From contig JBAZUR010000001.1 in NCBI GenBank assembly GCA_041661305.1, positions 387,684 to 451,683 of the forward strand: 64,000 nucleotides of DNA, in the 5' to 3' direction. The notes beneath the pieces are model-generated. The model had not been told where the DNA came from. It did not search any database and worked only from the letters and a program-made list of their open reading frames with translations. This stretch comes from Minisyncoccota bacterium. GTDB taxonomy: Bacteria > Patescibacteriota > Minisyncoccia > Phycocordibacterales > VMEP01. Position numbers and translations under genes: made by a program. Below are positions 1 through 64,000 of the stretch, piece by piece (within the stretch, counting starts at the first letter, position 1; each line of letters opens with the position of its first letter).

Positions 1-3000
1 TCCAACTTTTCCGTTTGATGTAACGACAAGCGCGTTTGAACCCACATTTAAGAGTGAGGAGAAAAGATTTGTTGATGATGCTGTTGTCGAAAAAAGATTT
101 GTTGTTGTTGCCGATGTCCCTGTTGCATTATTGAAAGTGAAATCCTGAAGTGTTGATGATCCCGTAACCCAAAGATTAGATAATGATGTAAGCCCGCCCA
201 AGAAAGAAACTGTGCCTGTTGCTGTGAGATTGCCTCCGATGTATGCATCACCTGCTACAGAGAGTTTGGCGAATGGTGAGGTGGTGCCGATACCGACGTT
301 GCCACCATTCAAATACGAATCTCCTGTTGTTCTTAATTGTATTGTTCTGGTCCCCGCAGCATTATATGCATAGAGTTGCGCATCAACAGCACTTGTGAAT
401 AATTCTGTTACACCACCAGCTGGAGAAAAAGCTAAACCAGAAGCACTACCGCTACCTAACCTTGTTCCAATAGAAAACCTATTAACACCTGATGTAAGAG
501 GGTCACCAATTACTAAACTTGGCGAGCTTAAAACAGGATTAGTAATATCAAGTCTTCCAAAAGGACTCGTTGTTCCAATTCCAACATTACCTGTTGAGCT
601 TTGTACTACAAATTGAGAACCACCAATTGTAAGTCCACCATTGAATGTTGAGGTACTTGTGTTTGTAACAGCGAGATTTGTAAGTGTTGTTGTGCCAAAC
701 GAAGCGGTACCTGTCGCGGTGATATTTGTCGCAGTAATATTTTGTGCAAAAAGATTTGTTGTCGTTGCATTTGTTGTCGTGCTATTTATCGCCGTGTACT
801 CAGTGATGGAAGCAAACGAGGAAGAAAGATTATCTATAACTCCTGATGTTGCGTGGAAAAGTGTGGTGAATAAATTGGTGGATGTTGCATTCGTCGTCGT
901 GCTGTTGAGGATAGAAAGATTTGAAATTGTAGAAGTTGAAGCGTTTGAGATAACTCCCCCAAAAAGATTTGTTAGACCTGATATATATGTATCACCTATA
1001 ACTTCAAGTTTTGCTGAAGTAGTAGTAGACACCGCGCCAATCAAAACTTGGTTGGTTGTTGTTGAAAGTCTTGTTCCAGAACCATTGAAATATGACCAAT
1101 CAATACTTCCAAGACCAGTACCCACAGCAACACCACCAAAGTACAAAACTCCAGCATTGTTGTAGAGACGATTATCAAAAACAGTCATTGGTGCGCCATT
1201 TTCTGAAAGATAGATAGGCCCTTCCACTGAAAAGACGTCTGTTGGGGAGCTTGTACCAATGCCGACATTACCATTTGAGCTAACAACCAAAGAATTGTTA
1301 CCGACATTCAAGAGTGAGGCGAAAAGATTTGTTGATGAAGCGGTAGCTGCGAAGAAGTTCGTTGTTGTTGCAGATGTCCCAGTTGCGTTGTTAAAAGTAA
1401 AATCCTGAAGTGTTGATGAACCTGTGACTAATAGATTTGTTGCCGATGTTGTCGCAAATGAAGACGAACCTGTGACAACTAAACTTGTTGCCGATGTTGT
1501 TGCGAACGAAGCAGTGCCAGTCGCAGTGATATTACCTGCGGTAATATTTTGTGCGAAAAGATTTGTTGATGTTGCGTTTGTTGTCGTGCCATTTACTGCC
1601 GTGTAATCAGTGAACGCAGCGACCGAAGAAGAAAATGTATCAATGACTCCTGTTGCAGCGTGAAGGATGGAGGCAAAGAAGTTCGTCGTTGTTGCAGATG
1701 TGCCTGTTGCGTTTGCAAATGTCACATCCTGAAATGATGAAAGGTTGGTAACGGTGAGGCTTGCGATAGTTGTTGTTGCAAGATTTGAAATTCCAGTAGC
1801 AGTCAAACTCTGTGTATTAAAACTATTTGCTGAAAGTGCCACGAATGAACCAGTGCCATTTACTGTAAGAGTCTCGAAAGTTCCAGTTGTTCCAGAGAAA
1901 GTTGAATTGGTTATGATTGCATTGTTGATTCGGACATTCGACAAATTGTCGATTCTTTGTGTAAGAGCAATGGCGGAGAAATTGTTGTTGTAATTTGTGG
2001 TGGCATTTGAAGACACTCGGTAGATCTCGCTCTTTAGTAGGTTGGCTAGTTCAGTGAGCCTCTTGTCCAAAGCTTCTTCTGTTGTTCCAAGGGTGATGTT
2101 GGTTGTTTGTGAGCCAGACGCCGATACTAATATTCCAGAAGAACTAATCTTCTTTATAACAGTGTCCGTGATTATGGCGGTGAGATCATCTGAAGATAAA
2201 CCGTTCAAATACTGCACACTCAAATTTGCCACTGTTGTAGAAGAAGTAACAACAAGTGGAGGAATACCTTGCTTTGCAAATGATTTTAATTGACCTTCAG
2301 TTTCAATAGAACCGAGAATCGAAATCTCACCATTATCATTAAGTAGAAGCAACTCGTTCGCATGTGTCCCCGGACGAAAACCGAGAACTGTTTGCGAATC
2401 TTTCATCCAATCTTTTACCGCATGCAAAGAAGTATCGAACATTCCAAAAACAACAGGGATAGGCAAGATGATAAATAGAACGAGCGCCGTTAGTGTGAGT
2501 GCTCCGAATTTTATTTTCGAAGCAGCTGTCATTGGTCGAGAAACAACAGATATTGGAGAAACTATCGAACCTTCAAGTTGTGAACTGATTTCTCTTTTAA
2601 CTGCAGCTGAAATATCAAATGGTTTTGGAGCTTCAGCAACTTTCTCTTTTATTTCCGGAACGATTGTAACCTTTGGTGCGAGTGGTGGAATTAGTGGTGC
2701 GCTTTTTTCAGTTGATTTTATTTTTTTATTATTCTCTTCAGCTATTTTCTCTTCTTGAGTTTTTTCAATTTTTGAATTTAGTGTACTAAGAGATTCTCCA
2801 ATCTTTTTAAACTCATTCATAAAGAAAGATTTCTCTTCTCCTCTCTCTACTATATGAACATTTTTTTCAGTCGATGTTTCTGGTTTTACAACTGATGCAA
2901 AATTAGGATGTGGAAATTCTGCAAAACTTGGACGCACCTTTTCCTTTACGAAAACTTCCTCTGCAAAAACAGGGCTTGAGATTTTTGGCGTAGCAACCGA

Positions 3001-3294
3001 AGCTGATGTGACCTCCGAAGCCCTTTCAAAAATTGGCTTAATCTTTCCGCTATCGAGTGAGCCATTTTGAATCTGGGCTCGAACCATCTGTCGGTGCATG
3101 TACTCGTCAACAATGGCTTTTGTCGTGTACCAGGTATTGTCGATCTTTTTAGCTGAAAGCTTCTTTTTGCGAGCAAGGAGACTTAGGTACTCCGAACTGT
3201 AGGGGGTCAACTTTGCCGCTAGGCTTAGAGGAATCCACTCATTGTTTGAGTGGTCATTTTTGAAAAAATTTTTGGCTCCTAAGTTAAAGTTCAT
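1..3294 (-). CDS. Giant surface protein, 5' portion (>=1098 aa in window; the 3' end runs past the window start). N-terminal HTH_17/excisionase-like segment, single TM helix (about aa 260-283), then Thr/Asn/Ser-rich extracellular repeats with tail-fibre-like 'GNVGIGTTSP..KLxV' motifs.
   Basis: Manual reverse-strand translation is open from ATG 3294 (MNFNLGAKNFFKNDHSNNEWIPLSLAAKLTPYSSEYLSLLARKKK...) through ...PMTAASKIKFGALTLTALVLFIILPIPVVFGMF... (TM) ...NGNVGIGTSSP..., GNVGIGTTSPFGRLDI..., NGGNVGIGTTSPFAKLSV... to position 1 with no stop. An in-frame TGA lies upstream of 3294. DNA-level repeats occur within the gene (61-160 vs 1321-1420; 760-830 vs 1561-1620). The ORF-track + strand ORFs at 395-2758 are antisense shadows. 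Confidence 0.75.
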   Translation of the reverse strand, partial: MNFNLGAKNFFKNDHSNNEWIPLSLAAKLTPYSSEYLSLLARKKKLSAKKIDNTWYTTKAIVDEYMHRQMVRAQIQNGSLDSGKIKPIFERASEVTSASVATPKISSPVFAEEVFVKEKVRPSFAEFPHPNFASVVKPETSTEKNVHIVERGEEKSFFMNEFKKIGESLSTLNSKIEKTQEEKIAEENNKKIKSTEKSAPLIPPLAPKVTIVPEIKEKVAEAPKPFDISAAVKREISSQLEGSIVSPISVVSRPMTAASKIKFGALTLTALVLFIILPIPVVFGMFDTSLHAVKDWMKDSQTVLGFRPGTHANELLLLNDNGEISILGSIETEGQLKSFAKQGIPPLVVTSSTTVANLSVQYLNGLSSDDLTAIITDTVIKKISSSGILVSASGSQTTNITLGTTEEALDKRLTELANLLKSEIYRVSSNATTNYNNNFSAIALTQRIDNLSNVRINNAIITNSTFSGTTGTFETLTVNGTGSFVALSANSFNTQSLTATGISNLATTTIASLTVTNLSSFQDVTFANATGTSATTTNFFASILHAATGVIDTFSSSVAAFTDYTAVNGTTTNATSTNLFAQNITAGNITATGTASFATTSATSLVVTGSSSFATTSATNLLVTGSSTLQDFTFNNATGTSATTTNFFAATASSTNLFASLLNVGNNSLVVSSNGNVGIGTSSPTDVFSVEGPIYLSENGAPMTVFDNRLYNNAGVLYFGGVAVGTGLGSIDWSYFNGSGTRLSTTTNQVLIGAVSTTTSAKLEVIGDTYISGLTNLFGGVISNASTSTISNLSILNSTTTNATSTNLFTTLFHATSGVIDNLSSSFASITEYTAINSTTTNATTTNLFAQNITATNITATGTASFGTTTLTNLAVTNTSTSTFNGGLTIGGSQFVVQSSTGNVGIGTTSPFGRLDITNPVLSSPSLVIGDPLTSGVNRFSIGTRLGSGSASGLAFSPAGGVTELFTSAVDAQLYAYNAAGTRTIQLRTTGDSYLNGGNVGIGTTSPFAKLSVAGDAYIGGNLTATGTVSFLGGLTSLSNLWVTGSSTLQDFTFNNATGTSATTTNLFSTTASSTNLFSSLLNVGSNALVVTSNGKVG

Positions 3295-3490
3295 GTGGTA
3301 TCCGATACGATGTATCGGCGCGTGATTTATAGTTATTTTAGCATCTAACCAAAATATACAAGAGAAAAATCTTGGGGATAAGTGACAAAATTTACAACAA
3401 AAATTAAAAAATATTTTCAAAAATATTTTTCTAAAGAAAAATCAAAAAATAACAAAAAGATGAAATAAACCATCAAAAGATGGCGACAAC

Positions 3491-3524
3491 AAAAAATCTC
3501 CAAACAAAATTTTTGGAGATTTTT
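3491..3524. terminator. Bidirectional intrinsic terminator: 9-bp stem atctccaaa/tttggagat flanked by A- and T-tracts, downstream of lepB.
   Basis: Sequence aaaaaatctccaaacaaaatttttggagatttt is read directly. Confidence 0.6.
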
Positions 3525-3634
3525 AAGGAAGACAAAATGAGTGCCAAATTCGAAAATTAAAAGGTTAAGTCTGATCGTTTTTTTGTTGAAGCGAGTATTT
3601 TAATAAACATTACTAAACCTTGATAGATATATTA

Positions 3635-4174
3635 TTAAAGATTGATATATTTAAAGGGTTTATAGGTAAACTTCGCAAATACCTTTCCTTTGATATCCCA
3701 GGCATCTGTAGCACCTAATCTTCTTGAATCTATGCTAACTGCCCTGTTATCTCCCAGAACAAAATATTCGTATGGATCAACCGTAAAGACTGTTGGATTA
3801 TTTTGCTCAGAATTTTGTTTCACGTAACCTTTTAAGTCACTAAAATCGAGCGACTCCACAATCTGCCCGACATCATTTCTATCTTTTTTAATAACGAGAG
3901 TTGTTCCAGATATCTCCAATCTATCTCCCGGAATACCGGCAATTCTTTTAATAATTTTCTTATAAGATCCGCGTGGTTGCGTGACTATAATATCCCCCTT
4001 TTTTGGTTGCCCAAAAAGGTATGCTAAGCGGTTAATAATTACGTATTCTCCATTATTTATAGTTGGAGCCATTGAGTCCCCACTCACAGAAAACGAATCA
4101 ACAAAGAAAACTCGTACTATTACCGCTATCATAAAAGCGCAGAACAAAATTTTAACTAATGGGTGCCATTTCAT
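3635..4174 (-). CDS. lepB: Signal peptidase I (S26 family)
   Basis: N-terminal TM segment, the SGDSMAPT (S-M-x-P-T catalytic Ser box) and GDNRAVSIDSR motifs, and a 179-aa length. Confidence 0.85.
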   Translation of the reverse strand: MKWHPLVKILFCAFMIAVIVRVFFVDSFSVSGDSMAPTINNGEYVIINRLAYLFGQPKKGDIIVTQPRGSYKKIIKRIAGIPGDRLEISGTTLVIKKDRNDVGQIVESLDFSDLKGYVKQNSEQNNPTVFTVDPYEYFVLGDNRAVSIDSRRLGATDAWDIKGKVFAKFTYKPFKYINL

Positions 4175-4221
4175 AACTTACTTGTTTTCGAATATACTAT
4201 GAAGTACATTATATCATTCCT

Positions 4222-4473
4222 ATGGAAAAACGATTCCTCACAATAAAAGAAGCTTCAAAGTACTTGGGCGTCACTCCCCTGACTCTTCGTAATTGGGACA
4301 ACAGCGGAAAGCTAAACGCTTCTCGTCACCCAATGAATAACTATCGTCTGTATAATCGCCATGAACTTGATGCTGTTATGAAAAAAATAGAAATGGGTGT
4401 AGAGAAAAAAACAACACGCAAAAAACTGAACACTCGCGTACACGTTCTAAAAGTAAAACATCTCAAAGACTAA
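4222..4473 (+). CDS. Small HTH_17 (excisionase/MerR-like) DNA-binding protein
   Basis: The motif LTIKEASKYLGVTPLTLRNWDNSGKL is the classic HTH_17 pattern. Length is 83 aa and it is divergent from lepB. Confidence 0.7.
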   Translation: MEKRFLTIKEASKYLGVTPLTLRNWDNSGKLNASRHPMNNYRLYNRHELDAVMKKIEMGVEKKTTRKKLNTRVHVLKVKHLKD

Positions 4474-4506
4474 TTTTTGATAATTTAACAAATTAATATC
4501 ATCAAT

Positions 4507-4541
4507 AAAAAACACCTCGATGTTTGTCGAGGTGTTTTTTT
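4507..4541. terminator. Bidirectional intrinsic terminator (acacctcga/tcgaggtgt stem, T6 tail) between the HTH gene and gatB
   Basis: Sequence aaaaacacctcgatgtttgtcgaggtgtttttt is read directly. Confidence 0.7.
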
Positions 4542-4556
4542 GTGGTCGCTAAAATT

Positions 4557-5969
4557 TTATGCGTTAATGATTCTAATTATAGTTTCTCGAAGAGATGCTG
4601 GGTCTGCGGAGCCACGAGTTTCTTTCATACATTGTCCAACCAAAAATTGTAGTGCTGCATCCTTCCCTGCTTTGTAGTCTGCAACCACTTTGTCGTTAGC
4701 ATCAATTATTTTCTTAACAACCAAATCCAAATCAGAACCACTCGCGGATACTGTGAGATTATTTTCTTTCATAAGTTGTGTAGGGTTCTTGTCGTCACGT
4801 ACCATGATAGCCAAAATATCTTTTGCTGTTCGTGTTGTTATTTCCTTCTTCCCCCACAAGGTCATTAGCTCATCAAAATTTTCTACACTCGGAACTTTGT
4901 TTGTCGAATCTTTTAATAAACCAGCAAGATCTGAAGTAATGAAATTAACATAGCCCGCGATAATTTCTGGAGAAAGATTCTCCTTTCCTAAAACAAGGCT
5001 ATTGAAAAATGAGGCAAAAGTATCACTTTGAACAAACATTTCCGCTTGTTCTGATTTCATACCAAACTTAGTAATGTATTTCTCGCGCTTTTGCCAAGGC
5101 AACTCTGGGAGTTCGCTTCGCAATTTCTCAAGATCAAATTCTGGGACTTCTCTTAATTTTAGCTTTGGAAGGTCTGGGTCTGGAAAATAGCGATAATCAT
5201 GAGAACTCTCTTTTTCTCGCTGAGAAAATGTTACTCCCTTATTTTCATCCCATCCACGTGTTTCCTGCTTAACCTCTCCACCTTCTTCAATAAGCTCGAT
5301 TTGTCGCTTTATTTCGTAATCTATCGCCTTCTCAACAGCCCTAAAGGAGTTTATGTTCTTAACTTCAACCTTGGTGCCAAATTTGTCTGTTTTAGAGACT
5401 GAAATGTTCGCCTCCACACGCATTTCACCTTTATCCATATTTGCCTCACCTGCACCTAAACAGCGTAGTAAAAGCTGAAGTTCACGAGCAAAAGCACCCG
5501 CTTCGGTGGCGTCCTTCACAACAGGCTCTGTAACAAGCTCCATAAGTGGTACTCCAGCACGATTAAAGTCGACTAGAGTATAGTCCCCTTTTTCATGGTT
5601 AGACTTTGCAGTATCTTCCTCTAGGTGCACTCTGGTAATTTGAATGCCATTTAGGCTTCCACCAGACACAATTGGGTACTGATACTGGCTCAACTGATAG
5701 CCCTTCGGAATGTCTGGGTAAAAATAGTTTTTGCGATCAAATTCCGTAAAATCAGCGATATTTCCACCCAAGGCTAATCCAACCTTAATAACGTGTTTAA
5801 CAGCCTCCTTGTTGATAACAGGCAGTGTTCCAGGGTGAGCCATGCAAACAGGACAAATATTAACATTAGGGCGTTTTTCGTCCGGATCATTCTTTGAGTT
5901 ACAGAACATTTTTGTCCTGGTCTTCAACTCTGCGTGTATTTCTAAGCCAATTGTCGCCTTATATTCCAT
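4557..5969 (-). CDS. gatB: Asp-tRNA(Asn)/Glu-tRNA(Gln) amidotransferase subunit B
   Basis: 470 aa. The N-terminal MEYKATIGLEIHAELKTRTKMFC...CPVCMAHPGTLPV matches the GatB cradle domain, and there is a C-terminal YqeY-like tail. Confidence 0.9.
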   Translation of the reverse strand: MEYKATIGLEIHAELKTRTKMFCNSKNDPDEKRPNVNICPVCMAHPGTLPVINKEAVKHVIKVGLALGGNIADFTEFDRKNYFYPDIPKGYQLSQYQYPIVSGGSLNGIQITRVHLEEDTAKSNHEKGDYTLVDFNRAGVPLMELVTEPVVKDATEAGAFARELQLLLRCLGAGEANMDKGEMRVEANISVSKTDKFGTKVEVKNINSFRAVEKAIDYEIKRQIELIEEGGEVKQETRGWDENKGVTFSQREKESSHDYRYFPDPDLPKLKLREVPEFDLEKLRSELPELPWQKREKYITKFGMKSEQAEMFVQSDTFASFFNSLVLGKENLSPEIIAGYVNFITSDLAGLLKDSTNKVPSVENFDELMTLWGKKEITTRTAKDILAIMVRDDKNPTQLMKENNLTVSASGSDLDLVVKKIIDANDKVVADYKAGKDAALQFLVGQCMKETRGSADPASLRETIIRIINA

Positions 5970-6029
5970 AAGAAAAAATTATAGCATATTCGCACTTCTA
6001 CAAGGTTCGACCTTATATTTTAATGCGAT

Positions 6030-7025
6030 TTAATCTTTTTTTGCTTTTTCCGCTGTTGCTTTGCGTAGAAGCTTCACGAGATTATCCTCTATTTCTTTAA
6101 TAGATTTGTCATCATAAAGAGACACTGCGTACACCTCTTTGTTTAGTTTCTTCACCGCTGTAATTATTTTTGATAGCTCTCCATCTGGTAGCACATCTGT
6201 CTTTGTTAAAATAACTACTTCTTTCTTTTTTGCCAAATCTGAATCAAAAGCTTCAAGTTCTGCTCGCACCGCTTGATATGCGTCCTTCAAATTTTTATTC
6301 TCAAGAGAAATGATGTGCGCGATTATGCTCGTTCGCTTTATGTGTCGCAAAAATTTATGCCCAAGCCCCTTTCCTTCTGAAGCCCCTTCGATAAGACCCG
6401 GGATATCAGCCACAATAAAACCGTGCATATCGCCAAGGTTTGGTTCAAGTGTCGTAAACGCGTAGTCGGCGACCTTGCCCTGTGAGCGAGTTAAAATATT
6501 TAAAAGACTAGTTTTACCAGCATTCGGCAACCCAGCCAAACCTAAATCCGCAAACAACTGAAGCTCGATTGCAAAATCGGCCTCTTCCCCTTCTTTGCCC
6601 AAGGTGAATTCTTTTGGACTTCTGTTGATTGAGCTCTTAAATCGCTCGTTACCCAAACCACCGCGACCACCCTTAAGCAACATTATCTTTTCGTCTTCTT
6701 TTGTTAAAGAAAATTTCTCGCCGGTAGCCTGGTTTATTATTATTGTCCCAATTGGAAACTCTAATATCAAATCGTCTCCACCCTTACCATGCAGGCTATT
6801 TTTGGCCCCATTATCCCCTTTTTCTGCCTCATATATTTTTTTATGAGCATATCTAGCAAGACCGTGCATCTGTCTTTTGGCGAGAGCAAAAACATCGCCA
6901 CCGTTACCACCATCCCCGCCAGCAGGGCCCATCAGTGGTTTACCTTTCTCGTGAAGCCAGCGAACAACACCGTCGCCCCCCTTGCCGGCTTTCAAATGAA
7001 GTTTTATTTCATCAACGAATGCCAT
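6030..7025 (-). CDS. obg: GTPase Obg (compact form lacking the long C-terminal extension)
   Basis: A Gly-rich Obg fold (GGDGGNGGDV, GGRGGLGN) and the G-domain motifs GLPNAGKTSLLN and DIPGLIEGA. Confidence 0.9.
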   Translation of the reverse strand: MAFVDEIKLHLKAGKGGDGVVRWLHEKGKPLMGPAGGDGGNGGDVFALAKRQMHGLARYAHKKIYEAEKGDNGAKNSLHGKGGDDLILEFPIGTIIINQATGEKFSLTKEDEKIMLLKGGRGGLGNERFKSSINRSPKEFTLGKEGEEADFAIELQLFADLGLAGLPNAGKTSLLNILTRSQGKVADYAFTTLEPNLGDMHGFIVADIPGLIEGASEGKGLGHKFLRHIKRTSIIAHIISLENKNLKDAYQAVRAELEAFDSDLAKKKEVVILTKTDVLPDGELSKIITAVKKLNKEVYAVSLYDDKSIKEIEDNLVKLLRKATAEKAKKD

Positions 7026-7027
7026 AA

Positions 7028-7375
7028 TTATTCATCATCGCGCAAAAATATTTTTTCGGCGATAAATGTTACTACTGATATAAACAAAGCTGCGAGAAAA
7101 GCCGACCAAAAGGAAGCAACTTCAAATCCTTTCACAAAAGTAGAAAGCATCCATAAAAGAGCGCCGTTTATGACTAGTGTGAAAAGTCCGAGAGTTATTA
7201 TGTTGATTGGTAGTGTGATTAATATCGCAAGCGGTTTTATCGTCACAGAAACGATACCGAGCAAAAGAGCTGTCACAAAAGCAACGTAAAAACCATCAAC
7301 AATGATTCCAGAAATAAAATACGGTGTTGCAAAAACAGCGAGAGCTACGATAATCCATTTTGCTATAAGTCTCAT
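7028..7375 (-). CDS. Phage_holin_4_2 (PF04020, YvlD-like) family 4-TM membrane protein
   Basis: 115 aa with four hydrophobic helices and a conserved layout typical of this family. It directly abuts the obg start. Confidence 0.6.
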   Translation of the reverse strand: MRLIAKWIIVALAVFATPYFISGIIVDGFYVAFVTALLLGIVSVTIKPLAILITLPINIITLGLFTLVINGALLWMLSTFVKGFEVASFWSAFLAALFISVVTFIAEKIFLRDDE

Positions 7376-7404
7376 GATATTTAATTTATTTTAATTTTAT
7401 ATAA

Positions 7405-7794
7405 TTATTTGTTTTCTATTGCTTCAATCAACTCTTCCATATCGTGTTCAATTTTTTTGATATCTCGCTTCACCTCGCTCAAGCTTACAGACTCCTCTTC
7501 GATTTCCACTTCCGTTTTTTCAACAACCTTTTTTTCTCGTTTTAAGCCCGTGATAATAATACTCTCTCCAATGAAGAACGAAACAAAAAGACCGGTTAGC
7601 AGAAGGAGTCCAACGCCAAGAACAAGCGAGAAGAAGCCGGAAACATTAAAACTATCGGCTATATGCCAAACTCCACGCCAAAAAAGAACTATGCCAACAC
7701 CACCAACAATTGCATAAATTATCGGGTAATGGCTCAAGCGTCCCCGAATTTTATCTTCCAATTTGTCGAAAAAATGAAGAAGTTTCTTTACCAT
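7405..7794 (-). CDS. Small 2-TM membrane protein with an acidic coiled-coil C-terminus (hypothetical)
   Basis: 129 aa with hydrophobic helices IIYAIVGGVGIVLFW and FFSLVLGVGLLLLTGLFVSFFIG, and a charged C-terminal tail. Confidence 0.5.
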   Translation of the reverse strand: MVKKLLHFFDKLEDKIRGRLSHYPIIYAIVGGVGIVLFWRGVWHIADSFNVSGFFSLVLGVGLLLLTGLFVSFFIGESIIITGLKREKKVVEKTEVEIEEESVSLSEVKRDIKKIEHDMEELIEAIENK

Positions 7795-7868
7795 ATACGG
7801 CTTATCATATACTGAAAATCGTAAATACGCACCTTTTTTAGTAAGGCGGATTATATAAAATGCAAAAA

Positions 7869-8333
7869 TTATAGTTCTCCAACTTCCAATAGCTCTTGCT
7901 CTAAAATAGAGTCACCTTCTCCAAAAAGAAACTTTCCTTTAAATTTCTTCCCTTCCAAAAGTAGCGGAATCCAATGAATATCATCAGGCCACATCTCCGT
8001 AAACGGAATTTCATCAACGTGGAACCATTGTGGTTTCATTTCTTCGCTTTCCGTCGGCTCACCTAAAAAATTGTCTGCTCTGAAAATATGAACTTGTAAT
8101 ATCTCGGGATTCCCCTGAAATTCAAATTCAATAATTCCAACTTTATTAATATCTGGAATCTCTATCCCCGCCTCTTCCATCATTTCTCTTTTTGTAGCAT
8201 CTTCTATTGTTTCTCCTTCTCCAACCTTGCCTCCAAAACCATTCCACCTGCCAGCACCAAATCCGCGTTTTTTCATTCCCAACAAAACATTAGGGTGCTG
8301 GTGAACAATACAGAGTGTGAGTAATTTTTTCAT
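7869..8333 (-). CDS. NUDIX hydrolase (MutT-like)
   Basis: The Nudix box [26 protein letters not shown] (GX5EX7REUXEEXGU). Confidence 0.85.
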
Positions 8334-8465
8334 GTTTCTATTTTACCACTACCTTATTTCGTTGCCCACAAAACAATAACCTGATATGGTTTTCGTGAGC
8401 CAGAGCGCTCCCGCCGGATTGATTTGGATTAGATACCCATCTCATGTAATTCCGGCGGTTTTTCT

Positions 8466-10946
8466 TTACTCACCGTGACACTTCTTGTATTTCTTGCCAG
8501 AACCACATGGGCAAGGGTCATTACGTCCCACCGGCGCTTTAACTTGCGTCTTAGTCGAATCGGCTTCTTTTGAAACACCACCAGCGCTCAAAACGCTCGG
8601 ATTTTCGTGCAATTCAACAGTTTCTATTTGTTCTTTATGCGCGAGACCACTATCTCCTTTAATAAACTTAATTGTTGACGAAAGATTCAACCTAAAAGAG
8701 ATTTCCATTTCCTTAAATAGCTTGAGTCCTTCTTTTTTGTATTCAACCAAGGGATCTCGCTGTCCATATCCCCTTAAACCAACAGAAGAGCGCAAATAGT
8801 CCATTATCTCCAAGTGTTCAAGCCAAAGCATATCGTTTGTATAGAGGGCGAGTTTTCGGAATTCTTCGTAAAACTTTTCATCACCCAACTCTTTTTGTTT
8901 TTCTTCAATTTCTTTTTTGGCCTCTTCACTCTCAAGTTTTATTTCCTCAACCAAAGCATTGATGTATTCACGCTCTCCAAAAAGCATTTTTTCGCGACGA
9001 GTATAAACCACGCCACGCTGGTGGTTCATAACGTTATCGTACTCAAGCAAATGTTTTCGTGAATCAAAATTAAAACCTTCAATTTTTTCCTGTGCTCCTT
9101 CAAGCGCACGACTAACCATTTTGTTTTCTATTGGCTGGTCCTCAGGAATTCCAAATCGCCCCATCATGTTTTTTATCATGTCAGAGGCAAAGACGCGCAT
9201 TAGCGAGTCTTCGAGCGAAACGTAAAACTGAGTTTCTCCTGGATCCCCCTGTCGCCCAGCGCGCCCACGAAGCTGATTATCAATTCGTCTCGCTTCGTGT
9301 CGTTCGGTACCAATAACCGCGAGTCCACCCAAATCCCGAACCGCTTCATACGTTTCTTTAGTGTGAGGATTTCCTCCAAGTTTAATATCAACACCGCGAC
9401 CAGCCATGTTTGTCGCAATAACAACATTCCCCTTCTTCCCAGCTTGCGCAATAATTTCTCCTTCGCGTTCGTGGTTTTTAGCGTTCAACACTTCATGCGG
9501 AATACCTTCACGTTTAAAATACTCGGAAAGAATTTCATTTCTATCAATTGAAGCTGTTCCAATAAGGACTGGCTGACCTCTTTGATTAAGTTCTTTAACG
9601 CGCGCAGTTAATGCTTTCCACTTTCCAGTCTCAGTTTGAAAAATCAAATCATTCCTATCAAGGCGTTTAATGTCACGGTGTGTTGGTATTGCGATAACTT
9701 CAAGACCATAAACTTTAAAAAATTCTTCTGTGCTCGTCATTGCCGTTCCGGTCATACCAGAAAGCTTCCCGTATAGTCTAAAATAATTCTGGAATGAAAC
9801 GGAGGCCAGAGTTCGTGACTCGCGCTCAATATGAACATTCTCTTTTGCTTCTATGGCCTGATGCAAACCCTCTGACCAGCGTCGGCCTGGCTGAAGACGC
9901 CCTGTAAATTCATCAACAATAACAATCGCATTATCTTTGACCACGTACTCTTTATCCTTCTCAAAAAGTGCCTTAGCACGCACGGCGGTTTCTAGGTGAT
10001 GAACATACTTAATACCCTTTTCAGTGTAAAGATTGTCTATTTTGAGGGCCTTTTCTGCCTTATTGATACCACTATCAGTCATAGCGATGGACTTACTCTT
10101 TTCATCAACGGTATAGTCTTCCTCTTTTTTCATCTGCGAAGCAATACGTGCAAAAGTACGGTACAAATCTTCAGATTCTGCTGCTTGCCCAGAAATAATA
10201 AGTGGTGTGCGCGCCTCATCAATCAAAATAGAGTCGATTTCATCAACGATTGCGTATGCGTGTCCACGCTGAACGAGTGTTTCTTTGTCATACGCCAAAT
10301 GGTCTCGCAAATAATCAAAACCAAATTCATTGTTTGTGCCGTAAGTTATGTCAGCATGATATGCCTCACGTCTACTACACGGTCTTAAAAATTCATGAAC
10401 AACATGGAATGACCCTGTTAAGTCGCGCTCTGCATCTTCTTCTTTGTGTTCAGGGTCATATATAAATGACGATTCGTGGTTGATAATACCAACAGAAAGA
10501 CCGAGCGCTGAATAAATTTGTCCCATCCAAACACCGTCACGACGCGCGAGGTAATCATTCACCGTAACAATATGAACTCCTTCTCCTGTTAACGCATTTA
10601 AATATGCAGGTAACGTCGCAACAAGAGTCTTACCTTCTCCCGTTCGCATCTCTGCAATGTTTCCTTTGTGCAAAACAATTCCCCCAATGACCTGAACGTC
10701 ATAATGGCGCTCACCTAGCGTACGCTTCGCAGCTTCTCGAACAAGCGCAAAAGCCTCCGGCATAATATCATCGAGTGTTTCACCTTTTGTAAGTCTATCT
10801 TTAAACTGAGCTGTCTTTTGACGCATCTCATCAAGAGACAAATTTGCAACATCTTTTTCGCATTCCGCAACCTTCAAGACGTCACGACTAAGGGCTTTTA
10901 CAGCCTTTTCACTAGTTGTTCCGAGTATTTTTTCCAAGAAAAGCAT
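8466..10946 (-). CDS. secA: Preprotein translocase ATPase SecA
   Basis: 826 aa with DEAD-motor motifs (MRTGEGKTLVATLPAYLNAL, TGTA...), and a C-terminal zinc finger CPCGSGKKYKKCHG. Confidence 0.95.
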   Translation of the reverse strand: MLFLEKILGTTSEKAVKALSRDVLKVAECEKDVANLSLDEMRQKTAQFKDRLTKGETLDDIMPEAFALVREAAKRTLGERHYDVQVIGGIVLHKGNIAEMRTGEGKTLVATLPAYLNALTGEGVHIVTVNDYLARRDGVWMGQIYSALGLSVGIINHESSFIYDPEHKEEDAERDLTGSFHVVHEFLRPCSRREAYHADITYGTNNEFGFDYLRDHLAYDKETLVQRGHAYAIVDEIDSILIDEARTPLIISGQAAESEDLYRTFARIASQMKKEEDYTVDEKSKSIAMTDSGINKAEKALKIDNLYTEKGIKYVHHLETAVRAKALFEKDKEYVVKDNAIVIVDEFTGRLQPGRRWSEGLHQAIEAKENVHIERESRTLASVSFQNYFRLYGKLSGMTGTAMTSTEEFFKVYGLEVIAIPTHRDIKRLDRNDLIFQTETGKWKALTARVKELNQRGQPVLIGTASIDRNEILSEYFKREGIPHEVLNAKNHEREGEIIAQAGKKGNVVIATNMAGRGVDIKLGGNPHTKETYEAVRDLGGLAVIGTERHEARRIDNQLRGRAGRQGDPGETQFYVSLEDSLMRVFASDMIKNMMGRFGIPEDQPIENKMVSRALEGAQEKIEGFNFDSRKHLLEYDNVMNHQRGVVYTRREKMLFGEREYINALVEEIKLESEEAKKEIEEKQKELGDEKFYEEFRKLALYTNDMLWLEHLEIMDYLRSSVGLRGYGQRDPLVEYKKEGLKLFKEMEISFRLNLSSTIKFIKGDSGLAHKEQIETVELHENPSVLSAGGVSKEADSTKTQVKAPVGRNDPCPCGSGKKYKKCHGE

Positions 10947-11071
10947 GGTGAGTATTCTAGCATTTAGGCTCTTTGTGGGCTAATTGACCATATAGCCACA
11001 ATTAGTTCTTAGGGATTTAGGACTTAAGCATCTGGATACAGAACGAGGCAAAAGCGAGGATTACGACGAGG

Positions 11072-11262
11072 TGTACTTTTGCGTACGTTGAGTAATATTT
11101 TATGCAGTGTGACAACGAAATGCGCCGTTTCTATCTTGTTACGCTTTTAAGGCTTACGGAAACGCGGGCAGTTCTAGGAACACAAATAAAATAGAGCGAG
11201 ACGTACTTCTACGTACGTTGAGTAATATTTTATGCGGTGTGACAACGAAATGCGCCGTTTCT
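11072..11262. repeat. Two direct copies of an approximately 61-bp element (11072-11132 and 11202-11262, 130-bp period, about 93% identical; core cgtacgttgagtaatattttatgc[a/g]gtgtgacaacgaaatgcgccgtttct) in the secA upstream region
   Basis: Read directly from the sequence. The 3' flanks of the two copies carry mutually complementary 9-mers (aaggcttac / gtaagcctt). Confidence 0.7.
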
Positions 11263-11280
11263 GTAAGCCTTTTACTAAAA

Positions 11281-11314
11281 AACAAAAACCTCTCATGTTG
11301 ATGAGAGGTTTTTG
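11281..11314. terminator. Bidirectional intrinsic terminator (cctctcat/atgagagg stem, gttg loop, A-tract and T-tract flanks)
   Basis: Sequence aaaaaacaaaaacctctcatgttgatgagaggttttt is read directly. Confidence 0.7.
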
Positions 11315-11328
11315 TACCGCAAGTGCAA

Positions 11329-11403
11329 TTATGAGCGCTTTGCTTTCTTTGCTTTCTTTGCTGGCTTTTTCTTTGCTGCTGCCTTCTTTTTTTTTGCTGC
11401 CAT
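11329..11403 (-). CDS. Candidate micro-ORF encoding a 24-aa Lys/Ala-rich peptide (MAAKKKKAAAKKKPAKKAKKAKRS), immediately followed by the bidirectional terminator
   Basis: ATG to TAA on the minus strand. It lies over a degenerate 9-mer tandem repeat (gctttcttt)n, so it may be a low-complexity artefact. Confidence 0.2.
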   Translation of the reverse strand: MAAKKKKAAAKKKPAKKAKKAKRS

Positions 11404-11605
11404 TTTATTAAGGTACGATTATTTTTTAAAGCTTGCAGAGTCATCGACCATTCCAAAAAATTTTTGAAACAAAACGACTACTGCAGTACTGCTATCATTA
11501 TCATATGCAAAGAACATGCATGCAATATTTTTTAATGAAAAAGTGTGGATAACTTTTTATTAAAAAATAATTTATTTTATAAACAAATTTTTGATAAATT
11601 GTTTT

Positions 11606-12643
11606 TTAAAAATTACCAACAAGACAAACCTCAAATTCAAGTTGCACACCAAAAACATCGAAAACTTTTTTCTGTATATCTTTAGCTAAAGAAAAAACTT
11701 CGCTCGATTTTCCTTCTCCATAATTAACAAGTACCAAAGCGTGTTTTTCATATATACCAACACCGCCATTTCGTAATCCTTTTTCGCAGCCAGCATTCTC
11801 AATAAGCCAACCAGCGGAAAGTTTTTTCAAGTCAGAATCGTTAGTCGAAAACACTGGTATCGTTTTATATTTTTCAACTAAGAAGTCTACTTGTTTTTTC
11901 TCAATCGTAGGATTTTTAAAAAATGAACCAGCGGTTCCAAATAGGGACAAATCTGGCAACTTACGCTTCCGAATAGCAAGAACCGCCTCTCGAATGTCTA
12001 GGGCTGTGGCTTTATCCTTCCCAACACCCCTCGTCAAAAGTTCGCTCAAAATTTCTGAATGTTCAATATTCTGCTTTGTGCTTCTTGAAACAGAAAATGC
12101 GACCTCTGTAATTATTAAATGTCTTCCAAGGTCTTTTTTAAAAATACTATCGCGATATCCAAAAGCACATTCTTCTTTTAGAAATTTTTTACTTTTTTTA
12201 GTCCGGACATCAAAAGTGTTTACCCACTCAATATGTGAAGAAACCTCACTCCCGTATGCTCCAATATTTTGAACAGGAGCCGCTCCAACTGTACCGGGAA
12301 TACCAGAAAGAAACTCAAAACCAGAAAAACCAATTTCAATTAAGTGTTGAACAAGGCTGTCCCACGACTCCCCTGCTCCGACAACAACAATTGTTTTTCC
12401 GTCATTTTCTTCAACCGAAATACCACGTAAACAAATCTTCATTACTAACCCAGAAAAACCGTTATCAGCAACTAGTAGATTTGATCCCCCTCCAAGAATA
12501 AAAATTGGTAAATTATTTTTCTCAACAAACAAAACCGCTTCATTAATATCTTCAACTGAATTTATTTCACAAAAATAGCGCGCCTTTCCTCCGGTATGAA
12601 ATGTTGTTAAGTCCTTAAGTAAAATATTTTCCCTTATCGTCAT
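11606..12643 (-). CDS. murB: UDP-N-acetylenolpyruvoylglucosamine reductase
   Basis: 345 aa. It has an FAD-binding N-terminus (TFHTGGKARYFCEI, ILGGGSNLLV) and a MurB C-terminal domain. Confidence 0.85.
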   Translation of the reverse strand: MTIRENILLKDLTTFHTGGKARYFCEINSVEDINEAVLFVEKNNLPIFILGGGSNLLVADNGFSGLVMKICLRGISVEENDGKTIVVVGAGESWDSLVQHLIEIGFSGFEFLSGIPGTVGAAPVQNIGAYGSEVSSHIEWVNTFDVRTKKSKKFLKEECAFGYRDSIFKKDLGRHLIITEVAFSVSRSTKQNIEHSEILSELLTRGVGKDKATALDIREAVLAIRKRKLPDLSLFGTAGSFFKNPTIEKKQVDFLVEKYKTIPVFSTNDSDLKKLSAGWLIENAGCEKGLRNGGVGIYEKHALVLVNYGEGKSSEVFSLAKDIQKKVFDVFGVQLEFEVCLVGNF

Positions 12644-13119
12644 GTATAAAATATTACCCGCAATCTTGGCTGGTAAGTGTTGGCTCCCAAAACAAATGTC
12701 TTATATGAGTGCGTTCACCAGCCAAGGCTACAGGCAACATAGAATAAGTATAATGGTATTTTTTATTTTTGTCTTGAAAATTTTTATTTTATTTGCTTTT
12801 AAAATGCACGTATAATTTTCTGCTGAAAATTTACTATACTCGCGCCAGTCGCGCTCCGTAATGCATTTTAAAAGCAAACGTTAGGGATTTCCTTAAGAAA
12901 ATACAAAGAAAAATGGCAACGCAAACTCACAAATCAGTCCGAATACGGACTGTTCGCGAGCCCACCTCGCCGCCCAACAAAGAAACGGCTAAGAGCCGCT
13001 TTGTTGGGGCCCGTCTCCGGTCGTTTTGCTCCCGTTTTGTTCACGTTACCACGTGATTACAAAACGCAGTCCTGTGCGTTTTTTGTTCTAAAACAACCAA
13101 TGCTTCGCATTGGTAAAAG

Positions 13120-13152
13120 AACAAAAAACGCAAAACCCCGCCGAGGCGGGGG
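13120..13152 (-). terminator. Intrinsic terminator for the 783-aa gene (ccccgcc-gag-gcggggg hairpin followed on the minus strand by ttttgcgtttttt)
   Basis: GC hairpin with a T-tract, read on the reverse strand about 85 nt after the stop at 13238. Confidence 0.7.
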
Positions 13153-13237
13153 CTTACGCAGACATTCGTGCTTTAAGAACAAACACAAAAGCACTCATAC
13201 ACACAATACTAGCAGAAACTAGAGAAAAGTCAAGTTT

Positions 13238-15589
13238 TTATGGGTTTCTCCCGGCTTCTATTTCCTGAATGTAATAATCCCCTTGTGCCTTAAATCCAGG
13301 ATTTATTTCTATAATCCTTTTTATTAACTCAACAGACCTCGCCCTGTCTCCAATCTGAAGATATGTTGCCGCAAGAGTTAAAAGTGTTTGAGGGTCATTT
13401 GGGTTATTTTTTAATTGAGTTTCCAAAACAGAACGTAGTTTTTGATAATTACCAGTTGAGGCATATGCGCTAATAAGTCTGGTATCCATGGCTGTGTATT
13501 CCCCCAAAAGGGCTTCTGCCTCATTTGCTTTACCTCCATAAATTAAAGATGCGGCATAAATAACTCGAGCGTCATCGTATGTTGGATCTCCTTCGTAAGC
13601 TTGTTTTAAGACGTCAATCGCCTTACCAAATTCCTTCATGTTTATATAAGTAGTACCAAGCTCAAATAATACTTGTTGCTTCTTTGGAGAAATAGTACGT
13701 GCTTTTTCAAGATAAGTAACAGCTTCTCCAAACTGAGAGTAGTTATTCATCAATCCTCCCAAAAATAATGGGTAGCGCACATCAAGCGGACTATCTTCAG
13801 ACTGTTTAATCATTTCGTTGCGAGCCAAATTAACAAACTTCTGCTTTGCTTCAATAGGGACATTCGCTTGATTTAGTCTAAGTGAGATTTGTATCAACTG
13901 TTCGCGCGCTTCCCCACTTCCAAAGGTATTGTAGGCAAAAGTTTTTTCGAAATACTCGAAATTTTTATTCAACCCACCATCCGTTTCTCCGTGTGGTGAT
14001 ATCGCCTGAATCAATGCTTTTGAAGCAAAAATTGGTTTTACGTTCACAAAATACATAACCAAAACAAATCCGATTAATACGACTGGAACAAAAACAGAAT
14101 TAAGGGAACCTTCTTCCTTTTTTGCTTCAATATTTGTCATTCCTTCCTTGAGTGCCATAACGCTAATGAACCCTAATGTTGAGAAAAACAATATATAACT
14201 CACAAGGTTATCGAAAACAAAAAGATTGTGGAAAAAATACGCCCCGAAAAGACCAGTCAAAATACTCTTCTCAGCAACCGTAAAGGTAGATGTAAATTTC
14301 CACAAAGAATAAAGTGCTACTGCAAACATTGAAAGGTACGAAAGAAGACCAAGAAAACCAGCAGCTATTAACCAATCAAAGAAAACATTATGAGAACGGT
14401 CAAACCACGGTTCCTGACTCCACATTTTTGGGTTGTAATGTTTTGCAAAAACAACAATAAAGTTATCTTGCCCCCAACCCAAAAGCGGATTCTCTTTAAC
14501 CCCCTGCCAACTCATATTCCAAATCATAAAACGTGATTTGGTTGTTTGCTCGTCAAAAGAGATTGTAGAAAATCTACTTAAAACTGGGCTGGTGCTGATT
14601 ATTGGATTATTTTTAAACGCAATAAAAAGCCCGACAAACAAAACAACGGCAGTCAGTGTTCCAATTGCTATGTTTTTAACAAAACGATTTTCTCGATTAA
14701 ACCAAGCAATTAAAACTGAAGACAAAGAAACGCCGGCAATAAGACCCAAAATCGCTCCACGAGTAGCGGTATAATAAAGTGCAATCAAAGCCAAAGCGGT
14801 GATAGCACCATAAAGAACACGGCGAATAGTAATATTTTCCCTCTTCGTAAAATAAAAATATGCGAGCACTGGTAATCCAACTAAAGAGATTCCAAAAAAT
14901 ATCTTTCCGTAAAAACCAAGAGCCAGTGTGCTACTTACCACTCGAGTCAAACCAAAAATTGAGAGCAAAACAAAACCAACAAACGCTGAGTAGTAAATAT
15001 CTATCGAACCCTTACATTTATTTCTGACAAACCAAAAGGCCAACAGGAAAATATTAATCAAAAGAAAAACCGCAAAGTAGGTTGCGTTACCTAAGGTTGC
15101 ATCAGCACGGGTGCTCCCCTGGTTTATTGTTAACTCTCCGTGAACCTGCATAAAAGAATACATCGTCAGAAAAAAATTCACTCCAAACAAAACGTGAAAA
15201 AATTTCTCCCACAATCTTTCTGTCGCCATAACCGTCGTCACAACAAAAAAATACGCTGCGATATGTAGCAGAGAAACAAGACCTTCCATTCGTTCATAGT
15301 TTGACCAAAAACTACGGTATGTGTTTACTCCAAAAATATCAGCGAGAGCGACAATGCCGACAAATATTGCGACGGCTATGGCAATCCAATTTTTCTTCGG
15401 ACGATACGATGCGTCATAATAAACAAGAAGCAACCAAGCAGCAAATATAATTTCAACAATAATGCGGAAAGTAAAATTTTTCCCAGTAATAAATGGAAAA
15501 AACATTGAGCTTGAGATTATAAGCGGAATAAAAGGAACGAGAAAAATACCGCTGATAATAAAGTTTCTTAAAAAATTTTGAGGTACCAT
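13238..15589 (-). CDS. Wzy_C (O-antigen ligase / PglL-like) polytopic membrane protein fused to C-terminal TPR repeats
   Basis: About 12 TM helices. The Wzy_C signatures YYTATRGAILGL (T/SRGA) and DRSHNVFFDWLIAAGFLGL (HN..l...G..G) are present. The last 230 aa or so are TPR-like (AYASTGNYQKLRSVLETQLKNNP...). Confidence 0.75.
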   Translation of the reverse strand: MVPQNFLRNFIISGIFLVPFIPLIISSSMFFPFITGKNFTFRIIVEIIFAAWLLLVYYDASYRPKKNWIAIAVAIFVGIVALADIFGVNTYRSFWSNYERMEGLVSLLHIAAYFFVVTTVMATERLWEKFFHVLFGVNFFLTMYSFMQVHGELTINQGSTRADATLGNATYFAVFLLINIFLLAFWFVRNKCKGSIDIYYSAFVGFVLLSIFGLTRVVSSTLALGFYGKIFFGISLVGLPVLAYFYFTKRENITIRRVLYGAITALALIALYYTATRGAILGLIAGVSLSSVLIAWFNRENRFVKNIAIGTLTAVVLFVGLFIAFKNNPIISTSPVLSRFSTISFDEQTTKSRFMIWNMSWQGVKENPLLGWGQDNFIVVFAKHYNPKMWSQEPWFDRSHNVFFDWLIAAGFLGLLSYLSMFAVALYSLWKFTSTFTVAEKSILTGLFGAYFFHNLFVFDNLVSYILFFSTLGFISVMALKEGMTNIEAKKEEGSLNSVFVPVVLIGFVLVMYFVNVKPIFASKALIQAISPHGETDGGLNKNFEYFEKTFAYNTFGSGEAREQLIQISLRLNQANVPIEAKQKFVNLARNEMIKQSEDSPLDVRYPLFLGGLMNNYSQFGEAVTYLEKARTISPKKQQVLFELGTTYINMKEFGKAIDVLKQAYEGDPTYDDARVIYAASLIYGGKANEAEALLGEYTAMDTRLISAYASTGNYQKLRSVLETQLKNNPNDPQTLLTLAATYLQIGDRARSVELIKRIIEINPGFKAQGDYYIQEIEAGRNP

Positions 15590-15617
15590 GAATTGTTTTT
15601 AATTGTTAATTTAACAA

Positions 15618-15646
15618 CCAAAATCAAGGGGTCCCCTTGATTTTGG
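15618..15646 (-). terminator. Perfect 13-bp stem hairpin (ccaaaatcaaggg/cccttgattttgg) 77 nt downstream of the 1121-aa gene; terminator-like
   Basis: Read directly. The flanking T-tract on the minus strand is modest (ttgtt). Confidence 0.5.
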
Positions 15647-15722
15647 TGACGCACATTTATCGTAAGATTTTACCACAGCTTCGAACTTTACACACAAGGA
15701 GCGCAAAACCATCCCCCAAGAA

Positions 15723-18700
15723 CTAAAACTCAAAGAAATTAACCCTACAATCCGCTCTACATGTAGATGGATTCTCACCCTTGGAAGCCTGGCATCTATC
15801 GTCGCCACACGATGTACCCAATTGACGACAGACACCATCTGAATCGCACACTGTACCCACAGAGCTACACGAAGCGCTTGCGCCACTATACTCACCAGCG
15901 CAAGTCCATGTCCAAGATAACGCTGGGTCACTTTCTGGTAAGATATTAATATCTTCAGGTAAAACAACTGGTCCTGGTAATCCTACTGTGTTACAAAGAC
16001 CAGAAGTTGGTTTCTTTTGAGTTGGAGCACCATTAGCCGAACCACAGACTCCTGGTATTGGGTCTGGTGTAGTAACAACCAGTTGACGACCCTGACAAAA
16101 AGATGGCCATGTACTGGACCACGCCCCAGAATCATCTTGGGCCCTGAAAAAAATCCAATATGTTCCGGGAACAAACGAACGAGCAAAGCTTGTTAGGGAG
16201 CTAATGAGCGTGCCTGAGGTGCAGTTACCGAGTCTCCATTCATAAGCTACTATAGAGCCGTCAATGTCGGCATCTGTTGCTGCCCCAGAAAATTGCTGTG
16301 ACTGAGAACTGTTTATTGTAATGTTCGTAGCGGGACTAATCATTGTTGCTGTTGGTGTTTTGTTTTTATACGCACGACATGTCGGATTTGCTCCATTTAT
16401 TCCACGACAATCCCACTGATAGCGATCAGTAAAATTCCAAACAAAACCAGGAGTACCAGTATTACAAAGACCAGATGTTGGAGCGGTTGTTAATCTTGTA
16501 GTCCCATCAGCTGGACCACATGAACCATTAACTATGGTGGTCACGATACTTACAGTCTTAAAGACGTTTGCAGACTGATTATTATTAGAATCTTGTGTTC
16601 TTACATAAAAAACTTTAGTTCCAGTTGTATTCCATGTACGACTAATTGTCTGCGGGGTTCCAGATGGAACATATCCGATAGCAGGAGCCCATTCATCAAT
16701 TACCGTGTCGAAGTTCCAATCAAATCCATACCTAACATTATCACCATCAATATCTGTTGCAGTAGCTGTAAAACTAACAGGGGTATTCACAAGACTAGGG
16801 TCCTGATAAACAAGAGTTGGTGTGCTTGGCAAATTGCTTGGAGGAGCAGCGGTAAACGAGTAAGAGAGACTCATAGCTGGAACGCTATAACTAAGACCGC
16901 CCGAACGACCATACTGCCCTGTCTGTCTACCATCATAACTAATAAATTGCCCTGCCCTAAGAGAACCGTTCGTAGCCGGATATGCAATATTCATGCTTAT
17001 TGATTGCCCAGAAGAAGCTGTAACTATGCAATCAGAATAAAAAGGGCTGTAACTCACAACAGTGGCACACCACATGGGATCACCAGGATACTGCGAGCAG
17101 AAAAAACTATTATATGGACCACTTGTTCTCACCCCACCCAAAGTAGCTCCACAACTAAGACCACTTCCAGAAACAGAAAACGATGGTGGTATGGTGGCCA
17201 TATCTCCTTGGTAAATGATGTAATACCAACCACCAGAAACATAATTAATGTTAGTGCACTCGTTATATGTTGTACAAGATTTAGCAGAAGTATCCCACCG
17301 TCCATAAGGAGAGTCATATTCACCGCCCGTACCAACCCAAGAGCTAGCGCCACTACTTGGGTTCCAGGTTACACGAACAGTAGCACCGGTTGGAATTGAA
17401 GAACCATCGAGCACCTCTGACCCAAAAAGAGTTACTGTGGCGTTGTATAAAACTGTCGCTGTTATTCCCGCGACCCCATAACCAGTCGGATTGGCAGACC
17501 CTTCGCTAAAACCGAGTATTGGTAACCCAAATGACGTCCCAACACTCTTCGCCTCTACTGTTGTAGGAGCTATGAAAGAAGAGCCGAGAAAAATTAGAAT
17601 TAGTGTGAGAGAAATCGGTAATTTTTTTCTACCTTTTAAAACTGCCCACAAAACATAAATAATGGATAAAATAATTAAACCACCTAAAATAATAGCGCCT
17701 GTATTTGTTTTTTTAGGACAGATGTCAGGATTGATATCGCGACAATCATAGACCTCTTTCACCTCCTCGACTACCTCTCCTTTGTGTTTAAGCGTGGCAG
17801 TCAGAGAAAACGTTGTGTAATTTTTCTTCGGCGTAAACAAATCTTTTACACCCATCATTGCGCTCGTGATATTACCTGCATACTCATAGGAGTGAATCAA
17901 TCTACCTTTTTCATCATTTAGCGTTAAGGTAAGAGTATTATCTTTGACCACACCGTCGCTAACTGCGTGAACACAAGAGAAAAGCGTATTTTCTTTATTC
18001 TTTTCGAGTGGATAGCTCATGATGCTTGGAAAATTTATTCTTGTTTCCTCAATGCCATCACGAACAAAACGAATATTAAGAATTGATTTACTTGGACCAT
18101 CGTTTGTTTCTACTACAAGATAAGAAACAATCGCCCCTGTTGGTAATGCGGAATATGAAATTTCTTTAACTTCTTCGGGTTTAAGTTTAATAGACTCTGT
18201 TTTTGTGTCCTTAAGATTTTCTTCACGAAGACCATCCCAATTATAAAGTTTCCAAACGACAGGTACTGTCACTGATTCGTTCTTAGGATTTACAAGCTTA
18301 ACAACAACGCTCACTGGCTCATCTTTTGAAAAATGAAGTGGAAAAGCAGCAAAACGGTGTGGTTGTTTGTTTAGGGTAACAGTACTCTTGTCGAAAGTGA
18401 CAACGCTAATCTTTCGGTCGCTAACAACAGAAAAATAAACCTGATTCCCGACTACGTCGTCAGTAAAAGAAAGTCCTAAAAGATTGTAGCGCTTAGCAGT
18501 TTGAAAAAAGAAAGATGCAATATAATCTCCAGCTGGGGTGTTGTCTGGAACTTTCCATAAAAATGACGTCTTCTTGCTTCCGTTTGCTGGAATATTGAAA
18601 GTTTCATCAAGTGAAAACTGGTCAACCAAATCAAAACCATTCTCTTGGTCAAAATTTTCTCCCGCTTGCTGTCTAAATATTTTTACATAAACCTGGCCAT

Positions 18701-19088
18701 TAACTATCGGGTATGGATTGGCGTTTTTTATTTCACCAGGAAACCCGATTGTCGCGCCGGGAACAGTCTGGGTAAGTGTAGTCGGAAGATCAACCTGAAC
18801 AGACCCAAAATGGTAATAATCAAAACAATCAACTGCCCCCTCGGGGGAAGTCCCAGAGGTATCAATACCAGAAGGATTACTCAAAAGAATAAAAGAGGTC
18901 ATCTTTTCTTTTTCTTCATTTGTCCAAGTCTTTTGGTCTTTCTTTAAAATAGCCTGTATCTCAGCTGGAGCGTCCTCTATATTAACTGTCGGTGTGCTAG
19001 GTGACGAAGGAGTTGTCACTTGAGCTTGCGACAATAGTGCTGATGTAAAAAGTAACAAAAATAAAACAAAACCGAAAAGTTTTTTCAT
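15723..19088 (-). CDS. Large secreted/surface protein (1121 aa): signal peptide, approximately 450-aa beta-rich domain, hydrophobic hairpin (two adjacent TM segments), then a Cys/Gly/Ser/Trp-rich region with PKD/Ig-like repeats
   Basis: N-terminal MKKLFGFVLFLLLFTSALLSQAQ. The hydrophobic hairpin is TGAIILGGLIILSIIYVLWAVLKGRKKLPISLTLILIFLGSSFIAPTTVEA. Repeated DIDGDNVRYGFDWNFD and DADIDGSIVAYEWRLGNC are PKD-like, and there are more than 40 Cys in the C-terminal half. Confidence 0.7.
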   Translation of the reverse strand: MKKLFGFVLFLLLFTSALLSQAQVTTPSSPSTPTVNIEDAPAEIQAILKKDQKTWTNEEKEKMTSFILLSNPSGIDTSGTSPEGAVDCFDYYHFGSVQVDLPTTLTQTVPGATIGFPGEIKNANPYPIVNGQVYVKIFRQQAGENFDQENGFDLVDQFSLDETFNIPANGSKKTSFLWKVPDNTPAGDYIASFFFQTAKRYNLLGLSFTDDVVGNQVYFSVVSDRKISVVTFDKSTVTLNKQPHRFAAFPLHFSKDEPVSVVVKLVNPKNESVTVPVVWKLYNWDGLREENLKDTKTESIKLKPEEVKEISYSALPTGAIVSYLVVETNDGPSKSILNIRFVRDGIEETRINFPSIMSYPLEKNKENTLFSCVHAVSDGVVKDNTLTLTLNDEKGRLIHSYEYAGNITSAMMGVKDLFTPKKNYTTFSLTATLKHKGEVVEEVKEVYDCRDINPDICPKKTNTGAIILGGLIILSIIYVLWAVLKGRKKLPISLTLILIFLGSSFIAPTTVEAKSVGTSFGLPILGFSEGSANPTGYGVAGITATVLYNATVTLFGSEVLDGSSIPTGATVRVTWNPSSGASSWVGTGGEYDSPYGRWDTSAKSCTTYNECTNINYVSGGWYYIIYQGDMATIPPSFSVSGSGLSCGATLGGVRTSGPYNSFFCSQYPGDPMWCATVVSYSPFYSDCIVTASSGQSISMNIAYPATNGSLRAGQFISYDGRQTGQYGRSGGLSYSVPAMSLSYSFTAAPPSNLPSTPTLVYQDPSLVNTPVSFTATATDIDGDNVRYGFDWNFDTVIDEWAPAIGYVPSGTPQTISRTWNTTGTKVFYVRTQDSNNNQSANVFKTVSIVTTIVNGSCGPADGTTRLTTAPTSGLCNTGTPGFVWNFTDRYQWDCRGINGANPTCRAYKNKTPTATMISPATNITINSSQSQQFSGAATDADIDGSIVAYEWRLGNCTSGTLISSLTSFARSFVPGTYWIFFRAQDDSGAWSSTWPSFCQGRQLVVTTPDPIPGVCGSANGAPTQKKPTSGLCNTVGLPGPVVLPEDINILPESDPALSWTWTCAGEYSGASASCSSVGTVCDSDGVCRQLGTSCGDDRCQASKGENPSTCRADCRVNFFEF

Positions 19089-19160
19089 GTTAACTAAAGT
19101 ATAACATCCGTTTTCATTTTTAAAGACGAATTATACACAGGTTCAACTTTCCTTCAGGCG

Positions 19161-22100
19161 CTATGGTTCAACACCATATACCCAATTGAGAACGCCGTAT
19201 CTTTGATGTGGTGGGGTTGTTGTGACTGTTCCAGTAAAAAAGTTATTAAAAGATATTCTCTCTGCGCTGTTAACCAACCCTCCAGATCTAAGCGGACTTT
19301 CGTAAATAACAGCAAAATAATTTGCGCCCGAAACAAAATTACTTGGATTTATATTAAACAACTGTCCATATTCCGCACTCGTCCCCATATCTAATCCGTA
19401 GATACTAGTTGAACTACCGACTACCCCCTTATACAAACCAGCTACTTTCTGTCCAGTCAAAGAATCCGTCAAAAAACGACAATTATAATAAGACGAGCCC
19501 GAACGGGTCGGAACGTAATACCCTCCCTCCATAAAACTTGCTGTTTGTGGATCACAATAGAAACCAACTTTCCCCATACTGATACTGTTTCGTGTCTTTG
19601 GGGTTCCATTAATAATATTTCCGTCTTTGTCATGTCCCGCCAAATAAGAACCGTCGTTGGTCCCCCAATTATTTTTATCACTTCCAATCGTATCGACATG
19701 TTTTCTTTCCATTGTTTTGTAGTCCGGAGAACCACTACCACCGCACCAACCACTACAATCCGCCAAAACCGGAGTCTGGTCGATAGTTGTAGTTGAAGCA
19801 CCTCCGCCAAAATTTAAACTCAAAACTTCCCCGTCATTTGCAAGTCCAGACCCTCCACCAGTTCCACTGAATGGAACAGGCAAATCAATCGAAACGTCAG
19901 AAAAAATATCCCCTGCTTCACCGCGCCCTATCAAAAAATATCCGTACGCTGGTATGGTTCCTGAAAGCGAGATGTGTGGAGTGCCGTCTTCGGCGGATAT
20001 ACTAAAACCAGATAGGTTAAGTGGTAAATTGGTTCTATTTTTTAACTCAATCCATTCGTCGTATGACGACGCATCAGTTCCCGCCCAAGCAACTTCATTA
20101 ATTACAATTGGCATATAGCTTGCGGTGAAATATGCAGTATTGCCAACAGTGGACAAATCGCGGTTTCCAAAAATACTCACCGCCACAACTTTTATATCGT
20201 ACGGCCCTGCTGTTGTGGGGATAACAACAGAAGTATCGCTTGTCGTGGTAATAGTTGAAAATCCAGTCAAACTTGTGCCTTTGATTATTTCAAAATAACT
20301 ATAGTTAGGCGTACTTGCCGACCAAGAAATAGTAGCTTGTCCTTCCGGAAGAAAGCACGACTGCGGTGGTGCCTGTAAAGAGTTGGCACATTCTAGAACG
20401 CTCACGTTTGTTGCTCTTGGTTGTATTGTGTAAACATTAAAAATAGCGTCTCGTGAAACAGAGGTGTTGCCATCTTGATCGACAGCAAAAAACTTTATCG
20501 TTGTTGTTCCCTCCGGCAAATCAGAAAATGAAAGCGACCATGTGCTAGTAGAAGAAGCGACTACTGTCGCGTTGTTAAAATCATTTCCTATTGTAAATCC
20601 AGGCGTTGAAGTTCCAGAAAAAGTAACGGAATTTGTGCGTAGTTGTAATGGAAAATTATGTGAGGTAATTGATGGCGGAGAGATATTTGGGACATCAACC
20701 GATAAGGTAATTTCTTGTTGAGCGATGTTTTCATTATCAGGAATTGTTGCAAGAAATCGTATTGTGCTTATGCCATTTGGAAAATCAGAAATGGTAATAG
20801 ACCAGTCCCCTGTTTCTAATGAAGTTGTGGTGGATTGCGAATATGAATTTGAAATTGTTGCACCAGGAGTGGATGTGCCTGAAAATATTATAGTTGTCTC
20901 AGTAAACGCGTTAGAAAAATCGCTTGGTGATATAACGGAAATAAAAACCGAACTAGCTTGCGAAACTTCTGTTATCGATGTTTCTTCCTCCGTCGCCTGT
21001 TCTGTAGCCGGCGTTGTAATTACTGGGGCTGACACTGGCGCTCCACCGCCAAAACCAGGAGAAAAACCACTTCCAAAATTTATTTTTGGCATAGGAATAT
21101 TATCTGTGACTGGTGTTGGGGGTGTTTCTGTTGAAGTTGTTTGTTTTTGCACTTGAGGTTCTGTCTCTGTCTCGCTTGGTTGAGCAATAATCTGCTCAGC
21201 ATCTTGAGTGACTGGTGTGTTATTTTCTGAAGCTAAAACCGAAGTGGTGTCTGATTTTTGTTCCTCCGTTGGTATTTGTTGAACTTGCGCATCATTTGCT
21301 GTGGCGAGAACAACGGCCGCACCAGAATTTGAATCGCCAAAGGCTAGGTCTGTGGCGGCGCGTATTCCAGAACCAATCGTTGACGCAATATTTTTAATAG
21401 CACCCACCGTAGCGACACCGGCAGAGTAAACACCTCCCGCCGTTTCAACTACAACAGTTTTTGTTGTGTCCGCGACAGGATCAATAACAGCCAGCACTGC
21501 TCCTTGTACCTTGTGTGTGGTTGTAAGTTTAGGAGAAGCAATGCATGGCAAATTCTCGTTTTGATTTTTATTTGTCTTTAAATTATCGAGTGAGGATTTA
21601 ATATCAGACACAATTTGGGCGCTACGATACTTCATATAAACATCTGAAAAACTATGTCCGAGCTTATCATCACCATCTTTCAAAATGATTTTGGTATTCG
21701 CCGACATAATTTTCTTAAGCGGAACACTTCCAACAAAATCAGAAATAACTTTATCTGTACTTGAAGTAAGCCATTTTCCACCACCGGCAACACGACTAGC
21801 TGGAGTGGCAACAGAATAAACAGCAATAGAGCCTGCGGAAGCATTCCCGGGTTGTCCAAAAACTTTGTCATGGAAACTGTTGGCATAAAAATTGCCCTGT
21901 GAATGGGCAACGAGAAGCACTTTTTTGGTTTTAACTTTTTCACTCGCAGACTTCAACATCTCAACAAGATCATAATCTTGCACTGTTTCATCTTCAAAAA
22001 TCTTTTGGTATGTGGCGACAAAGGCGTCACCTAAACCACCAACATGAGATGGGTTGAGAAGATATTCATACTTAATTTTTTGGTTATTCCAAACAAAACC

Positions 22101-22274
22101 AACTTTTTTCATGAGTGCCTCCATATTCGCCACGGCGCCACTTTCGTCAGTAAAAACACCGTTTATAGTAGCCACCGTATAACCATCTGGGGAACAGTTT
22201 TTTACGCTAGAAGTAGCGAAAGAGACTGGTGGAAAAAACAAGCCAATGATTAAAAAATTAAATAAAAATTTCAT
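19161..22274 (-). CDS. Large secreted protein (1037 aa): N-terminal alpha/beta-hydrolase (lipase/esterase-like, GxSxG = AHSQG), Ser/Thr-rich linker, Ig-like repeats, lamin-tail domain (LTD), C-terminal domain
   Basis: Signal peptide MKFLFNFLIIGLFFPPVSFA. Lipase elbow KKVLLVAHSQGNFYAN. LTD signature IVINEVAWAGT....DEWIELKN. Duplicated FSGTSTPG...TISN segments. Confidence 0.7.
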   Translation of the reverse strand: MKFLFNFLIIGLFFPPVSFATSSVKNCSPDGYTVATINGVFTDESGAVANMEALMKKVGFVWNNQKIKYEYLLNPSHVGGLGDAFVATYQKIFEDETVQDYDLVEMLKSASEKVKTKKVLLVAHSQGNFYANSFHDKVFGQPGNASAGSIAVYSVATPASRVAGGGKWLTSSTDKVISDFVGSVPLKKIMSANTKIILKDGDDKLGHSFSDVYMKYRSAQIVSDIKSSLDNLKTNKNQNENLPCIASPKLTTTHKVQGAVLAVIDPVADTTKTVVVETAGGVYSAGVATVGAIKNIASTIGSGIRAATDLAFGDSNSGAAVVLATANDAQVQQIPTEEQKSDTTSVLASENNTPVTQDAEQIIAQPSETETEPQVQKQTTSTETPPTPVTDNIPMPKINFGSGFSPGFGGGAPVSAPVITTPATEQATEEETSITEVSQASSVFISVISPSDFSNAFTETTIIFSGTSTPGATISNSYSQSTTTSLETGDWSITISDFPNGISTIRFLATIPDNENIAQQEITLSVDVPNISPPSITSHNFPLQLRTNSVTFSGTSTPGFTIGNDFNNATVVASSTSTWSLSFSDLPEGTTTIKFFAVDQDGNTSVSRDAIFNVYTIQPRATNVSVLECANSLQAPPQSCFLPEGQATISWSASTPNYSYFEIIKGTSLTGFSTITTTSDTSVVIPTTAGPYDIKVVAVSIFGNRDLSTVGNTAYFTASYMPIVINEVAWAGTDASSYDEWIELKNRTNLPLNLSGFSISAEDGTPHISLSGTIPAYGYFLIGRGEAGDIFSDVSIDLPVPFSGTGGGSGLANDGEVLSLNFGGGASTTTIDQTPVLADCSGWCGGSGSPDYKTMERKHVDTIGSDKNNWGTNDGSYLAGHDKDGNIINGTPKTRNSISMGKVGFYCDPQTASFMEGGYYVPTRSGSSYYNCRFLTDSLTGQKVAGLYKGVVGSSTSIYGLDMGTSAEYGQLFNINPSNFVSGANYFAVIYESPLRSGGLVNSAERISFNNFFTGTVTTTPPHQRYGVLNWVYGVEP

Positions 22275-22276
22275 GT

Positions 22277-22903
22277 TTAGCTAACCAACACAGAAACATC
22301 TAAATCACACTCATCTTCAGACACAGAGTAGCTCCCAACGTATTCGTAAAAATTTTTTATATATTTTTTTCTCTCTTCTGTATTTACCTGGCGTTGTTTA
22401 ACAAAATTCTCGTTTTTTTCAGTTTCTGCGGTAAATTTATCCATATCCTCACGTGAACTAATACTCCAAATACATTTAAGTGCCTTACTTTGATTATCCT
22501 CCACGACCGCTGTAGCGGTTTCTCTGTTTAAAACAGGTAAGGTCATCTCAAGTTGTAGTGCGAGTGCGTACTGAAGCAACACCGCTCTAGTTTTCGCCGA
22601 GTTTGGATATTCTTTAAAAATAGCTAGTTCAACGTCATCACGAATTCCGTTTTGGTTGGCGTCAATTCCTGCGACAGTCTTATCTGCCTCAGTCCCCGGG
22701 TCTGGTGGCAAGTTCTTGCCCATTACATCATCCAACGTGAGCTTCGTCGCATGGATTTTTTCAACCTGCACGTTAGTTTTATCTACAGTCCAAAAATAAT
22801 AAGCGCGAACAATTACCAGCGCGACATAAATAATAAAAATAACAACGAGAATTCGTACTAAAATTTTTCTCCACCCCAAATTTAAAATGGACATATTCCC
22901 CAA
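22277..22903 (-). CDS. N-terminally membrane-anchored hypothetical protein (208 aa); stop/start abuts the 1037-aa gene
   Basis: TM helix ILVRILVVIFIIYVALVIV followed by a soluble domain. There is a 2-nt gap to the downstream gene. Confidence 0.5.
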   Translation of the reverse strand: MGNMSILNLGWRKILVRILVVIFIIYVALVIVRAYYFWTVDKTNVQVEKIHATKLTLDDVMGKNLPPDPGTEADKTVAGIDANQNGIRDDVELAIFKEYPNSAKTRAVLLQYALALQLEMTLPVLNRETATAVVEDNQSKALKCIWSISSREDMDKFTAETEKNENFVKQRQVNTEERKKYIKNFYEYVGSYSVSEDECDLDVSVLVS

Positions 22904-22977
22904 ATCTTAACAAACAACGCACCTCATTTCCCTCGCCTTCAACCAAACATGTGGATAACTCAAAAACACATACCCCT

Positions 22978-23027
22978 ATATCCCACTACTATTATTCTGC
23001 TATAGCAGAATAATAGTAGTGGGATAT
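22978..23027. promoter_or_regulatory. Perfect 50-bp palindrome (23-bp arms around a TATA centre), copy 1; candidate operator/bidirectional terminator between the PaaX-like gene and the surface-protein operon
   Basis: Sequence atatcccactactattattctgc-tata-gcagaataatagtagtgggatat is read directly. It shares a 38-bp core with copy 2. Confidence 0.7.
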
Positions 23028-23063
23028 TTGAATAATCAAAAAAACACCCGTTAAGTCACGATA

Positions 23064-23636
23064 TTAATCGGAGATAATAAATTTTCTTTTAAGAGCTTGG
23101 TCGTTCTCTATTTTGTCGGCAATTATATAAAGAACGTCCTTCCCTATTTTAAAATCCGCTTTCATTAAAGTAATCAGGTCTTCGCAGTCATATGGATACA
23201 CCCAAACACTGTCCTGAAGTTTCAAAAAACCGAAACTTTCTAAGGTTCTCCTTAATTTTTCCCTAAGTAATTTTCTCTCTTCTTTAAGGTCGTAAATAAC
23301 AATTCTCCATTTTCCGTCCCATTTTTTTGGTTTAGGTAATTCACCTTCGTCGTACATATAATACAAATGTCTTTCTCCTTCAGGGGTAAGCCTGGCAAAA
23401 GTTCCATTTTGTGTTTTCTCAAATCTAACTAGACCTCTTTCAACAAGACGCGTAACTGAACGTTTCACCCAATAACCATCTTTCCTCAAAATACCCAGCT
23501 TACCAAAAGCTCCGATTACGCTCGGCGCTATCAATGCAACGCTCAATAATCCAGCACCCTTAACAACAGACAAAACGACTTTTTGCACATTTTCTTTTTG
23601 TGTCCGCTTTTTTGATTCTTTTTCGAGAGCTCCCAT
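23064..23636 (-). CDS. PaaX-family-like transcriptional regulator (N-terminal winged helix + C-terminal Cas2-fold PaaX_C-like domain)
   Basis: A wHTH-like segment VTRLVERGLVRFEKTQNGTFARLTPEGERHLYY. The C-terminal WRIVIYDLKEERKLLREKLRRTLESFGFLKLQDSVWVYP has a Cas2/PaaX_C-like beta-alpha-beta pattern. Confidence 0.55.
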   Translation of the reverse strand: MGALEKESKKRTQKENVQKVVLSVVKGAGLLSVALIAPSVIGAFGKLGILRKDGYWVKRSVTRLVERGLVRFEKTQNGTFARLTPEGERHLYYMYDEGELPKPKKWDGKWRIVIYDLKEERKLLREKLRRTLESFGFLKLQDSVWVYPYDCEDLITLMKADFKIGKDVLYIIADKIENDQALKRKFIISD

Positions 23637-23661
23637 TTTTTTCTTTTTCTTTCTTTTCCCT

Positions 23662-23719
23662 ATCTTACACTCACTACTATTATTCTGCTATAGCAGAATA
23701 ATAGTAGTGAGTGTAAGAT
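23662..23719. promoter_or_regulatory. Perfect 58-bp palindrome (27-bp arms around a TATA centre), copy 2; sits in the promoter region of the PaaX-like gene
   Basis: Sequence atcttacactcactactattattctgc-tata-gcagaataatagtagtgagtgtaagat is read directly. Confidence 0.7.
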
Positions 23720-23725
23720 GATCTT

Positions 23726-24604
23726 CTATACATTTTTCTGCCAAGAAAAATCTCCGCGTGCAGTTTTTTTGCCGTCTTTTTTTAAGTAGTCTTCCAAAAG
23801 CTCCGAACTTGAACGAACCTTTCCACTTTTACCAATATTGAAAACCATTTCCACTCCCAAATCTTTACAAATTTTCGCTTCTGGTATCGCATCTTCATCT
23901 TTCCTGTCGCCACCGTTAGCAAAAATTTGCGGTCGTATTTTTTCAATTGCCTCCCCCACGTCATCACGATCAGTTTCTAAGATAAAAACATCATCAACAT
24001 GCTTAATCCCTTTTATTAGGGCGGCGCGATCATTTTGGTTCATGAAATACTTTCCTTTTTTACGAATCAACCATGCATCACAATTAATAACAACTATAAG
24101 TTTGTCTCCTAAAGCCTTAGCTTCCTCAAACATCTCTAAGTGTCCTACGTGTATCGGATCAAAACCACCACTAACAACAACTATTTTTTCTTTTTTATCC
24201 ATCTGCAAAACATCTCCGCCCGTCCTGCCGTAATCATCTTCGTATCGAACGATGTCTCCTTCATCAGCAGAGCTACCGTGCACAAGCTCAAAATAAACAC
24301 CGCGAAGCAATCTGTGTTTCTCTTTAGGCTTCACTCTGTAAAAACCAACGTGCCATTCATGGTGTTTATCATCTTCTTCTGTTCCTTGAATCCCTTTACC
24401 GCGAACTATTCTAAAATATATCCCAGGAAGCACGTAGTGTTTGTTTTTAGGTGTAACTTTATACACCCCAAGTTGCCACTCAGTGCGATTATTATGACTC
24501 TGAAGACTTGTCTGCCCACCAACCACAATAAACTTAACCCAGAAATTTTTATGGTGAACAAGCTTCCACATTCTCCCCCATGGTCGTTTTGTATAAAAAG
24601 TCAT
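23726..24604 (-). CDS. Fusion protein: N-terminal tandem cupin modules (mannose-6-phosphate-isomerase type II-like 'RPWG' motif) + C-terminal HxGH nucleotidyltransferase (RfaE/HldE domain-II-like heptose-1-phosphate adenylyl/cytidylyltransferase)
   Basis: KRPWGRMWKL...VKFIVVGGQTSLQSHNNRTEW. There is an internal repeat GVYKVTPKNKHYVLPGIYFRIVRG / GFYRVKPKEKHRLLRGVYFELVHG. The motif VVVSGGFDPIHVGHLEMFEEAKALGDKLIVVIN is the nucleotidyltransferase signature. Confidence 0.55.
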   Translation of the reverse strand: MTFYTKRPWGRMWKLVHHKNFWVKFIVVGGQTSLQSHNNRTEWQLGVYKVTPKNKHYVLPGIYFRIVRGKGIQGTEEDDKHHEWHVGFYRVKPKEKHRLLRGVYFELVHGSSADEGDIVRYEDDYGRTGGDVLQMDKKEKIVVVSGGFDPIHVGHLEMFEEAKALGDKLIVVINCDAWLIRKKGKYFMNQNDRAALIKGIKHVDDVFILETDRDDVGEAIEKIRPQIFANGGDRKDEDAIPEAKICKDLGVEMVFNIGKSGKVRSSSELLEDYLKKDGKKTARGDFSWQKNV

Positions 24605-24705
24605 TTTATTTTTTTACAGTATAAACTAAATTATTATAAGGTCTAACCTTATAAAATATGTAACATTTTGGTTCTAAATATTGTTATATAGTAGAGTAAC
24701 AAAAA

Positions 24706-24731
24706 TGACACTTTTTGACACTTATTGACAC
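24706..24731 (+). promoter_or_regulatory. Three direct TGACAC(TT) boxes at exact 10-bp spacing (24706, 24716, 24726), 30 bp upstream of the HTH_17-gmd operon start; promoter -35 region / regulator binding array
   Basis: Sequence atgacactttttgacacttattgacacc followed by ...tttttactaatact... and ATG at 24763. Confidence 0.5.
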
Positions 24732-24762
24732 CTTCCCTATTTTTACTAATACTTAACAAATC

Positions 24763-25011
24763 ATGACAGAAGAGATACACCCAAATGCTGTTTATACAAC
24801 AGCAGAAACACAAACTATTCTTAAAATAAGTGATAGTACGGTAAAACGTATGCTAAAAAACGGTCTTATTCGTGCTAATAAAGTCGGCGGACAATACAGA
24901 ATTATGGGAAAAGAACTACTTCGTATCCTCTCCCCCGATCTAGAAAAAGAAACAACGCAATCTTATTTAAAAATAAAAAAGAAGGTAGTCGCCAAAATCA
25001 ACAGATGGTAA
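24763..25011 (+). CDS. Small HTH_17 (excisionase-family) DNA-binding protein, translationally coupled to gmd
   Basis: Motif [30 protein letters not shown] (HTH_17 pattern). The stop overlaps the gmd start. Confidence 0.65.
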
Positions 25012-26129
25012 GAATAATAAAAAATAAAAAGCTAATAATAAAAATGAAAAAAACAACAAATAAAAAAAATATCGGTAAAGTATCAACTAAAAATAAAGTA
25101 GCTTTTGTTACTGGAATCACAGGACAAGATGGCTCCTATTTAGCTGAGTTGCTTTTAGAAAAAGGTTATGAAGTACACGGACTCATCCGCCGTGCTAGCA
25201 ATTTCAACACACAAAGAATAGATCATCTCTACAGCGACCCACATAAACACAATGGTAAATTTTTTCTACATTTCGGAGACCTTTCGGATTCGAGCAACCT
25301 AAATCGTATCTTAAGCGAGGTGAAGCCAGACGAAATCTACCATCTTGGAGCACAAAGCCATGTGCGTGTTAGTTTTGATATTCCAGAATATACAGGAGAC
25401 GTCACCGGACTTGGAACAATTCGTCTTCTTGATGCCATGCGTGAAGTTGGTTTAAATAAAACAAAATTTTATCAAGCATCGTCAAGCGAGATGTTTGGTA
25501 AAGCTATCGAAATACCACTCAAAGAAACAACACCTTTTCACCCACGCTCACCATATGGTGTTGCAAAAGTTTACGCATATTGGATAACAAAAAATTATCG
25601 TGAAAGCTATGGAATGTTCGCGTCAAATGGAATATTGTTTAATCACGAAAGCGAAAGACGTGGCGAAACATTCGTCACAAGAAAAATTACACAGGGTCTT
25701 TCTCGTATAAAACTCGGCAAGGAACAAAAACTGTATCTTGGTAATCTTGATGCAATGCGCGATTGGGGTCACGCAAAAGATTATGTTTATGGAATGTGGC
25801 TTATGTTGCAACACAAAGAACCAGATGATTTCATTTTAGCGACCAACGAATCACACAGTGTACGTGAATTTGTAGAAGAAGCCGGAAGGGTTCTTGGGAT
25901 GAATATTGTATGGAGCGGTAAAGGTTTAAAAGAAAAAGGAATTGATAAAAATACAGGTAAGACAATAATTGAGATAGATCCAAGATATTTCCGCCCGGCA
26001 GAAGTAGATGTCTTAAGGGGAGATTATTCAAAAGCAAAAAATAAACTAGGTTGGAAACCAGAAATAAAGTTCAAAGAACTTGTGAGGTTAATGACAGAAT
26101 CGGATTATGAATTAGTTAAAAGTTCATAA
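25005..26129 (+). CDS. gmd: GDP-mannose 4,6-dehydratase (true start may be the internal Met at about 25044)
   Basis: [32 protein letters not shown] is near-canonical Gmd, and the rest is conserved along the length. Confidence 0.9.
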
Positions 26130-26145
26130 AATTTGTAAAATAGAA

Positions 26146-27108
26146 ATGGTTATGAAAAAGACTTCTAAAATTTATGTGGCTGGACACAATGGACTTGTCG
26201 GTTCGGCAATTGTAAGGCTCCTAAATAAAAAAGGTTATAAAAACATTGTTCTTAGGACCAGAGCAGAACTTGATTTAACTAATCAGAAAAAAGTCGCTGA
26301 TTTTTTCAAAAAAGAAAAACCAGAATATGTATTCTTGGCTGCGGCAAAAGTCGGTGGAATTGTGGCGAACCAAAATATGCCAGCATCCTTCATCCATGAA
26401 AATTTATCTGTACAAAATAATATTATTGATAGCGCTTATCGTGCCAATGTAAAAAAACTTCTTTTTCTTGGAAGTTCTTGCATATACCCAAAACTCGCCC
26501 CACAACCAATTAAAGAGGCTTATCTAATGACAGGACCACTTGAGCCAACAAATTGTAATTACGCCGTTGCTAAAATTGCAGGAATTTTTATGTGCCAAGC
26601 ATACAATAAGCAATACGGCACAAACTTTATTTCGGTCATGCCAACAAATCTCTATGGGCCAAACGATAATTTTGATCCAGTAAATTCACATGTTCTCCCT
26701 GCGCTTATAAAAAGATTTCATGAAGCAAAGGAATCAAAAGCTAAAGAAATAACCATGTGGGGAACAGGATCCCCAAAAAGAGAGTTCTTGCATGTTGATG
26801 ATTTAGCTGATGCTTGTTTATTCCTTATGCAAAATTACAACGAATCAGAGATAGTAAATATAGGCACAGGTGTCGATCTTTCAATAAAATCTTTAACAGA
26901 GAAAGCAAAAAAAATAATAGGTTTTAGTGGAAAAATAATTTGGGACAAAACAAAACCAGATGGTACCCCAAGAAAACTTCTTAATGTTTCCAAGCTACAT
27001 AAACTCGGATGGAAACACAAAATAGATTTAGACACAGGAATCAAAAAAACGTATGAATGGTATAGGGATAACGAGAAAGTTAAAGACAGAAAATTAACAA
27101 GAGAATAA
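26146..27108 (+). CDS. fcl: GDP-L-fucose synthase (GDP-4-keto-6-deoxymannose 3,5-epimerase/4-reductase)
   Basis: [19 protein letters not shown], and 320 aa length. Confidence 0.85.
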
Positions 27109-27111
27109 AAA

Positions 27112-27933
27112 ATGACAAAGGTAACAATTATTAAACCAAAAAAAGTTCTCAGCCTGAGAGATTTTAAAGAACTTTGGGATTACAAAGAGCTCTTGTATTT
27201 TTTTGTATGGCGTGATTTCAAGGTACGCTATAAACAAACCATTATTGGGGTTGGTTGGGCAATATTCCAACCATTTATGACAATGGTCGTTTTCAGTATT
27301 TTTTTTGGAACTCTCTTAAAAATACCTTCTGATAACGTGCCGTATCCAATCTTTGTTTATACAGGACTTCTTTTTTGGCAATTTTTCTCTAGCGCTCTTT
27401 CAGAAACAAGTAGTGTGTTAATTAGTAATCAGGCAATTATAACTAAAGTGTATTTTCCACGACTAATTCTCCCATTATCATCTGTTGCGACAAAACTTGT
27501 TGATTTCGCAATAGCTTCGGTAATTCTTGCAGGAATGATGGTTTATTATGGATATGCCCCACATCTTACGGGATTATTTATCCTCCCCCTCTTACTTGCA
27601 ATCACCTTTATGGCATCTGTTGGTGGTGGATTATTTTTAGCAGCAATAAATGTTAAATATCGCGATGTTCGATATATTCTCCCATTCTTTATTCAGATAT
27701 TAATGTTCCTTACTCCGGTAATTTACCCAGCGAGTATAGCAGGAAAATATTCTTGGATTCTAGCCCTTAACCCAATGATGGGTGTGATTCAATCAGCCCG
27801 AGCAAGTCTCTTGGGAACTGCTCCAATCAACTGGACACTTATTGCGATATCTTTTACCGCCTGCGCAGTACTACTCGCAATTGGTACTATTTATTTCAAA
27901 AAAGTAGAGCGCTATTTTGCAGACATAGCATAA
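27112..27933 (+). CDS. wzm: ABC-2 type polysaccharide export permease (Wzm/TagG-like)
   Basis: Six TM segments, the ABC-2 family pattern (FKVRYKQTIIGVGWAIFQP), and a position directly upstream of the ATPase. Confidence 0.8.
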   Translation: MTKVTIIKPKKVLSLRDFKELWDYKELLYFFVWRDFKVRYKQTIIGVGWAIFQPFMTMVVFSIFFGTLLKIPSDNVPYPIFVYTGLLFWQFFSSALSETSSVLISNQAIITKVYFPRLILPLSSVATKLVDFAIASVILAGMMVYYGYAPHLTGLFILPLLLAITFMASVGGGLFLAAINVKYRDVRYILPFFIQILMFLTPVIYPASIAGKYSWILALNPMMGVIQSARASLLGTAPINWTLIAISFTACAVLLAIGTIYFKKVERYFADIA

Positions 27934-27937
27934 AAAT

Positions 27938-29200
27938 ATGAACAACATTATAGAAGTAAAAAATTTAGGAAAAAAATACACGATTAACCATCACCGTGGA
28001 AGTTATGTAGCACTCCGAGATATCCTCACTGCTATTATGAAGAGTCCATTTAAGTTCCTAAAAAAGAAAGCAAAGGAAATAGCTGGTATCGACACAAAAG
28101 AAGATTTTTGGGCACTTAAAGACGTCAGCTTTAATATTGAGCCAGGAGAAGTGGTTGGGGTAATTGGAAGAAATGGCGCCGGCAAATCGACCCTCCTGAA
28201 AATACTTACAGGAATAACACCACCAACAACTGGTGAAATCAGAATGAAAGGGAAAGTTGCTTCCCTGCTTGAGGTTGGAACCGGTTTCCACCCAGAGCTT
28301 ACGGGTAGAGAAAATATTTTTCTAAACGGCGCCATCCTAGGAATGACAAAAAAAGAAATCGTTGAAAAATTTGACGAAATTGTCGCCTTTGCAGGTATTG
28401 ATAAATTCCTCGATACGCCCGTTAAGTACTATTCTAGTGGAATGTACGTACGTCTCGCATTTTCTGTTGCAGCACACATGGAACCAGACATACTTTTAGT
28501 TGACGAGGTACTTGCTGTTGGTGACGCAGAATTCCAAAAAAAATGTCTTGGTAAGATGGAAGAGGTTACAAAAAAATCCGGAAGAACGATTCTCTTTGTG
28601 AGTCATAACATGGCTGCAATCCAGAGTTTATGCAAAAAATGTATTCTCCTTGAAAAAGGAACAGTAAAAATGGTTGGGGAAACAAAAGAGGTTGTGACAC
28701 ACTATCTTAATGATAAAAGTGGAAACACAACATCGATAAGTCTTACGGACAAAAACATAGGTAATGACATTGCAAAACTTCTTGGGGCAAGAATGGTGTA
28801 CAAAACGGGAGAGGAGGCCACATTTGTTTTTTCCGACAAAGAGGTTGGTGTAGAAATGGATTTTGAAGTATTACAAAGCAATCAAAACTTAGTTCCTAAC
28901 ATACATATCTTCACGAGAGCTGGTGAGTATGCTTTTATTAGCCATTCTGACTTAGATGTAAAATTAAACAACACTGGGAAACATCGTGCTACTGCTTGGA
29001 TACCTGCAAACTTACTAAACGAAGGAACATACATAGTCGGAATCGCTCTCTCAACAATGATTCCTCTTAAGGTGCATTTTTATGCTCAAGAAGCTTTAGT
29101 TTTCCAGGTTATGACAAATCTTGACACCGCAAAAAAGAATGATTTTAACCAACGTATACCTGGAGTAGTACGCCCTAAATTAAACTGGAATATTAAATAA
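27938..29200 (+). CDS. wzt: ABC transporter ATP-binding protein Wzt/TagH-like with C-terminal carbohydrate-binding domain
   Basis: Walker A GRNGAGKST, signature YSSGM, Walker B LLVDEVLAVGD, and an extra C-terminal domain of about 170 aa. Confidence 0.85.
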   Translation: MNNIIEVKNLGKKYTINHHRGSYVALRDILTAIMKSPFKFLKKKAKEIAGIDTKEDFWALKDVSFNIEPGEVVGVIGRNGAGKSTLLKILTGITPPTTGEIRMKGKVASLLEVGTGFHPELTGRENIFLNGAILGMTKKEIVEKFDEIVAFAGIDKFLDTPVKYYSSGMYVRLAFSVAAHMEPDILLVDEVLAVGDAEFQKKCLGKMEEVTKKSGRTILFVSHNMAAIQSLCKKCILLEKGTVKMVGETKEVVTHYLNDKSGNTTSISLTDKNIGNDIAKLLGARMVYKTGEEATFVFSDKEVGVEMDFEVLQSNQNLVPNIHIFTRAGEYAFISHSDLDVKLNNTGKHRATAWIPANLLNEGTYIVGIALSTMIPLKVHFYAQEALVFQVMTNLDTAKKNDFNQRIPGVVRPKLNWNIK

Positions 29201-29204
29201 TAAT

Positions 29205-29867
29205 ATGAAGATAATAAAAAATTATTATTATTTAATCAGAAATAAAATCCTAAAACATTTTATAGGAGCATATAACATTTGGGATATATATGGTGGGCAT
29301 TTTAAGGTAACTTATCGAGGCATACCGACACTTAAATGTCCCTTTGATTATGTAATGTACCAAATGATAATATCTGAACTTAAGCCAGACCTTGTTATTG
29401 AAATTGGAACCAATTTTGGTGGAACATCTCTATATATTGCCGATTTAATGGAGGCAATAGGGCATGGTGAAGTCCACACAATAGACATAGAAGATCGTAC
29501 AGAAAAAACATTAAAACAACATCCACGCATAAAACTATTTACAAATGGCTGGAAAAATTACGATCTGGAAAATACCAGTAAATTCTTAAAAATAATAGTT
29601 ATCGACGATGCTTCACATATATACGAAGACACACTAGAGACAATAAAAACTTTCTCTAAAATAATACCAGTGGGATCATACTTAATAATTGAGGATGGAA
29701 TTGTAACTAGACTCAAAAGAGCTAAGTTGCTTAATGGCGGACCACTACGAGCAATTGAAGATTTTATGAAAACAAATGACTGTTTCGTAGTTGATAATAA
29801 ATATTGCAATATGTTTGGAGAAGATACAACTTTTAATACCAAGGGGTATCTTAAAAGAATAAAATAA
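29205..29867 (+). CDS. CmcI/cephalosporin-hydroxylase-family SAM-dependent O-methyltransferase (rhamnosyl O-methyltransferase-like)
   Basis: WDIYGG...KPDLVIEIGTNFGGTSLYIADL...IVIDDASH is typical of PF04989. Confidence 0.7.
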   Translation: MKIIKNYYYLIRNKILKHFIGAYNIWDIYGGHFKVTYRGIPTLKCPFDYVMYQMIISELKPDLVIEIGTNFGGTSLYIADLMEAIGHGEVHTIDIEDRTEKTLKQHPRIKLFTNGWKNYDLENTSKFLKIIVIDDASHIYEDTLETIKTFSKIIPVGSYLIIEDGIVTRLKRAKLLNGGPLRAIEDFMKTNDCFVVDNKYCNMFGEDTTFNTKGYLKRIK

Positions 29868-30776
29868 ATGACTAAAGTATTTATAGGAATGCCTGTATAC
29901 AACGGGGAACGCTTTCTAAAAGAAGCACTGGATTCTTTACGTGAGCAAACATTCACTGATTGGGAAATTTTTATTTCTGATGATGCTTCAAAAGACAACA
30001 CTGCAACAATATGTAATGATTTTGCAAAAAAAGATTCCCGGATTTCATACTTTAAGCAAAAAGAAAATATTGGGATGTTTGCAAACTACAAATTTGTCAT
30101 GGATAAAGCAAATGCGGAATACTTTATGTGGGCGGCGCAAGACGATTTGTGGGAAAAGGAATATCTGGAAACATGCATAGAACATTTTAACAAGAACAAA
30201 AACCTTGGACTTGTTACAACCTGTACGATAGCAATCGACTCCTTTGGTCGTACATTAATGAAGGCTCACTGGATGAAAAACCTCTCTGGTAATCCAGGGC
30301 ATTTACAGGTCTCTAAATATGTTTTTCAACCAGAAATACTTGGTAAGTGTAATTTAATGTACTCACTCTTTAAAACAGAAGCTGTAAAAAGTACCTGGAA
30401 TGCATACCCACAAAGAAATGTTTGGGGGCAAGACTACATGTTTAGCTTAGCTGCGATTAGCAGGTTTGGTGTTATTGTTGATGAAAAAACGTTATTTAAA
30501 AAAAGGCTTGGTGGAGCATCTAGTCCACAGTTATCTATAAAAAAAAGCGATGAAGTAGTAACCGCAATGAACTTTAAGAACCCTAAAAATCACATGTTCC
30601 CTTTTGGTCGATTTCAATCATATCTTAACGGGCACATAGAGGCCGTAGATAAAACCACGTACAAACTATTAGTTGCCACCATTCTTTTTATCCGCCTACC
30701 ACGAGCACTTATCATTCATATTAAAGAAAGGAGTATCAAAAACTATATTCAGAGATTAATAAAAAAATTATTATGA
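29868..30776 (+). CDS. Glycosyltransferase family 2
   Basis: GMPVYNGERFLKEALDSLREQTFTDWEIFISDDASKDNT (GT2 DXD region). Confidence 0.8.
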   Translation: MTKVFIGMPVYNGERFLKEALDSLREQTFTDWEIFISDDASKDNTATICNDFAKKDSRISYFKQKENIGMFANYKFVMDKANAEYFMWAAQDDLWEKEYLETCIEHFNKNKNLGLVTTCTIAIDSFGRTLMKAHWMKNLSGNPGHLQVSKYVFQPEILGKCNLMYSLFKTEAVKSTWNAYPQRNVWGQDYMFSLAAISRFGVIVDEKTLFKKRLGGASSPQLSIKKSDEVVTAMNFKNPKNHMFPFGRFQSYLNGHIEAVDKTTYKLLVATILFIRLPRALIIHIKERSIKNYIQRLIKKLL

Positions 30777-31663
30777 AAAAAATAGTAGTAAAACTTAATG
30801 GTGGTCTATGCAACCAAATATTTCAATATGCTTTTGCGCGCGCATTATCGGACAGAAAAAAAGTTGGGTTTTCTTTAGACATAACACCTTTCTCTACTTA
30901 TTACACAGCTGATCCATATGGATTATCAAAGTTTAATATTAAAGAAAATATTGCAAAAAATTCAGGTCTGTTTGGTTTTATTTGGCTAAGAAAACATAAT
31001 TCATTTTTCAATTTTATATACCACCGTCTAAGACTAAAAAATATAATAAAGTTTTGGTATTACCAAGAAAAATCTTTCAGATACGACCCTGAAACATTCA
31101 CGTCTAAAGCTTCTTATTATGAAGGTTTTTGGCAAACAGAAAAATATTTTAAAAATATTGAAGGCGACATAAGGAAAGAGATAACATTAAGGGCGCCACT
31201 TTCGCCACACAGTAAAGATATATTAAAAAAGATTGAAGAAACTACCGCTATATCAATTCATGTTCGTAGATATGCGTCAGAACACATTACACCTTGGCAT
31301 GGTTTCTGCTCAGAAGAATATTATCTGAGTGCTATCAAAAAAATACTAACATCTTCACACAATCCACATTTTTTTATTTTCTCTGACAATTATAACTGGG
31401 TCTTGGAAAACTTTGTACCAAAACTAAAATCATTAAACATTCAATTCACCTTAGTAAACAACGATAACGATAAAAACGCCGAGGATTTAATACTAATGTC
31501 AAAATGCAAACATCATATTATCGCTAACAGTAGCTTTAGTTGGTGGGGTGCATGGCTTAACCCAAATAAAGAAAAAATTGTTATTGCCCCAAAAAAATGG
31601 TTCGCCCATGCCCCAAAAAACGATACGAGCGACCTAATCCCCGAAGAGTGGATAAGGATGTAA
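30773..31663 (+). CDS. Alpha-1,2-fucosyltransferase (GT11)
   Basis: N-terminal LNGGLCNQIFQYAFARAL (GT11 motif I), and ISIHVRRY..., in a GDP-fucose context. Confidence 0.8.
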   Translation: MKKIVVKLNGGLCNQIFQYAFARALSDRKKVGFSLDITPFSTYYTADPYGLSKFNIKENIAKNSGLFGFIWLRKHNSFFNFIYHRLRLKNIIKFWYYQEKSFRYDPETFTSKASYYEGFWQTEKYFKNIEGDIRKEITLRAPLSPHSKDILKKIEETTAISIHVRRYASEHITPWHGFCSEEYYLSAIKKILTSSHNPHFFIFSDNYNWVLENFVPKLKSLNIQFTLVNNDNDKNAEDLILMSKCKHHIIANSSFSWWGAWLNPNKEKIVIAPKKWFAHAPKNDTSDLIPEEWIRM

Positions 31664-31667
31664 TTCC

Positions 31668-32678
31668 CTATCCTAAAATATATTTGTCTTTATGTTTTTT
31701 ATAATACTCAAACATTTTGGTTAGTCCATCCTCAAGGCTTGTTTTGGGCTTCCATCCGGTATCTTTGTAAAATTTAGACATATCATTTTCAAAGTTACCT
31801 GTTTCTTCATTTTTATAGTTTTCTGGCCAAGAAACATGTTCTATATTCCCAGATCCCACAATTCGCACAATAAGCTCAACCATTTCTTTAAGCTCAACCG
31901 ATTTCCCAACTCCACAGTTATACAACTCACCATTGGTGGTTTGGTTTATGCCAGCCTGAAGTAGCGCCTCCACCAAATCACTTATGTGTATGTAGTCGCG
32001 TTTTTGGGTACCATCACCAAAAATATTTATAGTCTTCCCCTCCATTGCAAGTCGCATGAACCACCCCGGTACAGAATATTTACTATGTTTTATTTGTTGA
32101 CGTTCACCATATGGATTAGTTATACGAAGAACAACTGTATTTAATCCATAGTTTTTATTATACAGAAAAGAATATTTTTCATTTGTAAGTTTATGTGCAC
32201 CATATAGGTTGAGAGGATTTGCTGGATGATTTTCCGTTACGGGATTTTCTGTAATTTTTCCTAACGCCAAACGAGAACTTGGAAATACTATCTTTGCTTC
32301 TTTGTTTAATTTTCGACACGACTCTAATATGGTCAAGTAACCTTTGCAATTTATCTCAAGATCATCAAAAGGGATATTTCCGCTATCAATAGGACTTACT
32401 TGGGCGGCTAAATTAAAAATAAAATCTTTACCAAGAACGAGTTTCTCTATTAGTTCTTGATCTCTAATATCCCCCATTACCAACAACACTTTATCTTCGA
32501 TTCCATTTATATTAAAAATATTTCCACCGTAAAGAGGTGCCAAATTATCTAATATCGTAACTTTTGCTCCAAGGAAAACAAGCTGATGTGCCAAGTTGCT
32601 CCCAATAAACCCTAAACCACCAGTTATTAAGACCTCCTTCCCTTTATATTTTTTTGTGATATTTTCTTCATCGTTCAT
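31668..32678 (-). CDS. NAD-dependent epimerase/dehydratase (extended SDR)
   Basis: VLITGGLGFIGSNLAHQL, and the YxxxK region. Confidence 0.75.
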   Translation of the reverse strand: MNDEENITKKYKGKEVLITGGLGFIGSNLAHQLVFLGAKVTILDNLAPLYGGNIFNINGIEDKVLLVMGDIRDQELIEKLVLGKDFIFNLAAQVSPIDSGNIPFDDLEINCKGYLTILESCRKLNKEAKIVFPSSRLALGKITENPVTENHPANPLNLYGAHKLTNEKYSFLYNKNYGLNTVVLRITNPYGERQQIKHSKYSVPGWFMRLAMEGKTINIFGDGTQKRDYIHISDLVEALLQAGINQTTNGELYNCGVGKSVELKEMVELIVRIVGSGNIEHVSWPENYKNEETGNFENDMSKFYKDTGWKPKTSLEDGLTKMFEYYKKHKDKYILG

Positions 32679-33199
32679 AATAATTTATATTGCTCATCTC
32701 TCTCAGAAACAATTGGATTTGAAATTGGCCATGCTATATCTACTTTTGGATCATTCCATAATATTCCTCTTTCGTGCTCAGAAGAATATTCAGAAGTACA
32801 TTTATAAATAACTTCGGCACTATCACCCAAGACGACAAACCCATGAGCAAAACCTTCTGGTATATAAAGTTCGTGATGATTTTCTTCAGACAAAATAGCA
32901 CCCACCCAAGAGTACTTTGTTTTAGAGCCATCTCTTATGTCAACAGCAACATCAAATATTTCTCCTTTAACACAACGTACTAATTTACCCTGTGCCATTG
33001 GGCTTTCTTGGTAATGTAGCCCCCTAAGAATACCTTTTGTTGAAAAAGACTGATTTTCTTGTACAAAAGATGGAATACCGTTTTCTTTAAAAATACTTTC
33101 TTTGTGTGTTTCCATAAAAAAACCCCTGTCGTCTTTTAAAACCACTGGTTCTATTAATATAACCTCAGGAATCTCTAGTTTTTTAAACACAAAAGGCAT
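32675..33199 (-). CDS. dTDP-4-dehydrorhamnose 3,5-epimerase-like cupin (RmlC family)
   Basis: PEVILIEPVVLKDDRGFFMETH...RGLHYQ are conserved RmlC motifs. Confidence 0.75.
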   Translation of the reverse strand: MPFVFKKLEIPEVILIEPVVLKDDRGFFMETHKESIFKENGIPSFVQENQSFSTKGILRGLHYQESPMAQGKLVRCVKGEIFDVAVDIRDGSKTKYSWVGAILSEENHHELYIPEGFAHGFVVLGDSAEVIYKCTSEYSSEHERGILWNDPKVDIAWPISNPIVSERDEQYKLL

Positions 33200-33386
33200 A
33201 ATGAAACCATATATTATAATAAAATACGAAGAAATGGAATCTATAACAAACCAGATAACAGCAGGGTTCCCAAGTATGACTTTTCAATGTATCGTAAGTA
33301 AACGTAGACAGGGTTAAACACCAAAAACAAAAAAATAAGAATGTAAGAATAGTTATTACCATTTTAATTTATTATCTTAAAAAACC

Positions 33387-35159
33387 ATGTGCGGAATAAT
33401 AACTATTGTCGAAAATAGCAAAAACAACACAAAAAGCGCAAATATAGGCGAAATGCTTTTTTCTCTTTCAAAAAGGGGGCCAGACGAAAAAGGTTCTATA
33501 AATATAGAGAACACTACACTAGGACAAACACGCCTTTCTGTGGTGGATATCAATGGCGGGCATCAACCGATGCGTGACAACTCAAAACAACTCACAATCG
33601 TTTTTAATGGAGAAATTTATGATTACAAAGAGCTCACAAAAACCCTTAAAGAAAAAGGTCACATTTTTTCCACAAACTCTGACACTGAAGTGATTCTCAA
33701 GGCGTACATAGAATATGGGATTGATTGTCCAAAATATCTAGACGGAATGTTTGCCTTTGCAATCTGGGATGATGAAAAAAAAGAACTTTTTATTGCACGA
33801 GATAGATTTGGCAAAAAACCATTTTACTATACATGGATTAACGACATGTTCTTGGGCTCTTCAGAAATTAAGGCGCTTTTCGCTAGCGGGTTGGTTAAGG
33901 GAAAAGTTGACCCTATAGCAATTGATAACTACCTCCAACTTTCATACATACCACCATGGAAAACAGTGTACTCAAACATTCACACACTCCAACCAGCGCA
34001 TGCGTGTATTGTAAAAAATGGGAAGATTAAAAACTGGCAATACTGGCAACTAAAAAATAATCCTAGTGAAATATCGTATGAAGAAGCAAAAAAAATAATA
34101 AAGGATCTACTTAATAATGCTGTAAAAAAACGCACAGTAGCTGATGTTGAGATAGGTAGCTTACTTTCTGGTGGTGTTGACTCAACCATCATAACTGCAT
34201 ATACGCAGAAATATACCAAACAACAAGTAAAAACATTCTCTGTTGGGTATGAAGGGTATATCAATGAACTTCCGTTCGCAAAGCAAGCATCAGAAAAAAT
34301 AGGAACAGAGCACTACACACTACAAACAAAGAGTGAGTTAATTAATGAATTAGAGAAAGTTGTGGATTATTTAGATGAACCACATGCTGATTCTTCAAAT
34401 CTTTCTCAGTATTTGATATCGGGCCTTGCGTCATCGAAAGTTAAGGTAGTGATGTCCGGTGATGGGGCCGATGAATTGTTTATGGGATACGGTTGGTACT
34501 GGAAATACTGGAATACTAATAAACTTATTCGTCTAAAGAATTTCTTTTTCTCAAATCAATTCAAGGAATACTTAAAACACACTGCTATTTTTTCTAAAAA
34601 AGACCGCCTAAATTTATTGATAGATAAATCACTACTAAGTGATGATATTGAAAAAAAATGTACTAATAAAAACACGTGGCTCAATAGGACAAAACAAATA
34701 AATATATTCGATTTGACTACTTATCTACCAGGGCAACTTCTTGTGAAAATAGATCGGATGAGCATGGTGCACGGACTTGAAGTCCGCTCCCCTTTTTTAG
34801 ATTACAAGTTGGCGGAATTTGTCTACAATTTACCGACTGAATTCAAGATGAATAAAAATGGTGGCAAAATAATTTTAAAAGATATTCTTTTAGAAATTAT
34901 GCCAAAAGAATTTGTATACAGGAGAAAACAAGGTTTCGGTGCGCCGGTTAAAGAGTGGCTTCAAACAGAAAGTGTTAAAAGTTTTATCAAAAAAACACTA
35001 AGTGAAGATACTCAGTTGTATAAATTTTTAAAAAAAGAAGAAGTATTAAATATATTTGACACTTCTTACAAAAAAAATGATGATAAAGCTCAATATAAAC
35101 TTTGGTCAATATTTTGCTTAGCACTATGGTTTAAACATCACCAAAAATATCATGAGTAA
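33387..35159 (+). CDS. Asparagine synthase (glutamine-hydrolysing) family amidotransferase (AsnB/WbpS-like)
   Basis: N-terminal MCGI (Cys2 nucleophile), and the SGGVDS PP-loop. Confidence 0.85.
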   Translation: MCGIITIVENSKNNTKSANIGEMLFSLSKRGPDEKGSINIENTTLGQTRLSVVDINGGHQPMRDNSKQLTIVFNGEIYDYKELTKTLKEKGHIFSTNSDTEVILKAYIEYGIDCPKYLDGMFAFAIWDDEKKELFIARDRFGKKPFYYTWINDMFLGSSEIKALFASGLVKGKVDPIAIDNYLQLSYIPPWKTVYSNIHTLQPAHACIVKNGKIKNWQYWQLKNNPSEISYEEAKKIIKDLLNNAVKKRTVADVEIGSLLSGGVDSTIITAYTQKYTKQQVKTFSVGYEGYINELPFAKQASEKIGTEHYTLQTKSELINELEKVVDYLDEPHADSSNLSQYLISGLASSKVKVVMSGDGADELFMGYGWYWKYWNTNKLIRLKNFFFSNQFKEYLKHTAIFSKKDRLNLLIDKSLLSDDIEKKCTNKNTWLNRTKQINIFDLTTYLPGQLLVKIDRMSMVHGLEVRSPFLDYKLAEFVYNLPTEFKMNKNGGKIILKDILLEIMPKEFVYRRKQGFGAPVKEWLQTESVKSFIKKTLSEDTQLYKFLKKEEVLNIFDTSYKKNDDKAQYKLWSIFCLALWFKHHQKYHE

Positions 35160-36303
35160 GGTAAAAGCCATTTACTGGGCGTACAGAAATAAAATAACAA
35201 ATAAATTTTTAGGAGTTGTTCATATGCCAGCTTTGGGAAAAAAGAAGGGAGATGTATTAATCTCGTACATTACCGAGCCATTCACCAACGCGCCTTGGGA
35301 ACCTCTTTCGAACTACCACACGATGTACTGGGAGTGTTATGAACTAGCAAGAATTTTAAGCGAAAAAGGATATTCTTCTGACATAATAGATTCAAAGAAC
35401 ACCGAATTCACTCCCCGAAAACCGTATAAGATCTGTATAGATTCTGAAAAAAACCTGGAGAGATTTCTTCCCTATCTCCCAAAAGACTGTAAAAAAGTTT
35501 TTTTTGAATTCATGTCTGATTGGAAAGCTTACAATGAAGCTGAGGAATCAAGACTTTTGGCGCTAGAAAAAAGGCGTGGAGTTAGAATGATTCCAAGAAG
35601 AAAGTTGGATCCATCAAAAAATGGAGAACTTGCAGACTACATAATAGGGTTTGGAAATAAGACAATATTCAAAACATTTGAAAAGTATAATAAACCTGTA
35701 ATACATATCCCGATATCTTCAGTAAAAGAATTTGATTATCCTGAAAATAAAGATTTTAGTGAATCAATGAAAAATTTTGTATGGATGGGTGGTGGCGGAG
35801 CGGTCCTAAAGGGGCTTGATATAACACTTGAGGCGTTCAGTAAAATGCCTGAATTTAACCTTCACGTACTTGGGCCAGCTTCCGCTGAAAAAGATTTTAC
35901 AGAAGAGTACAAAAAAGAACTTTATGAAACTCCTAATATTAATTATTACGGGAGAGTTGATGTTACTGGAGAAAAATTCAAGGGTATCATTGATAAATGC
36001 TCGGCAGTCGTATATCCGTCAGGAGCGGAAGGAACATCTGGAACAATAGTCCTTGCGATGCATGCGGGATTAATTCCTATAATTTCCCCCGAAACTGGGG
36101 TTGATGAAGCTTCTGGATATATTCCACTAGAAAACCCAACACCAGAATCAATAATTGAAACAATAACTAAATTTTCAAAAATAACAGAAGTTGAAGCTAA
36201 AAAGATTTCAAAAAAAACCTGGGAATATACTAGAAATCATTACACAAGAAAAGCTCATACTGATGCATGTAAAAAATTCATAGAAAAAGAATTAAAAATA
36301 TGA
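35152..36303 (+). CDS. Putative glycosyltransferase (GT4-like C-terminal half)
   Basis: VYPSGAEGTSGTIVLAMHAGLIPIISPETG resembles the GT-B EX7E region. The N-terminal half is divergent. Confidence 0.45.
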   Translation: MSKVKAIYWAYRNKITNKFLGVVHMPALGKKKGDVLISYITEPFTNAPWEPLSNYHTMYWECYELARILSEKGYSSDIIDSKNTEFTPRKPYKICIDSEKNLERFLPYLPKDCKKVFFEFMSDWKAYNEAEESRLLALEKRRGVRMIPRRKLDPSKNGELADYIIGFGNKTIFKTFEKYNKPVIHIPISSVKEFDYPENKDFSESMKNFVWMGGGGAVLKGLDITLEAFSKMPEFNLHVLGPASAEKDFTEEYKKELYETPNINYYGRVDVTGEKFKGIIDKCSAVVYPSGAEGTSGTIVLAMHAGLIPIISPETGVDEASGYIPLENPTPESIIETITKFSKITEVEAKKISKKTWEYTRNHYTRKAHTDACKKFIEKELKI

Positions 36304-37145
36304 ATAATCCACTAATCAGTGTAATAATCCCAGTTTACAATTGTGAAAAAACAATTTCTATCGCTCTTGAGTCTATAATTAATCAAACTTATAAAAACTT
36401 AGAAATAATCGTAGTTAATGACGCAAGTACCGATAATACAAAAAAAATAGTTGAAGAAATATCCAAAAAGGATACTAGAATAAAAGTTGTAGATAGTGAA
36501 AGTGATCCAAATCGCTTTGATAAAAAACTAAATCGTAACGTAAATGCGGGATATTCAGCAAGAAATACTGGCTTTAAATACGCAAAGGGAGCGTTAATAA
36601 CATTTCAAGATGCAGACGATGCATCGTTTTTAAACAGAATTGAAATTCAATTTAATTTATTAGAGAAATATAATTCTACCCACCTTACGCTTGATTGGAT
36701 TAATTTTGATGAAAAGTATTTAAACAAAAAATTATTATCAGAAAAATTTCTAAATAATTTAAAAATTCTATCCCCTAATGATCTTTACCTCATGTCCCAA
36801 AGATCAAAAGGATTTGTGGCAAGAATTTCTACATCGTTAAATAAAATTACCCCATTCCACCTAAAAAGACTCCGAATAATACACAGATTATTTTTTGGGT
36901 CATACGAAAACTATCCTGGAGCTGGGAACTCCCCTCTTTTTAAGCGAGAAGTTACTGAAAAAGTAAAATTTAGAAACTTAAAAGAGCGGACTTGGCCGTC
37001 CTTTATGGGCCGTGGTGCTGATAAAGATTTTAATTTCCAAGTCGCTGAAACATTTAAAAATAGTCATGTCTGTTTTATTCCCCTTTATATGTGGAGGGTG
37101 GAGAAAAAAACTGAAAACTATGAGGGGGAGATATTTACAGAATAA
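36300..37145 (+). CDS. Glycosyltransferase family 2
   Basis: ISVIIPVYNCEKTISIALESIINQTYKNLEIIVVNDASTDNT. Confidence 0.8.
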   Translation: MNNPLISVIIPVYNCEKTISIALESIINQTYKNLEIIVVNDASTDNTKKIVEEISKKDTRIKVVDSESDPNRFDKKLNRNVNAGYSARNTGFKYAKGALITFQDADDASFLNRIEIQFNLLEKYNSTHLTLDWINFDEKYLNKKLLSEKFLNNLKILSPNDLYLMSQRSKGFVARISTSLNKITPFHLKRLRIIHRLFFGSYENYPGAGNSPLFKREVTEKVKFRNLKERTWPSFMGRGADKDFNFQVAETFKNSHVCFIPLYMWRVEKKTENYEGEIFTE

Positions 37146-37151
37146 AAACTT

Positions 37152-37724
37152 TTACTCACCAAAAAGATTTTGCTCAACCCCCTCACAAATAGAGTGCCCC
37201 AACAACATGTGACATTCTTGTATACGAGGAGTGTCGCTTGAAGGAATTTTTATTATGTAATCACATAATAAATCCATTTTTGAAGGCTTCTCCCCCGTAA
37301 AACCGACTGTTATCATCCCGATATTTTTGGCCTCCTCTAGTGCTAAAATTACATTTTTTGAACCACCAGAAGTTGAGAGTCCAACTAAAACATCCCCTTT
37401 TTTGCCAAGGGCTTTTATTAACCTTGAATAGACAACATCGTAGGAATAGTCGTTAGCAACAGCGGTAAGATAAGAAGTATTAACATGAAGTGCCTCAGAA
37501 GAGAGTGGTTCTCTGTCAAAATAATACCGTCCGGAAAGTTCTGCGGCTAGGTGCTGAGCATCAGCAGCACTTCCTCCGTTACCACACCATAAGGTTTTAT
37601 TACCAGCTTTATAGCTTTCTGTTATAGTTTTGGTTATATCTTCCGCAATACTAATAATCCTAGCATCATCTAATAGTCTCTTCTTTGTATCAATAGATGT
37701 TTGAATTCTGTCTTTGATAAACAT
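37152..37724 (-). CDS. gmhA: D-sedoheptulose-7-phosphate isomerase (SIS domain)
   Basis: TLWCGNGGSAADAQHLAAEL...GLSTSGGSKN. Confidence 0.8.
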   Translation of the reverse strand: MFIKDRIQTSIDTKKRLLDDARIISIAEDITKTITESYKAGNKTLWCGNGGSAADAQHLAAELSGRYYFDREPLSSEALHVNTSYLTAVANDYSYDVVYSRLIKALGKKGDVLVGLSTSGGSKNVILALEEAKNIGMITVGFTGEKPSKMDLLCDYIIKIPSSDTPRIQECHMLLGHSICEGVEQNLFGE

Positions 37725-37826
37725 GTACTTACTATCTCATAAATAACCTATATTTGTAAATTTTAAAACATTTTGATTTCTTGACTAAAAAGTAGCCAGA
37801 CTTTATCATGACCAAGAATAAAATCT

Positions 37827-38699
37827 ATGGAAAAAAATATAAATCTATCCTATCTTGTAGTAACCAGAAATAAGCTTCCATACCTAAAGGTTACTTTAGA
37901 AAAATTAATTTCTCAAAAAAAAGAAGATGAGGACATTTTAGTAGCAGATGGGCAAAGTTCTGATGGTACAAAAGAATATCTTGCTGAACTAAAAAGTCTC
38001 GGGCGTATTGATTTTTATTTATCAGAACCAGACGTAAGTGTCGCTCACGCCATAAACAAGTTAATCCTAATATCAAAGGGTAGTCTTCTTCGGTTCATGG
38101 CAGATGATGATGCGTCACATTATCAATCAATAAACGCCTGTAAAGAGTTTATGATGAAACACCCTGAAATAGATCTAGTAAATACCGAGGGTGGAGTTCT
38201 TGGTTCCAATGGGAAACTTAAAGCTCTTACCTATGTAAATACTTTTAAAGAATACAAAAAAAATCACATACCATTTTCATTCTGTGAACTCGGCATGATC
38301 TTACGTCGCACCTCTATTCCACTAATAGGTCTACGAGACCCCGTATTCAAACGAGCAGATATGGAAATGTCTTTACGGATTACGTCCGGAATGGCAAAAA
38401 TTGCTTGGTATACTGGGTACTCTTACGTAAACATAGTAACCCCACAAAGTGCAAGCAAAACCCTAGCAAAAGAGATGGCGTCTGAAACCGACAGATTAAA
38501 CAAGTTCTATTTGGGAAAAAACCCAGACAATTTCTTTGTAAATAAAATTAAAATCATAAAAAATAAAGTAGGGATGATTTTATTTAAAAAAAATAATAGA
38601 ATGGTAGAGCTTGGTTCAGACTGGTTTTCGTTTCTATCTTCGTCTGAAGAGTGGCTGGAGATAAAGAATAAAGAAATAACACCTGAATTTATTTATTAA
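37827..38699 (+). CDS. Glycosyltransferase family 2-like
   Basis: LSYLVVTRNKLPYL...ILVADGQSSDGTKEYL (GT2 N-terminal pattern). Confidence 0.55.
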   Translation: MEKNINLSYLVVTRNKLPYLKVTLEKLISQKKEDEDILVADGQSSDGTKEYLAELKSLGRIDFYLSEPDVSVAHAINKLILISKGSLLRFMADDDASHYQSINACKEFMMKHPEIDLVNTEGGVLGSNGKLKALTYVNTFKEYKKNHIPFSFCELGMILRRTSIPLIGLRDPVFKRADMEMSLRITSGMAKIAWYTGYSYVNIVTPQSASKTLAKEMASETDRLNKFYLGKNPDNFFVNKIKIIKNKVGMILFKKNNRMVELGSDWFSFLSSSEEWLEIKNKEITPEFIY

Positions 38700-38716
38700 A
38701 ATTAGAAACACTGATT

Positions 38717-39475
38717 ATGTTATACAAAATTATTACACTGGCTAGACACAACACTCTGATCAATAGAGCCTTAAGAAAGCTAAAAAAAATAACTGGAATA
38801 AAACAAACTACTAATGCCGACTTGGTTAGGAAATATGTTAAAGGAAAATCTTTTGCTGACGTTGGCGCACTATGGGGTGTAAATGGATTAAATTCATTCA
38901 TTGCAGAAGAAAGTGGGGCAGGAAAAGTAACGGCCGTTGATATATATCCCGAGAGTCCGAAATTTATAGAAGAGAAAAATAAAAGAAATTCCAACATTGG
39001 ATTCGTTCAAGGAGATATCCATCAGTCTTCAACAACCGATGCAATTGGAGTATGTGATGTTGTGCTATGTTCTGGAGTTCTATATCACACACCAGACCCT
39101 ATTCACCTCCTCACGAGACTTCGTGCTATTTGCGGAGAAACTCTCATCTTAAATACTGCGTCAATTCCAGAAGTTCCGGGAATGAAGAACGTAGCAGTAC
39201 TATATCCATTTTTAGATGAAAACCAGAGAAAAATCTGGAACAGAAAAATGACCAGCCAAATTGGGATAACAACTCCATATGAACCAGAAGAGGGTTATGC
39301 AAACTGGTTCTGGGGAATGACCCCTAGTTCAATAGAATCAATGCTCAAATGTGCTGGATTTGAGGTGATTAAAAAATTTATATCACCCTTCGATTCAATT
39401 TTTGTTTGTAAAACTGCTCCAGTAAAATTATCTGCTTCGTCTGGGGAATGGACTCTTCCAAAATCAAGAGCATAA
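38717..39475 (+). CDS. Class I SAM-dependent methyltransferase
   Basis: FADVGALWGVNG... Rossmann motif I, and the acidic motif-II residue VDIYPE. Confidence 0.65.
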   Translation: MLYKIITLARHNTLINRALRKLKKITGIKQTTNADLVRKYVKGKSFADVGALWGVNGLNSFIAEESGAGKVTAVDIYPESPKFIEEKNKRNSNIGFVQGDIHQSSTTDAIGVCDVVLCSGVLYHTPDPIHLLTRLRAICGETLILNTASIPEVPGMKNVAVLYPFLDENQRKIWNRKMTSQIGITTPYEPEEGYANWFWGMTPSSIESMLKCAGFEVIKKFISPFDSIFVCKTAPVKLSASSGEWTLPKSRA

Positions 39476-39527
39476 CCTGTTTCAATAGAAGGTTTATATT
39501 CTAAAAAACTTGATTTTTCTATGTCTA

Positions 39528-40064
39528 TTACTTCTCGTTATAATAATCCCCGTATTCCACCAAGATAGTACTTTTACCGTCCTCTCTTTCTAGGGCCTTT
39601 TTGTACGCAGGAAAAATATCTTCTGGTTCTTCAAGACGAATTATCTCAACATTTGGACACATCAGACGAAACGCTTCGGTATAATCACCTATGTGCTGAA
39701 ACTGTGGGTGCATAGGGCGGACAGAACCAATGCCGGTACGTATAATAACTTTTGGCTGATAGCCTCCGTTTGACATAATAGACAATTTGTCTAAATGATT
39801 AACCAGCTGGTTTGTTCCTACAAGCAAAAAATTCCACCTTGGGAAAATACTTACTGGGACGTGCCCAGCTAACGCAAGCCCGATAGACATTCCCATCTGC
39901 ATTTCCTCAGCAACTGGAAGTTCTAAAAGTTTTTCTTTTGGAACATTTTTAAGTGTTGTGGTCATTGCAGTTCCTGGACACGCCACTGCCTGCCCAATAA
40001 AAAAAGACCTTTCATCTTGTGCAATCATTTCCATCGCGCGACTAAGTTCTTCAAAATATTTCAT
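39528..40064 (-). CDS. TPP-dependent enzyme beta-like subunit (transketolase pyrimidine-binding domain only; lacks the C-terminal domain)
   Basis: 178 aa. SFFIGQAVACPGT...EEMQMGMSIGLALAG is the Transket_pyr pattern. Confidence 0.6.
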   Translation of the reverse strand: MKYFEELSRAMEMIAQDERSFFIGQAVACPGTAMTTTLKNVPKEKLLELPVAEEMQMGMSIGLALAGHVPVSIFPRWNFLLVGTNQLVNHLDKLSIMSNGGYQPKVIIRTGIGSVRPMHPQFQHIGDYTEAFRLMCPNVEIIRLEEPEDIFPAYKKALEREDGKSTILVEYGDYYNEK

Positions 40065-40067
40065 AAG

Positions 40068-40706
40068 TTAAAATTGAACACGCTCCCCTGCCCCAGCGTG
40101 AGGATATTTAGTTTGGTATTTATAATAAACCACATTAGGATTTTTAGAATCTTCGTATGTAAGTTTATCTTGCTTCCATGTGCTAAGTGTCTCTGTACAC
40201 ACAGATTTTCCATTGTCTTCAATAATAAAACGTATTGGCAAATCATGGTTTGTCGCGTATTTAATGCACTCATGTGCTATGCCTGTCTCTGATGTCATGT
40301 CTCCCATAAAACAATGAACTTTATTTTTTCCTCCACTTCTTTTAATCCCCATTGCAACCCCAACTGCAATAGGAAGAATCCCACCAACGATTGCAGAAGA
40401 AACTATTCTCTGTTCTGGGAAACATAGTGATATTGATCTATTTGCGAGAATTTCTTCGCGAAGCCTATCTTCCGGCACCCCCTTTAAAAGACACTGATAA
40501 TGACTTCGCCAAGAACACATCACCCAATCTTCCTCTTTAACATCACGGAATACTTCTATTATTTCCTTTTCATTTCCATAATAAAGATGTACAGGGGAAG
40601 GAATTTTTGCAGAATTAAATAAATCCGCAATTTCTGTTTCAAAATTAATTAAATCTTCTGGGGTTAATTCTTTCCCTTTCTGAAAAGGTGTCTGGTTTGT
40701 ATCCAT
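40068..40706 (-). CDS. TPP-dependent enzyme alpha-like subunit (E1 alpha / transketolase N-terminal TPP-binding section)
   Basis: HCFMGDMTSETGIAHECIKYATNHDLPIRFIIEDN (GDG-x-N TPP motif). Confidence 0.6.
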   Translation of the reverse strand: MDTNQTPFQKGKELTPEDLINFETEIADLFNSAKIPSPVHLYYGNEKEIIEVFRDVKEEDWVMCSWRSHYQCLLKGVPEDRLREEILANRSISLCFPEQRIVSSAIVGGILPIAVGVAMGIKRSGGKNKVHCFMGDMTSETGIAHECIKYATNHDLPIRFIIEDNGKSVCTETLSTWKQDKLTYEDSKNPNVVYYKYQTKYPHAGAGERVQF

Positions 40707-40770
40707 AATTTACGATTATATCATAACGTATATATTTAAAAACAAATGTTCTTTCTTTGGTATTTAAGCA

Positions 40771-40812
40771 ATAAAAAAAACCGCACATGACGAGATGCAA
40801 CATGTGCGGCTT
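40771..40812 (-). terminator. Strong intrinsic terminator for the radical-SAM gene (ccgcacatg/catgtgcgg stem followed by T8 on the minus strand)
   Basis: Sequence aaaaaaaaccgcacatgacgagatgcaacatgtgcgg is read directly. Confidence 0.75.
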
Positions 40813-40828
40813 AAGTTCCTTCTGAAAA

Positions 40829-42370
40829 CTACCCCCCTGGAGTGAGGTCCCCAAGAATCTTACGCTTCAAGTGAAAACCAAGTAGTCCTTCGATGGTTTT
40901 GCGCTGTTCCAAACCAAACCTTTTTTCCACCAAAGAGAGGAAAGCAGGGTTGGAATGATAGATGTCCCATGCTTCATCGCGGAACCTTAAAACTTCCGCG
41001 GATGTGCAATGTTTTGTGGGCATCGGTTGGCAATGATAAGAAAGGAATCCAAAGCCGGCATAAGAATCCGGCAAAACAATCCCCTTCTTCTTTGCCTCGA
41101 CATAGAGAGAACTCCCCGGCAATGCCATGCACGGATACATATTCGCTTCTTCCGTGTTAAGCTCCATCGCAAGCTCGAGTGTCTCCTGCATCGTTCCGAC
41201 TGAATCTTCCGGCAGGCCAAAGATATAGTTCGCGATAACGTTAATATCATGATCGCGGACCGTCTTCACAACTTCACGGATATTCACATCCTTGAAAGTC
41301 CCTTTCGAAACTTCCTTGCGGACATTTTGGTTCCCCGACTCAACCCCGAGAGCAAGCCAATCAATGCCTGCCCTTTTGAAAAGGTCGAGATACCGCGACT
41401 GGACGCTGTCGACGCGAGCATATGCCCACATGCGAAGTCCCAGCTCTCTTTCAACAACAAAGTTGAGAAGCGGTTCGAAATATTTCCTTTGCAGGAAAAA
41501 CATCTCATCGGAAATCCTAACCGTCCTGACGCCCATCTTGGAAAGCTTTTCGAGCTCGCCTGCGATGAAACCCGGCGACCAAAAACGCATCCCGGGTGAA
41601 TCCGCCGCGGAAATATCGTCGCCGTTATTGTTACGGTTTACGATGTTGATCATGCAGAAATTACAGCGAAACTGACAGCCCAGTGAGGTATAGATAGCGG
41701 CGAACGGACTCCGGTTGTTTTGATTGAAGCCAGCGTGCCAAATGTGCGCACGATACATATCCAACGGCTTTTCACGATAAGGCAGAAGATCCCACGCGTA
41801 GCCTGGCAAGTCTTCGTCCATTCTTTCTTGCGGAACGACCTGTTCGGGTGGATTCAGGATGGAGGCTCCTCCTGTCTTGAATCCAATTCCCCTCACAGTA
41901 AAAAACGATGATTTTTCCAGGTCGGTCCGAAGAAGATTGTGAAGTGCGTAAACGCCTTCGTTCAAGAGAACGATGTCGACACAATCAAGTGCGAGAACTT
42001 CGCGTGGCAAAGCACTGACATGAGACCCAACAAAGCATGTTGGGTATTCCGGGAACTCGTGTTTCAAGGCTTCGCCCAAAAGCTCCGCTCCAGCCATACT
42101 GGCTGTACCAGAGTTGGGATTCTGCCCGTACATCACGAAACAAACCAGACGTGGTTTCATGTCGTCAATGCGTTTAACCGCTTCATCGACAGAGAGGTGC
42201 TCGGCGCCACAATCAAGAATCGCGACACCAAAACCTTTCGCCCGACAACTTTGGGCCAACAAAAGCGCCCAGGTTGGCGGTTCAATTGCTGTGTATTTTT
42301 CACTCAACCCCTGATAAGCCTGAAAGGACGAATCGGGATTAACAAACAAAACGTCTAATTTTTTATCCAC
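40829..42370 (-). CDS. B12-binding (class B) radical SAM enzyme
   Basis: N-terminal B12-binding domain (VLFVNPD..., GFGVAILD). The radical SAM motif is YTSLGCQFRCNFC (CxxxCxxC). Length is 513 aa. Local GC is about 50% versus about 35% in flanking DNA. Confidence 0.8.
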   Translation of the reverse strand: MDKKLDVLFVNPDSSFQAYQGLSEKYTAIEPPTWALLLAQSCRAKGFGVAILDCGAEHLSVDEAVKRIDDMKPRLVCFVMYGQNPNSGTASMAGAELLGEALKHEFPEYPTCFVGSHVSALPREVLALDCVDIVLLNEGVYALHNLLRTDLEKSSFFTVRGIGFKTGGASILNPPEQVVPQERMDEDLPGYAWDLLPYREKPLDMYRAHIWHAGFNQNNRSPFAAIYTSLGCQFRCNFCMINIVNRNNNGDDISAADSPGMRFWSPGFIAGELEKLSKMGVRTVRISDEMFFLQRKYFEPLLNFVVERELGLRMWAYARVDSVQSRYLDLFKRAGIDWLALGVESGNQNVRKEVSKGTFKDVNIREVVKTVRDHDINVIANYIFGLPEDSVGTMQETLELAMELNTEEANMYPCMALPGSSLYVEAKKKGIVLPDSYAGFGFLSYHCQPMPTKHCTSAEVLRFRDEAWDIYHSNPAFLSLVEKRFGLEQRKTIEGLLGFHLKRKILGDLTPGG

Positions 42371-42456
42371 GATACACCTCTCTATAAGTGATTGATTTGA
42401 GTTGGGACTGTCCCATATTTAAGGAACTTTCTCTTTTAATTTTATATCACAAATTA

Positions 42457-42487
42457 CAAAAAAAAGCAATACCTGATTGCTTTTTTA
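42457..42487. terminator. Bidirectional intrinsic terminator (aagcaat/attgctt stem, acctg loop, A8 and T6 flanks) between the radical-SAM gene and the SDR gene
   Basis: Sequence aaaaaaaagcaatacctgattgctttttt is read directly. Confidence 0.7.
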
Positions 42488-42503
42488 TACACGTAAACAA
42501 TAA

Positions 42504-43532
42504 TTATTTAGTGGCGGTTATTTCTTTTGCAACCTCTTTACGCCAATGATTGATGAGGTGTTCCATGCTTTCTTTAAAGGTGTAGTTTGGCTCCCATCCT
42601 GTCACTTCACAAAATTTACTAGTATCAGGTATTTGAAGTGTTACATCTGATGGACGAAGTAGTGCTGGGTCTACCCTAGTTGGAATTGGTTTTTTTGCAA
42701 GAGATATTAGTGTATCTAAAAAATCACGTACGGACATTGTTGTGGTGCCTCCAATGTTGTAAGCCTCCCCTGGTTCACAGTACATAAGCGCGTCCCAATA
42801 TGCCCTCATGGCATCTCTTACGTCAATAATCGTTCTTATTGAATCAAGATTTCCGTGTACCAACTCCTTCTGTAAGCCCATTTCTATTCTAACTACTTGT
42901 CTCGCAAAAGAAGTTGCAAAAAGATCAGTTCTACGAGGGTTCAAATAAGTAAACATCCTCGTCCTTATTATCGGCATTTTATATGACTTAAAATAGCTAT
43001 AACCAAGCATATCTTGTGCCACCTTTGAAACAGCATAAGGGCTCGTTGGGCACATTGGGGTATTTTCGTTTATTGGAACATATTTTGGATCTACAACGCC
43101 ATAAACCTCCGAACTACTACAAAGTTGGATAAGCGGGTTAATTTTTGCCGCGCGAATAGCCTCAAACAGGTTTGCTGTACCCATAATATTATTATTCAAA
43201 ACAGAGAGTGGTGTTTGAAAAGACGCACGCACATTAGCATGGGCTGCCAAATGAAAAATTGCATCTGGTTTGCTTTTTTCTAGTGCCGATAAAACAGAAC
43301 TAAAATCCATAAGATCACATTCATGTAAGGTAACCTTATCTCTAATCTCGTGAAGATTGTCTGTAACCGTAGTGCTGTGCCAGCGACCCATCCCATGAAC
43401 TTCAATTTTAGGATGATTTTTAACTATATATTCGGCCAAATAACTACCCCCTGACCCCGAAATACCCGTAATCAAAACTCTTTTAATTTTTTTTAATCTT
43501 GCCTCAGATTTTTTATTTTTTTGTTGTTTCAT
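42504..43532 (-). CDS. NAD-dependent sugar nucleotide epimerase/dehydratase (extended SDR; Gmd/Rmd-like)
   Basis: VLITGISGSGGSYLAEYI, and 342 aa length. Confidence 0.7.
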   Translation of the reverse strand: MKQQKNKKSEARLKKIKRVLITGISGSGGSYLAEYIVKNHPKIEVHGMGRWHSTTVTDNLHEIRDKVTLHECDLMDFSSVLSALEKSKPDAIFHLAAHANVRASFQTPLSVLNNNIMGTANLFEAIRAAKINPLIQLCSSSEVYGVVDPKYVPINENTPMCPTSPYAVSKVAQDMLGYSYFKSYKMPIIRTRMFTYLNPRRTDLFATSFARQVVRIEMGLQKELVHGNLDSIRTIIDVRDAMRAYWDALMYCEPGEAYNIGGTTTMSVRDFLDTLISLAKKPIPTRVDPALLRPSDVTLQIPDTSKFCEVTGWEPNYTFKESMEHLINHWRKEVAKEITATK

Positions 43533-43725
43533 AATTTTTAATTATTTAATCAAGAGAATAAAATATCATGTAATGTTATGTAAAAAAAATACCTCTGTCA
43601 ATTTTACCGTCAAAAACCTTAAAGTCTTAAATTAAGTTCACGAAAATACTCGCCTTCTCATTAAGTGCCTAATTATGATATTCTATGGAATCTAACACTA
43701 AATAAGTATAAACTACGAAAATAAA

Positions 43726-44913
43726 ATGAAAAAACAGGCAAAAACTAGTAACTGGCCACTAATGTATAACAACATTTCAAAAGACGACGTTAATAAGGTT
43801 ATTTCGTTTCTATCACAAAAAAATATCCCCATCCTAACGCAATCAAAAAAAGTCAGGGAATTTGAAGAAAGTTGGTCAAAATGGCTTGGAGTTAAATATA
43901 GCGTTTTTGTAAACTCTGGAAGTTCAGCTAACCAAATTACAATGCTTGTCTTAAAAGAGCTATACGGAACAGGAGAGATAATTGTACCGCCACTAACGTG
44001 GGTATCTGACATTGCGTCAGTTCTACAAAATGGTTTTACTCCTGTGTTTTGTGATATCAACCTAACGACACTAGCGATAGATATTGAGGAAATAAAGAAA
44101 AAAATAACCCCAAAAACTCGCGCCATCTTTTTAACTCATATTCTTGGGTATAATGGACTTACCCAAGAACTATTAGATTTATGCAAAAAAAAGAAAATAA
44201 TACTAATTGAAGACACCTGTGAATCACACGGGGCAACCTTTAAAAATAAAAAGTGTGGATCCTTTGGTTTAGTATCTAATTTTTCTTTTTACTACGCACA
44301 TCACCTATCTTCAGTTGAAGGTGGTATGGTTTGCACAAATGACGAAAAAATATATCAATACGCAAGGATGTTTAGGTCACATGGAATGGTTCGTGAAAGC
44401 ACAAATGAAAAAATAAAAAAAGATTACGCAAAAAAATACAAAGATTTAAATACAGATTTTATATTCTCATCTCCTGCCTACAATATGAGAAATGGCGAAA
44501 TTAACGCCGTTATGGCGTTAAACCAATTGAAAAGATTGGACAAAAACAACAAAACAAGAAAAGACAACTTAAAAATTTTCCTAAAAAACCTCGACTCCAA
44601 AAAATACTTCACAAACTTTAACCAAACCGGTAATTCTAATTACGCCTTTACCCTACTTTTAAATAATCCTGACTTTAAAAAGAGAGATCTAATAGAAAAA
44701 ACATTAAAAGAAAACGGTGTAGAATTTAGAAGAGGAATGTCTGGCGGTGGAAACCAGCTAATGCAACCTTACTTAAGAAAATTGTTTGGTAATGAATATT
44801 TAAATTACCCAAACACAAACCACGTTCACCATTTTGGGTGGTATATTGGAAACTACCCAGACCTAAATAAAGATCTAATTCCTAAGCTGTGTAAAATGTT
44901 AAACTCTATATGA
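43726..44913 (+). CDS. DegT/DnrJ/EryC1/StrS-family PLP-dependent sugar aminotransferase/3-dehydratase (RfbH/DdhC-like)
   Basis: ...FEESWSKWLGVKYSVFVNSGSSANQITML... is the family pattern, and a PLP Lys region is present. Confidence 0.65.
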   Translation: MKKQAKTSNWPLMYNNISKDDVNKVISFLSQKNIPILTQSKKVREFEESWSKWLGVKYSVFVNSGSSANQITMLVLKELYGTGEIIVPPLTWVSDIASVLQNGFTPVFCDINLTTLAIDIEEIKKKITPKTRAIFLTHILGYNGLTQELLDLCKKKKIILIEDTCESHGATFKNKKCGSFGLVSNFSFYYAHHLSSVEGGMVCTNDEKIYQYARMFRSHGMVRESTNEKIKKDYAKKYKDLNTDFIFSSPAYNMRNGEINAVMALNQLKRLDKNNKTRKDNLKIFLKNLDSKKYFTNFNQTGNSNYAFTLLLNNPDFKKRDLIEKTLKENGVEFRRGMSGGGNQLMQPYLRKLFGNEYLNYPNTNHVHHFGWYIGNYPDLNKDLIPKLCKMLNSI

Positions 44914-45866
44914 TAATAGTAAAATCACCGCTTAGAATATCTTTTTTTGGTGGATCTACAGATTATGAATCTTTTTACAAAGAACATGGTTCTTTTATTA
45001 TCGGCACCACGATTGATAAATATATATGGCTCTCCGCCAGATATAGACCTAAAATTCTACCAAAAGAACACTCGATAGCTTACTCTAAACTTGAGGTGGT
45101 TTCGTCTTTTGAAGAGGTGCAAAATCCCCTTATTAGAGAAGTTCTAAAATACCACGATATACGCAATCATATTGATTTCACCTCCTCGGCAGACGTTCCC
45201 TCTAGGACGGGACTAGGTGGTTCATCCTCTTTTTGTGCTGGGATGATACACCTTATGAAAAATCTAAAGGGGGAGTTTTCAGAAAAAAAAGATATCGCAA
45301 AAACAGCTATTCATATCGAGAGAAACATCTTAAAAGAAAGTGGTGGTATTCAAGATCAAATATGGGCAGCATATGGAGGATTTAACACCATAAAAATAGA
45401 TAGGAACGGGGACTTTGAAGTTACTCCTATTCCTGTTTCAGATAAATTTAAACGAGAACTTGAGGAGTCTATTGTCCTAATTTACACAAACGACCAAAGA
45501 AACCAAAACGAAATAGCTCAGTCTCATGAAAATAAAGACAAAAAAAAGATACTGGACTTATCTCTAAAAGCTTATGATTATTTTATAAAAGAAGACATAA
45601 GGGGTATTGGGGAATTGTTACTAGAGTCGTGGAATGAAAAACGTAAAATATCATCACTTATCTCTACTGAAAAAATAGATAAAATGGCGGAAAAAGTTAT
45701 GAGTATGGGCGCCTACGGAATAAAGCTTCTCGGTAGTGGTGGCTGTGGTTTCCTGATGGTGATATGCAATAGTGATGTTAAAAAGAAAATAGTAGAAGAA
45801 TTTAAAGAAAATATCCTCGAATTTAAATTTGAAGACAAGGGTACTTCGATTGTGTATCCAAACTAA
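44910..45866 (+). CDS. GHMP-family sugar kinase (D-glycero-D-manno-heptose 7-phosphate kinase HddA-like)
   Basis: SPLRISFFGGSTDY...GTGLGGSSSFCAGMI (GHMP motif). Confidence 0.65.
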   Translation: MIIVKSPLRISFFGGSTDYESFYKEHGSFIIGTTIDKYIWLSARYRPKILPKEHSIAYSKLEVVSSFEEVQNPLIREVLKYHDIRNHIDFTSSADVPSRTGLGGSSSFCAGMIHLMKNLKGEFSEKKDIAKTAIHIERNILKESGGIQDQIWAAYGGFNTIKIDRNGDFEVTPIPVSDKFKRELEESIVLIYTNDQRNQNEIAQSHENKDKKKILDLSLKAYDYFIKEDIRGIGELLLESWNEKRKISSLISTEKIDKMAEKVMSMGAYGIKLLGSGGCGFLMVICNSDVKKKIVEEFKENILEFKFEDKGTSIVYPN

Positions 45867-45908
45867 TTTAATTGAAAGGTTTTTGTTTTGAATATATAAT
45901 AAAAAAAT

Positions 45909-46847
45909 ATGAAAAAAATACTTGTAACTGGTGGGGCGGGATATATAGGAGCAGTTTTAGTTCCAGATTTACTTAAGGCTGGACACGAGGTCACCGTAAT
46001 CGATAATTTTCTTTTTAAACAGTCGCCACTTCTTGATGTCTGTAATTACAAAACCTTAAAAATTATCCGAGGAGACGCAAGAAACGAGTCATTGATTAAG
46101 GAGCATATTGCCGACAAGGATTATATAATACCGCTCGCCTGTTTAGTTGGTGCCCCCCTATGCGACCAGGACCCACTAAGCGCTACAAGTATAAACCGCG
46201 ACGCAATTCTAATGCTCCTTAAACTTCGCACCCCAGAACAAAAAATAATTTTCCCGAACACAAATAGTGGTTATGGGCGAATGGAGGAAGGGGTTGCGTA
46301 CTGCGACGAAAACAGTCCACTTGAACCAGTCTCACTTTACGGAAGATTAAAAGTTGAAACAGAAAAGGCCCTTCTTGAAGCGGGCAATGCTATTACATTT
46401 AGACTTGCAACAGTTTGTGGGGTTAGTCCAAGAATGCGCATGGACTTACTTGTAAATGATTTCGTATATCGAGCCATAACAGACCGCGCTGTTGTTTTGT
46501 TTGAGCCACACTTTAAAAGAAACTACATACACGTAAGAGATGTCTCACGTGCCTTCCTCCACGCAATTGAGAACTTTGAGAGCATGAAGAATCAAACATA
46601 TAATGTTGGTCTATCAGATGCGAACCTAAGCAAATCTGAATTGTGTGAAAAAATCAAAGAACAATTACCTAAATTTGTATTTATTGAGTCCCCTATTGGT
46701 GAAGATCCAGACAAAAGAAATTACGTAATTAGTAATGAAAAAATAGAAAAGACTGGATTCATGCCACAAGTATCGATAGAAAATGCTATAACTGAACTAA
46801 TAAAAGGTTACCAAGTGGTTAGAAAAAACCAGTTTTCTAACGTTTAA
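45909..46847 (+). CDS. NAD-dependent epimerase/dehydratase (SDR)
   Basis: ILVTGGAGYIGAVLVPDLL. Confidence 0.75.
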   Translation: MKKILVTGGAGYIGAVLVPDLLKAGHEVTVIDNFLFKQSPLLDVCNYKTLKIIRGDARNESLIKEHIADKDYIIPLACLVGAPLCDQDPLSATSINRDAILMLLKLRTPEQKIIFPNTNSGYGRMEEGVAYCDENSPLEPVSLYGRLKVETEKALLEAGNAITFRLATVCGVSPRMRMDLLVNDFVYRAITDRAVVLFEPHFKRNYIHVRDVSRAFLHAIENFESMKNQTYNVGLSDANLSKSELCEKIKEQLPKFVFIESPIGEDPDKRNYVISNEKIEKTGFMPQVSIENAITELIKGYQVVRKNQFSNV

Positions 46848-46857
46848 AACAATAAAC

Positions 46858-47286
46858 ATGATAATAGGAATAGTATCTGGCTATTTTAACCCATTACACT
46901 ATGGGCATGTTGAATATATAAACGGAGCAAAAAAACACTCAGATAAACTTATTTGTATAATAAACAGCGACAAACAAGTAGCGCTAAAAGGTTCTTTTCC
47001 ATTCATGGACGAAGATCATCGAGCTAAAATAATCAGCAACTTAAAATCTGTTGATGAAATATTCATATCAATAGATAAAGACAAAACACAATGTGAATCA
47101 CTAAAATACCTTAGAAATAAGTATCCAAAAGAAAATTTAATATTTTTCAATAGTGGTGACAGAAAAGAAGGCAACTTAGAAACTAGCGAGGCCACAGTTT
47201 GTAAAAACTTAAATATCAAATTTCAGATTTTAGATTTACCAAAAATATATTCTTCGAGTGATCTTTTAAAAAAAAGTGGCATCTAA
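46858..47286 (+). CDS. HxGH nucleotidyltransferase (cytidylyl/adenylyltransferase, RfaE domain-II-like)
   Basis: GIVSGYFNPLHYGHVEYINGAKK...LICIINSD. Confidence 0.7.
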   Translation: MIIGIVSGYFNPLHYGHVEYINGAKKHSDKLICIINSDKQVALKGSFPFMDEDHRAKIISNLKSVDEIFISIDKDKTQCESLKYLRNKYPKENLIFFNSGDRKEGNLETSEATVCKNLNIKFQILDLPKIYSSSDLLKKSGI

Positions 47287-47312
47287 CCTGGATGCAAAAG
47301 TAGTATTAAAAA

Positions 47313-48077
47313 ATGAAATCACTCTTAAAAAAAATCCCGCTATTAAAATACGCTGTAATTTTTATTCGTATTTTTTCCGTAAAGCCGAATTTTTTTGAAC
47401 GCCTCCGCGCATTTATCCATTTTTTACTTGACTATCATCTATTTAAAAAAAGTGGGAAAAACAAGAACTACAAATTAAGCACTGAGGACTTATTTCCTAG
47501 AATTTACGACAAAACCACGTTAACCAATATTGACCCAATATATTTTCTGCAAAATACTTGGTGTGCAAAAAAAATTTTTGAAAATAAACCAACAAGACAC
47601 TATGACGTTGGGTCTCAGGCACTTATGGTTGGGATAATATCTCAATTTGTCCCAACAACGATGATAGACATTAGACCTCTCTCCATTTCACTTCAGGATT
47701 TATTTTTTATCAAAGGAAGTATTACGGAATTGCCTTTCAGGGATAATGAGATTACGTCTCTTAGCTCAATTTGTGTCCTCGAACACATTGGGCTTGGGCG
47801 CTATGGTGACCCTATAGACCAGTTTGGTTCAGAAAAATCAGCAAAAGAATTAATTCGCGTTCTTGCAGATAATGGCAATCTTTATATTTCTGTCCCAGTT
47901 GACACTGAAAATAAGATTTACTTTAACGCTCATCGCGCCTTTACCCGTGACTATGTTTTAGAATTATTTAAGCCATTAAAACTAGTTGAAGAAAAATATA
48001 TTTACGGAAATGACTTAATTAACGACTATTCCCCTACTAGAGGATTTGGAACTGGTCTATACCACCTTAAAAAGTAA
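47313..48077 (+). CDS. DUF268-like putative SAM-dependent methyltransferase
   Basis: HYDVGSQ...SICVLEHIGLGRYGDPID...ADNGNLYISVP is the DUF268 pattern. Confidence 0.45.
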   Translation: MKSLLKKIPLLKYAVIFIRIFSVKPNFFERLRAFIHFLLDYHLFKKSGKNKNYKLSTEDLFPRIYDKTTLTNIDPIYFLQNTWCAKKIFENKPTRHYDVGSQALMVGIISQFVPTTMIDIRPLSISLQDLFFIKGSITELPFRDNEITSLSSICVLEHIGLGRYGDPIDQFGSEKSAKELIRVLADNGNLYISVPVDTENKIYFNAHRAFTRDYVLELFKPLKLVEEKYIYGNDLINDYSPTRGFGTGLYHLKK

Positions 48078-48081
48078 TAAA

Positions 48082-48705
48082 ATGGAAAAGTCCGAAAACA
48101 CAAATATCTATCTCAAAAAAGAGTATAACCATAAGCCGAGGTGGTATAGCTATTATCATCAATATCAAAATATTTTTAATCAAAATCCCGAAAGTGTCCT
48201 AGAAATTGGAACCGGCAGTGGTATTACAGCCAAAATACTAAGGGAAAATAATATAAAGGTTGTAGCTATTGATAACGACCCAAAAACTAATCCGGATATT
48301 ATTGGTGATGTCCTTAAACTGCCCTTCGAGGATAATTCTTTCGACATGGCGGTAGCGTTCGAAATTCTGGAACATTTGCCTTTTTCATCCTTCTCTGTAG
48401 CTCTAAAAGAAATGAGCCGAGTTGCAAAAAAGAATGTTATCATTTCCATACCAGATCACGGAAAATCATTATTACGATTAACGTTCAAACTACCGTTCAT
48501 TAAAGAGAAAAACATGCAAATAAGAATTCCAGCTATTAATAACAAGAAATACTGGGCTCCGTGTGGACACCATTGGGAGATGGGAAATATTGACTATCCA
48601 TACAACCGGGTGGCTAAAGAAATAGAAAAAAGTGGTCTCAAAATAAAAGAAAGTTATATACCAAATGAGAGCGCCTGGACTAGATATTTTATTTTAAAAA
48701 AATAA
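48082..48705 (+). CDS. Class I SAM-dependent methyltransferase (the ORF-track start 48046 overlaps the upstream gene; Met at 48082 directly after the upstream stop is more likely)
   Basis: VLEIGTGSGITAKIL...LPFEDNSFDMAVAFEILEHL. Confidence 0.7.
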   Translation: MEKSENTNIYLKKEYNHKPRWYSYYHQYQNIFNQNPESVLEIGTGSGITAKILRENNIKVVAIDNDPKTNPDIIGDVLKLPFEDNSFDMAVAFEILEHLPFSSFSVALKEMSRVAKKNVIISIPDHGKSLLRLTFKLPFIKEKNMQIRIPAINNKKYWAPCGHHWEMGNIDYPYNRVAKEIEKSGLKIKESYIPNESAWTRYFILKK

Positions 48706-48706
48706 C

Positions 48707-49534
48707 ATGAAAAACTTTATAAAAAATATAACCCCACCACTCTTCTACGCACTTCTAAAAAAGCATTTAGTAAAACAGAGGGTATTTTCTCCTGAATGGG
48801 TTACTCTCACCTATAAGCCACTCAATGGCATAAAAATATTTTTTGATCCTAGCGGACCTTGGCAAAAAACGATCATCAACAACACGTACGACACATTTCT
48901 TTTTGACAGACTAACCTCGGAAGACTTGCGGGGGAAAGTAATTTTTGATATCGGTGCTCATATAGGATTCCACTCCCTATACTTCGCAAGACTTGTAGGA
49001 AGTACGGGCAAGGTATATTCTTTTGAGCCTAATCCAAAAAATGTAGAGAGGTTTGAAATTATATGTGCTAAAAATGATGACATAAAAAACATAATCAATA
49101 TATTAGGCGTTGCTGTTTCTAATGTTTTAGGGACAGAAGAATTCAGTATGAGTGACGACATTGAAAGCGGAAGGAGTTCTGGAGGATTTATTGATACAGC
49201 TGACACTATCTGGGAAAGGGGTGCGTTTAAACAAAGAGGATTTAAAGAAATAAAAGTAAGAACAGTTCCTATTGACCTTTTCAAGGGAGAGCTGGGGATA
49301 CAAGAAGCCCCTGATGTAATGAAAATAGATGTTGAGGGGGCTGAATCTCTTGTCTTAGCTGGCGCAAAAAACACCATTTTGTCTAAAAAACCACTAATTC
49401 TTATGGAAATTCACTCAATGCTCAATATGTTTAATGTGGTATCTTTTCTCACCTCTATTTCCTATGAGCTAAAAATTATAAAAGAAGAAACGGACGGACG
49501 ATGTTTTATAGAAGCTCGCTATAAAAACAAATGA
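48707..49534 (+). CDS. FkbM-family methyltransferase
   Basis: VIFDIGAHIGFHSLYFARLVGSTGKVYSFEPNPKN. Confidence 0.7.
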   Translation: MKNFIKNITPPLFYALLKKHLVKQRVFSPEWVTLTYKPLNGIKIFFDPSGPWQKTIINNTYDTFLFDRLTSEDLRGKVIFDIGAHIGFHSLYFARLVGSTGKVYSFEPNPKNVERFEIICAKNDDIKNIINILGVAVSNVLGTEEFSMSDDIESGRSSGGFIDTADTIWERGAFKQRGFKEIKVRTVPIDLFKGELGIQEAPDVMKIDVEGAESLVLAGAKNTILSKKPLILMEIHSMLNMFNVVSFLTSISYELKIIKEETDGRCFIEARYKNK

Positions 49535-51225
49535 AAACATTAAAAAATATTCTCTTAGGCGGGTTCTTTGTTTTTATTGTTTTTGTTTTTTTATACCCAA
49601 ACCCATTTGGTAACAACCCTGACATAATTGCCGACGAAAGCTATTTCCTTACAAGCTCCCTTTCTGCAATTGAAAAAATAACTCTTCCTGGATGGGAGTT
49701 CTCGCAATCTGGTAATTACTATGGCGGAGTACAAACGTATATAGATTATTTTGTTTTAATACCAGTGCTCGGGGTCATCATGGCCTCTCATGATTTCTCT
49801 GTTATCTCAACCAAGCTTTGGGTTGCGTTGAACACTGGGGAACTCCTGCACATTCTTCGAATTGTAAATGGGTTACTTATGGTAGGTGCAATCATAGGAT
49901 GTTATTTTTATTTTTCAAAGAGAAACATCCCAAAAAAATTATCTCTTACTCTAATTCTTTTTCTATTTTTATTACTAAGCAATGTCCTCATCATACAATT
50001 TTTTCATACAGCAAAAATATGGGGTGTTTATATAATCATAACCTCAATAATAAGCGCCTTGTTCATTGCAAATGAATATTATTTAACAAACTTCAAAGAA
50101 CCATTTATTAAAAAAGAGAAATGGATACTACTTTTGGTTTGGAGTAGTGTGTTTCTTTTCTTCCAGAATTATGTAGGAGCAATATCAATTTTTTTGATAA
50201 CAATATACGCGCTCCTGTTAGAGCACTTAAAAATATCGGATTTACTTAATTATTTAAAAAAATACTGGTACCTAATAATTCTGTTTGCATTAACACAAAT
50301 ATCATTCATACATAGAGCAATCTTTTTGAATTGGCTAACTGGGTCATTTGCCCAAATAATAGTCACTAACCAAGATGGTCAAACTGACTGGTTTTTGCGT
50401 TTATACAATCCGCTACTTTTTACAATAAAAAGTCACCCGCTTGTGGTGTTACTCTTTGTAGTGAGTGCCATTTGTTTATTTTTTTCTATATCAAAAAATA
50501 AACAAATTCTGCTAGATAAAAGAAAAGTGGTTTATTTATCCATGGCGTTAGCGCATCCATTTTTAGTCTATTTAATTTTCCATGTCGCAATAGGATTCAG
50601 TTTTACTATGAGGTATGCCATATTTTTGACGCTTGCATTAGCTTTTTCTTCAACAATTTTGTTAAGTGAAGCCAGGCTAATTTTAGTAAAAATATCACTG
50701 GGTTTAAGTGCGCTTTTGTTTTTCATAATAGGTATACACTCCATCCCTCTTTATTGGCATGAATCTTCGGAGATGACATTATTAAAAACAATAGAGAAAA
50801 AATATAATTCCCCAACAAATGTTTTTATTGAAAAACCAGACGCCCTACACCTCACCCTTCCAATAAACGCTGACTCTCTTTCTTTGTTGAACAAAAAAAG
50901 ACAGAGTATGGGTCGTTTTCAATTCTTGTCACAAAACCAAGATTTACTACGAGATAACGTTTCTTTCAAACCCTTAACGCTTATTACATATAGCGAAGAA
51001 GAGCTAAGCGACTCATTAGCACATTTCCAAAAAAAAGATGTCTCTGTTTGGACCATAACAACAAATTGCAATAATTTATGCACATACCAAGAGTTAACGA
51101 TGCAAACTTGTTTTGAGGTTCGTACAAACGCCTGTGGTACTGCCCCACAAGAAATAAATCTTTTAGCACAGTTTCTTTCATCAAAACAACTTGGACATTC
51201 TTATGTTGTCCGCAAAATACAATAA
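49531..51225 (+). CDS. Large polytopic membrane protein (564 aa, at least 10 TM); candidate glycan polymerase / membrane glycosyltransferase
   Basis: Hydropathy only; no motif was recognised. Confidence 0.4.
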   Translation: MKTLKNILLGGFFVFIVFVFLYPNPFGNNPDIIADESYFLTSSLSAIEKITLPGWEFSQSGNYYGGVQTYIDYFVLIPVLGVIMASHDFSVISTKLWVALNTGELLHILRIVNGLLMVGAIIGCYFYFSKRNIPKKLSLTLILFLFLLLSNVLIIQFFHTAKIWGVYIIITSIISALFIANEYYLTNFKEPFIKKEKWILLLVWSSVFLFFQNYVGAISIFLITIYALLLEHLKISDLLNYLKKYWYLIILFALTQISFIHRAIFLNWLTGSFAQIIVTNQDGQTDWFLRLYNPLLFTIKSHPLVVLLFVVSAICLFFSISKNKQILLDKRKVVYLSMALAHPFLVYLIFHVAIGFSFTMRYAIFLTLALAFSSTILLSEARLILVKISLGLSALLFFIIGIHSIPLYWHESSEMTLLKTIEKKYNSPTNVFIEKPDALHLTLPINADSLSLLNKKRQSMGRFQFLSQNQDLLRDNVSFKPLTLITYSEEELSDSLAHFQKKDVSVWTITTNCNNLCTYQELTMQTCFEVRTNACGTAPQEINLLAQFLSSKQLGHSYVVRKIQ

Positions 51226-51235
51226 ACCCGACACC

Positions 51236-52306
51236 TTAAACTTTAGCGATTCTAAATATAAACTTTTTGTTAACAAAAAAAGTAATTACTGCAAGACCCA
51301 ATGAAATTATTATTTGAGATGTGGCATACCAAATATGCAGGTAGTCTACAAAAACATATAACAATAAAGTATTTAAAAATAAATTAATTAATATCTGGAG
51401 AGCCAAAAAAGATGGAGCTTCCATGTATATACGACCTTTTTTTGTGCCAAACGTCCAAAATTTCTGAAAAGTGAAGTTCACAACAACCGCAATAAAAAAA
51501 GCACAAATAGATGAAGCCAGGTAATAAACACCTAAAATACTTGTAAAAAAATATAGAAAAAAAACATTAACAACTAAGGCCACCCCACCAACAATACTGA
51601 ACTTAAAAAACTGCCAATACTTCCCTGACCTAACTTCTATCATTGCCAACAAAGCCTTAAGTCCGTGCCGCCAATTAACCTTTTTCCCTTCCTCGCGACT
51701 TCTTGGAAAATAGTTTATTGGGACCTCAACAACATTACCAAACTTAAATAATTCATAAGTTAAATAAACAGCATCAAAAACAAACCCATCTTCTTTCCAC
51801 TGCAACAATCGACTAATAGCCTGTCGAGGAAACAACTTGTAACAAGTTGTTATATCCGTAAACTTACTACCAAAAAATAGATTGAAAACGTTGGTTAAAA
51901 ACTTACTACCGTAAAAATACACAAAACTATAACGCTCATTTTTTTGACGCAATCGCGAACCAAAAACAATCTGATGCTTTTCATCTAGGGCTCCGACCAT
52001 TCTTTGATAGTCACTGGGGTCATACTCAAGATCGGCATCTTGAATTAAAACAAAGTCCCCTGTTGCTCTTTCTAGTCCACTTTTTAAAGCCGCACCCTTG
52101 CCTCCGTTTTTTGTCCTTAATACTATGGTGTGTATTTGAGAATATTTGTTTATCTTATCCTTTGTTTCGTCGCTTGAAAAATCATCCACAATGATTATTT
52201 CCCTCTGCCAATTTGATGGTAAATAGGCCGCCTCAACGCGTTCTATAATTTGATCTATTGTCTTTTCCTCGTTGAAGCAAGGGATAATAATGGAAAGCTT
52301 AGACAT
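51236..52306 (-). CDS. GT2 glycosyltransferase (polyprenyl-phosphate sugar synthase-like) fused to a C-terminal GtrA-like 4-TM domain
   Basis: LSIIIPCFNEEKTI...IIVDDFSSDETKD, and C-terminal TM helices (the GtrA pattern). Confidence 0.75.
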   Translation of the reverse strand: MSKLSIIIPCFNEEKTIDQIIERVEAAYLPSNWQREIIIVDDFSSDETKDKINKYSQIHTIVLRTKNGGKGAALKSGLERATGDFVLIQDADLEYDPSDYQRMVGALDEKHQIVFGSRLRQKNERYSFVYFYGSKFLTNVFNLFFGSKFTDITTCYKLFPRQAISRLLQWKEDGFVFDAVYLTYELFKFGNVVEVPINYFPRSREEGKKVNWRHGLKALLAMIEVRSGKYWQFFKFSIVGGVALVVNVFFLYFFTSILGVYYLASSICAFFIAVVVNFTFQKFWTFGTKKGRIYMEAPSFLALQILINLFLNTLLLYVFVDYLHIWYATSQIIISLGLAVITFFVNKKFIFRIAKV

Positions 52307-52311
52307 AACTT

Positions 52312-53286
52312 TTGCAGTATATCATCACTTTTAGACATGGTATATTTAACAGAATGAAAAAAATTATAATACTCAGAACCACAGGGAATGAGCTATCTAA
52401 CCAACTTTGGAACTACGTAAGTGTCTACGCTTATTCTCTTGAGAAAAATCTAAAACTAAAAAATTATTCCTTTTTCGAATACGGAAAATATTTCACCACA
52501 CCAACACCAAATTTATTTTTTAAGTTATTTTTCTTCCTTCCATTCACTAACTACACAAAACGAAAATCATCCTTAAAAAGAAGGCTCTGGCGCAAGGTAT
52601 ACGAATACTATGCAAGAATAATCATTTTAATACACGAAAAATCAATTATTGTTTCTGATAACAACGAAAACAAACCATTTTATCTTCCACCAACAACCGA
52701 GAACGAAAAGCTATCCATTCTTGAGAAATCAAACAACACAATTTACTTTGATGGGTGGCTTTTCCGTAATCCTGCCGGTATTCAAAAATATTACGAGAAA
52801 ATACTAGAATATTTTAAACCACGGAAAGACATTGAAGATAATGTAAAAACACGAATAAAAAATATACGAAATAGTTTCAAGAACGTCATAGGGATTCATA
52901 TTCGCCAAGGTGATTACAAAACATGGCGTGGTGGGGCTTATTTTATTCCACAAACAAGAGTCCGCGAAATTATTGATGAGTATTTAAAAGTCTCCGAGAA
53001 TAATGCCTCCGAAACATATTTTATTATCACCTCTGATGAACCAGTTGATATTCCCCTATTTAGCGGTTTAAACGCCTCCATCAGCAAAGAAAATGCTGCA
53101 CACGACCTTTTCTTGCTTTCTTCAACTGACGTTGTAATTGGCTCAAATAGTACTTTTGGAGCTTTCGCCTCTTACTACGGAAACATTCCCTTTATTGTTA
53201 TGCAAAAAGAACAAATTGACTGGAGTTATTACCAAGACAAAAAGTCTTATTTCGAAAATAAATACTGCACGATGGTGCACTATTAA
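52312..53286 (+). CDS. GT11-like (alpha-1,2-fucosyltransferase family) glycosyltransferase; the start is more likely Met at 52354
   Basis: ILRTTGNELSNQLWNYVSVYAY (GT11 motif I-like), and IGIHIRQGDY (the GT11 HxRRGDY motif). Confidence 0.55.
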   Translation: MQYIITFRHGIFNRMKKIIILRTTGNELSNQLWNYVSVYAYSLEKNLKLKNYSFFEYGKYFTTPTPNLFFKLFFFLPFTNYTKRKSSLKRRLWRKVYEYYARIIILIHEKSIIVSDNNENKPFYLPPTTENEKLSILEKSNNTIYFDGWLFRNPAGIQKYYEKILEYFKPRKDIEDNVKTRIKNIRNSFKNVIGIHIRQGDYKTWRGGAYFIPQTRVREIIDEYLKVSENNASETYFIITSDEPVDIPLFSGLNASISKENAAHDLFLLSSTDVVIGSNSTFGAFASYYGNIPFIVMQKEQIDWSYYQDKKSYFENKYCTMVHY

Positions 53287-53287
53287 T

Positions 53288-54433
53288 TTACTCCTTAGCT
53301 CGAATGAAATTTATTATTCTTTCCGCTCTCTTGTCCCAAGTGTGAAGTAAAACGTCATCGTAAGCCCTATCCGTTATATCCATAACTAAATTTTCTCCAT
53401 CAAGCGCCTTTTTTATTCCAATAGCCAATGCTTCAGAATTATCTGGCAAAACAATAATTGCATTCTCGTTATTTACGATTTCTCGTATTGAAGGGATATC
53501 TGTTGCAACTATTGGTCTCCTGCTTGCCATATACTCAAAAAGTTTCATTGGGGAAGTATAGTATTTTGAGATGTCTTCTTTTGCGGTGTTTGGTAGAACC
53601 AAAACATCAGCAGATTTTTGCCACAAAGGAATCTCTGAGTGATCTTTGTGTCCAACAATTAATATATTTTTATTGTTTCCGTATTTTCCTTTAAACATAC
53701 TAACGTCCTCATCTGTTCCCCCGATAAAAATTATCAGGCAGTCTTTTGGAAGAATTTTCCCTGCTTCTGCTAAGGTATCCACTCCTTTCCACAAATACAG
53801 GTGTCCTGTGTATGCAATAATTTTTTTATCTTTTGGTAAGCCTAATTTTTCTCGCGCCTCTTCTTTGCTTACCGAGATGTCAAAATCACCAACCTCGACA
53901 GCGTTACGCTCGCATATTATTTTTGCCCTATCTATGCCAAATAATCGCACCACTTCCTCTGCTTTCCATTTGTTTGTTACAAGGAGATACTTAGCTCGGC
54001 AAAACAACGCCCTGTAAAAAAAACTTTTTCCTTCTGGGAAATCATGTAATTCATATAATGTGTTCGGGAAATAAAAAGTTGAAAAAATAACTGGCAAAGA
54101 TTCATTTGAATATATTAGATCTTTTCTACCTGCCTTAAACAAAAGATAAATGAAGCTAATAAATGAGAAAACGATAAAACTTATTTTAAAAATTAAATTC
54201 TTGAAGAAAGGAACCCCAAAAAAATCAATTGTTGGTAAATAAACTACATTAAAATTTTCACTTAAATCATAGTAAGAAAAAGGGTTGGACTTACTCCTCC
54301 CCAAACGTCTTGGAACAAGCAAGGTCACCGAAAAACCACTTTTTCCAAAAGCTTCACATTCCTTTGCAGCGAAAAGAGAAGCCGCTTTTTCGCTAGGAAA
54401 ACGACCGTGGAAGATTAAAAATAGCCTTTTCAT
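53288..54433 (-). CDS. Glycosyltransferase family 4
   Basis: GT-B C-terminal domain with the E...E motif (FEYMASRRPIVATDIPSIREIV). Confidence 0.75.
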   Translation of the reverse strand: MKRLFLIFHGRFPSEKAASLFAAKECEAFGKSGFSVTLLVPRRLGRSKSNPFSYYDLSENFNVVYLPTIDFFGVPFFKNLIFKISFIVFSFISFIYLLFKAGRKDLIYSNESLPVIFSTFYFPNTLYELHDFPEGKSFFYRALFCRAKYLLVTNKWKAEEVVRLFGIDRAKIICERNAVEVGDFDISVSKEEAREKLGLPKDKKIIAYTGHLYLWKGVDTLAEAGKILPKDCLIIFIGGTDEDVSMFKGKYGNNKNILIVGHKDHSEIPLWQKSADVLVLPNTAKEDISKYYTSPMKLFEYMASRRPIVATDIPSIREIVNNENAIIVLPDNSEALAIGIKKALDGENLVMDITDRAYDDVLLHTWDKRAERIINFIRAKE

Positions 54434-54613
54434 CCCATTAGAAACAGAAGGCGTCCTTAAGCAACGCTTCCACGGTTATTCTAATAAAAGTAATATTTGT
54501 CATTGAATCTTTATAAAAAATATACCCATACACGGCAAAACTGTTCATGTTTCTAACGGGACAAGTGCGAGTCTGATTGTATCAAATTAGATGATATACT
54601 TGAAGCCAAAATA

Positions 54614-55663
54614 ATGAAATTTCTATACGTAAACACTGGTAATAAATACGCCCCCGACAAACACCTTCTAGACGGCCTTAGGGAAAATGGGCACGAAATT
54701 TTTGAATTAATTGTGAATGAAACAGGGTTAAGTAAATATATAAATTTTGTGCGCCGTTTCCGGAAAGAAAAACGCACATTGGATGCGGTTGTTATTGGAT
54801 ATGGTTTGCCGTTTTTAATACCATTCGCTCGAATAATGACTAGAAAAGATGTAATCTTTAATGCTGTTTCTTCGCAGTACGAAGCAAACGTAATATCAAG
54901 AAATGTAAACACCCCTATATCGTTCGGGGCACTAAAATGGTGGTTAATCGACTTTATTTCGTTTCATCTTTCGTCTAAGGTACTTCTTGAGAGTAGTGCT
55001 CAAATTAATTTTATTCACAAATTTTTTCTTATATCAGAAAAAAAACTTATACTTTCACGAATGGGGGTTGATGAGGAAATCTTCTTCAAAGATAATTCTA
55101 TTCAAAAAAATAAAAAATTTACTGTATTGTTTAGAGGGAGATTTCTTCCGGAATCTGGAATACTCACTGTCATTGAAACAGCAAAGAAACTGGAAAACCA
55201 AAATGTAGAGTTTCTTATTGTTGGACATGGATTCATGTATAGAGAAGTTAATGCGCTAATGGAAAAGCTTAAGCCAAAAAATATCGAGATGGTACACGAA
55301 AGATTGGGTGATGACGAGCTAAGAAATCAAATGCTTTCTTGTCACATAAGCCTTGGGCAACTTGCGGACCACCCACGCCTCCTTCGTACCCTTCCTGCAA
55401 AATTATACGAGAGTTTAGCATTAGGTCTCCCTTATCTCACAGGCAGAAACGCTGGTGTATTTGAGATATTAAAAGAAGACGAAACCTGTATTGCCGTTGA
55501 ACCAAACAACCCAGATGATTTAACGAAAAAAATACTGTATCTAAAAGAAAAACCTGAAATACTTAGCCAAATATCAGAAAACGGGTATAAACTTTACAAA
55601 GAAAAACTTACGTCAAAAAAACTAGCACAAGACTTTATTTCTAATTACCTAAAAAACAAATGA
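54614..55663 (+). CDS. Glycosyltransferase family 4-like
   Basis: C-terminal KLYESLALGLPYLTGRNAGVFEIL. Confidence 0.6.
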   Translation: MKFLYVNTGNKYAPDKHLLDGLRENGHEIFELIVNETGLSKYINFVRRFRKEKRTLDAVVIGYGLPFLIPFARIMTRKDVIFNAVSSQYEANVISRNVNTPISFGALKWWLIDFISFHLSSKVLLESSAQINFIHKFFLISEKKLILSRMGVDEEIFFKDNSIQKNKKFTVLFRGRFLPESGILTVIETAKKLENQNVEFLIVGHGFMYREVNALMEKLKPKNIEMVHERLGDDELRNQMLSCHISLGQLADHPRLLRTLPAKLYESLALGLPYLTGRNAGVFEILKEDETCIAVEPNNPDDLTKKILYLKEKPEILSQISENGYKLYKEKLTSKKLAQDFISNYLKNK

Positions 55664-56811
55664 AAATTTTTGTCATTGGAACAATAGACAACAAAGGTGG
55701 AGCAGCTAATATATCCTGGGAGCTTCGAAAGAGACTAAAAGTTGACGGCCACTCTGTTCCAACATTTGTACGCTATAAATATTCAAGCGAGCCAGATGTT
55801 TTTGTTATACCAAGAAAACGTTATCAAGACTGGCTCGTTAAACTTTTTGCAAACGATCTTACTTTTGCCAAAACAGACTATCTTTTAGAAACAAAAGAAT
55901 TCAAGGAGGCGGATATTGTTCATTGCCATAACCTACATAGTAATTTTTTTAACCTTTCTACTCTACAAAAAATGTCGCTCCAAAAACCAGTTGTATGGAC
56001 AATGCATGATATGTGGGCATTTACTGGCTTCTCGAGTAATAGTGCCACTCTCAAAAATCCAAATAAGAAAAAATTTTTACTTTATCTTTGGGATAATACT
56101 TCTCGTCTTTTGGATACAAAAAAGAAGATATACGAGAAATCAAAAATTAATGTAGTCGCTGTGTCTGATTGGATTAAAAAAGAAATGGAAAAAAGCATCC
56201 TCCGCAATCAAACAATTATTCGTATTTATAATGGTATAGACACGGAAATATTCAAACCCCACGAAAAAAGCTCAACAAGGAAAGAACTTGGCCTTCCTAT
56301 TGATAAAAAAATTATTGCTTTCGGCATAAAAGGCTGGGGGGACTCAAATAAAATCGTAGATGACTATACTAATGACGAAAGCGTCTTTTTTATAGCTATC
56401 GGCCACTCAAACATAAAAACTGATAATAAAAATTATAAGTCGCTCCCCAAAACACAAGACAGAGAATTATTTGCGAAATATCTTTCCTGCACAGACGTTT
56501 TTCTACACCCCACACCAGAAGACTCTTTTGGTCTTATAAGTGCTGAGGCTATGTCATGCGGGGTCCCTGTGGTTACTTATGACATAGACGCTCTCCCTGA
56601 AATAGTGACTCACAAGGAAACAGGTTATGTTGCAGAATATAAAAATATAGATGATTTAAAAATGGGAATTAATCACATTTTAAATCTTTCAAAAGAAGAC
56701 TACTCCGCGATGAGCACAAAGGCGAGAGAAAGAATAATTAATAATTTCTCTCTAGAAAAAATGTATAAGGAATATCTTTCTTTGTATAAAAATCTACTGA
56801 ACAAAAATTAA
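55660..56811 (+). CDS. Glycosyltransferase family 4
   Basis: EDSFGLISAEAMSCGVPVVTYDIDALPEIV. Confidence 0.8.
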   Translation: MKIFVIGTIDNKGGAANISWELRKRLKVDGHSVPTFVRYKYSSEPDVFVIPRKRYQDWLVKLFANDLTFAKTDYLLETKEFKEADIVHCHNLHSNFFNLSTLQKMSLQKPVVWTMHDMWAFTGFSSNSATLKNPNKKKFLLYLWDNTSRLLDTKKKIYEKSKINVVAVSDWIKKEMEKSILRNQTIIRIYNGIDTEIFKPHEKSSTRKELGLPIDKKIIAFGIKGWGDSNKIVDDYTNDESVFFIAIGHSNIKTDNKNYKSLPKTQDRELFAKYLSCTDVFLHPTPEDSFGLISAEAMSCGVPVVTYDIDALPEIVTHKETGYVAEYKNIDDLKMGINHILNLSKEDYSAMSTKARERIINNFSLEKMYKEYLSLYKNLLNKN

Positions 56812-57428
56812 TCCTTCTTCGCAACAACAAAATATCCTAAGGGTATTCTTTTGCTTACATTTCTATACCTTTTAGACATCTTAAAAAATAACAAATCTAC
56901 AAAAACTGCGATATTTTTGAAAAAACTCTTAAGAAAACTTGGCAACATTCCAGAGACAGACTGATAAATCATAGAAAATAACCCCAGTCCGATTTCTTCT
57001 ATTTCCACATTCTCAAATCCGTTTTCTTTAAGCATTTCTTCTATTGCAGAACGAGTATATCTAAAATAATCATCGGGGCTACCGTGGATATGGTGCATAA
57101 ACGGAACTGCGAAAATAAATATTCCGCCATTCTTAAGAACACGGAAAGTTTCTGATACTACATTATTAAATTTATAAACATGCTCCAAAACGTTCATGCA
57201 CAAAACCGCATCAAATTTATCATCTTCAATTGGAAAAATTTTTTGTATATCAAAAACCATATCACACCCATATTCCGCACTAATATTAACCGAGGTAAAA
57301 GAATGTTTGCCTCTTATAAGGTCGTGATACTCGGAGTTAAAATTACCACCTAAATCAAGAATGATGCCGTCAACTGAAATGGACTTCAATTTTTTATACT
57401 CCCCATCTCTAATTATTGAATAAGTCAT
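56808..57428 (-). CDS. Class I SAM-dependent methyltransferase
   Basis: ILDLGGNFNS...DAVLCMNVLEHV...LKNGGIFIF. Confidence 0.7.
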   Translation of the reverse strand: MTYSIIRDGEYKKLKSISVDGIILDLGGNFNSEYHDLIRGKHSFTSVNISAEYGCDMVFDIQKIFPIEDDKFDAVLCMNVLEHVYKFNNVVSETFRVLKNGGIFIFAVPFMHHIHGSPDDYFRYTRSAIEEMLKENGFENVEIEEIGLGLFSMIYQSVSGMLPSFLKSFFKNIAVFVDLLFFKMSKRYRNVSKRIPLGYFVVAKKD

Positions 57429-57439
57429 TTAGTGTACGA

Positions 57440-58081
57440 TTATTTCTTCTCTAATTTAACAACAAAAGAAAGCGCAAAAAGTGATGGCCAAATCTTGGTC
57501 ATAAATCTTAATATTACTCCAACCAAAAAATAATCCTGCCAAAATGTATTCATTCGTATCTCAACTAAACTAAGTCCACTCTCTTTTGTCATCTTTCTTA
57601 AACCGCTGTAATTAAACCAGTATATATGCCCTTTGTTCGGCTTATTATTTTCTGGAATCGCGCCAAATAGCGTTTGAATACGAGCAGGCAACGAACTAAA
57701 ATTTGGAACACTTACTACAACGTATTTTTTTGATACACGGGTAGCCTCTCTTAAAAGAATTTCTGGGGTGTAAAGATGCTCCAGAAGATCGAGTATAGAA
57801 ACCGTATCAAATGTATTATCTGGAAATGGAATTTTGTTATTAAAATCAAAAACAGTAGCCTCAATACCCCTGTCTCGCGTCTTACTTATTCCCTCTTCTG
57901 AAATATCAAGGCCATTACCTTTTATCCCCTTTTCTTTCAAAAGAGACAAGAACAACCCGTCCCCAGAACCAAGATCAAGAACTATCCCGCTATCAATCAT
58001 CGAAAGAGCTGCTTTGTGACGAAAGCAAACAACCTGCACATCTTTAGACCATCTATTGTTTTCAAATTGTTTTACACTCAT
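57440..58081 (-). CDS. Class I SAM-dependent methyltransferase
   Basis: VLDLGSGDGLFLSLLKEKG...FDTVSILDLLEHL. Confidence 0.75.
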   Translation of the reverse strand: MSVKQFENNRWSKDVQVVCFRHKAALSMIDSGIVLDLGSGDGLFLSLLKEKGIKGNGLDISEEGISKTRDRGIEATVFDFNNKIPFPDNTFDTVSILDLLEHLYTPEILLREATRVSKKYVVVSVPNFSSLPARIQTLFGAIPENNKPNKGHIYWFNYSGLRKMTKESGLSLVEIRMNTFWQDYFLVGVILRFMTKIWPSLFALSFVVKLEKK

Positions 58082-59193
58082 GATGTTATCAATTTAGTAA
58101 ATTTTTCTGCCACAACCAAAACATCGTAATTAATCGCGTGAATAGCTAATTTTTCTGCCATTAAATCACCATCTGTCTTGCTTTGGTTAAGTAGTAAGTC
58201 AATCTTTTCAACAAAACCTTCTGTGTCACCAACAGTAACCATATTACCGTGAACCACTTGAGGAATGATATCACGTACTGCCCCAACGTCGCTTGCAACA
58301 AATGGTATGCCGAGTGCCATCGCCTCAAGAATCACGCGAGGAAAACCCTCCTCTTCTGAGGGCATAAAAAATATGTCTGAGGCAACAAAATATTCCGGCA
58401 ATTCTCGGTTTGCCACCGCGCCAACCAGCCGAACATTTTTTTCAAGCCCTTTATTTTTTATTTCCCTTCGCAAAAAATTTTCATCTGGACCAGAACCAGC
58501 AACAATAAAAATAGTATTTTGGCGCGCTCGAATAATCTCTAAGGCCACAGGTAAAATCATTCGTGACCCCTTGCGTGGAGAAAGGCGGTGGGCAAACAAA
58601 ATAACTTTTCCATCCTGTGGAATATCTAATTTCTTGCGAGCTTCTTCTTTGGAAAGAATACTTTTAAAACGTCTAAGGTCTATCCAATTTGGCATAACCA
58701 AAACTGATTCTCTTTTTATTCCATAGTGTTCCGCATATTTATCCGCAAGAGAAGGTGCGCCCGTTACCAAGTGTGTTACCATCTTGTAAACTGATCTCTC
58801 AAAAAATTCTCTCAAAAAATTGCGTTTATATTTCCATGGCTCTCCACAATTCCAATAAAAAACTCGTCCGCCGAAAATTTTTATAGTGATGGCTGCAAAA
58901 AATGCCGAGAGAAATGAATAATGAACATAGAAATCTCTGTACCCAGAAAAACATGCCAGCAAAAGAATAACTTTGGTTTCAATTATCCTGAACATAATAA
59001 ACCTAGACTTTAAAACATATGATTTTTTATAACCCAAAGACACGGGTGGTTTTGACCCTTTTTCGATCACTAGATATATATCGAAAATACCCCCTATTTC
59101 CTTCAAAAAGTCATGTATATGCGAAAAATGAGACGCATCAGCAGTCTCGTAGCGCGGAAGAATATAACATAGTTTTGGCTTCATATAAGGCAT
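58078..59193 (-). CDS. Glycosyltransferase family 4
   Basis: EEGFPRVILEAMALGIPFVASDVGAVRDII. Confidence 0.8.
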   Translation of the reverse strand: MPYMKPKLCYILPRYETADASHFSHIHDFLKEIGGIFDIYLVIEKGSKPPVSLGYKKSYVLKSRFIMFRIIETKVILLLACFSGYRDFYVHYSFLSAFFAAITIKIFGGRVFYWNCGEPWKYKRNFLREFFERSVYKMVTHLVTGAPSLADKYAEHYGIKRESVLVMPNWIDLRRFKSILSKEEARKKLDIPQDGKVILFAHRLSPRKGSRMILPVALEIIRARQNTIFIVAGSGPDENFLRREIKNKGLEKNVRLVGAVANRELPEYFVASDIFFMPSEEEGFPRVILEAMALGIPFVASDVGAVRDIIPQVVHGNMVTVGDTEGFVEKIDLLLNQSKTDGDLMAEKLAIHAINYDVLVVAEKFTKLITS

Positions 59194-59234
59194 TATGGGG
59201 CGAAAAGGTGCTGTGTCAAAGCTCTATATCTGGA

Positions 59235-60398
59235 TTACCTAAAACAGCTCGCCCACGATTCCTGCATCTTTTTTAGATACTCTTCTTTTTCCAAACGAAG
59301 AACTTGTATTGCCTCTTGGGCGCTCGTGGCACATTCTTTTCTCGCTTGTGGATCATTTATAAAATGCTCCATATTATTAACAAAACAATCAACATCTCCA
59401 CTATCACAAACCAAAATATCTTTATCCTTCTGCAAAATATCTCCAACGATTCCCACGTCACTAGAAATAATCGGGCAAAGAGACGCAGCCGCTTCAACAA
59501 GCGTCATTCCAAATCCTTCATAGTTTGAAGGGAGAATAAAAGTGTCTGCTGTTTTGTAATACGAAATCATTTCGTTTTGCCAAGACTCAAGGACGACGTT
59601 TCCGCCCAATTTGTAATTTTTAATTTTAAATTTTAAGTTACTCTCTTCGGGCCCTGAGCCAACAACGACAAGCCCGACGTTGGGATATTTTTTTACTAAA
59701 CTACTCATCGCCTCCAAAACCACGCCGATATTCTTTTCACGAGTTAATCTTGAGGCAACGAGAAAAATAAAATCAAACTGAGGATATCTTTTATGTAAAT
59801 CAATAACTGGATTTACTTTACGAATGCTTTCTACATCAACAAAAATTGGAAGAATGGTTGGGGTATTTGTTAGACGATAGTTATTAGTCTTTAGGGAAGA
59901 AGAAATGCGCCTGGAAACAACACGGATACCGTCTGAGCGCGGAAGCAGAAATCTTGAAATCATAACGCGAAATTTATTCAAAAAAGATTCACTTCGAAAA
60001 TATGGACTTAAAAAATCAGTATGAATTTGAAGCTGTAGCTTTGATTTTGTTTTTTTAGATATACCCCAAGCGACAAAACCATTTTCAAAAGGGTCCTGCG
60101 CAGTAATCAGATAACCGTCGCCACCTAAACCAAAGTCCTTGGTGAGATACACACCTAAACGGTACGCCTTAAATAACGAGAGTATTTTAAAACGAGAAGT
60201 TACGGAATAAACAAAAACATTTTCGCTAATTCTTAATCTTTGTTTTTTATCGATATTTTTTTCTCCTGACTTTCCCACTACCAATACGTAGAGCTTGTCG
60301 CAAATAGTTCCGTAAGAAACCATGCGCGCTCGAACGGCGCTTCCCCCCTCGAGAATATTCTTGTCAGTAGAAATCATTATCACTTTCATCCCGTACAA
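59235..60398 (-). CDS. Glycosyltransferase family 4
   Basis: YEGFGMTLVEAAASLCPIISSDVGIVGDIL. Confidence 0.8.
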   Translation of the reverse strand: MYGMKVIMISTDKNILEGGSAVRARMVSYGTICDKLYVLVVGKSGEKNIDKKQRLRISENVFVYSVTSRFKILSLFKAYRLGVYLTKDFGLGGDGYLITAQDPFENGFVAWGISKKTKSKLQLQIHTDFLSPYFRSESFLNKFRVMISRFLLPRSDGIRVVSRRISSSLKTNNYRLTNTPTILPIFVDVESIRKVNPVIDLHKRYPQFDFIFLVASRLTREKNIGVVLEAMSSLVKKYPNVGLVVVGSGPEESNLKFKIKNYKLGGNVVLESWQNEMISYYKTADTFILPSNYEGFGMTLVEAAASLCPIISSDVGIVGDILQKDKDILVCDSGDVDCFVNNMEHFINDPQARKECATSAQEAIQVLRLEKEEYLKKMQESWASCFR

Positions 60399-60646
60399 AA
60401 TAGGAAACGCTTTAAACGCGACTTTATAAAACGTTTACCTCTTCCAGCTTTTAAACATAACTCTCTCGACCTTGCATCTTCTTCGTCAAGACACGCTTCG
60501 TAATAAATCAACTCGTAAGGGCCACGTCCTTTCGTATATGTAGATTTACTATCGTTGTGCTCCTTAAAGCGTTTCCGTAAATTACTCGTATATCCCGTAT
60601 ACAACTTACCATCTTTTTTGCTTTTTAATACATAGGTGTAAAACAT
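60386..60646 (-). CDS. Stand-alone GIY-YIG nuclease-domain protein (UPF0213/YhbQ-like, 86 aa)
   Basis: MFYTYVLKSKKDGKLYTGYTSNLRKRFKEHN is the canonical GIY-YIG pattern. It overlaps the downstream GT4 gene start by 13 nt. Confidence 0.75.
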   Translation of the reverse strand: MFYTYVLKSKKDGKLYTGYTSNLRKRFKEHNDSKSTYTKGRGPYELIYYEACLDEEDARSRELCLKAGRGKRFIKSRLKRFLFCTG

Positions 60647-60675
60647 AACAATGTTATTTTGTACGGGACAGGTTC

Positions 60676-61779
60676 CTAAAAAGATAGGGCCTTAATCGTC
60701 TCTTTTAACATACGTTCGCGATTAAATAAAACCACAGTACTCTTAGCGTTCCCCACCAATTCATCAGAAAAGGCCTCATTAAGCAGAATTTTCTCAACCG
60801 AGCGTACAATTGCATCTCTGTCGTCTAGCTCCACCAAAATGCCATTTTTCCCGTTTTCTATCACCTCCGGATTCCCACCAATATTAGTCGTCACGATTGG
60901 TGTCCCAAGCGCCATAACCTCAAGCAATTGGTGCGAAAAGCCCTCGTAGGCGGTGTTTAAAACAAATACCGAGGCACTCTTTATATATTTAAAAAGCTTC
61001 TCCTGAGAAAGAGCTCCTGCCAAAAAAACAGAAGATTCCAAACCAAGCTCTTTAATTGCCCCCTCAAGTTTTCTCCTCTCTTTCCCTTCTCCTGCAATAA
61101 TCAATTTAATATCTGGAAAATGTTTAATGAGCCTTGGCATAAGCGCCACAAGCGTCAAAAAACCTTTCCACGGGACAAGTCTCCCGGCTGACAATATAAT
61201 TCTCTCTCGCTTAGTTTCATCTATGTCTGTTTTAATCTCTCCGTCAAAAGAGTTATAAACAACCGTTATTTTATTTTTATCAATTCCCCAATTAGAAACT
61301 ATCTGTTTTAAATATTTACTCGGTACAATAATTTTATCCGCTCTTTCTGCAACTTTAGTTTCAATATATTTTAAAATAAAAACAAACAAACCATACCCGC
61401 CTCTCTTTTTTGAAAATTCATCAAGCAAGTCTTTTACTTGAAACCTTGAAACTCCTTGCTCCCAGGCGTAATCACCAACAATTTTCAAAACAAATTTCTT
61501 CCGTAAAAATTTTGACGCAATCATCGCAGGAAAACCAACCGATACTGGATCTTGAGCATAAATCACATCGCATCCGCGCGCCCGTAAAATTGTTTTAACA
61601 AAATAAACAAAATGTCGAATAAGTTTTGGTAGATAACGTACCTCACCAAAACTCAAAACATCAACATCAATCCCCTTCTTTGGTAACTCTTCAAAAAGCG
61701 CCAAGCTATACGAAGCTGGTCCACCAATATCTGGCGGATAAATTCCTGTGGCGATAAGTATTTTTTTGTTAGTAGTCAT
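60676..61779 (-). CDS. Glycosyltransferase family 4
   Basis: YEGFSHQLLEVMALGTPIVTTNIGGNPEVI. Confidence 0.8.
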   Translation of the reverse strand: MTTNKKILIATGIYPPDIGGPASYSLALFEELPKKGIDVDVLSFGEVRYLPKLIRHFVYFVKTILRARGCDVIYAQDPVSVGFPAMIASKFLRKKFVLKIVGDYAWEQGVSRFQVKDLLDEFSKKRGGYGLFVFILKYIETKVAERADKIIVPSKYLKQIVSNWGIDKNKITVVYNSFDGEIKTDIDETKRERIILSAGRLVPWKGFLTLVALMPRLIKHFPDIKLIIAGEGKERRKLEGAIKELGLESSVFLAGALSQEKLFKYIKSASVFVLNTAYEGFSHQLLEVMALGTPIVTTNIGGNPEVIENGKNGILVELDDRDAIVRSVEKILLNEAFSDELVGNAKSTVVLFNRERMLKETIKALSF

Positions 61780-62997
61780 CTATTTTTTACTTTCAAAAAG
61801 TTTATCGAAAACGTTTTCTTTCATATCCTTCGAAATAGTATCCCAATCATATTTTTCCTGCACTAACCTTAACCCATTTACAACCAACTTCTCCTTAATC
61901 TCTTTGTTGTTTACAAGGCTTTCTGCTTGTTTAGCAATCCCCTTTGGGTCGCGAACCTTTACAGCAAGGCCAGTTGGTTCTTTATCTTTATTAATTTCTG
62001 GGTCAAAGAGAAAATCTGAAATTCCACCTTCTTGTGTGGCAATTACAGGTAATCCCGCTGCCATCGCTTCAATAAAAGAAATGCCAAAACCCTCTGAAAG
62101 AGACGGCCTAATAAAAATATCAGATATTTTTAAATATTTTAGTATCTCTTTATTATCTATTTCACCTAAAAAAATAACCCTTGAGGATACTCCAAGATTT
62201 TGAGCAAGCATCCTCAACTCGTCCTCATCTGGACCAATTCCAATTACAAGGAATTTATATCTTTCTGGTAAATCAACAAGGGATTTAATAACATCGTCTA
62301 CCGCATTTTTCTTCACCAACCTAGAGGTTGTAACCATATAAACGTCATTCTCTTTTTTACCTAGTTTATTTTTTAACTCAGTAAGTTCTGTATCTCCAAC
62401 TATTTGTGAAAAATGTTTTACGTTTACGGCATTCGGAATCACAACACCAAAACCCTTAAACCCCATATCTCTTCCCCATCCCATAAGGAAAGTGGAAATT
62501 GTTTGCAAAACAGTAGCCCGCCTAAATCCCGCCACAAAAAGCGGATAAATTGGCAACATTTTTCGTTTTATATATTTAATTGGATCTCCCTCCTGAAGAG
62601 TCAGGACGTACGGCACTTCTCTGTGCATCATGTTAAAAATCGCAGCAGGAACAGCACAGGAATGAGCCATCATTGCCCATACTCCATCGTAACTATTCTT
62701 TCTATGAAGCTCAGCTGCCTTAAAAGCCGAGCTAAACTGAAATAAAAATTTATTTAAATGAAGAGGAAACTTTCCTAAATCAGATATCTTTGGATTGTTT
62801 GTTGTAAAACCAATACGATAGACTGTCACATTTCCTATCCTTTCAATCTCAGGTAGTTTTTTGTCGTAACGAAGCGTCACCATGTCAAAAGAAATATCTT
62901 CTGGTTTAAATCTGTCGGTAATTTCCTTTATAGCCACCTCCGCTCCTCCGATAAATCTTGGGTAATATGAGAGTGAAAAAATTAATATTTTTTTCAT
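61780..62997 (-). CDS. Glycosyltransferase family 4
   Basis: SEGFGISFIEAMAAGLPVIATQEGGISDFL. Confidence 0.8.
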   Translation of the reverse strand: MKKILIFSLSYYPRFIGGAEVAIKEITDRFKPEDISFDMVTLRYDKKLPEIERIGNVTVYRIGFTTNNPKISDLGKFPLHLNKFLFQFSSAFKAAELHRKNSYDGVWAMMAHSCAVPAAIFNMMHREVPYVLTLQEGDPIKYIKRKMLPIYPLFVAGFRRATVLQTISTFLMGWGRDMGFKGFGVVIPNAVNVKHFSQIVGDTELTELKNKLGKKENDVYMVTTSRLVKKNAVDDVIKSLVDLPERYKFLVIGIGPDEDELRMLAQNLGVSSRVIFLGEIDNKEILKYLKISDIFIRPSLSEGFGISFIEAMAAGLPVIATQEGGISDFLFDPEINKDKEPTGLAVKVRDPKGIAKQAESLVNNKEIKEKLVVNGLRLVQEKYDWDTISKDMKENVFDKLFESKK

Positions 62998-62999
62998 TT

Positions 63000-63872
63000 T
63001 TACGCCTTATTATTTTTGATTGACTGAATATATTCCTTTATATCCTCTTCTGTCTTCCATCCTAACAGCTTTGACTTTGAAATATTTAAGGCTGCACCCA
63101 TTCTATTCCCTTTTCTTTCTGGAAGCATTTTTATTTCAGAGCCAAACATTTGAGCTATCTCTAAGATACTGTACGAACGCTCATCACCTAACCCATACTC
63201 ATCCCCCTCTCCTTTTTCTCCAACCAAAACAAGACCACGTACAATATCTTTTACGTGAGTAAAATTACGAACCTGTGTTCCAGGGAGAACCACCGATAGC
63301 GGTTCTCCATTTTTAAACTTTTCAGAAAAAATACCGATAACGGTGGCATATGAACCAGTTGAGATCTCTCGTGGTCCATAAACATTGTAAAAATAAGTAA
63401 TCGCATACGGAACGTTAAACCAATCTCCATAATTAACCACAAGATCTGTGTTCGACGCCTTGGTCCAAGCATATGGACTTTGATATCTACCTAAGCCGTT
63501 ATCACCAAACTTTGTACTTGAACCTGCGTAAATAATTTTTGAATTATGCTTCCTGGCGAACTCAAGCACTGCAAAAGTACCAACAATATTAAAATCCCAA
63601 ACCGTTGGGACATCATTAAAACTTTGTTCCACCCTAGAATATTCTCCTAAGTGGTAGATGATATCTGGTTTTTCTGAGACGTGTTTATCTATGTCTTTTG
63701 TATGTCCCTCCCTGTAATCAACACCTTCTATATGATTCTCTTTTTTCCCGGTAAAATAATTGTCTAAAGAAATTATTTTGTGCCCACTTTTAACAAGCTC
63801 TTCGCATAAGTAAGAACCAATAAAACCGGCTCCGCCGGTTACAAGAATTATTTTTTTATTTTCGCTACTCAT
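63000..63872 (-). CDS. NAD-dependent epimerase/dehydratase (extended SDR)
   Basis: ILVTGGAGFIGSYLCEELVKSGHKIISLDN. Confidence 0.75.
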   Translation of the reverse strand: MSSENKKIILVTGGAGFIGSYLCEELVKSGHKIISLDNYFTGKKENHIEGVDYREGHTKDIDKHVSEKPDIIYHLGEYSRVEQSFNDVPTVWDFNIVGTFAVLEFARKHNSKIIYAGSSTKFGDNGLGRYQSPYAWTKASNTDLVVNYGDWFNVPYAITYFYNVYGPREISTGSYATVIGIFSEKFKNGEPLSVVLPGTQVRNFTHVKDIVRGLVLVGEKGEGDEYGLGDERSYSILEIAQMFGSEIKMLPERKGNRMGAALNISKSKLLGWKTEEDIKEYIQSIKNNKA

Positions 63873-63914
63873 AAGTTCTGCAAACTATATAACTAATACA
63901 AGAAAAGGCAACGC

Positions 63915-64000
63915 TAGCTCACATCCTCTTCAATATCAAAATCATCGGCGGAAAGTTCGTCTGGTTTTTTACCAGAAGACGCGCCACTAAACATAATACC
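63915..64000 (-). CDS. 3' end of a minus-strand gene that continues beyond the window end (C-terminus ...SGKKPDELSADDFDIEEDVS*)
   Basis: The reverse-strand reading frame is open to the window edge and ends at TAG 63915-63917. Function is unknown. Confidence 0.4.

Follow-up and report, generated by a model that had tools for sequence, protein, structure and literature searches.

The closest described counterparts of the gene pair considered here are the sugar-branching alphaKADH2 enzymes of actinomycetes, AviB1/AviB2 (avilamycin), Pau11/Pau12 (paulomycin), the aldgamycin and kosinostatin enzymes and KbDH-alpha/beta (kibdelomycin). These E1alpha/beta-type enzymes transfer a pyruvate-derived C2 unit onto the C3 or C4 ketone of a sugar to give a tertiary alcohol (PMC12247030, PMC4425429, PMC4753412), and KbDH-alpha/beta uses pyruvate and ketone acceptors in vitro (PMC12247030). 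They belong to secondary-metabolite clusters, and their substrates are deoxyhexoses, which some of them modify after glycosyl transfer. A similar result is reached by the YerE/ErwE family (yersiniose, erwiniose, caryophyllose and gastriose), in which a 4-keto form is made, a PMP/PLP-dependent 3-dehydratase removes the 3-hydroxyl, an acyl group is added at C4 by ThDP chemistry and the side chain is optionally reduced (PMC9306805). The resulting branched sugars occur in surface polysaccharides; YerE itself places pyruvate-derived acetyl on CDP-3,6-dideoxy-4-keto-glucose, and erwiniose is accounted for by a YerE-type enzyme that takes a hexose as substrate and a C5 keto acid as donor (PMC9306805). 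Enzymes of the YerE type resemble acetolactate synthase, consist of one chain and fall within the decarboxylase superfamily; YerE is a flavoprotein.

The third relevant system is the capsular GDP-heptose pathway of C. jejuni, with HddA, HddC, GmhA, the GDP-heptose C4-dehydrogenase Cj1427, a DmhA-type 4,6-dehydratase and the HS:5 C3-dehydratase. Cj1427 together with a ColD-type C3-dehydratase produces GDP-3-deoxy-4-keto-heptose in vitro, and the 4-keto intermediates of the pathway are epimerised and then reduced by C4-reductases (PMC10680097). No ThDP enzyme is described for the pathway in that paper, in which the word 'thiamine' is absent.

We analysed a window of 64,000 nucleotides, the whole stretch of DNA under study, from a Minisyncoccota genome, in which an E1-type ThDP gene pair lies among genes resembling those of the C. 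jejuni pathway (Table 1). The first-pass annotation had placed adjacent genes for a 212-residue TPP-binding and a 178-residue pyrimidine-binding protein in a glycan locus. Both genes are there, intact and recognised as E1_dh and Transket_pyr proteins, and the surroundings encode GT2, GT1 and GT11 glycosyltransferases, Wzm/Wzt, Gmd/Fcl-like enzymes and methyltransferases. By its gene context the pair sits within a pathway that generates NDP-keto-sugars, as the sugar-branching alphaKADH2 enzymes do, and, going by published descriptions, it resembles the actinomycete enzymes in being a two-gene alpha/beta E1-type ThDP enzyme that works in a keto-sugar pathway without E2 or E3. The annotation's further claim, that such pairs place C2 units on keto-sugars, agrees with the alphaKADH2 literature (PMC12247030, PMC4425429, PMC4753412), and by analogy the window pair would do the same. 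In contrast to the actinomycete enzymes, however, the pair is found in cell-surface glycan loci of SAR11, Verrucomicrobiota, CPR bacteria and predicted phage contigs, is associated with a GDP-heptose route, and is far smaller, since Pau11 has 325 and Pau12 345 residues (PMC4425429). Short split pairs are conserved elsewhere, but the characterised sugar-branching pairs are full-size, and the minimal size is the new element.

Table 1. Features of the heptose cassette in the window (positions in the 64,000-nucleotide stretch).
Feature	Position	Strand	Supporting match
GmhA, sedoheptulose-7-phosphate isomerase, 190 aa	37152..37724	-	NCBIfam gmhA 3e-56
E1beta-like minimal PYR subunit, 178 aa	39528..40064	-	Pfam Transket_pyr
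E1alpha-like minimal PP (ThDP/Mg-binding) subunit, 212 aa	40068..40706	-	Pfam E1_dh
Terminator-like hairpin between radical-SAM gene and E1alpha, CCGCACATG-11 nt-CATGTGCGG followed by T8	40773..40809	-	Read directly from the sequence
B12-binding radical SAM enzyme, 513 aa, accessory partner	40829..42370	-	Pfam B12-binding and Radical_SAM
GMD-family SDR, 342 aa, GDP-heptose 4,6-dehydratase-like or 4-keto reductase	42504..43532	-	
ColD-type PLP/PMP-dependent NDP-4-keto-sugar 3-dehydratase, 395 aa	43726..44913	+	PDB ColD 2gms
HddA-like GHMP sugar-phosphate kinase, 318 aa	44910..45866	+	NCBIfam HddA 1.1e-38, full length
Cj1427 orthologue (GDP-heptose C4-dehydrogenase, SDR)	45909..46847	+	PDB 6vo6/6vo8 3.6e-110
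Small cytidylyl/adenylyl-transferase-family nucleotidyltransferase (RfaE domain II-like), 142 aa	46858..47286	+	

The alpha-like protein, whose intact 212-residue frame on the minus strand includes GDMTSETGIAHECIKYATNHDLPIRFIIEDNG, matches Pfam E1_dh (1.4e-13, profile positions 7–170 of 300) and the NCBIfam model for PDH E1 alpha (1.2e-22, far under the equivalog cut-off and over the N-terminal half of the model only). Solved E1alpha chains have 365–400 residues, and the profile of the short family aligns with residues 49–208 of human PDH E1alpha (a 365-residue chain), a segment that takes in the HLxxGxE histidine, the YRxH motif and the GD..NN motif. Judged by Pfam and by this alignment, the C-terminal region of E1alpha (~110–130 residues, with the reductive-acylation His loop) is absent, and its place is taken by a short, invariant, family-specific tail, KYPHAGAGxRVQF. 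The beta-like protein covers the whole Transket_pyr domain (2.4e-11, positions 15–167 of 174) and stops where that PYR domain stops; Pfam found no Transketolase_C, the E2-docking domain, in it. Its NCBIfam match to E1 beta (1.3e-12) is again far under the equivalog cut-off and confined to the N-terminal half of the model, and solved E1beta chains, its closest sequence matches in the PDB, have 324–342 residues against 178 here. Both proteins are therefore much shorter than E1 subunits and beta lacks its C-terminal domain, as had been noted on first reading.

By sequence and by predicted fold the pair is E1-type, although its identity to any solved E1 is only ~20% (range about 17–23%). The AF2 model of alpha (pLDDT 81) has only heterotetrameric E1alpha chains as its top PDB folds (TMq 0.64–0.71), and that of beta (pLDDT 76) has E1beta PYR domains (TMq ~0.70). 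The invariant tail of alpha (PHAGAGxRVQF) is modelled at low confidence. In alpha, H40, R67, H69, E163, D164, N165 and H203 are invariant and position 136 is D or E in every homologue aligned. The ThDP motif, G-[DE]-M-T-[SA]-E-[TS]-G-x20-E-D-N-G, is non-canonical in having G-[DE]-M for GDG and EDN for ENN; its acidic residue and D164-N165 are invariant, and there is a weak TPP_enzyme_C match (24 bits) over this shared motif. In beta, the motif PVAEE aligns with the P(I/L)xE of solved E1beta chains, its Glu53 being the invariant cofactor-activating glutamate, and H119 and H124 are likewise invariant. The pair thus shares with canonical heterotetrameric E1 of the pyruvate and branched-chain 2-oxoacid dehydrogenase complexes the PP and PYR folds, the ThDP/Mg motif, the beta glutamate, HLxxGxE and YRxH, but ~40–45% of the mass is missing, with neither the E2-binding domain nor the alpha C-terminal region. 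It also differs from the YerE type, having a split E1 architecture (E1_dh plus Transket_pyr, not single-chain TPP_enzyme_N/M/C) and a predicted heptose acceptor.

Short chains that carry database names such as 'pyruvate dehydrogenase E1 component alpha subunit', as these homologues do, might be non-functional remnants of a PDH or transketolase, or the conventional E1 of a small dehydrogenase complex; length and naming are what speak for this. Homologues in other genomes, however, have the same form. Among the best 120 clusters listed for each subunit, alpha homologues have 199–212 residues and beta homologues almost always 178, both with 72–100% identity, and an exhaustive profile search gave 176 representatives of clusters at 50% identity with E<=1e-30, of which the full-length ones stop at the C-terminus of the profile. 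In the window the two frames lie 3 nt apart (TAA-CTT-ATG), and in 33 of 33 cellular loci the beta gene immediately follows the alpha gene in the same orientation; in viral loci it accompanies alpha in 43 of 43. Cyanophages and phrog_34187 have alpha and beta fused in one chain, and in one case a homologue carries a fused APH-type kinase. With dN/dS of 0.059 for alpha and 0.019 for beta, the pair is under strong purifying selection, and the cofactor residues are invariant. These genes are not fragments, because they form 176 clusters at that threshold with constant beta-alpha pairing and selection of this strength (0.06 and 0.02): short length is a family trait, not decay, and the alternative of a pseudogenised transketolase raised by the first-pass annotation gave way to conserved two-gene modules. 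Nor does a small dehydrogenase complex fit, as beta lacks the E2-binding domain, the pair always lies within glycan loci, and no 2-oxoacid_dh, Biotin_lipoyl or E3 domain occurs among the annotated genes within ~10 kb in the window and five other contexts. We regard a remnant or a conventional E1 as scarcely credible.

The cassette is distributed over CPR bacteria, Verrucomicrobiota, SAR11, SAR116 and IMG/VR viral contigs; plasmid records yielded only ordinary full-length E1alpha matches (25–32% identity). A viral origin of the IMG/VR contigs is plausible, and the 8-kb flanks of two of them hold mostly glycan genes and one ribonucleotide reductase.

What the pair may act on is suggested by its neighbours, which are orthologues or close homologues of the C. 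jejuni genes, with 7us5 and 4n3o among the best PDB matches, so that the same GDP-4-keto- and GDP-3-deoxy-4-keto-heptose intermediates would be expected (PMC10680097). The Cj1427 orthologue is 54.5% identical to Cj1427 across 310 residues; chain 6vo6 was recognised as Cj1427 because it contains RAFKMMKV, the peptide encoded by primer Cj1427cF918 (PMC3546167), and the function as GDP-heptose C4-dehydrogenase is taken from PMC10680097. The kinase has heptose 7-phosphate kinase 4n3o as its best PDB match (8.5e-28). The small nucleotidyltransferase matches the NCBIfam models rfaE_dom_II (4.5e-15) and cyt_tran_rel (1.7e-15); other lineages have an HddC-like NTP_transferase in its place, fused to GmhB in the case of SAR11. 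When the SAR11 HAD domain served as tblastn query against the window, no match for a GmhB phosphatase emerged. The gmhA match reaches 189.7 bits against a cut-off of 209, and GmhA is likewise a neighbour of the pair in several loci of SAR11 and SAR116 and in cyanophage clusters. We had also considered an MEP-like reading, in which DXS-like, IspD-like and IspE-like enzymes would lead to a CDP-polyol, and discarded it, as the kinase, transferase and phosphatase fit HddA, HddC/RfaE-II and GmhB best.

The neighbour of 'DegT' type deserves separate comment. Its best PDB match is ColD (2gms, 4.9e-54) and its best NCBIfam model RfbH, and in its SFYYAHH motif, kept throughout a 41-member cluster, the first histidine corresponds to the ColD histidine altered in the H188N (3b8x) and H188K (2r0t) structures. 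Because this catalytic histidine replaces the PLP-binding lysine, the protein is a 3-dehydratase rather than an aminotransferase. An aminotransferase that would aminate an acetyl branch was thus ruled out, ColD being also the best structural relative. The GMD-family SDR is present in only 6 of 33 loci; the window has both a Cj1427-like and a 4,6-dehydratase-like SDR, a redundancy that counts against the reading proposed below.

Counts of co-occurrence in 33 cellular and 43 viral loci support the linkage of these genes to the pair. The Cj1427 orthologue accompanies it in 27 cellular and 40 viral loci and the ColD-type 3-dehydratase in 28 and 26, respectively, and among the cellular loci 30 have the HddA-like kinase and 27 an HddC-like or RfaE-II-like transferase. 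Clustering defined a conserved core of six genes (DegT/ColD-like, GHMP kinase, E1alpha, E1beta, SDR312 and radical SAM). This core contains no C4-reductase, so something else must consume the ketone; where C. jejuni has the C4-reductase, the core has the ThDP enzyme, usually together with the B12-radical-SAM protein. The ColD-type gene is absent from ~30% of loci, and a viral mini-module consists of a Cj1427-like gene, the radical-SAM gene and the pair only, which indicates that 3-deoxygenation is not obligatory. The first-pass annotation had suggested a branched, possibly C-methylated deoxysugar from the proximity of the radical-SAM and SDR genes. Conservation of genes for a keto-sugar acceptor bears out the branched keto-sugar part, but the acceptor genes point to a heptose made by an HddA/HddC-type route and not to a generic deoxyhexose.

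These partners also bear on whether the pair might be a plain 2-oxoacid decarboxylase that delivers an aldehyde or some other small unit to a decoration not made of sugar, or that converts a 2-keto sugar acid of the Kdo or nonulosonate type into a 2-deoxy-aldose for the GHMP kinase. Minimal split ThDP decarboxylases do exist in other branches of the superfamily, among them phosphonopyruvate decarboxylase RhiE/F and the alpha-imino-acid decarboxylase AzcB/AzcC, both of which appear among the fold matches; like the sulfopyruvate decarboxylases, they consist of two chains of ~170–200 residues, one PP and one PYR, and no further domain. A free sugar product would account for an anomeric kinase, and one CPR lineage has NeuB close to the cassette. 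However, these enzymes belong to the decarboxylase branch, with Foldseek identity to the beta model of 12–14% and lower TM-scores, and serve as plain decarboxylases in phosphonate, coenzyme M or natural-product pathways, not sugar-nucleotide ones. Neither NeuB nor Kdo-type genes are conserved partners, the kinase, transferase and phosphatase are specifically of heptose type, and the Cj1427- and ColD-type enzymes would be left without a role. A simple decarboxylase is, in our judgement, improbable.

A more serious competitor is that the pair works before activation, in the manner of transketolase or DXP synthase, joining a C2 unit, taken from a ketose, pyruvate or hydroxypyruvate, to an aldose phosphate. 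This would yield sedoheptulose-7-phosphate or some unusual ketose phosphate, of deoxy type or with a longer chain, for later conversion into an NDP-sugar by GmhA, kinase, phosphatase and nucleotidyltransferase; the transaldolase step that opens lincosamide octose synthesis provides an analogue. Distant cyanophage homologues are flanked by GmhA and RfaE-type genes (RfaE-I and RfaE-II) without Cj1427- or ColD-type genes, a setting that would suit an earlier step of heptose synthesis as well. GmhA stands immediately upstream of the pair in SAR11 loci, the fusion to an APH-type kinase points the same way, PP and PYR folds are common to transketolase and DXP synthase, DXS structures occur among the matches of the beta model, and there are weak DXP_synthase_N matches. 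Yet in the profile comparison of E1 with transketolase and DXP synthase, the pair scored 51–80 bits on E1 models against 16–18 on the others (transketolase NF004559 17, dxs TIGR00204 16, Pfam DXP_synthase_N 18), which places it nearer E1 (51 versus 18 and 17 bits); the top folds are all E1, and the third, C-terminal domain of the TK/DXS type is absent from the pair. An ordinary transketolase would be expected in most host lineages anyway, and on chemical grounds GmhA could not isomerise a 1-deoxy-ketose made from pyruvate. Moreover, the tightest partners work on NDP-heptose, and their ketone would otherwise have no consumer in the core. We therefore consider construction of the backbone unlikely, though it is the alternative to which we give most weight.

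The radical-SAM gene is a common, though not a universal, member of the set. It co-occurs with the pair in 24 of 33 cellular and 37 of 43 viral loci, and in the window it is a compositional outlier (GC3 0.54 versus ~0.29 in its neighbours); it looks laterally acquired in the Minisyncoccota genome. PDB and NCBIfam searches gave weak, uninformative matches only, the best NCBIfam ones being HpnJ, PhpK and BchE-type models, all far under cut-off. The hairpin that separates this gene from E1alpha is followed by an AT-rich stretch with TATAAT, and suggests that E1alpha and E1beta form a separate bicistronic unit. A consensus terminator scan did not report it, its 11-nt loop being too long for that scan.

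Tight linkage of the radical-SAM gene to the pair on viral contigs, and the fact that HpnJ and BchE-type enzymes are not methylases, are features that would suit a different chemistry, in which the ThDP enzyme and the B12-radical-SAM protein cleave or rearrange C–C bonds of the 4-keto-heptose and remodel its skeleton without adding a branch, in the way of acetoin-cleaving E1 enzymes. Indeed, acetoin:DCPIP oxidoreductase, a member of the alphaKADH2 superfamily, cleaves an alpha-hydroxyketone (PMC12247030). In a pyranose, however, C5 bears the ring oxygen and not a free hydroxyl, so that transketolase-type cleavage beside C4 would be unfavourable. Such cleavage has no precedent on nucleotide sugars, about a quarter of the cellular loci lack the radical-SAM gene, and in the window the hairpin parts it from the pair. 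Skeletal remodelling accordingly strikes us as very unlikely.

We think it somewhat more probable than otherwise, by analogy, that the pair is a stand-alone minimal E1-type ('alphaKADH2') ThDP carboligase that puts an acyl branch on an NDP-4-keto-heptose. Loss of the E2-binding C-terminal domain of beta and of the alpha C-terminal region, all that an E1 requires for work in a dehydrogenase complex, argues that it would act as a decarboxylating carboligase, probably as an alpha2beta2 assembly with each active site between the PP domain of alpha and the PYR domain of beta. Because its partners are an HddA-like kinase, a heptose-1-phosphate nucleotidyltransferase, a Cj1427 orthologue and a ColD-type 3-dehydratase, and by analogy with YerE and the full-size actinomycete E1-like branching enzymes, the acceptor is likely a GDP-4-keto-(3-deoxy)-heptose. 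The pathway logic would then be that of the YerE/ErwE family (PMC9306805). The Cj1427 orthologue would oxidise C4, or the 4,6-dehydratase-like SDR would yield a 6-deoxy-4-keto form, and the ColD-type enzyme would strip the 3-hydroxyl to give an NDP-3-deoxy-4-keto-heptose. The pair would decarboxylate a 2-oxoacid, most likely pyruvate, and add the ThDP-bound acyl anion to the C4 carbonyl. This would leave the heptose with a yersiniose-like branch, as a 4-C-acetyl tertiary alcohol, and the glycosyltransferases of the locus might then use the sugar. Where the B12-radical-SAM protein is present, it would probably C-methylate the product or an intermediate; methylation as such remains a guess, because the radical-SAM gene is not universal, looks laterally acquired and is separated from the pair by the hairpin. 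Erwiniose, formed by radical-SAM methylation of heptose C7 and a C2 branch, was dropped as a candidate product, since the YerE-type route explains it.

In its widest form the proposal becomes tentative, and we hold it to be possible but short of probable: the smallest E1-type ThDP carboligase known (~390 residues per alpha-beta protomer) would cooperate with a B12-radical-SAM enzyme and a dehydrogenase of Cj1427 type to assemble, on a nucleotide carrier, a higher sugar that derives from a heptose, is C-branched and possibly C-methylated, and has not been described so far. The cassette would be horizontally mobile among phyla as distant as CPR bacteria, Verrucomicrobiota and SAR11, and large phages would carry it as an auxiliary set that remodels the surface glycans of their hosts. 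Published C. jejuni enzymes, Cj1427 and the HS:5 C3-dehydratase, already give access to the predicted acceptor, GDP-D-glycero-4-keto-D-lyxo-heptose or its 3-deoxy derivative.

There is demand in biocatalysis for E1-type ThDP enzymes that produce chiral tertiary alcohols (PMC12247030). If the assignment is correct, an E1 form that has little over half the mass and lacks the complex-forming parts would make an attractive scaffold and would define the catalytic minimum of the E1 fold. Thousands of metagenomic proteins now named 'pyruvate dehydrogenase E1 alpha/beta subunit' or 'DegT aminotransferase' would probably belong to nucleotide-sugar pathways, and a widespread mis-annotation would be corrected. 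It counts against the assignment that, to our knowledge, a C-branched heptose has been described in no glycan of these uncultured organisms. If the assignment holds, a 4-C-acyl-branched heptose would be a new natural sugar on SAR11 and Verrucomicrobiota, which rank among the most abundant bacteria of aquatic habitats, and on the ultra-small CPR bacteria, one also encoded by their phages, and would matter for how phages recognise their hosts and for the diversity of cell surfaces in ocean and groundwater.

The two ORFs of the pair lie in tandem on the minus strand, where the first-pass annotation had put them, separated by 3 nt (junction TAA-CTT-ATG), and alpha contains the GDMTSETG...IIEDN motif it had reported. 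The glycan-locus setting was also borne out, as glycosyltransferases, SDRs, methyltransferases, Wzm/Wzt and Gmd/Fcl-like genes surround the pair. The E1_dh match of alpha spans only positions 7-170 of the 300-position Pfam profile; in beta, Pfam finds a complete Transket_pyr domain and no Transketolase_C. NCBIfam models of PDH E1 alpha and beta match the pair far below their equivalog cut-offs, transketolase and DXS models reach only 16-17 bits, and the nearest solved sequences are BCKDH and PDH E1alpha for alpha and PDH E1beta for beta. Gene callers place the beta start differently, ENA/Logan giving 168 aa (internal Met11) and NCBI 178 aa. We favour the 178-aa start, 3 nt past the alpha stop codon, because the family length is fixed at 178 aa and the N-terminus is conserved, with M1, Y3 and E6 invariant. 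Four ORFs overlapping the E1 and B12-binding radical-SAM (rSAM) genes, antisense or in another frame of the same strand, are very likely spurious; antisense ORFs across the pair also formed a false "family" (cluster 8) when related loci were clustered.

Features of the window discussed in the text
Feature	Position	Strand	Description
Further glycan genes	25005-33199		
beta-like ORF	39528..40064	-	178 aa; Pfam Transket_pyr 2.4e-11
alpha-like ORF	40068..40706	-	212 aa; Pfam E1_dh 1.4e-13
Hairpin	40773-40809	-	9-bp stem CCGCACATG/CATGTGCGG, 11-nt loop, then T8
B12-rSAM	40829-42370	-	
SDR342	42504..43532	-	GMD-like
"DegT"	43726-44913	+	ColD-type
SDR312	45909..46847	+	Cj1427-like
Operon-terminal ORF	49531-51225	+	564 aa
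Overlapping ORFs (87-139 aa)	40017-40292	+	very likely spurious
	40987-41250	-	very likely spurious
	41249-41675	+	very likely spurious
	41939-42358	+	very likely spurious

The alpha family profile aligns to residues 49-208 of human E1alpha. Three E1alpha signatures persist in alpha: the histidine of HLxxGxE (H40), R67 and H69 of the YRxH motif, and the ThDP/Mg motif. The last takes a family-specific variant form, G-[DE]-M-T-[SA]-E-[TS]-G...E-D-N-G, whose acidic residue and D164-N165 are invariant. Beta retains the cofactor-activating Glu, the invariant E53 of PVAEE, and has a loop that bears the invariant histidines H119 and H124. AlphaFold models of alpha and beta have pLDDT values of 81 and 76, respectively, and the top PDB fold matches of both were exclusively heterotetrameric E1alpha/E1beta enzymes (TMq 0.64-0.71). 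In alpha an invariant tail, KYPHAGAGxRVQF, replaces the E1alpha C-terminal region, which in canonical enzymes bears the loop for reductive acylation of lipoyl-E2, and beta lacks the entire E1beta C-terminal domain, which canonically docks E2. Model confidence was low at the alpha tail and the invariant beta loop 112-125, which may be active-site elements ordered only in the complex. Loss of the E2-docking domain, together with the absence of E2, E3 and lipoyl genes among annotated neighbours in any context examined, argues that the pair is a stand-alone ThDP enzyme, outside any dehydrogenase complex. That the two products act as one enzyme is supported by homologues in which the ThDP-binding (PP) and PYR halves are fused as a single chain, found as proteins of 381-402 aa with 36-40% identity in the cyanophages P-TIM68 and S-SM2, in the metagenomic protein P0280 and in phrog_34187, a PHROG entry without assigned function. 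Other homologues carry additional domains: an intein (Intein_splicing/Hint) just ahead of the ThDP-binding motif in the short alpha homologue P0277, a LAGLIDADG domain upstream of the alpha portion in P0281, and an APH-family kinase fused to alpha in P0331.

The window alpha is identical to an NCBI protein of a Candidatus Paceibacterota MAG. Among the best 120 clusters from a 5.8-billion-protein collection, alpha relatives are 199-228 aa long and 72-100% identical; beta relatives (76-100% identical) are nearly always 178 aa. When 1.84 billion cluster representatives were searched exhaustively with the profile, 176 matched at E<=1e-30, and the full-length ones among them (195-220 aa) stop at the profile C-terminus. 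In all 33 non-redundant cellular loci with at least 6 kb per side, the gene that immediately follows alpha on its strand is beta. Compared to the closest relative (dS ~0.9), alpha has a dN/dS of 0.059 and beta one of 0.019, and in farther pairs synonymous sites are saturated and the proteins still 62-86% identical. The conserved lengths, constant adjacency and low dN/dS argue against the genes being frameshifted fragments of a pseudogenised transketolase, a possibility raised in the first pass. Among GTDB species representatives, a scan located the short alpha (57-91% identity) in Saccharibacteria, numerous Verrucomicrobiota, one acidobacterium, Beta- and Gammaproteobacteria, and single-cell genomes of Pelagibacteraceae and SAR116.

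When all ORFs of 58 loci were clustered without bias, a six-gene core emerged: "DegT", GHMP kinase, alpha, beta, the 312-aa SDR and B12-rSAM. Every partner could be assigned more precisely than its Pfam name allows. Among the 33 cellular loci, the kinase is present in 30, the ColD-type "DegT" in 28, SDR312 and a nucleotidyltransferase in 27 each, B12-rSAM in 24, and the GMD-like SDR342 and GmhA in six each. SDR312 matches PDB 6vo6/6vo8 at 3.6e-110 (54.5% identity over 310 aa); 6vo6 is Cj1427, as primer Cj1427cF918 (PMC3546167) encodes RAFKMMKV, which is present near the chain C-terminus. The best solved relative of "DegT" is ColD, the GDP-4-keto-6-deoxymannose 3-dehydratase (4.9e-54), and its family-wide SFYYAHH motif places a His, the residue altered in the ColD H188N and H188K structures, at the aminotransferase PLP-lysine position. 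This substitution and the closeness to ColD rule out an aminotransferase, and the protein is probably a 3-dehydratase. Its public annotation is DegT/DnrJ/EryC1 aminotransferase, a misannotation that would hold for all 41 loci of its cluster. The kinase resembles HddA (NCBIfam 1.1e-38; PDB 4n3o). The nucleotidyltransferase resembles RfaE domain II in the CPR variant and HddC elsewhere, and in SAR11 it is fused to a GmhB-type phosphatase. The nearest relative of SDR342 is the C. jejuni GDP-heptose 4,6-dehydratase 7us5, with a GDP-4-keto-6-deoxymannose reductase almost as close; the window holds both a C4-dehydrogenase and a 4,6-dehydratase-like SDR. In the window, GmhA lies 2.3 kb from the pair. 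Despite GmhA, the kinase and the nucleotidyltransferase, no GmhB/HAD phosphatase homologue was detectable in the 64-kb window, and the 7-phosphatase step would be either encoded elsewhere or bypassed.

The identities of these conserved partners place the pair in a predicted GDP-heptose-type pathway that would first form a 4-keto-heptose and from it a 3-deoxy-4-keto-heptose. Cj1427 and a ColD-type C3-dehydratase together produce, in vitro, GDP-D-glycero-3-deoxy-4-keto-D-threo-heptose (PMC10680097). The C. jejuni GDP-heptose pathway consumes its ketones with C4-reductases; in contrast, the conserved core obtained from the 58 loci has no reductase and contains a ThDP pair instead. Two known cases demonstrate that a ThDP enzyme can accept such a ketone. 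YerE adds a pyruvate-derived acetyl anion to C4 of CDP-3,6-dideoxy-4-keto-glucose, and its relatives make erwiniose, caryophyllose and gastriose (PMC9306805). E1alpha/beta-type "alphaKADH2" enzymes place a C2 branch onto keto-sugar C3 or C4 in the aldgamycin, kosinostatin, paulomycin, avilamycin, trioxacarcin and kibdelomycin pathways (PMC12247030, PMC4425429, PMC4753412), and KbDH-alpha/beta couples pyruvate with ketone analogues in vitro (PMC12247030). We hypothesize that the pair would decarboxylate pyruvate, the presumed donor, and add the acyl anion to C4 of NDP-4-keto-(3-deoxy)-heptose, C4 being proposed because 3-deoxygenation would leave it as the sole carbonyl of NDP-4-keto-3-deoxy-heptose; B12-rSAM could then C-methylate at an unspecified site. 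The pair very probably functions as a ThDP enzyme in a nucleotide-heptose pathway, and C4 acyl-branching, argued by analogy, is proposed with moderate confidence as its specific reaction. The first-pass reading of a branched sugar is supported, with the partner genes pointing to a heptose and not a generic deoxysugar; the suggested C-methylation is more speculative. A review assigns YerE-like enzymes to LPS and alphaKADH2 enzymes to secondary metabolites and does not contain the word "heptose" (PMC12247030), and a full-text literature search combining heptose with ThDP returned nothing relevant.

Several observations weaken or complicate C4-branching. The ColD-type gene is missing from ~30% of loci, and we count among the complications the APH-type kinase fusion in P0331, the presence of both SDRs in the window and its lack of GmhB. 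In the more distant homologues from cyanophages, the neighbours are GmhA, RfaE-I and RfaE-II, and Cj1427- or ColD-type genes are absent, a context that leaves some room for a transketolase- or DXS-like function before activation. Furthermore, a second, longer E1-like pair (279-aa alpha, 305-aa beta) lies immediately upstream of the short pair in SAR11 loci (L047:8270-10002 (+) and seven others), its beta covering positions 40-323 of the 327 in the PDH E1 beta model, C-terminal part included. These tandem pairs may thus provide two ThDP steps.

In the window, rSAM is a strong composition outlier (GC 0.494, GC3 0.537) compared to its neighbours (GC 0.29-0.41, GC3 0.21-0.36, about 0.29). Its identity to the closest relative's copy is only 74%, against 78-97% for the other cassette genes, and a NUDIX gene occupies its slot in the sister CPR loci L007 and L015. 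Just past its stop codon lies the terminator-like hairpin, read from the sequence and missed by a consensus terminator scan because of its long loop, followed by an AT-rich stretch with TATAAT before E1alpha. From these features, rSAM is probably a recent lateral addition, by insertion or replacement, and probably transcribed separately from the pair. The plus-strand operon of the cassette ends in an ORF without Pfam or NCBIfam match. One of the further glycan genes is a canonical Gmd that scores 513 bits to GDP_Man_Dehyd, and it is accompanied by an Fcl-like SDR. The others are two GT11-type genes of the fucosyltransferase family, the Wzm/Wzt ABC exporter (Wzt with a C-terminal domain), an RmlC-like 3,5-epimerase, another SDR and a CmcI-type methyltransferase, suggesting that several different nucleotide-sugar routes feed one ABC-exported glycan in this CPR bacterium.

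IMG/VR holds 128 relatives (55-68% identity), on predicted viral contigs of up to 174 kb (L067-L146), most bearing a Cj1427-like, rSAM, alpha and beta module. Of the 43 viral loci flanked by at least 6 kb per side, beta is present in all 43, the Cj1427-like gene in 40, rSAM in 37, the ColD-like gene in 26 and the kinase in 23; this mini-module also occurs without ColD. Inspected flanks contained glycosyltransferases (some with PHROG matches) and, in one case, ribonucleotide reductase. A viral origin of these contigs is plausible, based mainly on the IMG/VR classification. Prochlorococcus phage P-TIM68 and Synechococcus phage S-SM2 are cultured; their fused homologue, annotated "transketolase central region-containing protein", adjoins GmhA, RfaE-I-like and RfaE-II-like genes, epimerases and a Zn-alcohol dehydrogenase. 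In a 735-kb uncultured jumbo phage (LR756501), the halves are split, with beta 1.1 kb upstream of alpha. What is new compared to characterised sugar-branching pairs is the minimal size. We class the pair as a minimal E1-type ThDP carboligase that stands alone and is tied to GDP-heptose chemistry; such pairs occur widely, both in uncultured bacteria and on predicted phage contigs.

Follow-up and report, generated by a model that had tools for sequence, protein, structure and literature searches.

A GC-rich radical SAM gene in a Minisyncoccota glycan locus is probably a resident module gene overwritten by a divergent allele

Within the 64,000-nucleotide stretch of DNA analysed here (the window), a GC-rich radical SAM gene stands out from its glycan locus. 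It is probably a resident gene of a nucleotide-sugar tailoring module whose allele was overwritten by homologous recombination, a reading that includes the biochemistry proposed below. The radical SAM enzyme would be one fixed component of this module, the other parts being a sugar kinase, a small nucleotidyltransferase, a 4,6-dehydratase, a ColD-type 3-dehydrase, a split E1-type thiamine enzyme and a short-chain dehydrogenase/reductase (SDR). At positions 42206-40742, homologous recombination would have replaced the resident sequence by an allele that is deeply divergent yet belongs to the same clade, one dominated by Patescibacteria. One crossover would lie near the 5′ end of the radical SAM gene, where its sequence is conserved, and the other in the following gene's promoter region.

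The earlier note on this DNA had placed a class-B radical SAM gene of 513 aa in a glycan locus, and domain searches bear this out. Besides carrying the cluster motif CQFRCNFC, the protein scores 67.2 bits with the Pfam Radical_SAM domain PF04055 (gathering cutoff 29.5) and 48 bits with the B12-binding domain PF02310 (cutoff 32.1). It thus combines a CxxxCxxC motif with a radical SAM domain above the gathering cutoff, as expected of the superfamily, and has an N-terminal Rossmann-type domain of the cobalamin-binding type fused to the radical SAM core, as expected of class B. The three motif cysteines are invariant across 49 aligned sequences, and every family-invariant residue is retained in the window protein, which departs from the consensus at 9 of 245 columns conserved to at least 90% (family median 3, maximum 12). 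An AF2 model of the protein has a pLDDT of 84.7 and a pTM of 0.88. The features of the locus are collected in Table 1.

Table 1 Features of the radical SAM gene, its module partners and the exchanged segment (positions in the window)
Feature	Position	Strand	Remarks
Class-B-type radical SAM ORF	40829..42370	-	513 aa, GTG start, intact
N-terminal Rossmann-type "B12-binding" domain, aa 25-146	41933..42298	-	Pfam PF02310
Radical SAM core, aa 227-401	41168..41692	-	Pfam PF04055
CxxxCxxC cluster motif CQFRCNFC	41654-41677	-	C232/C236/C239
Exchanged (xenologous) segment	40742..42206	-	from ~codon 55 until shortly after the gene's terminator; maximum-likelihood two-breakpoint fit
Strong intrinsic terminator of radical SAM gene	40771..40812	-	hairpin + U8; inside exchanged segment
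Weak AT-rich terminator-like hairpin	42457..42487	-	belongs to upstream 4,6-dehydratase gene; outside exchanged segment
Putative extended -10 element TGATATAAA	42441..42449	-	71 nt upstream of GTG start; repeat family D6
Similar extended -10-like element TGATATAAT	40715-40723		upstream of E1alpha gene; putative function
NDP-sugar 4,6-dehydratase, GDP-mannose-dehydratase-like SDR	42504..43532	-	PF16363, 8.9e-72
Short E1alpha-like ThDP-binding subunit	40068..40706	-	212 aa; PF00676, PF02775 matches
Short E1beta-like pyrimidine-binding subunit	39528..40064	-	178 aa; PF02779 match
ColD-type PMP-dependent 3-dehydrase	43726..44913	+	PDB 2gms/3gr9 ColD, 5e-54
GHMP sugar kinase, HddA-like	44910..45866	+	module partner
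SDR reductase/epimerase	45909..46847	+	module partner
Small cytidylyltransferase-like nucleotidyltransferase	46858..47286	+	142 aa; PF01467, 7e-13
SIS-domain sugar-phosphate isomerase, GmhA-like	37152..37724	-	PF13580 match

The aberrant composition claimed for the gene held up on recalculation: its GC content is 0.494 and its GC3 0.537, whereas the remaining 50 window ORFs have a GC3 of 0.306 ± 0.033 (z = 7). The anomaly sits at synonymous sites, where composition deviates from that of the host as in a genomic islet, and it is limited to the radical SAM gene, since the GC3 of the immediately flanking genes is 0.25-0.36. The reported burst of shadow ORFs was likewise recovered, with 11 ORFs of at least 60 aa having their midpoints within the gene versus 3.76 ± 1.61 per equal-sized sliding window, the maximum of shadow-ORF density in the whole window.

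GC-richness is not, however, peculiar to the exchange event, because the copies at the related loci L001 and L062 are GC-rich too (GC3 0.48-0.49 vs 0.27-0.30 in their flanks). Across the clade, the GC3 of the gene is 0.57-0.69 in GC-richer hosts and 0.48-0.54 in three low-GC hosts; low-GC genomes from other phyla display no such anomaly. Parsimony polarisation of synonymous changes detected no net GC-to-AT flux in the L001 and L062 copies (15:14, 24:18 and 22:16), a result that we take as suggestive only, given that the AT-rich flanks used as control were strongly biased (98:194). The two copies differ at 47% of four-fold sites. High GC3 that persists without net GC-to-AT flux is unlike the prediction of a simple un-ameliorated transfer. 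The GC-richness is probably older than the allele swap. It is common to all alleles of the low-GC lineage and suggests that the gene arose in, or kept exchanging with, GC-richer clade members.

Two strong terminators had been proposed to bracket the gene. The downstream one is indeed strong (12-bp stem, centroid -17.7 kcal/mol, z -2.9), and its hairpin differs in each of the alleles in the window, L001 and L062. The upstream hairpin, by contrast, is weak (10-11 bp AT-rich stem, centroid -7.9 kcal/mol, z -2.0) and lies 17 nt past the stop codon of the 4,6-dehydratase gene, which identifies it as that gene's own terminator; it is kept in L001 and not in L062. Only the downstream hairpin falls inside the exchanged segment. 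A consensus promoter and terminator scan detected neither hairpin and no significant promoter excess; the downstream hairpin was presumably missed because its 11-nt loop exceeds the 3-8 nt limit of the scan. The extended -10 motif occurs five times against 2.2 expected, an enrichment that is not significant and makes the motif weak evidence for a promoter assignment. Taken together with a GAGAGG ribosome-binding site and the gene's own terminator, the extended -10-like element suggests a monocistronic radical SAM unit, in agreement with the self-contained transcription unit put forward in the earlier note, as far as sequence patterns can tell.

The gene had further been taken for an inserted cassette that brings an extra step to the pathway, a view that the relatives contradict. 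Both L001 and L062 have a radical SAM homologue in the same slot, within the order 4,6-dehydratase, radical SAM, E1alpha, E1beta, and L068 has one in an equivalent slot. The gene is therefore present, rather than missing as an islet gene would be, at the orthologous position in these close relatives, where the earlier note had suggested looking for its absence.

Beyond the relatives, the module is kept across Proteobacteria, Verrucomicrobia, SAR11 and phages. Among 61 genome loci, a ColD-like gene is found in 49, a GHMP kinase gene in 48, an SDR gene in 46, E1alpha/beta genes in 22-23 (E1alpha in 22) and the SIS-domain isomerase gene in 20; among 80 viral loci, E1alpha is found in 45. The module takes a single-operon form in L064 and on the contig of P0027, the nearest outgroup, which was used for gene context, and the small nucleotidyltransferase gene occupies the matching position in L066 and L069. 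T4-like phages carry the module as GHMP kinase, split E1-type ThDP enzyme, ColD-type 3-dehydrase, SDR and radical SAM enzyme. No radical SAM homologue was found at E ≤ 1e-20 in deposited phage genomes, so the phage link comes from IMG/VR contigs only. Within the 3-dehydrase of the window, the HH of "yaHHlssveGG" aligns to "ysHHiatmEGG" (SHH) of ColD at the position of the aminotransferase Lys; the enzyme thus has the catalytic His in place of Lys that defines the ColD type, and we take the aligned ColD residue to be His188.

Set into these conserved surroundings, the allele itself is divergent. Flanking proteins are 87-98% identical to those of L001 and L062 (4,6-dehydratase 94-96% and E1beta 96.6% in both), whereas the radical SAM protein is only 74-75% identical. 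In the two-breakpoint fit, DNA identity to L001 is 0.663 within the exchanged segment and 0.854 outside (2dlnL 154); fitted against L062, the segment spans 42206..40671. The breakpoints are sharp, and the first ~165 nt of the ORF together with the upstream spacer remain 0.85-0.92 identical to the relatives. At four-fold sites, the window and L001 diverge by 0.64 in the radical SAM gene, compared with 0.39-0.41 in four flanking genes. Since synonymous sites are deeper too, mere fast protein evolution is excluded.

The radical SAM protein is moreover 72-76% identical to every clade member, regardless of partner-gene identity, be it 79% or 95%. Across the 21 locus pairs that exclude the window, radical SAM identity follows partner identity (-2.5 ± 2.6 points), while pairs that include it show deviations of -3.5 to -19.4. 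Closest homologues that were vertical orthologues at the same position would have spoken against transfer; instead, L001 ranks only tenth among homologues that are all ~75% identical. A neighbour-joining (NJ) tree placed the window allele within a clade of 93% support and as sister to L001 in 0 of 100 bootstraps; in this NJ-only analysis, branches close to the window allele receive weak support (28-37%). The gene's phylogeny is thus discordant with that of its flanks, as for islet genes. Among 5.8 billion proteins, no donor closer than 76% identity was found, so the source of the window allele is unsampled. Around the exchanged segment, flanking repeats amounted to short chance matches, Pfam detected no mobility domains (integrase, transposase) in neighbouring ORFs, and Rfam returned no match, tRNA included, in the whole window. 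Given this lack of mobile-element signatures, homologous replacement of the allele is the interpretation we favour.

How much of this could be accounted for otherwise? The insertion of a foreign self-contained cassette, which would provide a new tailoring step and a C-methylated or branched sugar not made by relatives, fits the GC3 outlier, the gene's own terminator and possible promoter, and closest homologues other than the positional counterparts. This reading is nevertheless very unlikely: the slot is already filled in L001, L062 and L068, the conserved start of the ORF and its spacer are common to relatives, ColD-like, GHMP, SDR and E1alpha/beta genes are conserved together with the gene from phylum to phylum and in phages, and insertion scars or repeats were not found. 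What survives of the horizontally acquired cassette proposed in the earlier note is a sequence history that differs from the flanks; the insertion does not. A chimeric contig carrying a GC-rich fragment of another organism might be suspected behind an abrupt compositional step in a metagenome-assembled genome, and yet the reading frame is unbroken across the 5′ breakpoint, which lies within the ORF, and the same architecture with a GC-rich radical SAM gene recurs in three more independent assemblies (L001, L062 and L068). With the architecture common to four independent assemblies, we rejected an assembly or binning artefact, which is hardly credible.

Without any transfer, the gene would be a fast-evolving vertical orthologue whose GC content is kept by synonymous-site selection or GC-biased gene conversion. 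GC-rich copies in all three low-GC relatives, the missing net flux in L001 and L062 despite their four-fold differences, and the agreement of radical SAM with partner identity once the window is set aside are all in keeping with this. Yet the sharp identity steps at 42206 and 40742, the excess synonymous divergence over flanks at ~0.40, the equidistance of the window allele from all clade members and the failure to recover a window-L001 sister pair argue against it, as does the slow evolution of the family elsewhere (62-66% identity between phyla). In-situ fast evolution was rejected on the deeper synonymous sites and sharp breakpoints, and we regard the absence of transfer as unlikely overall. 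Reversing the direction, the window allele could be ancestral and the L001/L062 lineage, and others, the recipients of a replacement. Four-fold divergence between the window and L062 is 0.11 in the ColD-like gene and 0.46-0.64 in neighbouring genes; the locus is thus mosaic overall and offers no single species tree to polarise events, which leaves room for a reversed direction, as do the aberrant compositions of the L001 and L062 copies themselves. This scenario is quite improbable, as seven other clade loci, from GC-rich and GC-poor hosts, diverge in step with their partners and only the window deviates, so that replacements would be required in every other lineage.

Regarding function, the [4Fe-4S] cluster would cleave SAM, and the resulting 5′-deoxyadenosyl radical would remove hydrogen at an unactivated carbon, either in an NDP-3,6-dideoxy-4-keto sugar or in its ThDP-derived C-branched product. 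Here, reaction type, substrate and cobalamin use are inferred. The outcome might be methyl transfer from methylcobalamin, which we put forward tentatively; an AprD4-type radical 1,2-diol dehydration finished by the co-conserved SDR is conceivable with less confidence, and rearrangement or epimerisation takes up the rest. No NCBIfam model reaches its curated cutoff for the protein, so no functional name is transferable. This applies to the methylase models, which lend no support to the GenK/Fom3-type analogy of the earlier note (score/cutoff: PhpK TIGR04479 82.3/600, KedN5 38/700, MgmA-type TIGR04014 62.4/360, Trp 2-C-MT 32/500), to the AprD4 model NF033070 (52.1 bits vs 500, over aa 223-435 only) and to HpnJ TIGR03471 (104.2 vs 577.6) and BchE TIGR02026 (80.2 vs 481.35). 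Full-length fold matches comprised AprD4, TsrM, MgmA, CysS, TokK and OxsB, with AprD4 the strongest. Rfam revealed no cobalamin riboswitch in the region or the whole window, and no B12 genes were present among the window ORFs scanned.

The family is very strongly conserved yet uncharacterised: its members are 50-76% identical over Patescibacteria, Proteobacteria, Verrucomicrobia, Cyanobacteria, SAR11 and phages, and a search for literature on the family or the gene combination returned no paper. A bolder reading, which we consider doubtful, is an undescribed cross-phylum surface-sugar pathway with the radical SAM protein as its signature enzyme, working cobalamin-free or on scavenged cobalamin, and with a gene-specific force holding GC3 ~0.2 above the genome in low-GC Patescibacteria. 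If true, this pathway would unite deoxygenation of the ColD type with branching by an E1-type ThDP enzyme and with radical SAM chemistry, in a module that T4-like phages carry complete, and the enzyme may run without cobalamin or on scavenged cobalamin in B12-auxotrophic CPR and SAR11 hosts. Working out what the enzyme catalyses would define a rare sugar that is new, displayed on cell surfaces by many environmental bacteria and by the phages infecting them. More generally, a GC-rich gene between terminators need not be a new cassette; here, it is probably a resident gene with an exchanged allele, and homologous exchange of glycan genes would thus be seen operating in CPR bacteria.

Comparison with known enzymes leaves the family apart from each. 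AprD4, the diol-dehydratase that acts with the reductase AprD3 in C3′ deoxygenation of apramycin, is not known to use cobalamin and has a free aminoglycoside pseudodisaccharide as substrate. It is only ~20% identical to the window protein, which, unlike AprD4, is found in the context of a nucleotide-sugar pathway already holding a ColD-type 3-dehydrase. From the cobalamin-dependent class-B methylases GenK, Fom3, TokK, CysS, TsrM and MgmA/QCMT, the family differs in that no methylase model scores near its cutoff and in its occurrence in hosts not known to synthesize B12, namely CPR bacteria and SAR11. HpnJ (7.5e-30, aa 8-441), thought to rearrange a sugar moiety, and BchE (1.5e-22) are the best full-length NCBIfam matches; in contrast to their settings, hopanoid and bacteriochlorophyll genes are absent nearby and the neighbours are nucleotide-sugar genes.

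As for pathways, E1alpha/beta-type branching enzymes of antibiotic sugars include AlmDI/DII and AviB1/B2, and we know of no described yersiniose-type pathway with a radical SAM enzyme. Yersiniose logic runs from a 4,6-dehydratase via a 3-dehydrase and ThDP carboligation to reduction, as in YerE/YerF and ErwE/ErwF (PMC9306805). In the window, all four enzyme types are encoded, with an SDR as the putative reductase beside the 4,6-dehydratase, the PMP-dependent 3-dehydrase and the ThDP enzyme. It departs from the yersiniose case in that its ThDP enzyme is split into two very short E1-type subunits (212 + 178 aa) instead of forming the single chain of YerE, and its dehydrase is of the ColD rather than the E1/RfbH type.

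The exchange itself has its closest parallel in O-antigen and capsule loci. Allele replacement is ordinary where well-studied bacteria encode their surface glycans, and E. coli rfb and pneumococcal cps are examples of serotype-type switching by homologous recombination. The window shares with them a divergent segment between conserved flanks, a mosaic glycan locus, non-host composition and the absence of mobility genes. It differs in that the host is a CPR bacterium and a single tailoring gene was swapped; as this gene is retained in all relatives, the sugar made need not change.

The radical SAM (rSAM) gene, which the earlier note had read as a foreign cassette bracketed by two strong terminators, encodes a 513-aa protein whose class-B type is borne out by B12-binding (aa 25-146) and Radical_SAM (aa 227-401) domains, both above the Pfam gathering cutoff, and by a CxxxCxxC cluster motif (C232-x3-C236-x2-C239). 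As had been claimed, the gene is GC-rich (GC 0.494 vs 0.373 for the whole window), with a GC3 of 0.537 vs 0.306 ± 0.033 in the 50 other window ORFs (z = 7), and the burst of shadow ORFs was recovered as the window maximum (11 vs 3.76 ± 1.61 per equal-sized window). Since the adjoining genes have a GC3 of 0.25-0.36, the anomaly is restricted to the rSAM ORF, at synonymous sites. As for the two hairpins, the downstream one is strong, whereas the upstream one is weak and belongs, as terminator, to the dehydratase gene before it. E1alpha (40706-40726) and rSAM (42435-42452) are each preceded by one of two similar motifs (TTNTGATATAAW..TAAA); the E1alpha copy stops 9 nt short of the ATG, suggesting an mRNA that may be leaderless or have a very short leader.

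Features of the rSAM gene and its surroundings (window positions)
Feature	Position	Strand	Remark
rSAM gene	40829..42370	(-)	513 aa, GTG start
Strong hairpin + U8, downstream of rSAM	40812-40771	(-)	
Weak AT-rich stem, upstream of rSAM	42487-42457	(-)	17 nt past dehydratase stop codon
4,6-dehydratase	42504-43532		
Short E1alpha-like ThDP subunit	40068-40706		
Short E1beta-like ThDP subunit	39528-40064		
Small cytidylyltransferase-like enzyme	46858-47286		

Over its first 24 kb, the window carries housekeeping genes (SecA, GatB, Obg, MurB, signal peptidase), followed from about 25 kb on by a glycan locus comprising a GDP-mannose dehydratase, a GDP-fucose-synthase-like SDR, Wzm/Wzt ABC transporter genes, AsnB and many glycosyltransferases and methyltransferases. 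Near the rSAM gene also lie an HddA-like GHMP kinase, an SDR, a SIS isomerase and a DegT-family neighbour, which among solved structures best matches ColD (5e-54) and aligns His-His to the position of ColD's catalytic His. Adjoining the glycan locus, 13238-15589 (-) encodes a Wzy_C (O-antigen ligase-like) domain fused to C-terminal TPR repeats, similar to a protein of another genome locus, L065. Two large ORFs at 15723-19088 and 19161-22274 (-), of 1121 and 1037 aa, with unusually high GC2 (0.47-0.48) and a weak Lamin Tail Domain as sole Pfam match, may encode surface proteins.

Homologues of the rSAM protein were found at 61 genome loci from many phyla (48-76% identity), besides one distant match at 24%. 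Within ±10 kb of these 61 genes, ColD-like proteins occur at 49 loci, GHMP kinases at 48, SDRs at 46 and E1alpha/beta at 22-23. On a GC-rich 4-Mb contig (L064), a single operon comprises NTP-transferase, GHMP, E1alpha, E1beta, DegT and rSAM, an arrangement shared by the nearest outgroup (P0027). In addition to the short E1alpha/beta pair, L064 encodes a further split pair of full size just 3' of its rSAM gene (L064:12737-14502), a transketolase made up of Transketolase_N and Transket_pyr/Transketolase_C subunits. The search for relatives lacking the gene, as expected of an inserted cassette, instead returned the window order (ColD-like, dehydratase - rSAM - E1alpha - E1beta, methyltransferase, GT2) in the syntenic loci L001 and L062, with rSAM between the same neighbours, and in a third, L068, with two added genes between rSAM and E1alpha. 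The rSAM gene is a resident component of this module, not an add-on.

What stands of the proposed horizontal acquisition is that the window allele has a history different from that of its flanks. Compared with L001/L062, flanking proteins are 87-98% identical and rSAM only 74-75%, with DNA identities of 0.83-0.90 and about 0.66, respectively. A two-breakpoint likelihood fit placed the divergent segment at 42206..40742 vs L001 (identity 0.663 inside, 0.854 outside; 2dlnL 154) and at 42206..40671 vs L062, and found no drop in identity spanning the rSAM gene between L001 and L062. Given the breakpoint at 42206, the upstream spacer and the ORF's initial approximately 165 nt are common to the window and its relatives; the rSAM terminator lies inside the segment and is different in each of the three. 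Faster protein evolution alone is ruled out as an explanation by the four-fold sites, where window and L001 differ at 0.64 in rSAM vs 0.39-0.41 in four flanking genes. On a long branch of its own, the window allele falls in an NJ tree within a Patescibacteria-dominated clade (93% support) whose labelled members are Patescibacteria, and in 0/100 bootstraps is it sister to the L001 allele, which clusters with homologue P0014 and the L062 copy (P0006). Across 21 pairs of clade loci without the window, rSAM identity follows partner-gene identity (-2.5 ± 2.6 points), whereas the window allele stays at 72-76% identity to every clade locus compared, with partner genes anywhere from 79% to 95%; as it alone leaves the trend, the window is the holder of the replaced copy. 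No repeats or mobility genes were found at the rSAM gene, which argues for homologous recombination. The protein keeps all invariant residues and deviates in 9/245 highly conserved columns, inside the family range. On these sequence comparisons, the window rSAM is quite likely a resident tailoring gene, embedded in its module, whose allele has been replaced, presumably by homologous recombination; such an exchange is evolutionarily ordinary for a glycan locus of mosaic make-up.

Across 37800-46900, the window, L001 and L062 form a recombination mosaic in which the closest pair changes gene by gene; four-fold divergence between window and L062 is 0.108 for the ColD-like gene, 0.46 for the adjoining dehydratase and 0.62-0.64 for E1beta and the methyltransferase. 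Their taxon labels clash: the exact window protein, recorded from a MAG contig of 476 kb, is filed under Candidatus Paceibacterota (CPR/Patescibacteria), L001 (CAZOFV010000003.1) under Candidatus Saccharibacteria. Since window and L001 flanking DNA is ~85% identical across 16 kb, one of the two labels is probably mistaken.

The rSAM family is not intrinsically high-GC: SAR11 copies have a GC3 of 0.17-0.20, and in 53 loci outside the clade rSAM minus flank GC3 is +0.016 ± 0.061. Clade hosts of GC3 0.48-0.61 carry copies of 0.57-0.69, with no outliers, while three low-GC syntenic genomes have rSAM at 0.48-0.54 and flanks at 0.27-0.31 (z about 7), and L065 has 0.645 vs 0.435 (z = 5). As GC-rich copies also occur in relatives, the excess is older than the window's swap; it fits an origin in GC-richer Patescibacteria. 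Between the L001 and L062 rSAM genes, 47% of four-fold sites differ, yet polarised GC-to-AT vs AT-to-GC changes are roughly balanced (15:14, 24:18, 22:16), with no net GC-to-AT flux detected, against simulated expectations of about 2.6:1 under amelioration and about 1.2:1 under stationarity; these are small counts from a parsimony biased in AT-rich controls. While module partners are fully AT-adapted, rSAM stays at GC3 ~0.5 (window 40829-42370; L001:10001-11536; L062:2791-4326), a persistence compatible both with repeated allele import and with a GC-favouring force specific to this gene. A reverse anomaly in Methylomicrobium / Methylotuvimicrobium (L009:10001-11524, L010:10001-11524; rSAM GC3 0.35-0.36, flanks 0.51-0.55) suggests that these methanotrophs received rSAM from a lower-GC donor.

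Relatives of rSAM also occur on 235 IMG/VR contigs (51-63% identity), and among the best 80 of these viral loci about half additionally carry E1alpha, E1beta, ColD-like, GHMP and SDR genes. One contig, L092 (IMGVR_UViG_3300043570_001741), is a genuine T4-like myovirus whose six-gene module (L092:1900-17500) is bordered at one end by genes for the major head, tail tube and helicase, and at the opposite end by genes for a gp55-like sigma and gp47/46-like proteins. The full module (rSAM, E1alpha, E1beta, GHMP kinase, ColD-like, SDR) is also carried by further T4-like myoviruses, L115 and about 40 more viral loci among L070-L149; among 50,697 deposited phage genomes, the rSAM gene was found in none (E <= 1e-20). 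Although too remote from the window allele to have supplied it, the phage copies offer a vehicle for cross-phylum spread of the module.

No NCBIfam model reaches its cutoff for the rSAM protein (top, HpnJ, 104 bits vs 577.6); its closest solved relative by sequence is MgmA (9ccb), a B12-dependent glutamine C-methylase, and its AlphaFold model is confident (pLDDT 84.7, pTM 0.88). The family is an uncharacterised, unusually conserved class-B-type radical SAM. CPR bacteria and SAR11 are not known to synthesise B12, so the enzyme may be cobalamin-independent. The enzyme would abstract hydrogen from an NDP-deoxysugar intermediate, and C-methylation or AprD4-like dehydration, with the co-conserved SDR, would be the leading outcomes. 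Acyl-branched 3,6-dideoxy sugars are made by 4,6-dehydratase, PMP 3-dehydrase, ThDP carboligation and reduction (PMC9306805), an enzyme logic that the window neighbours match by enzyme type; unlike those pathways, the window encodes a split ThDP enzyme of the E1 type and would add a radical SAM step.
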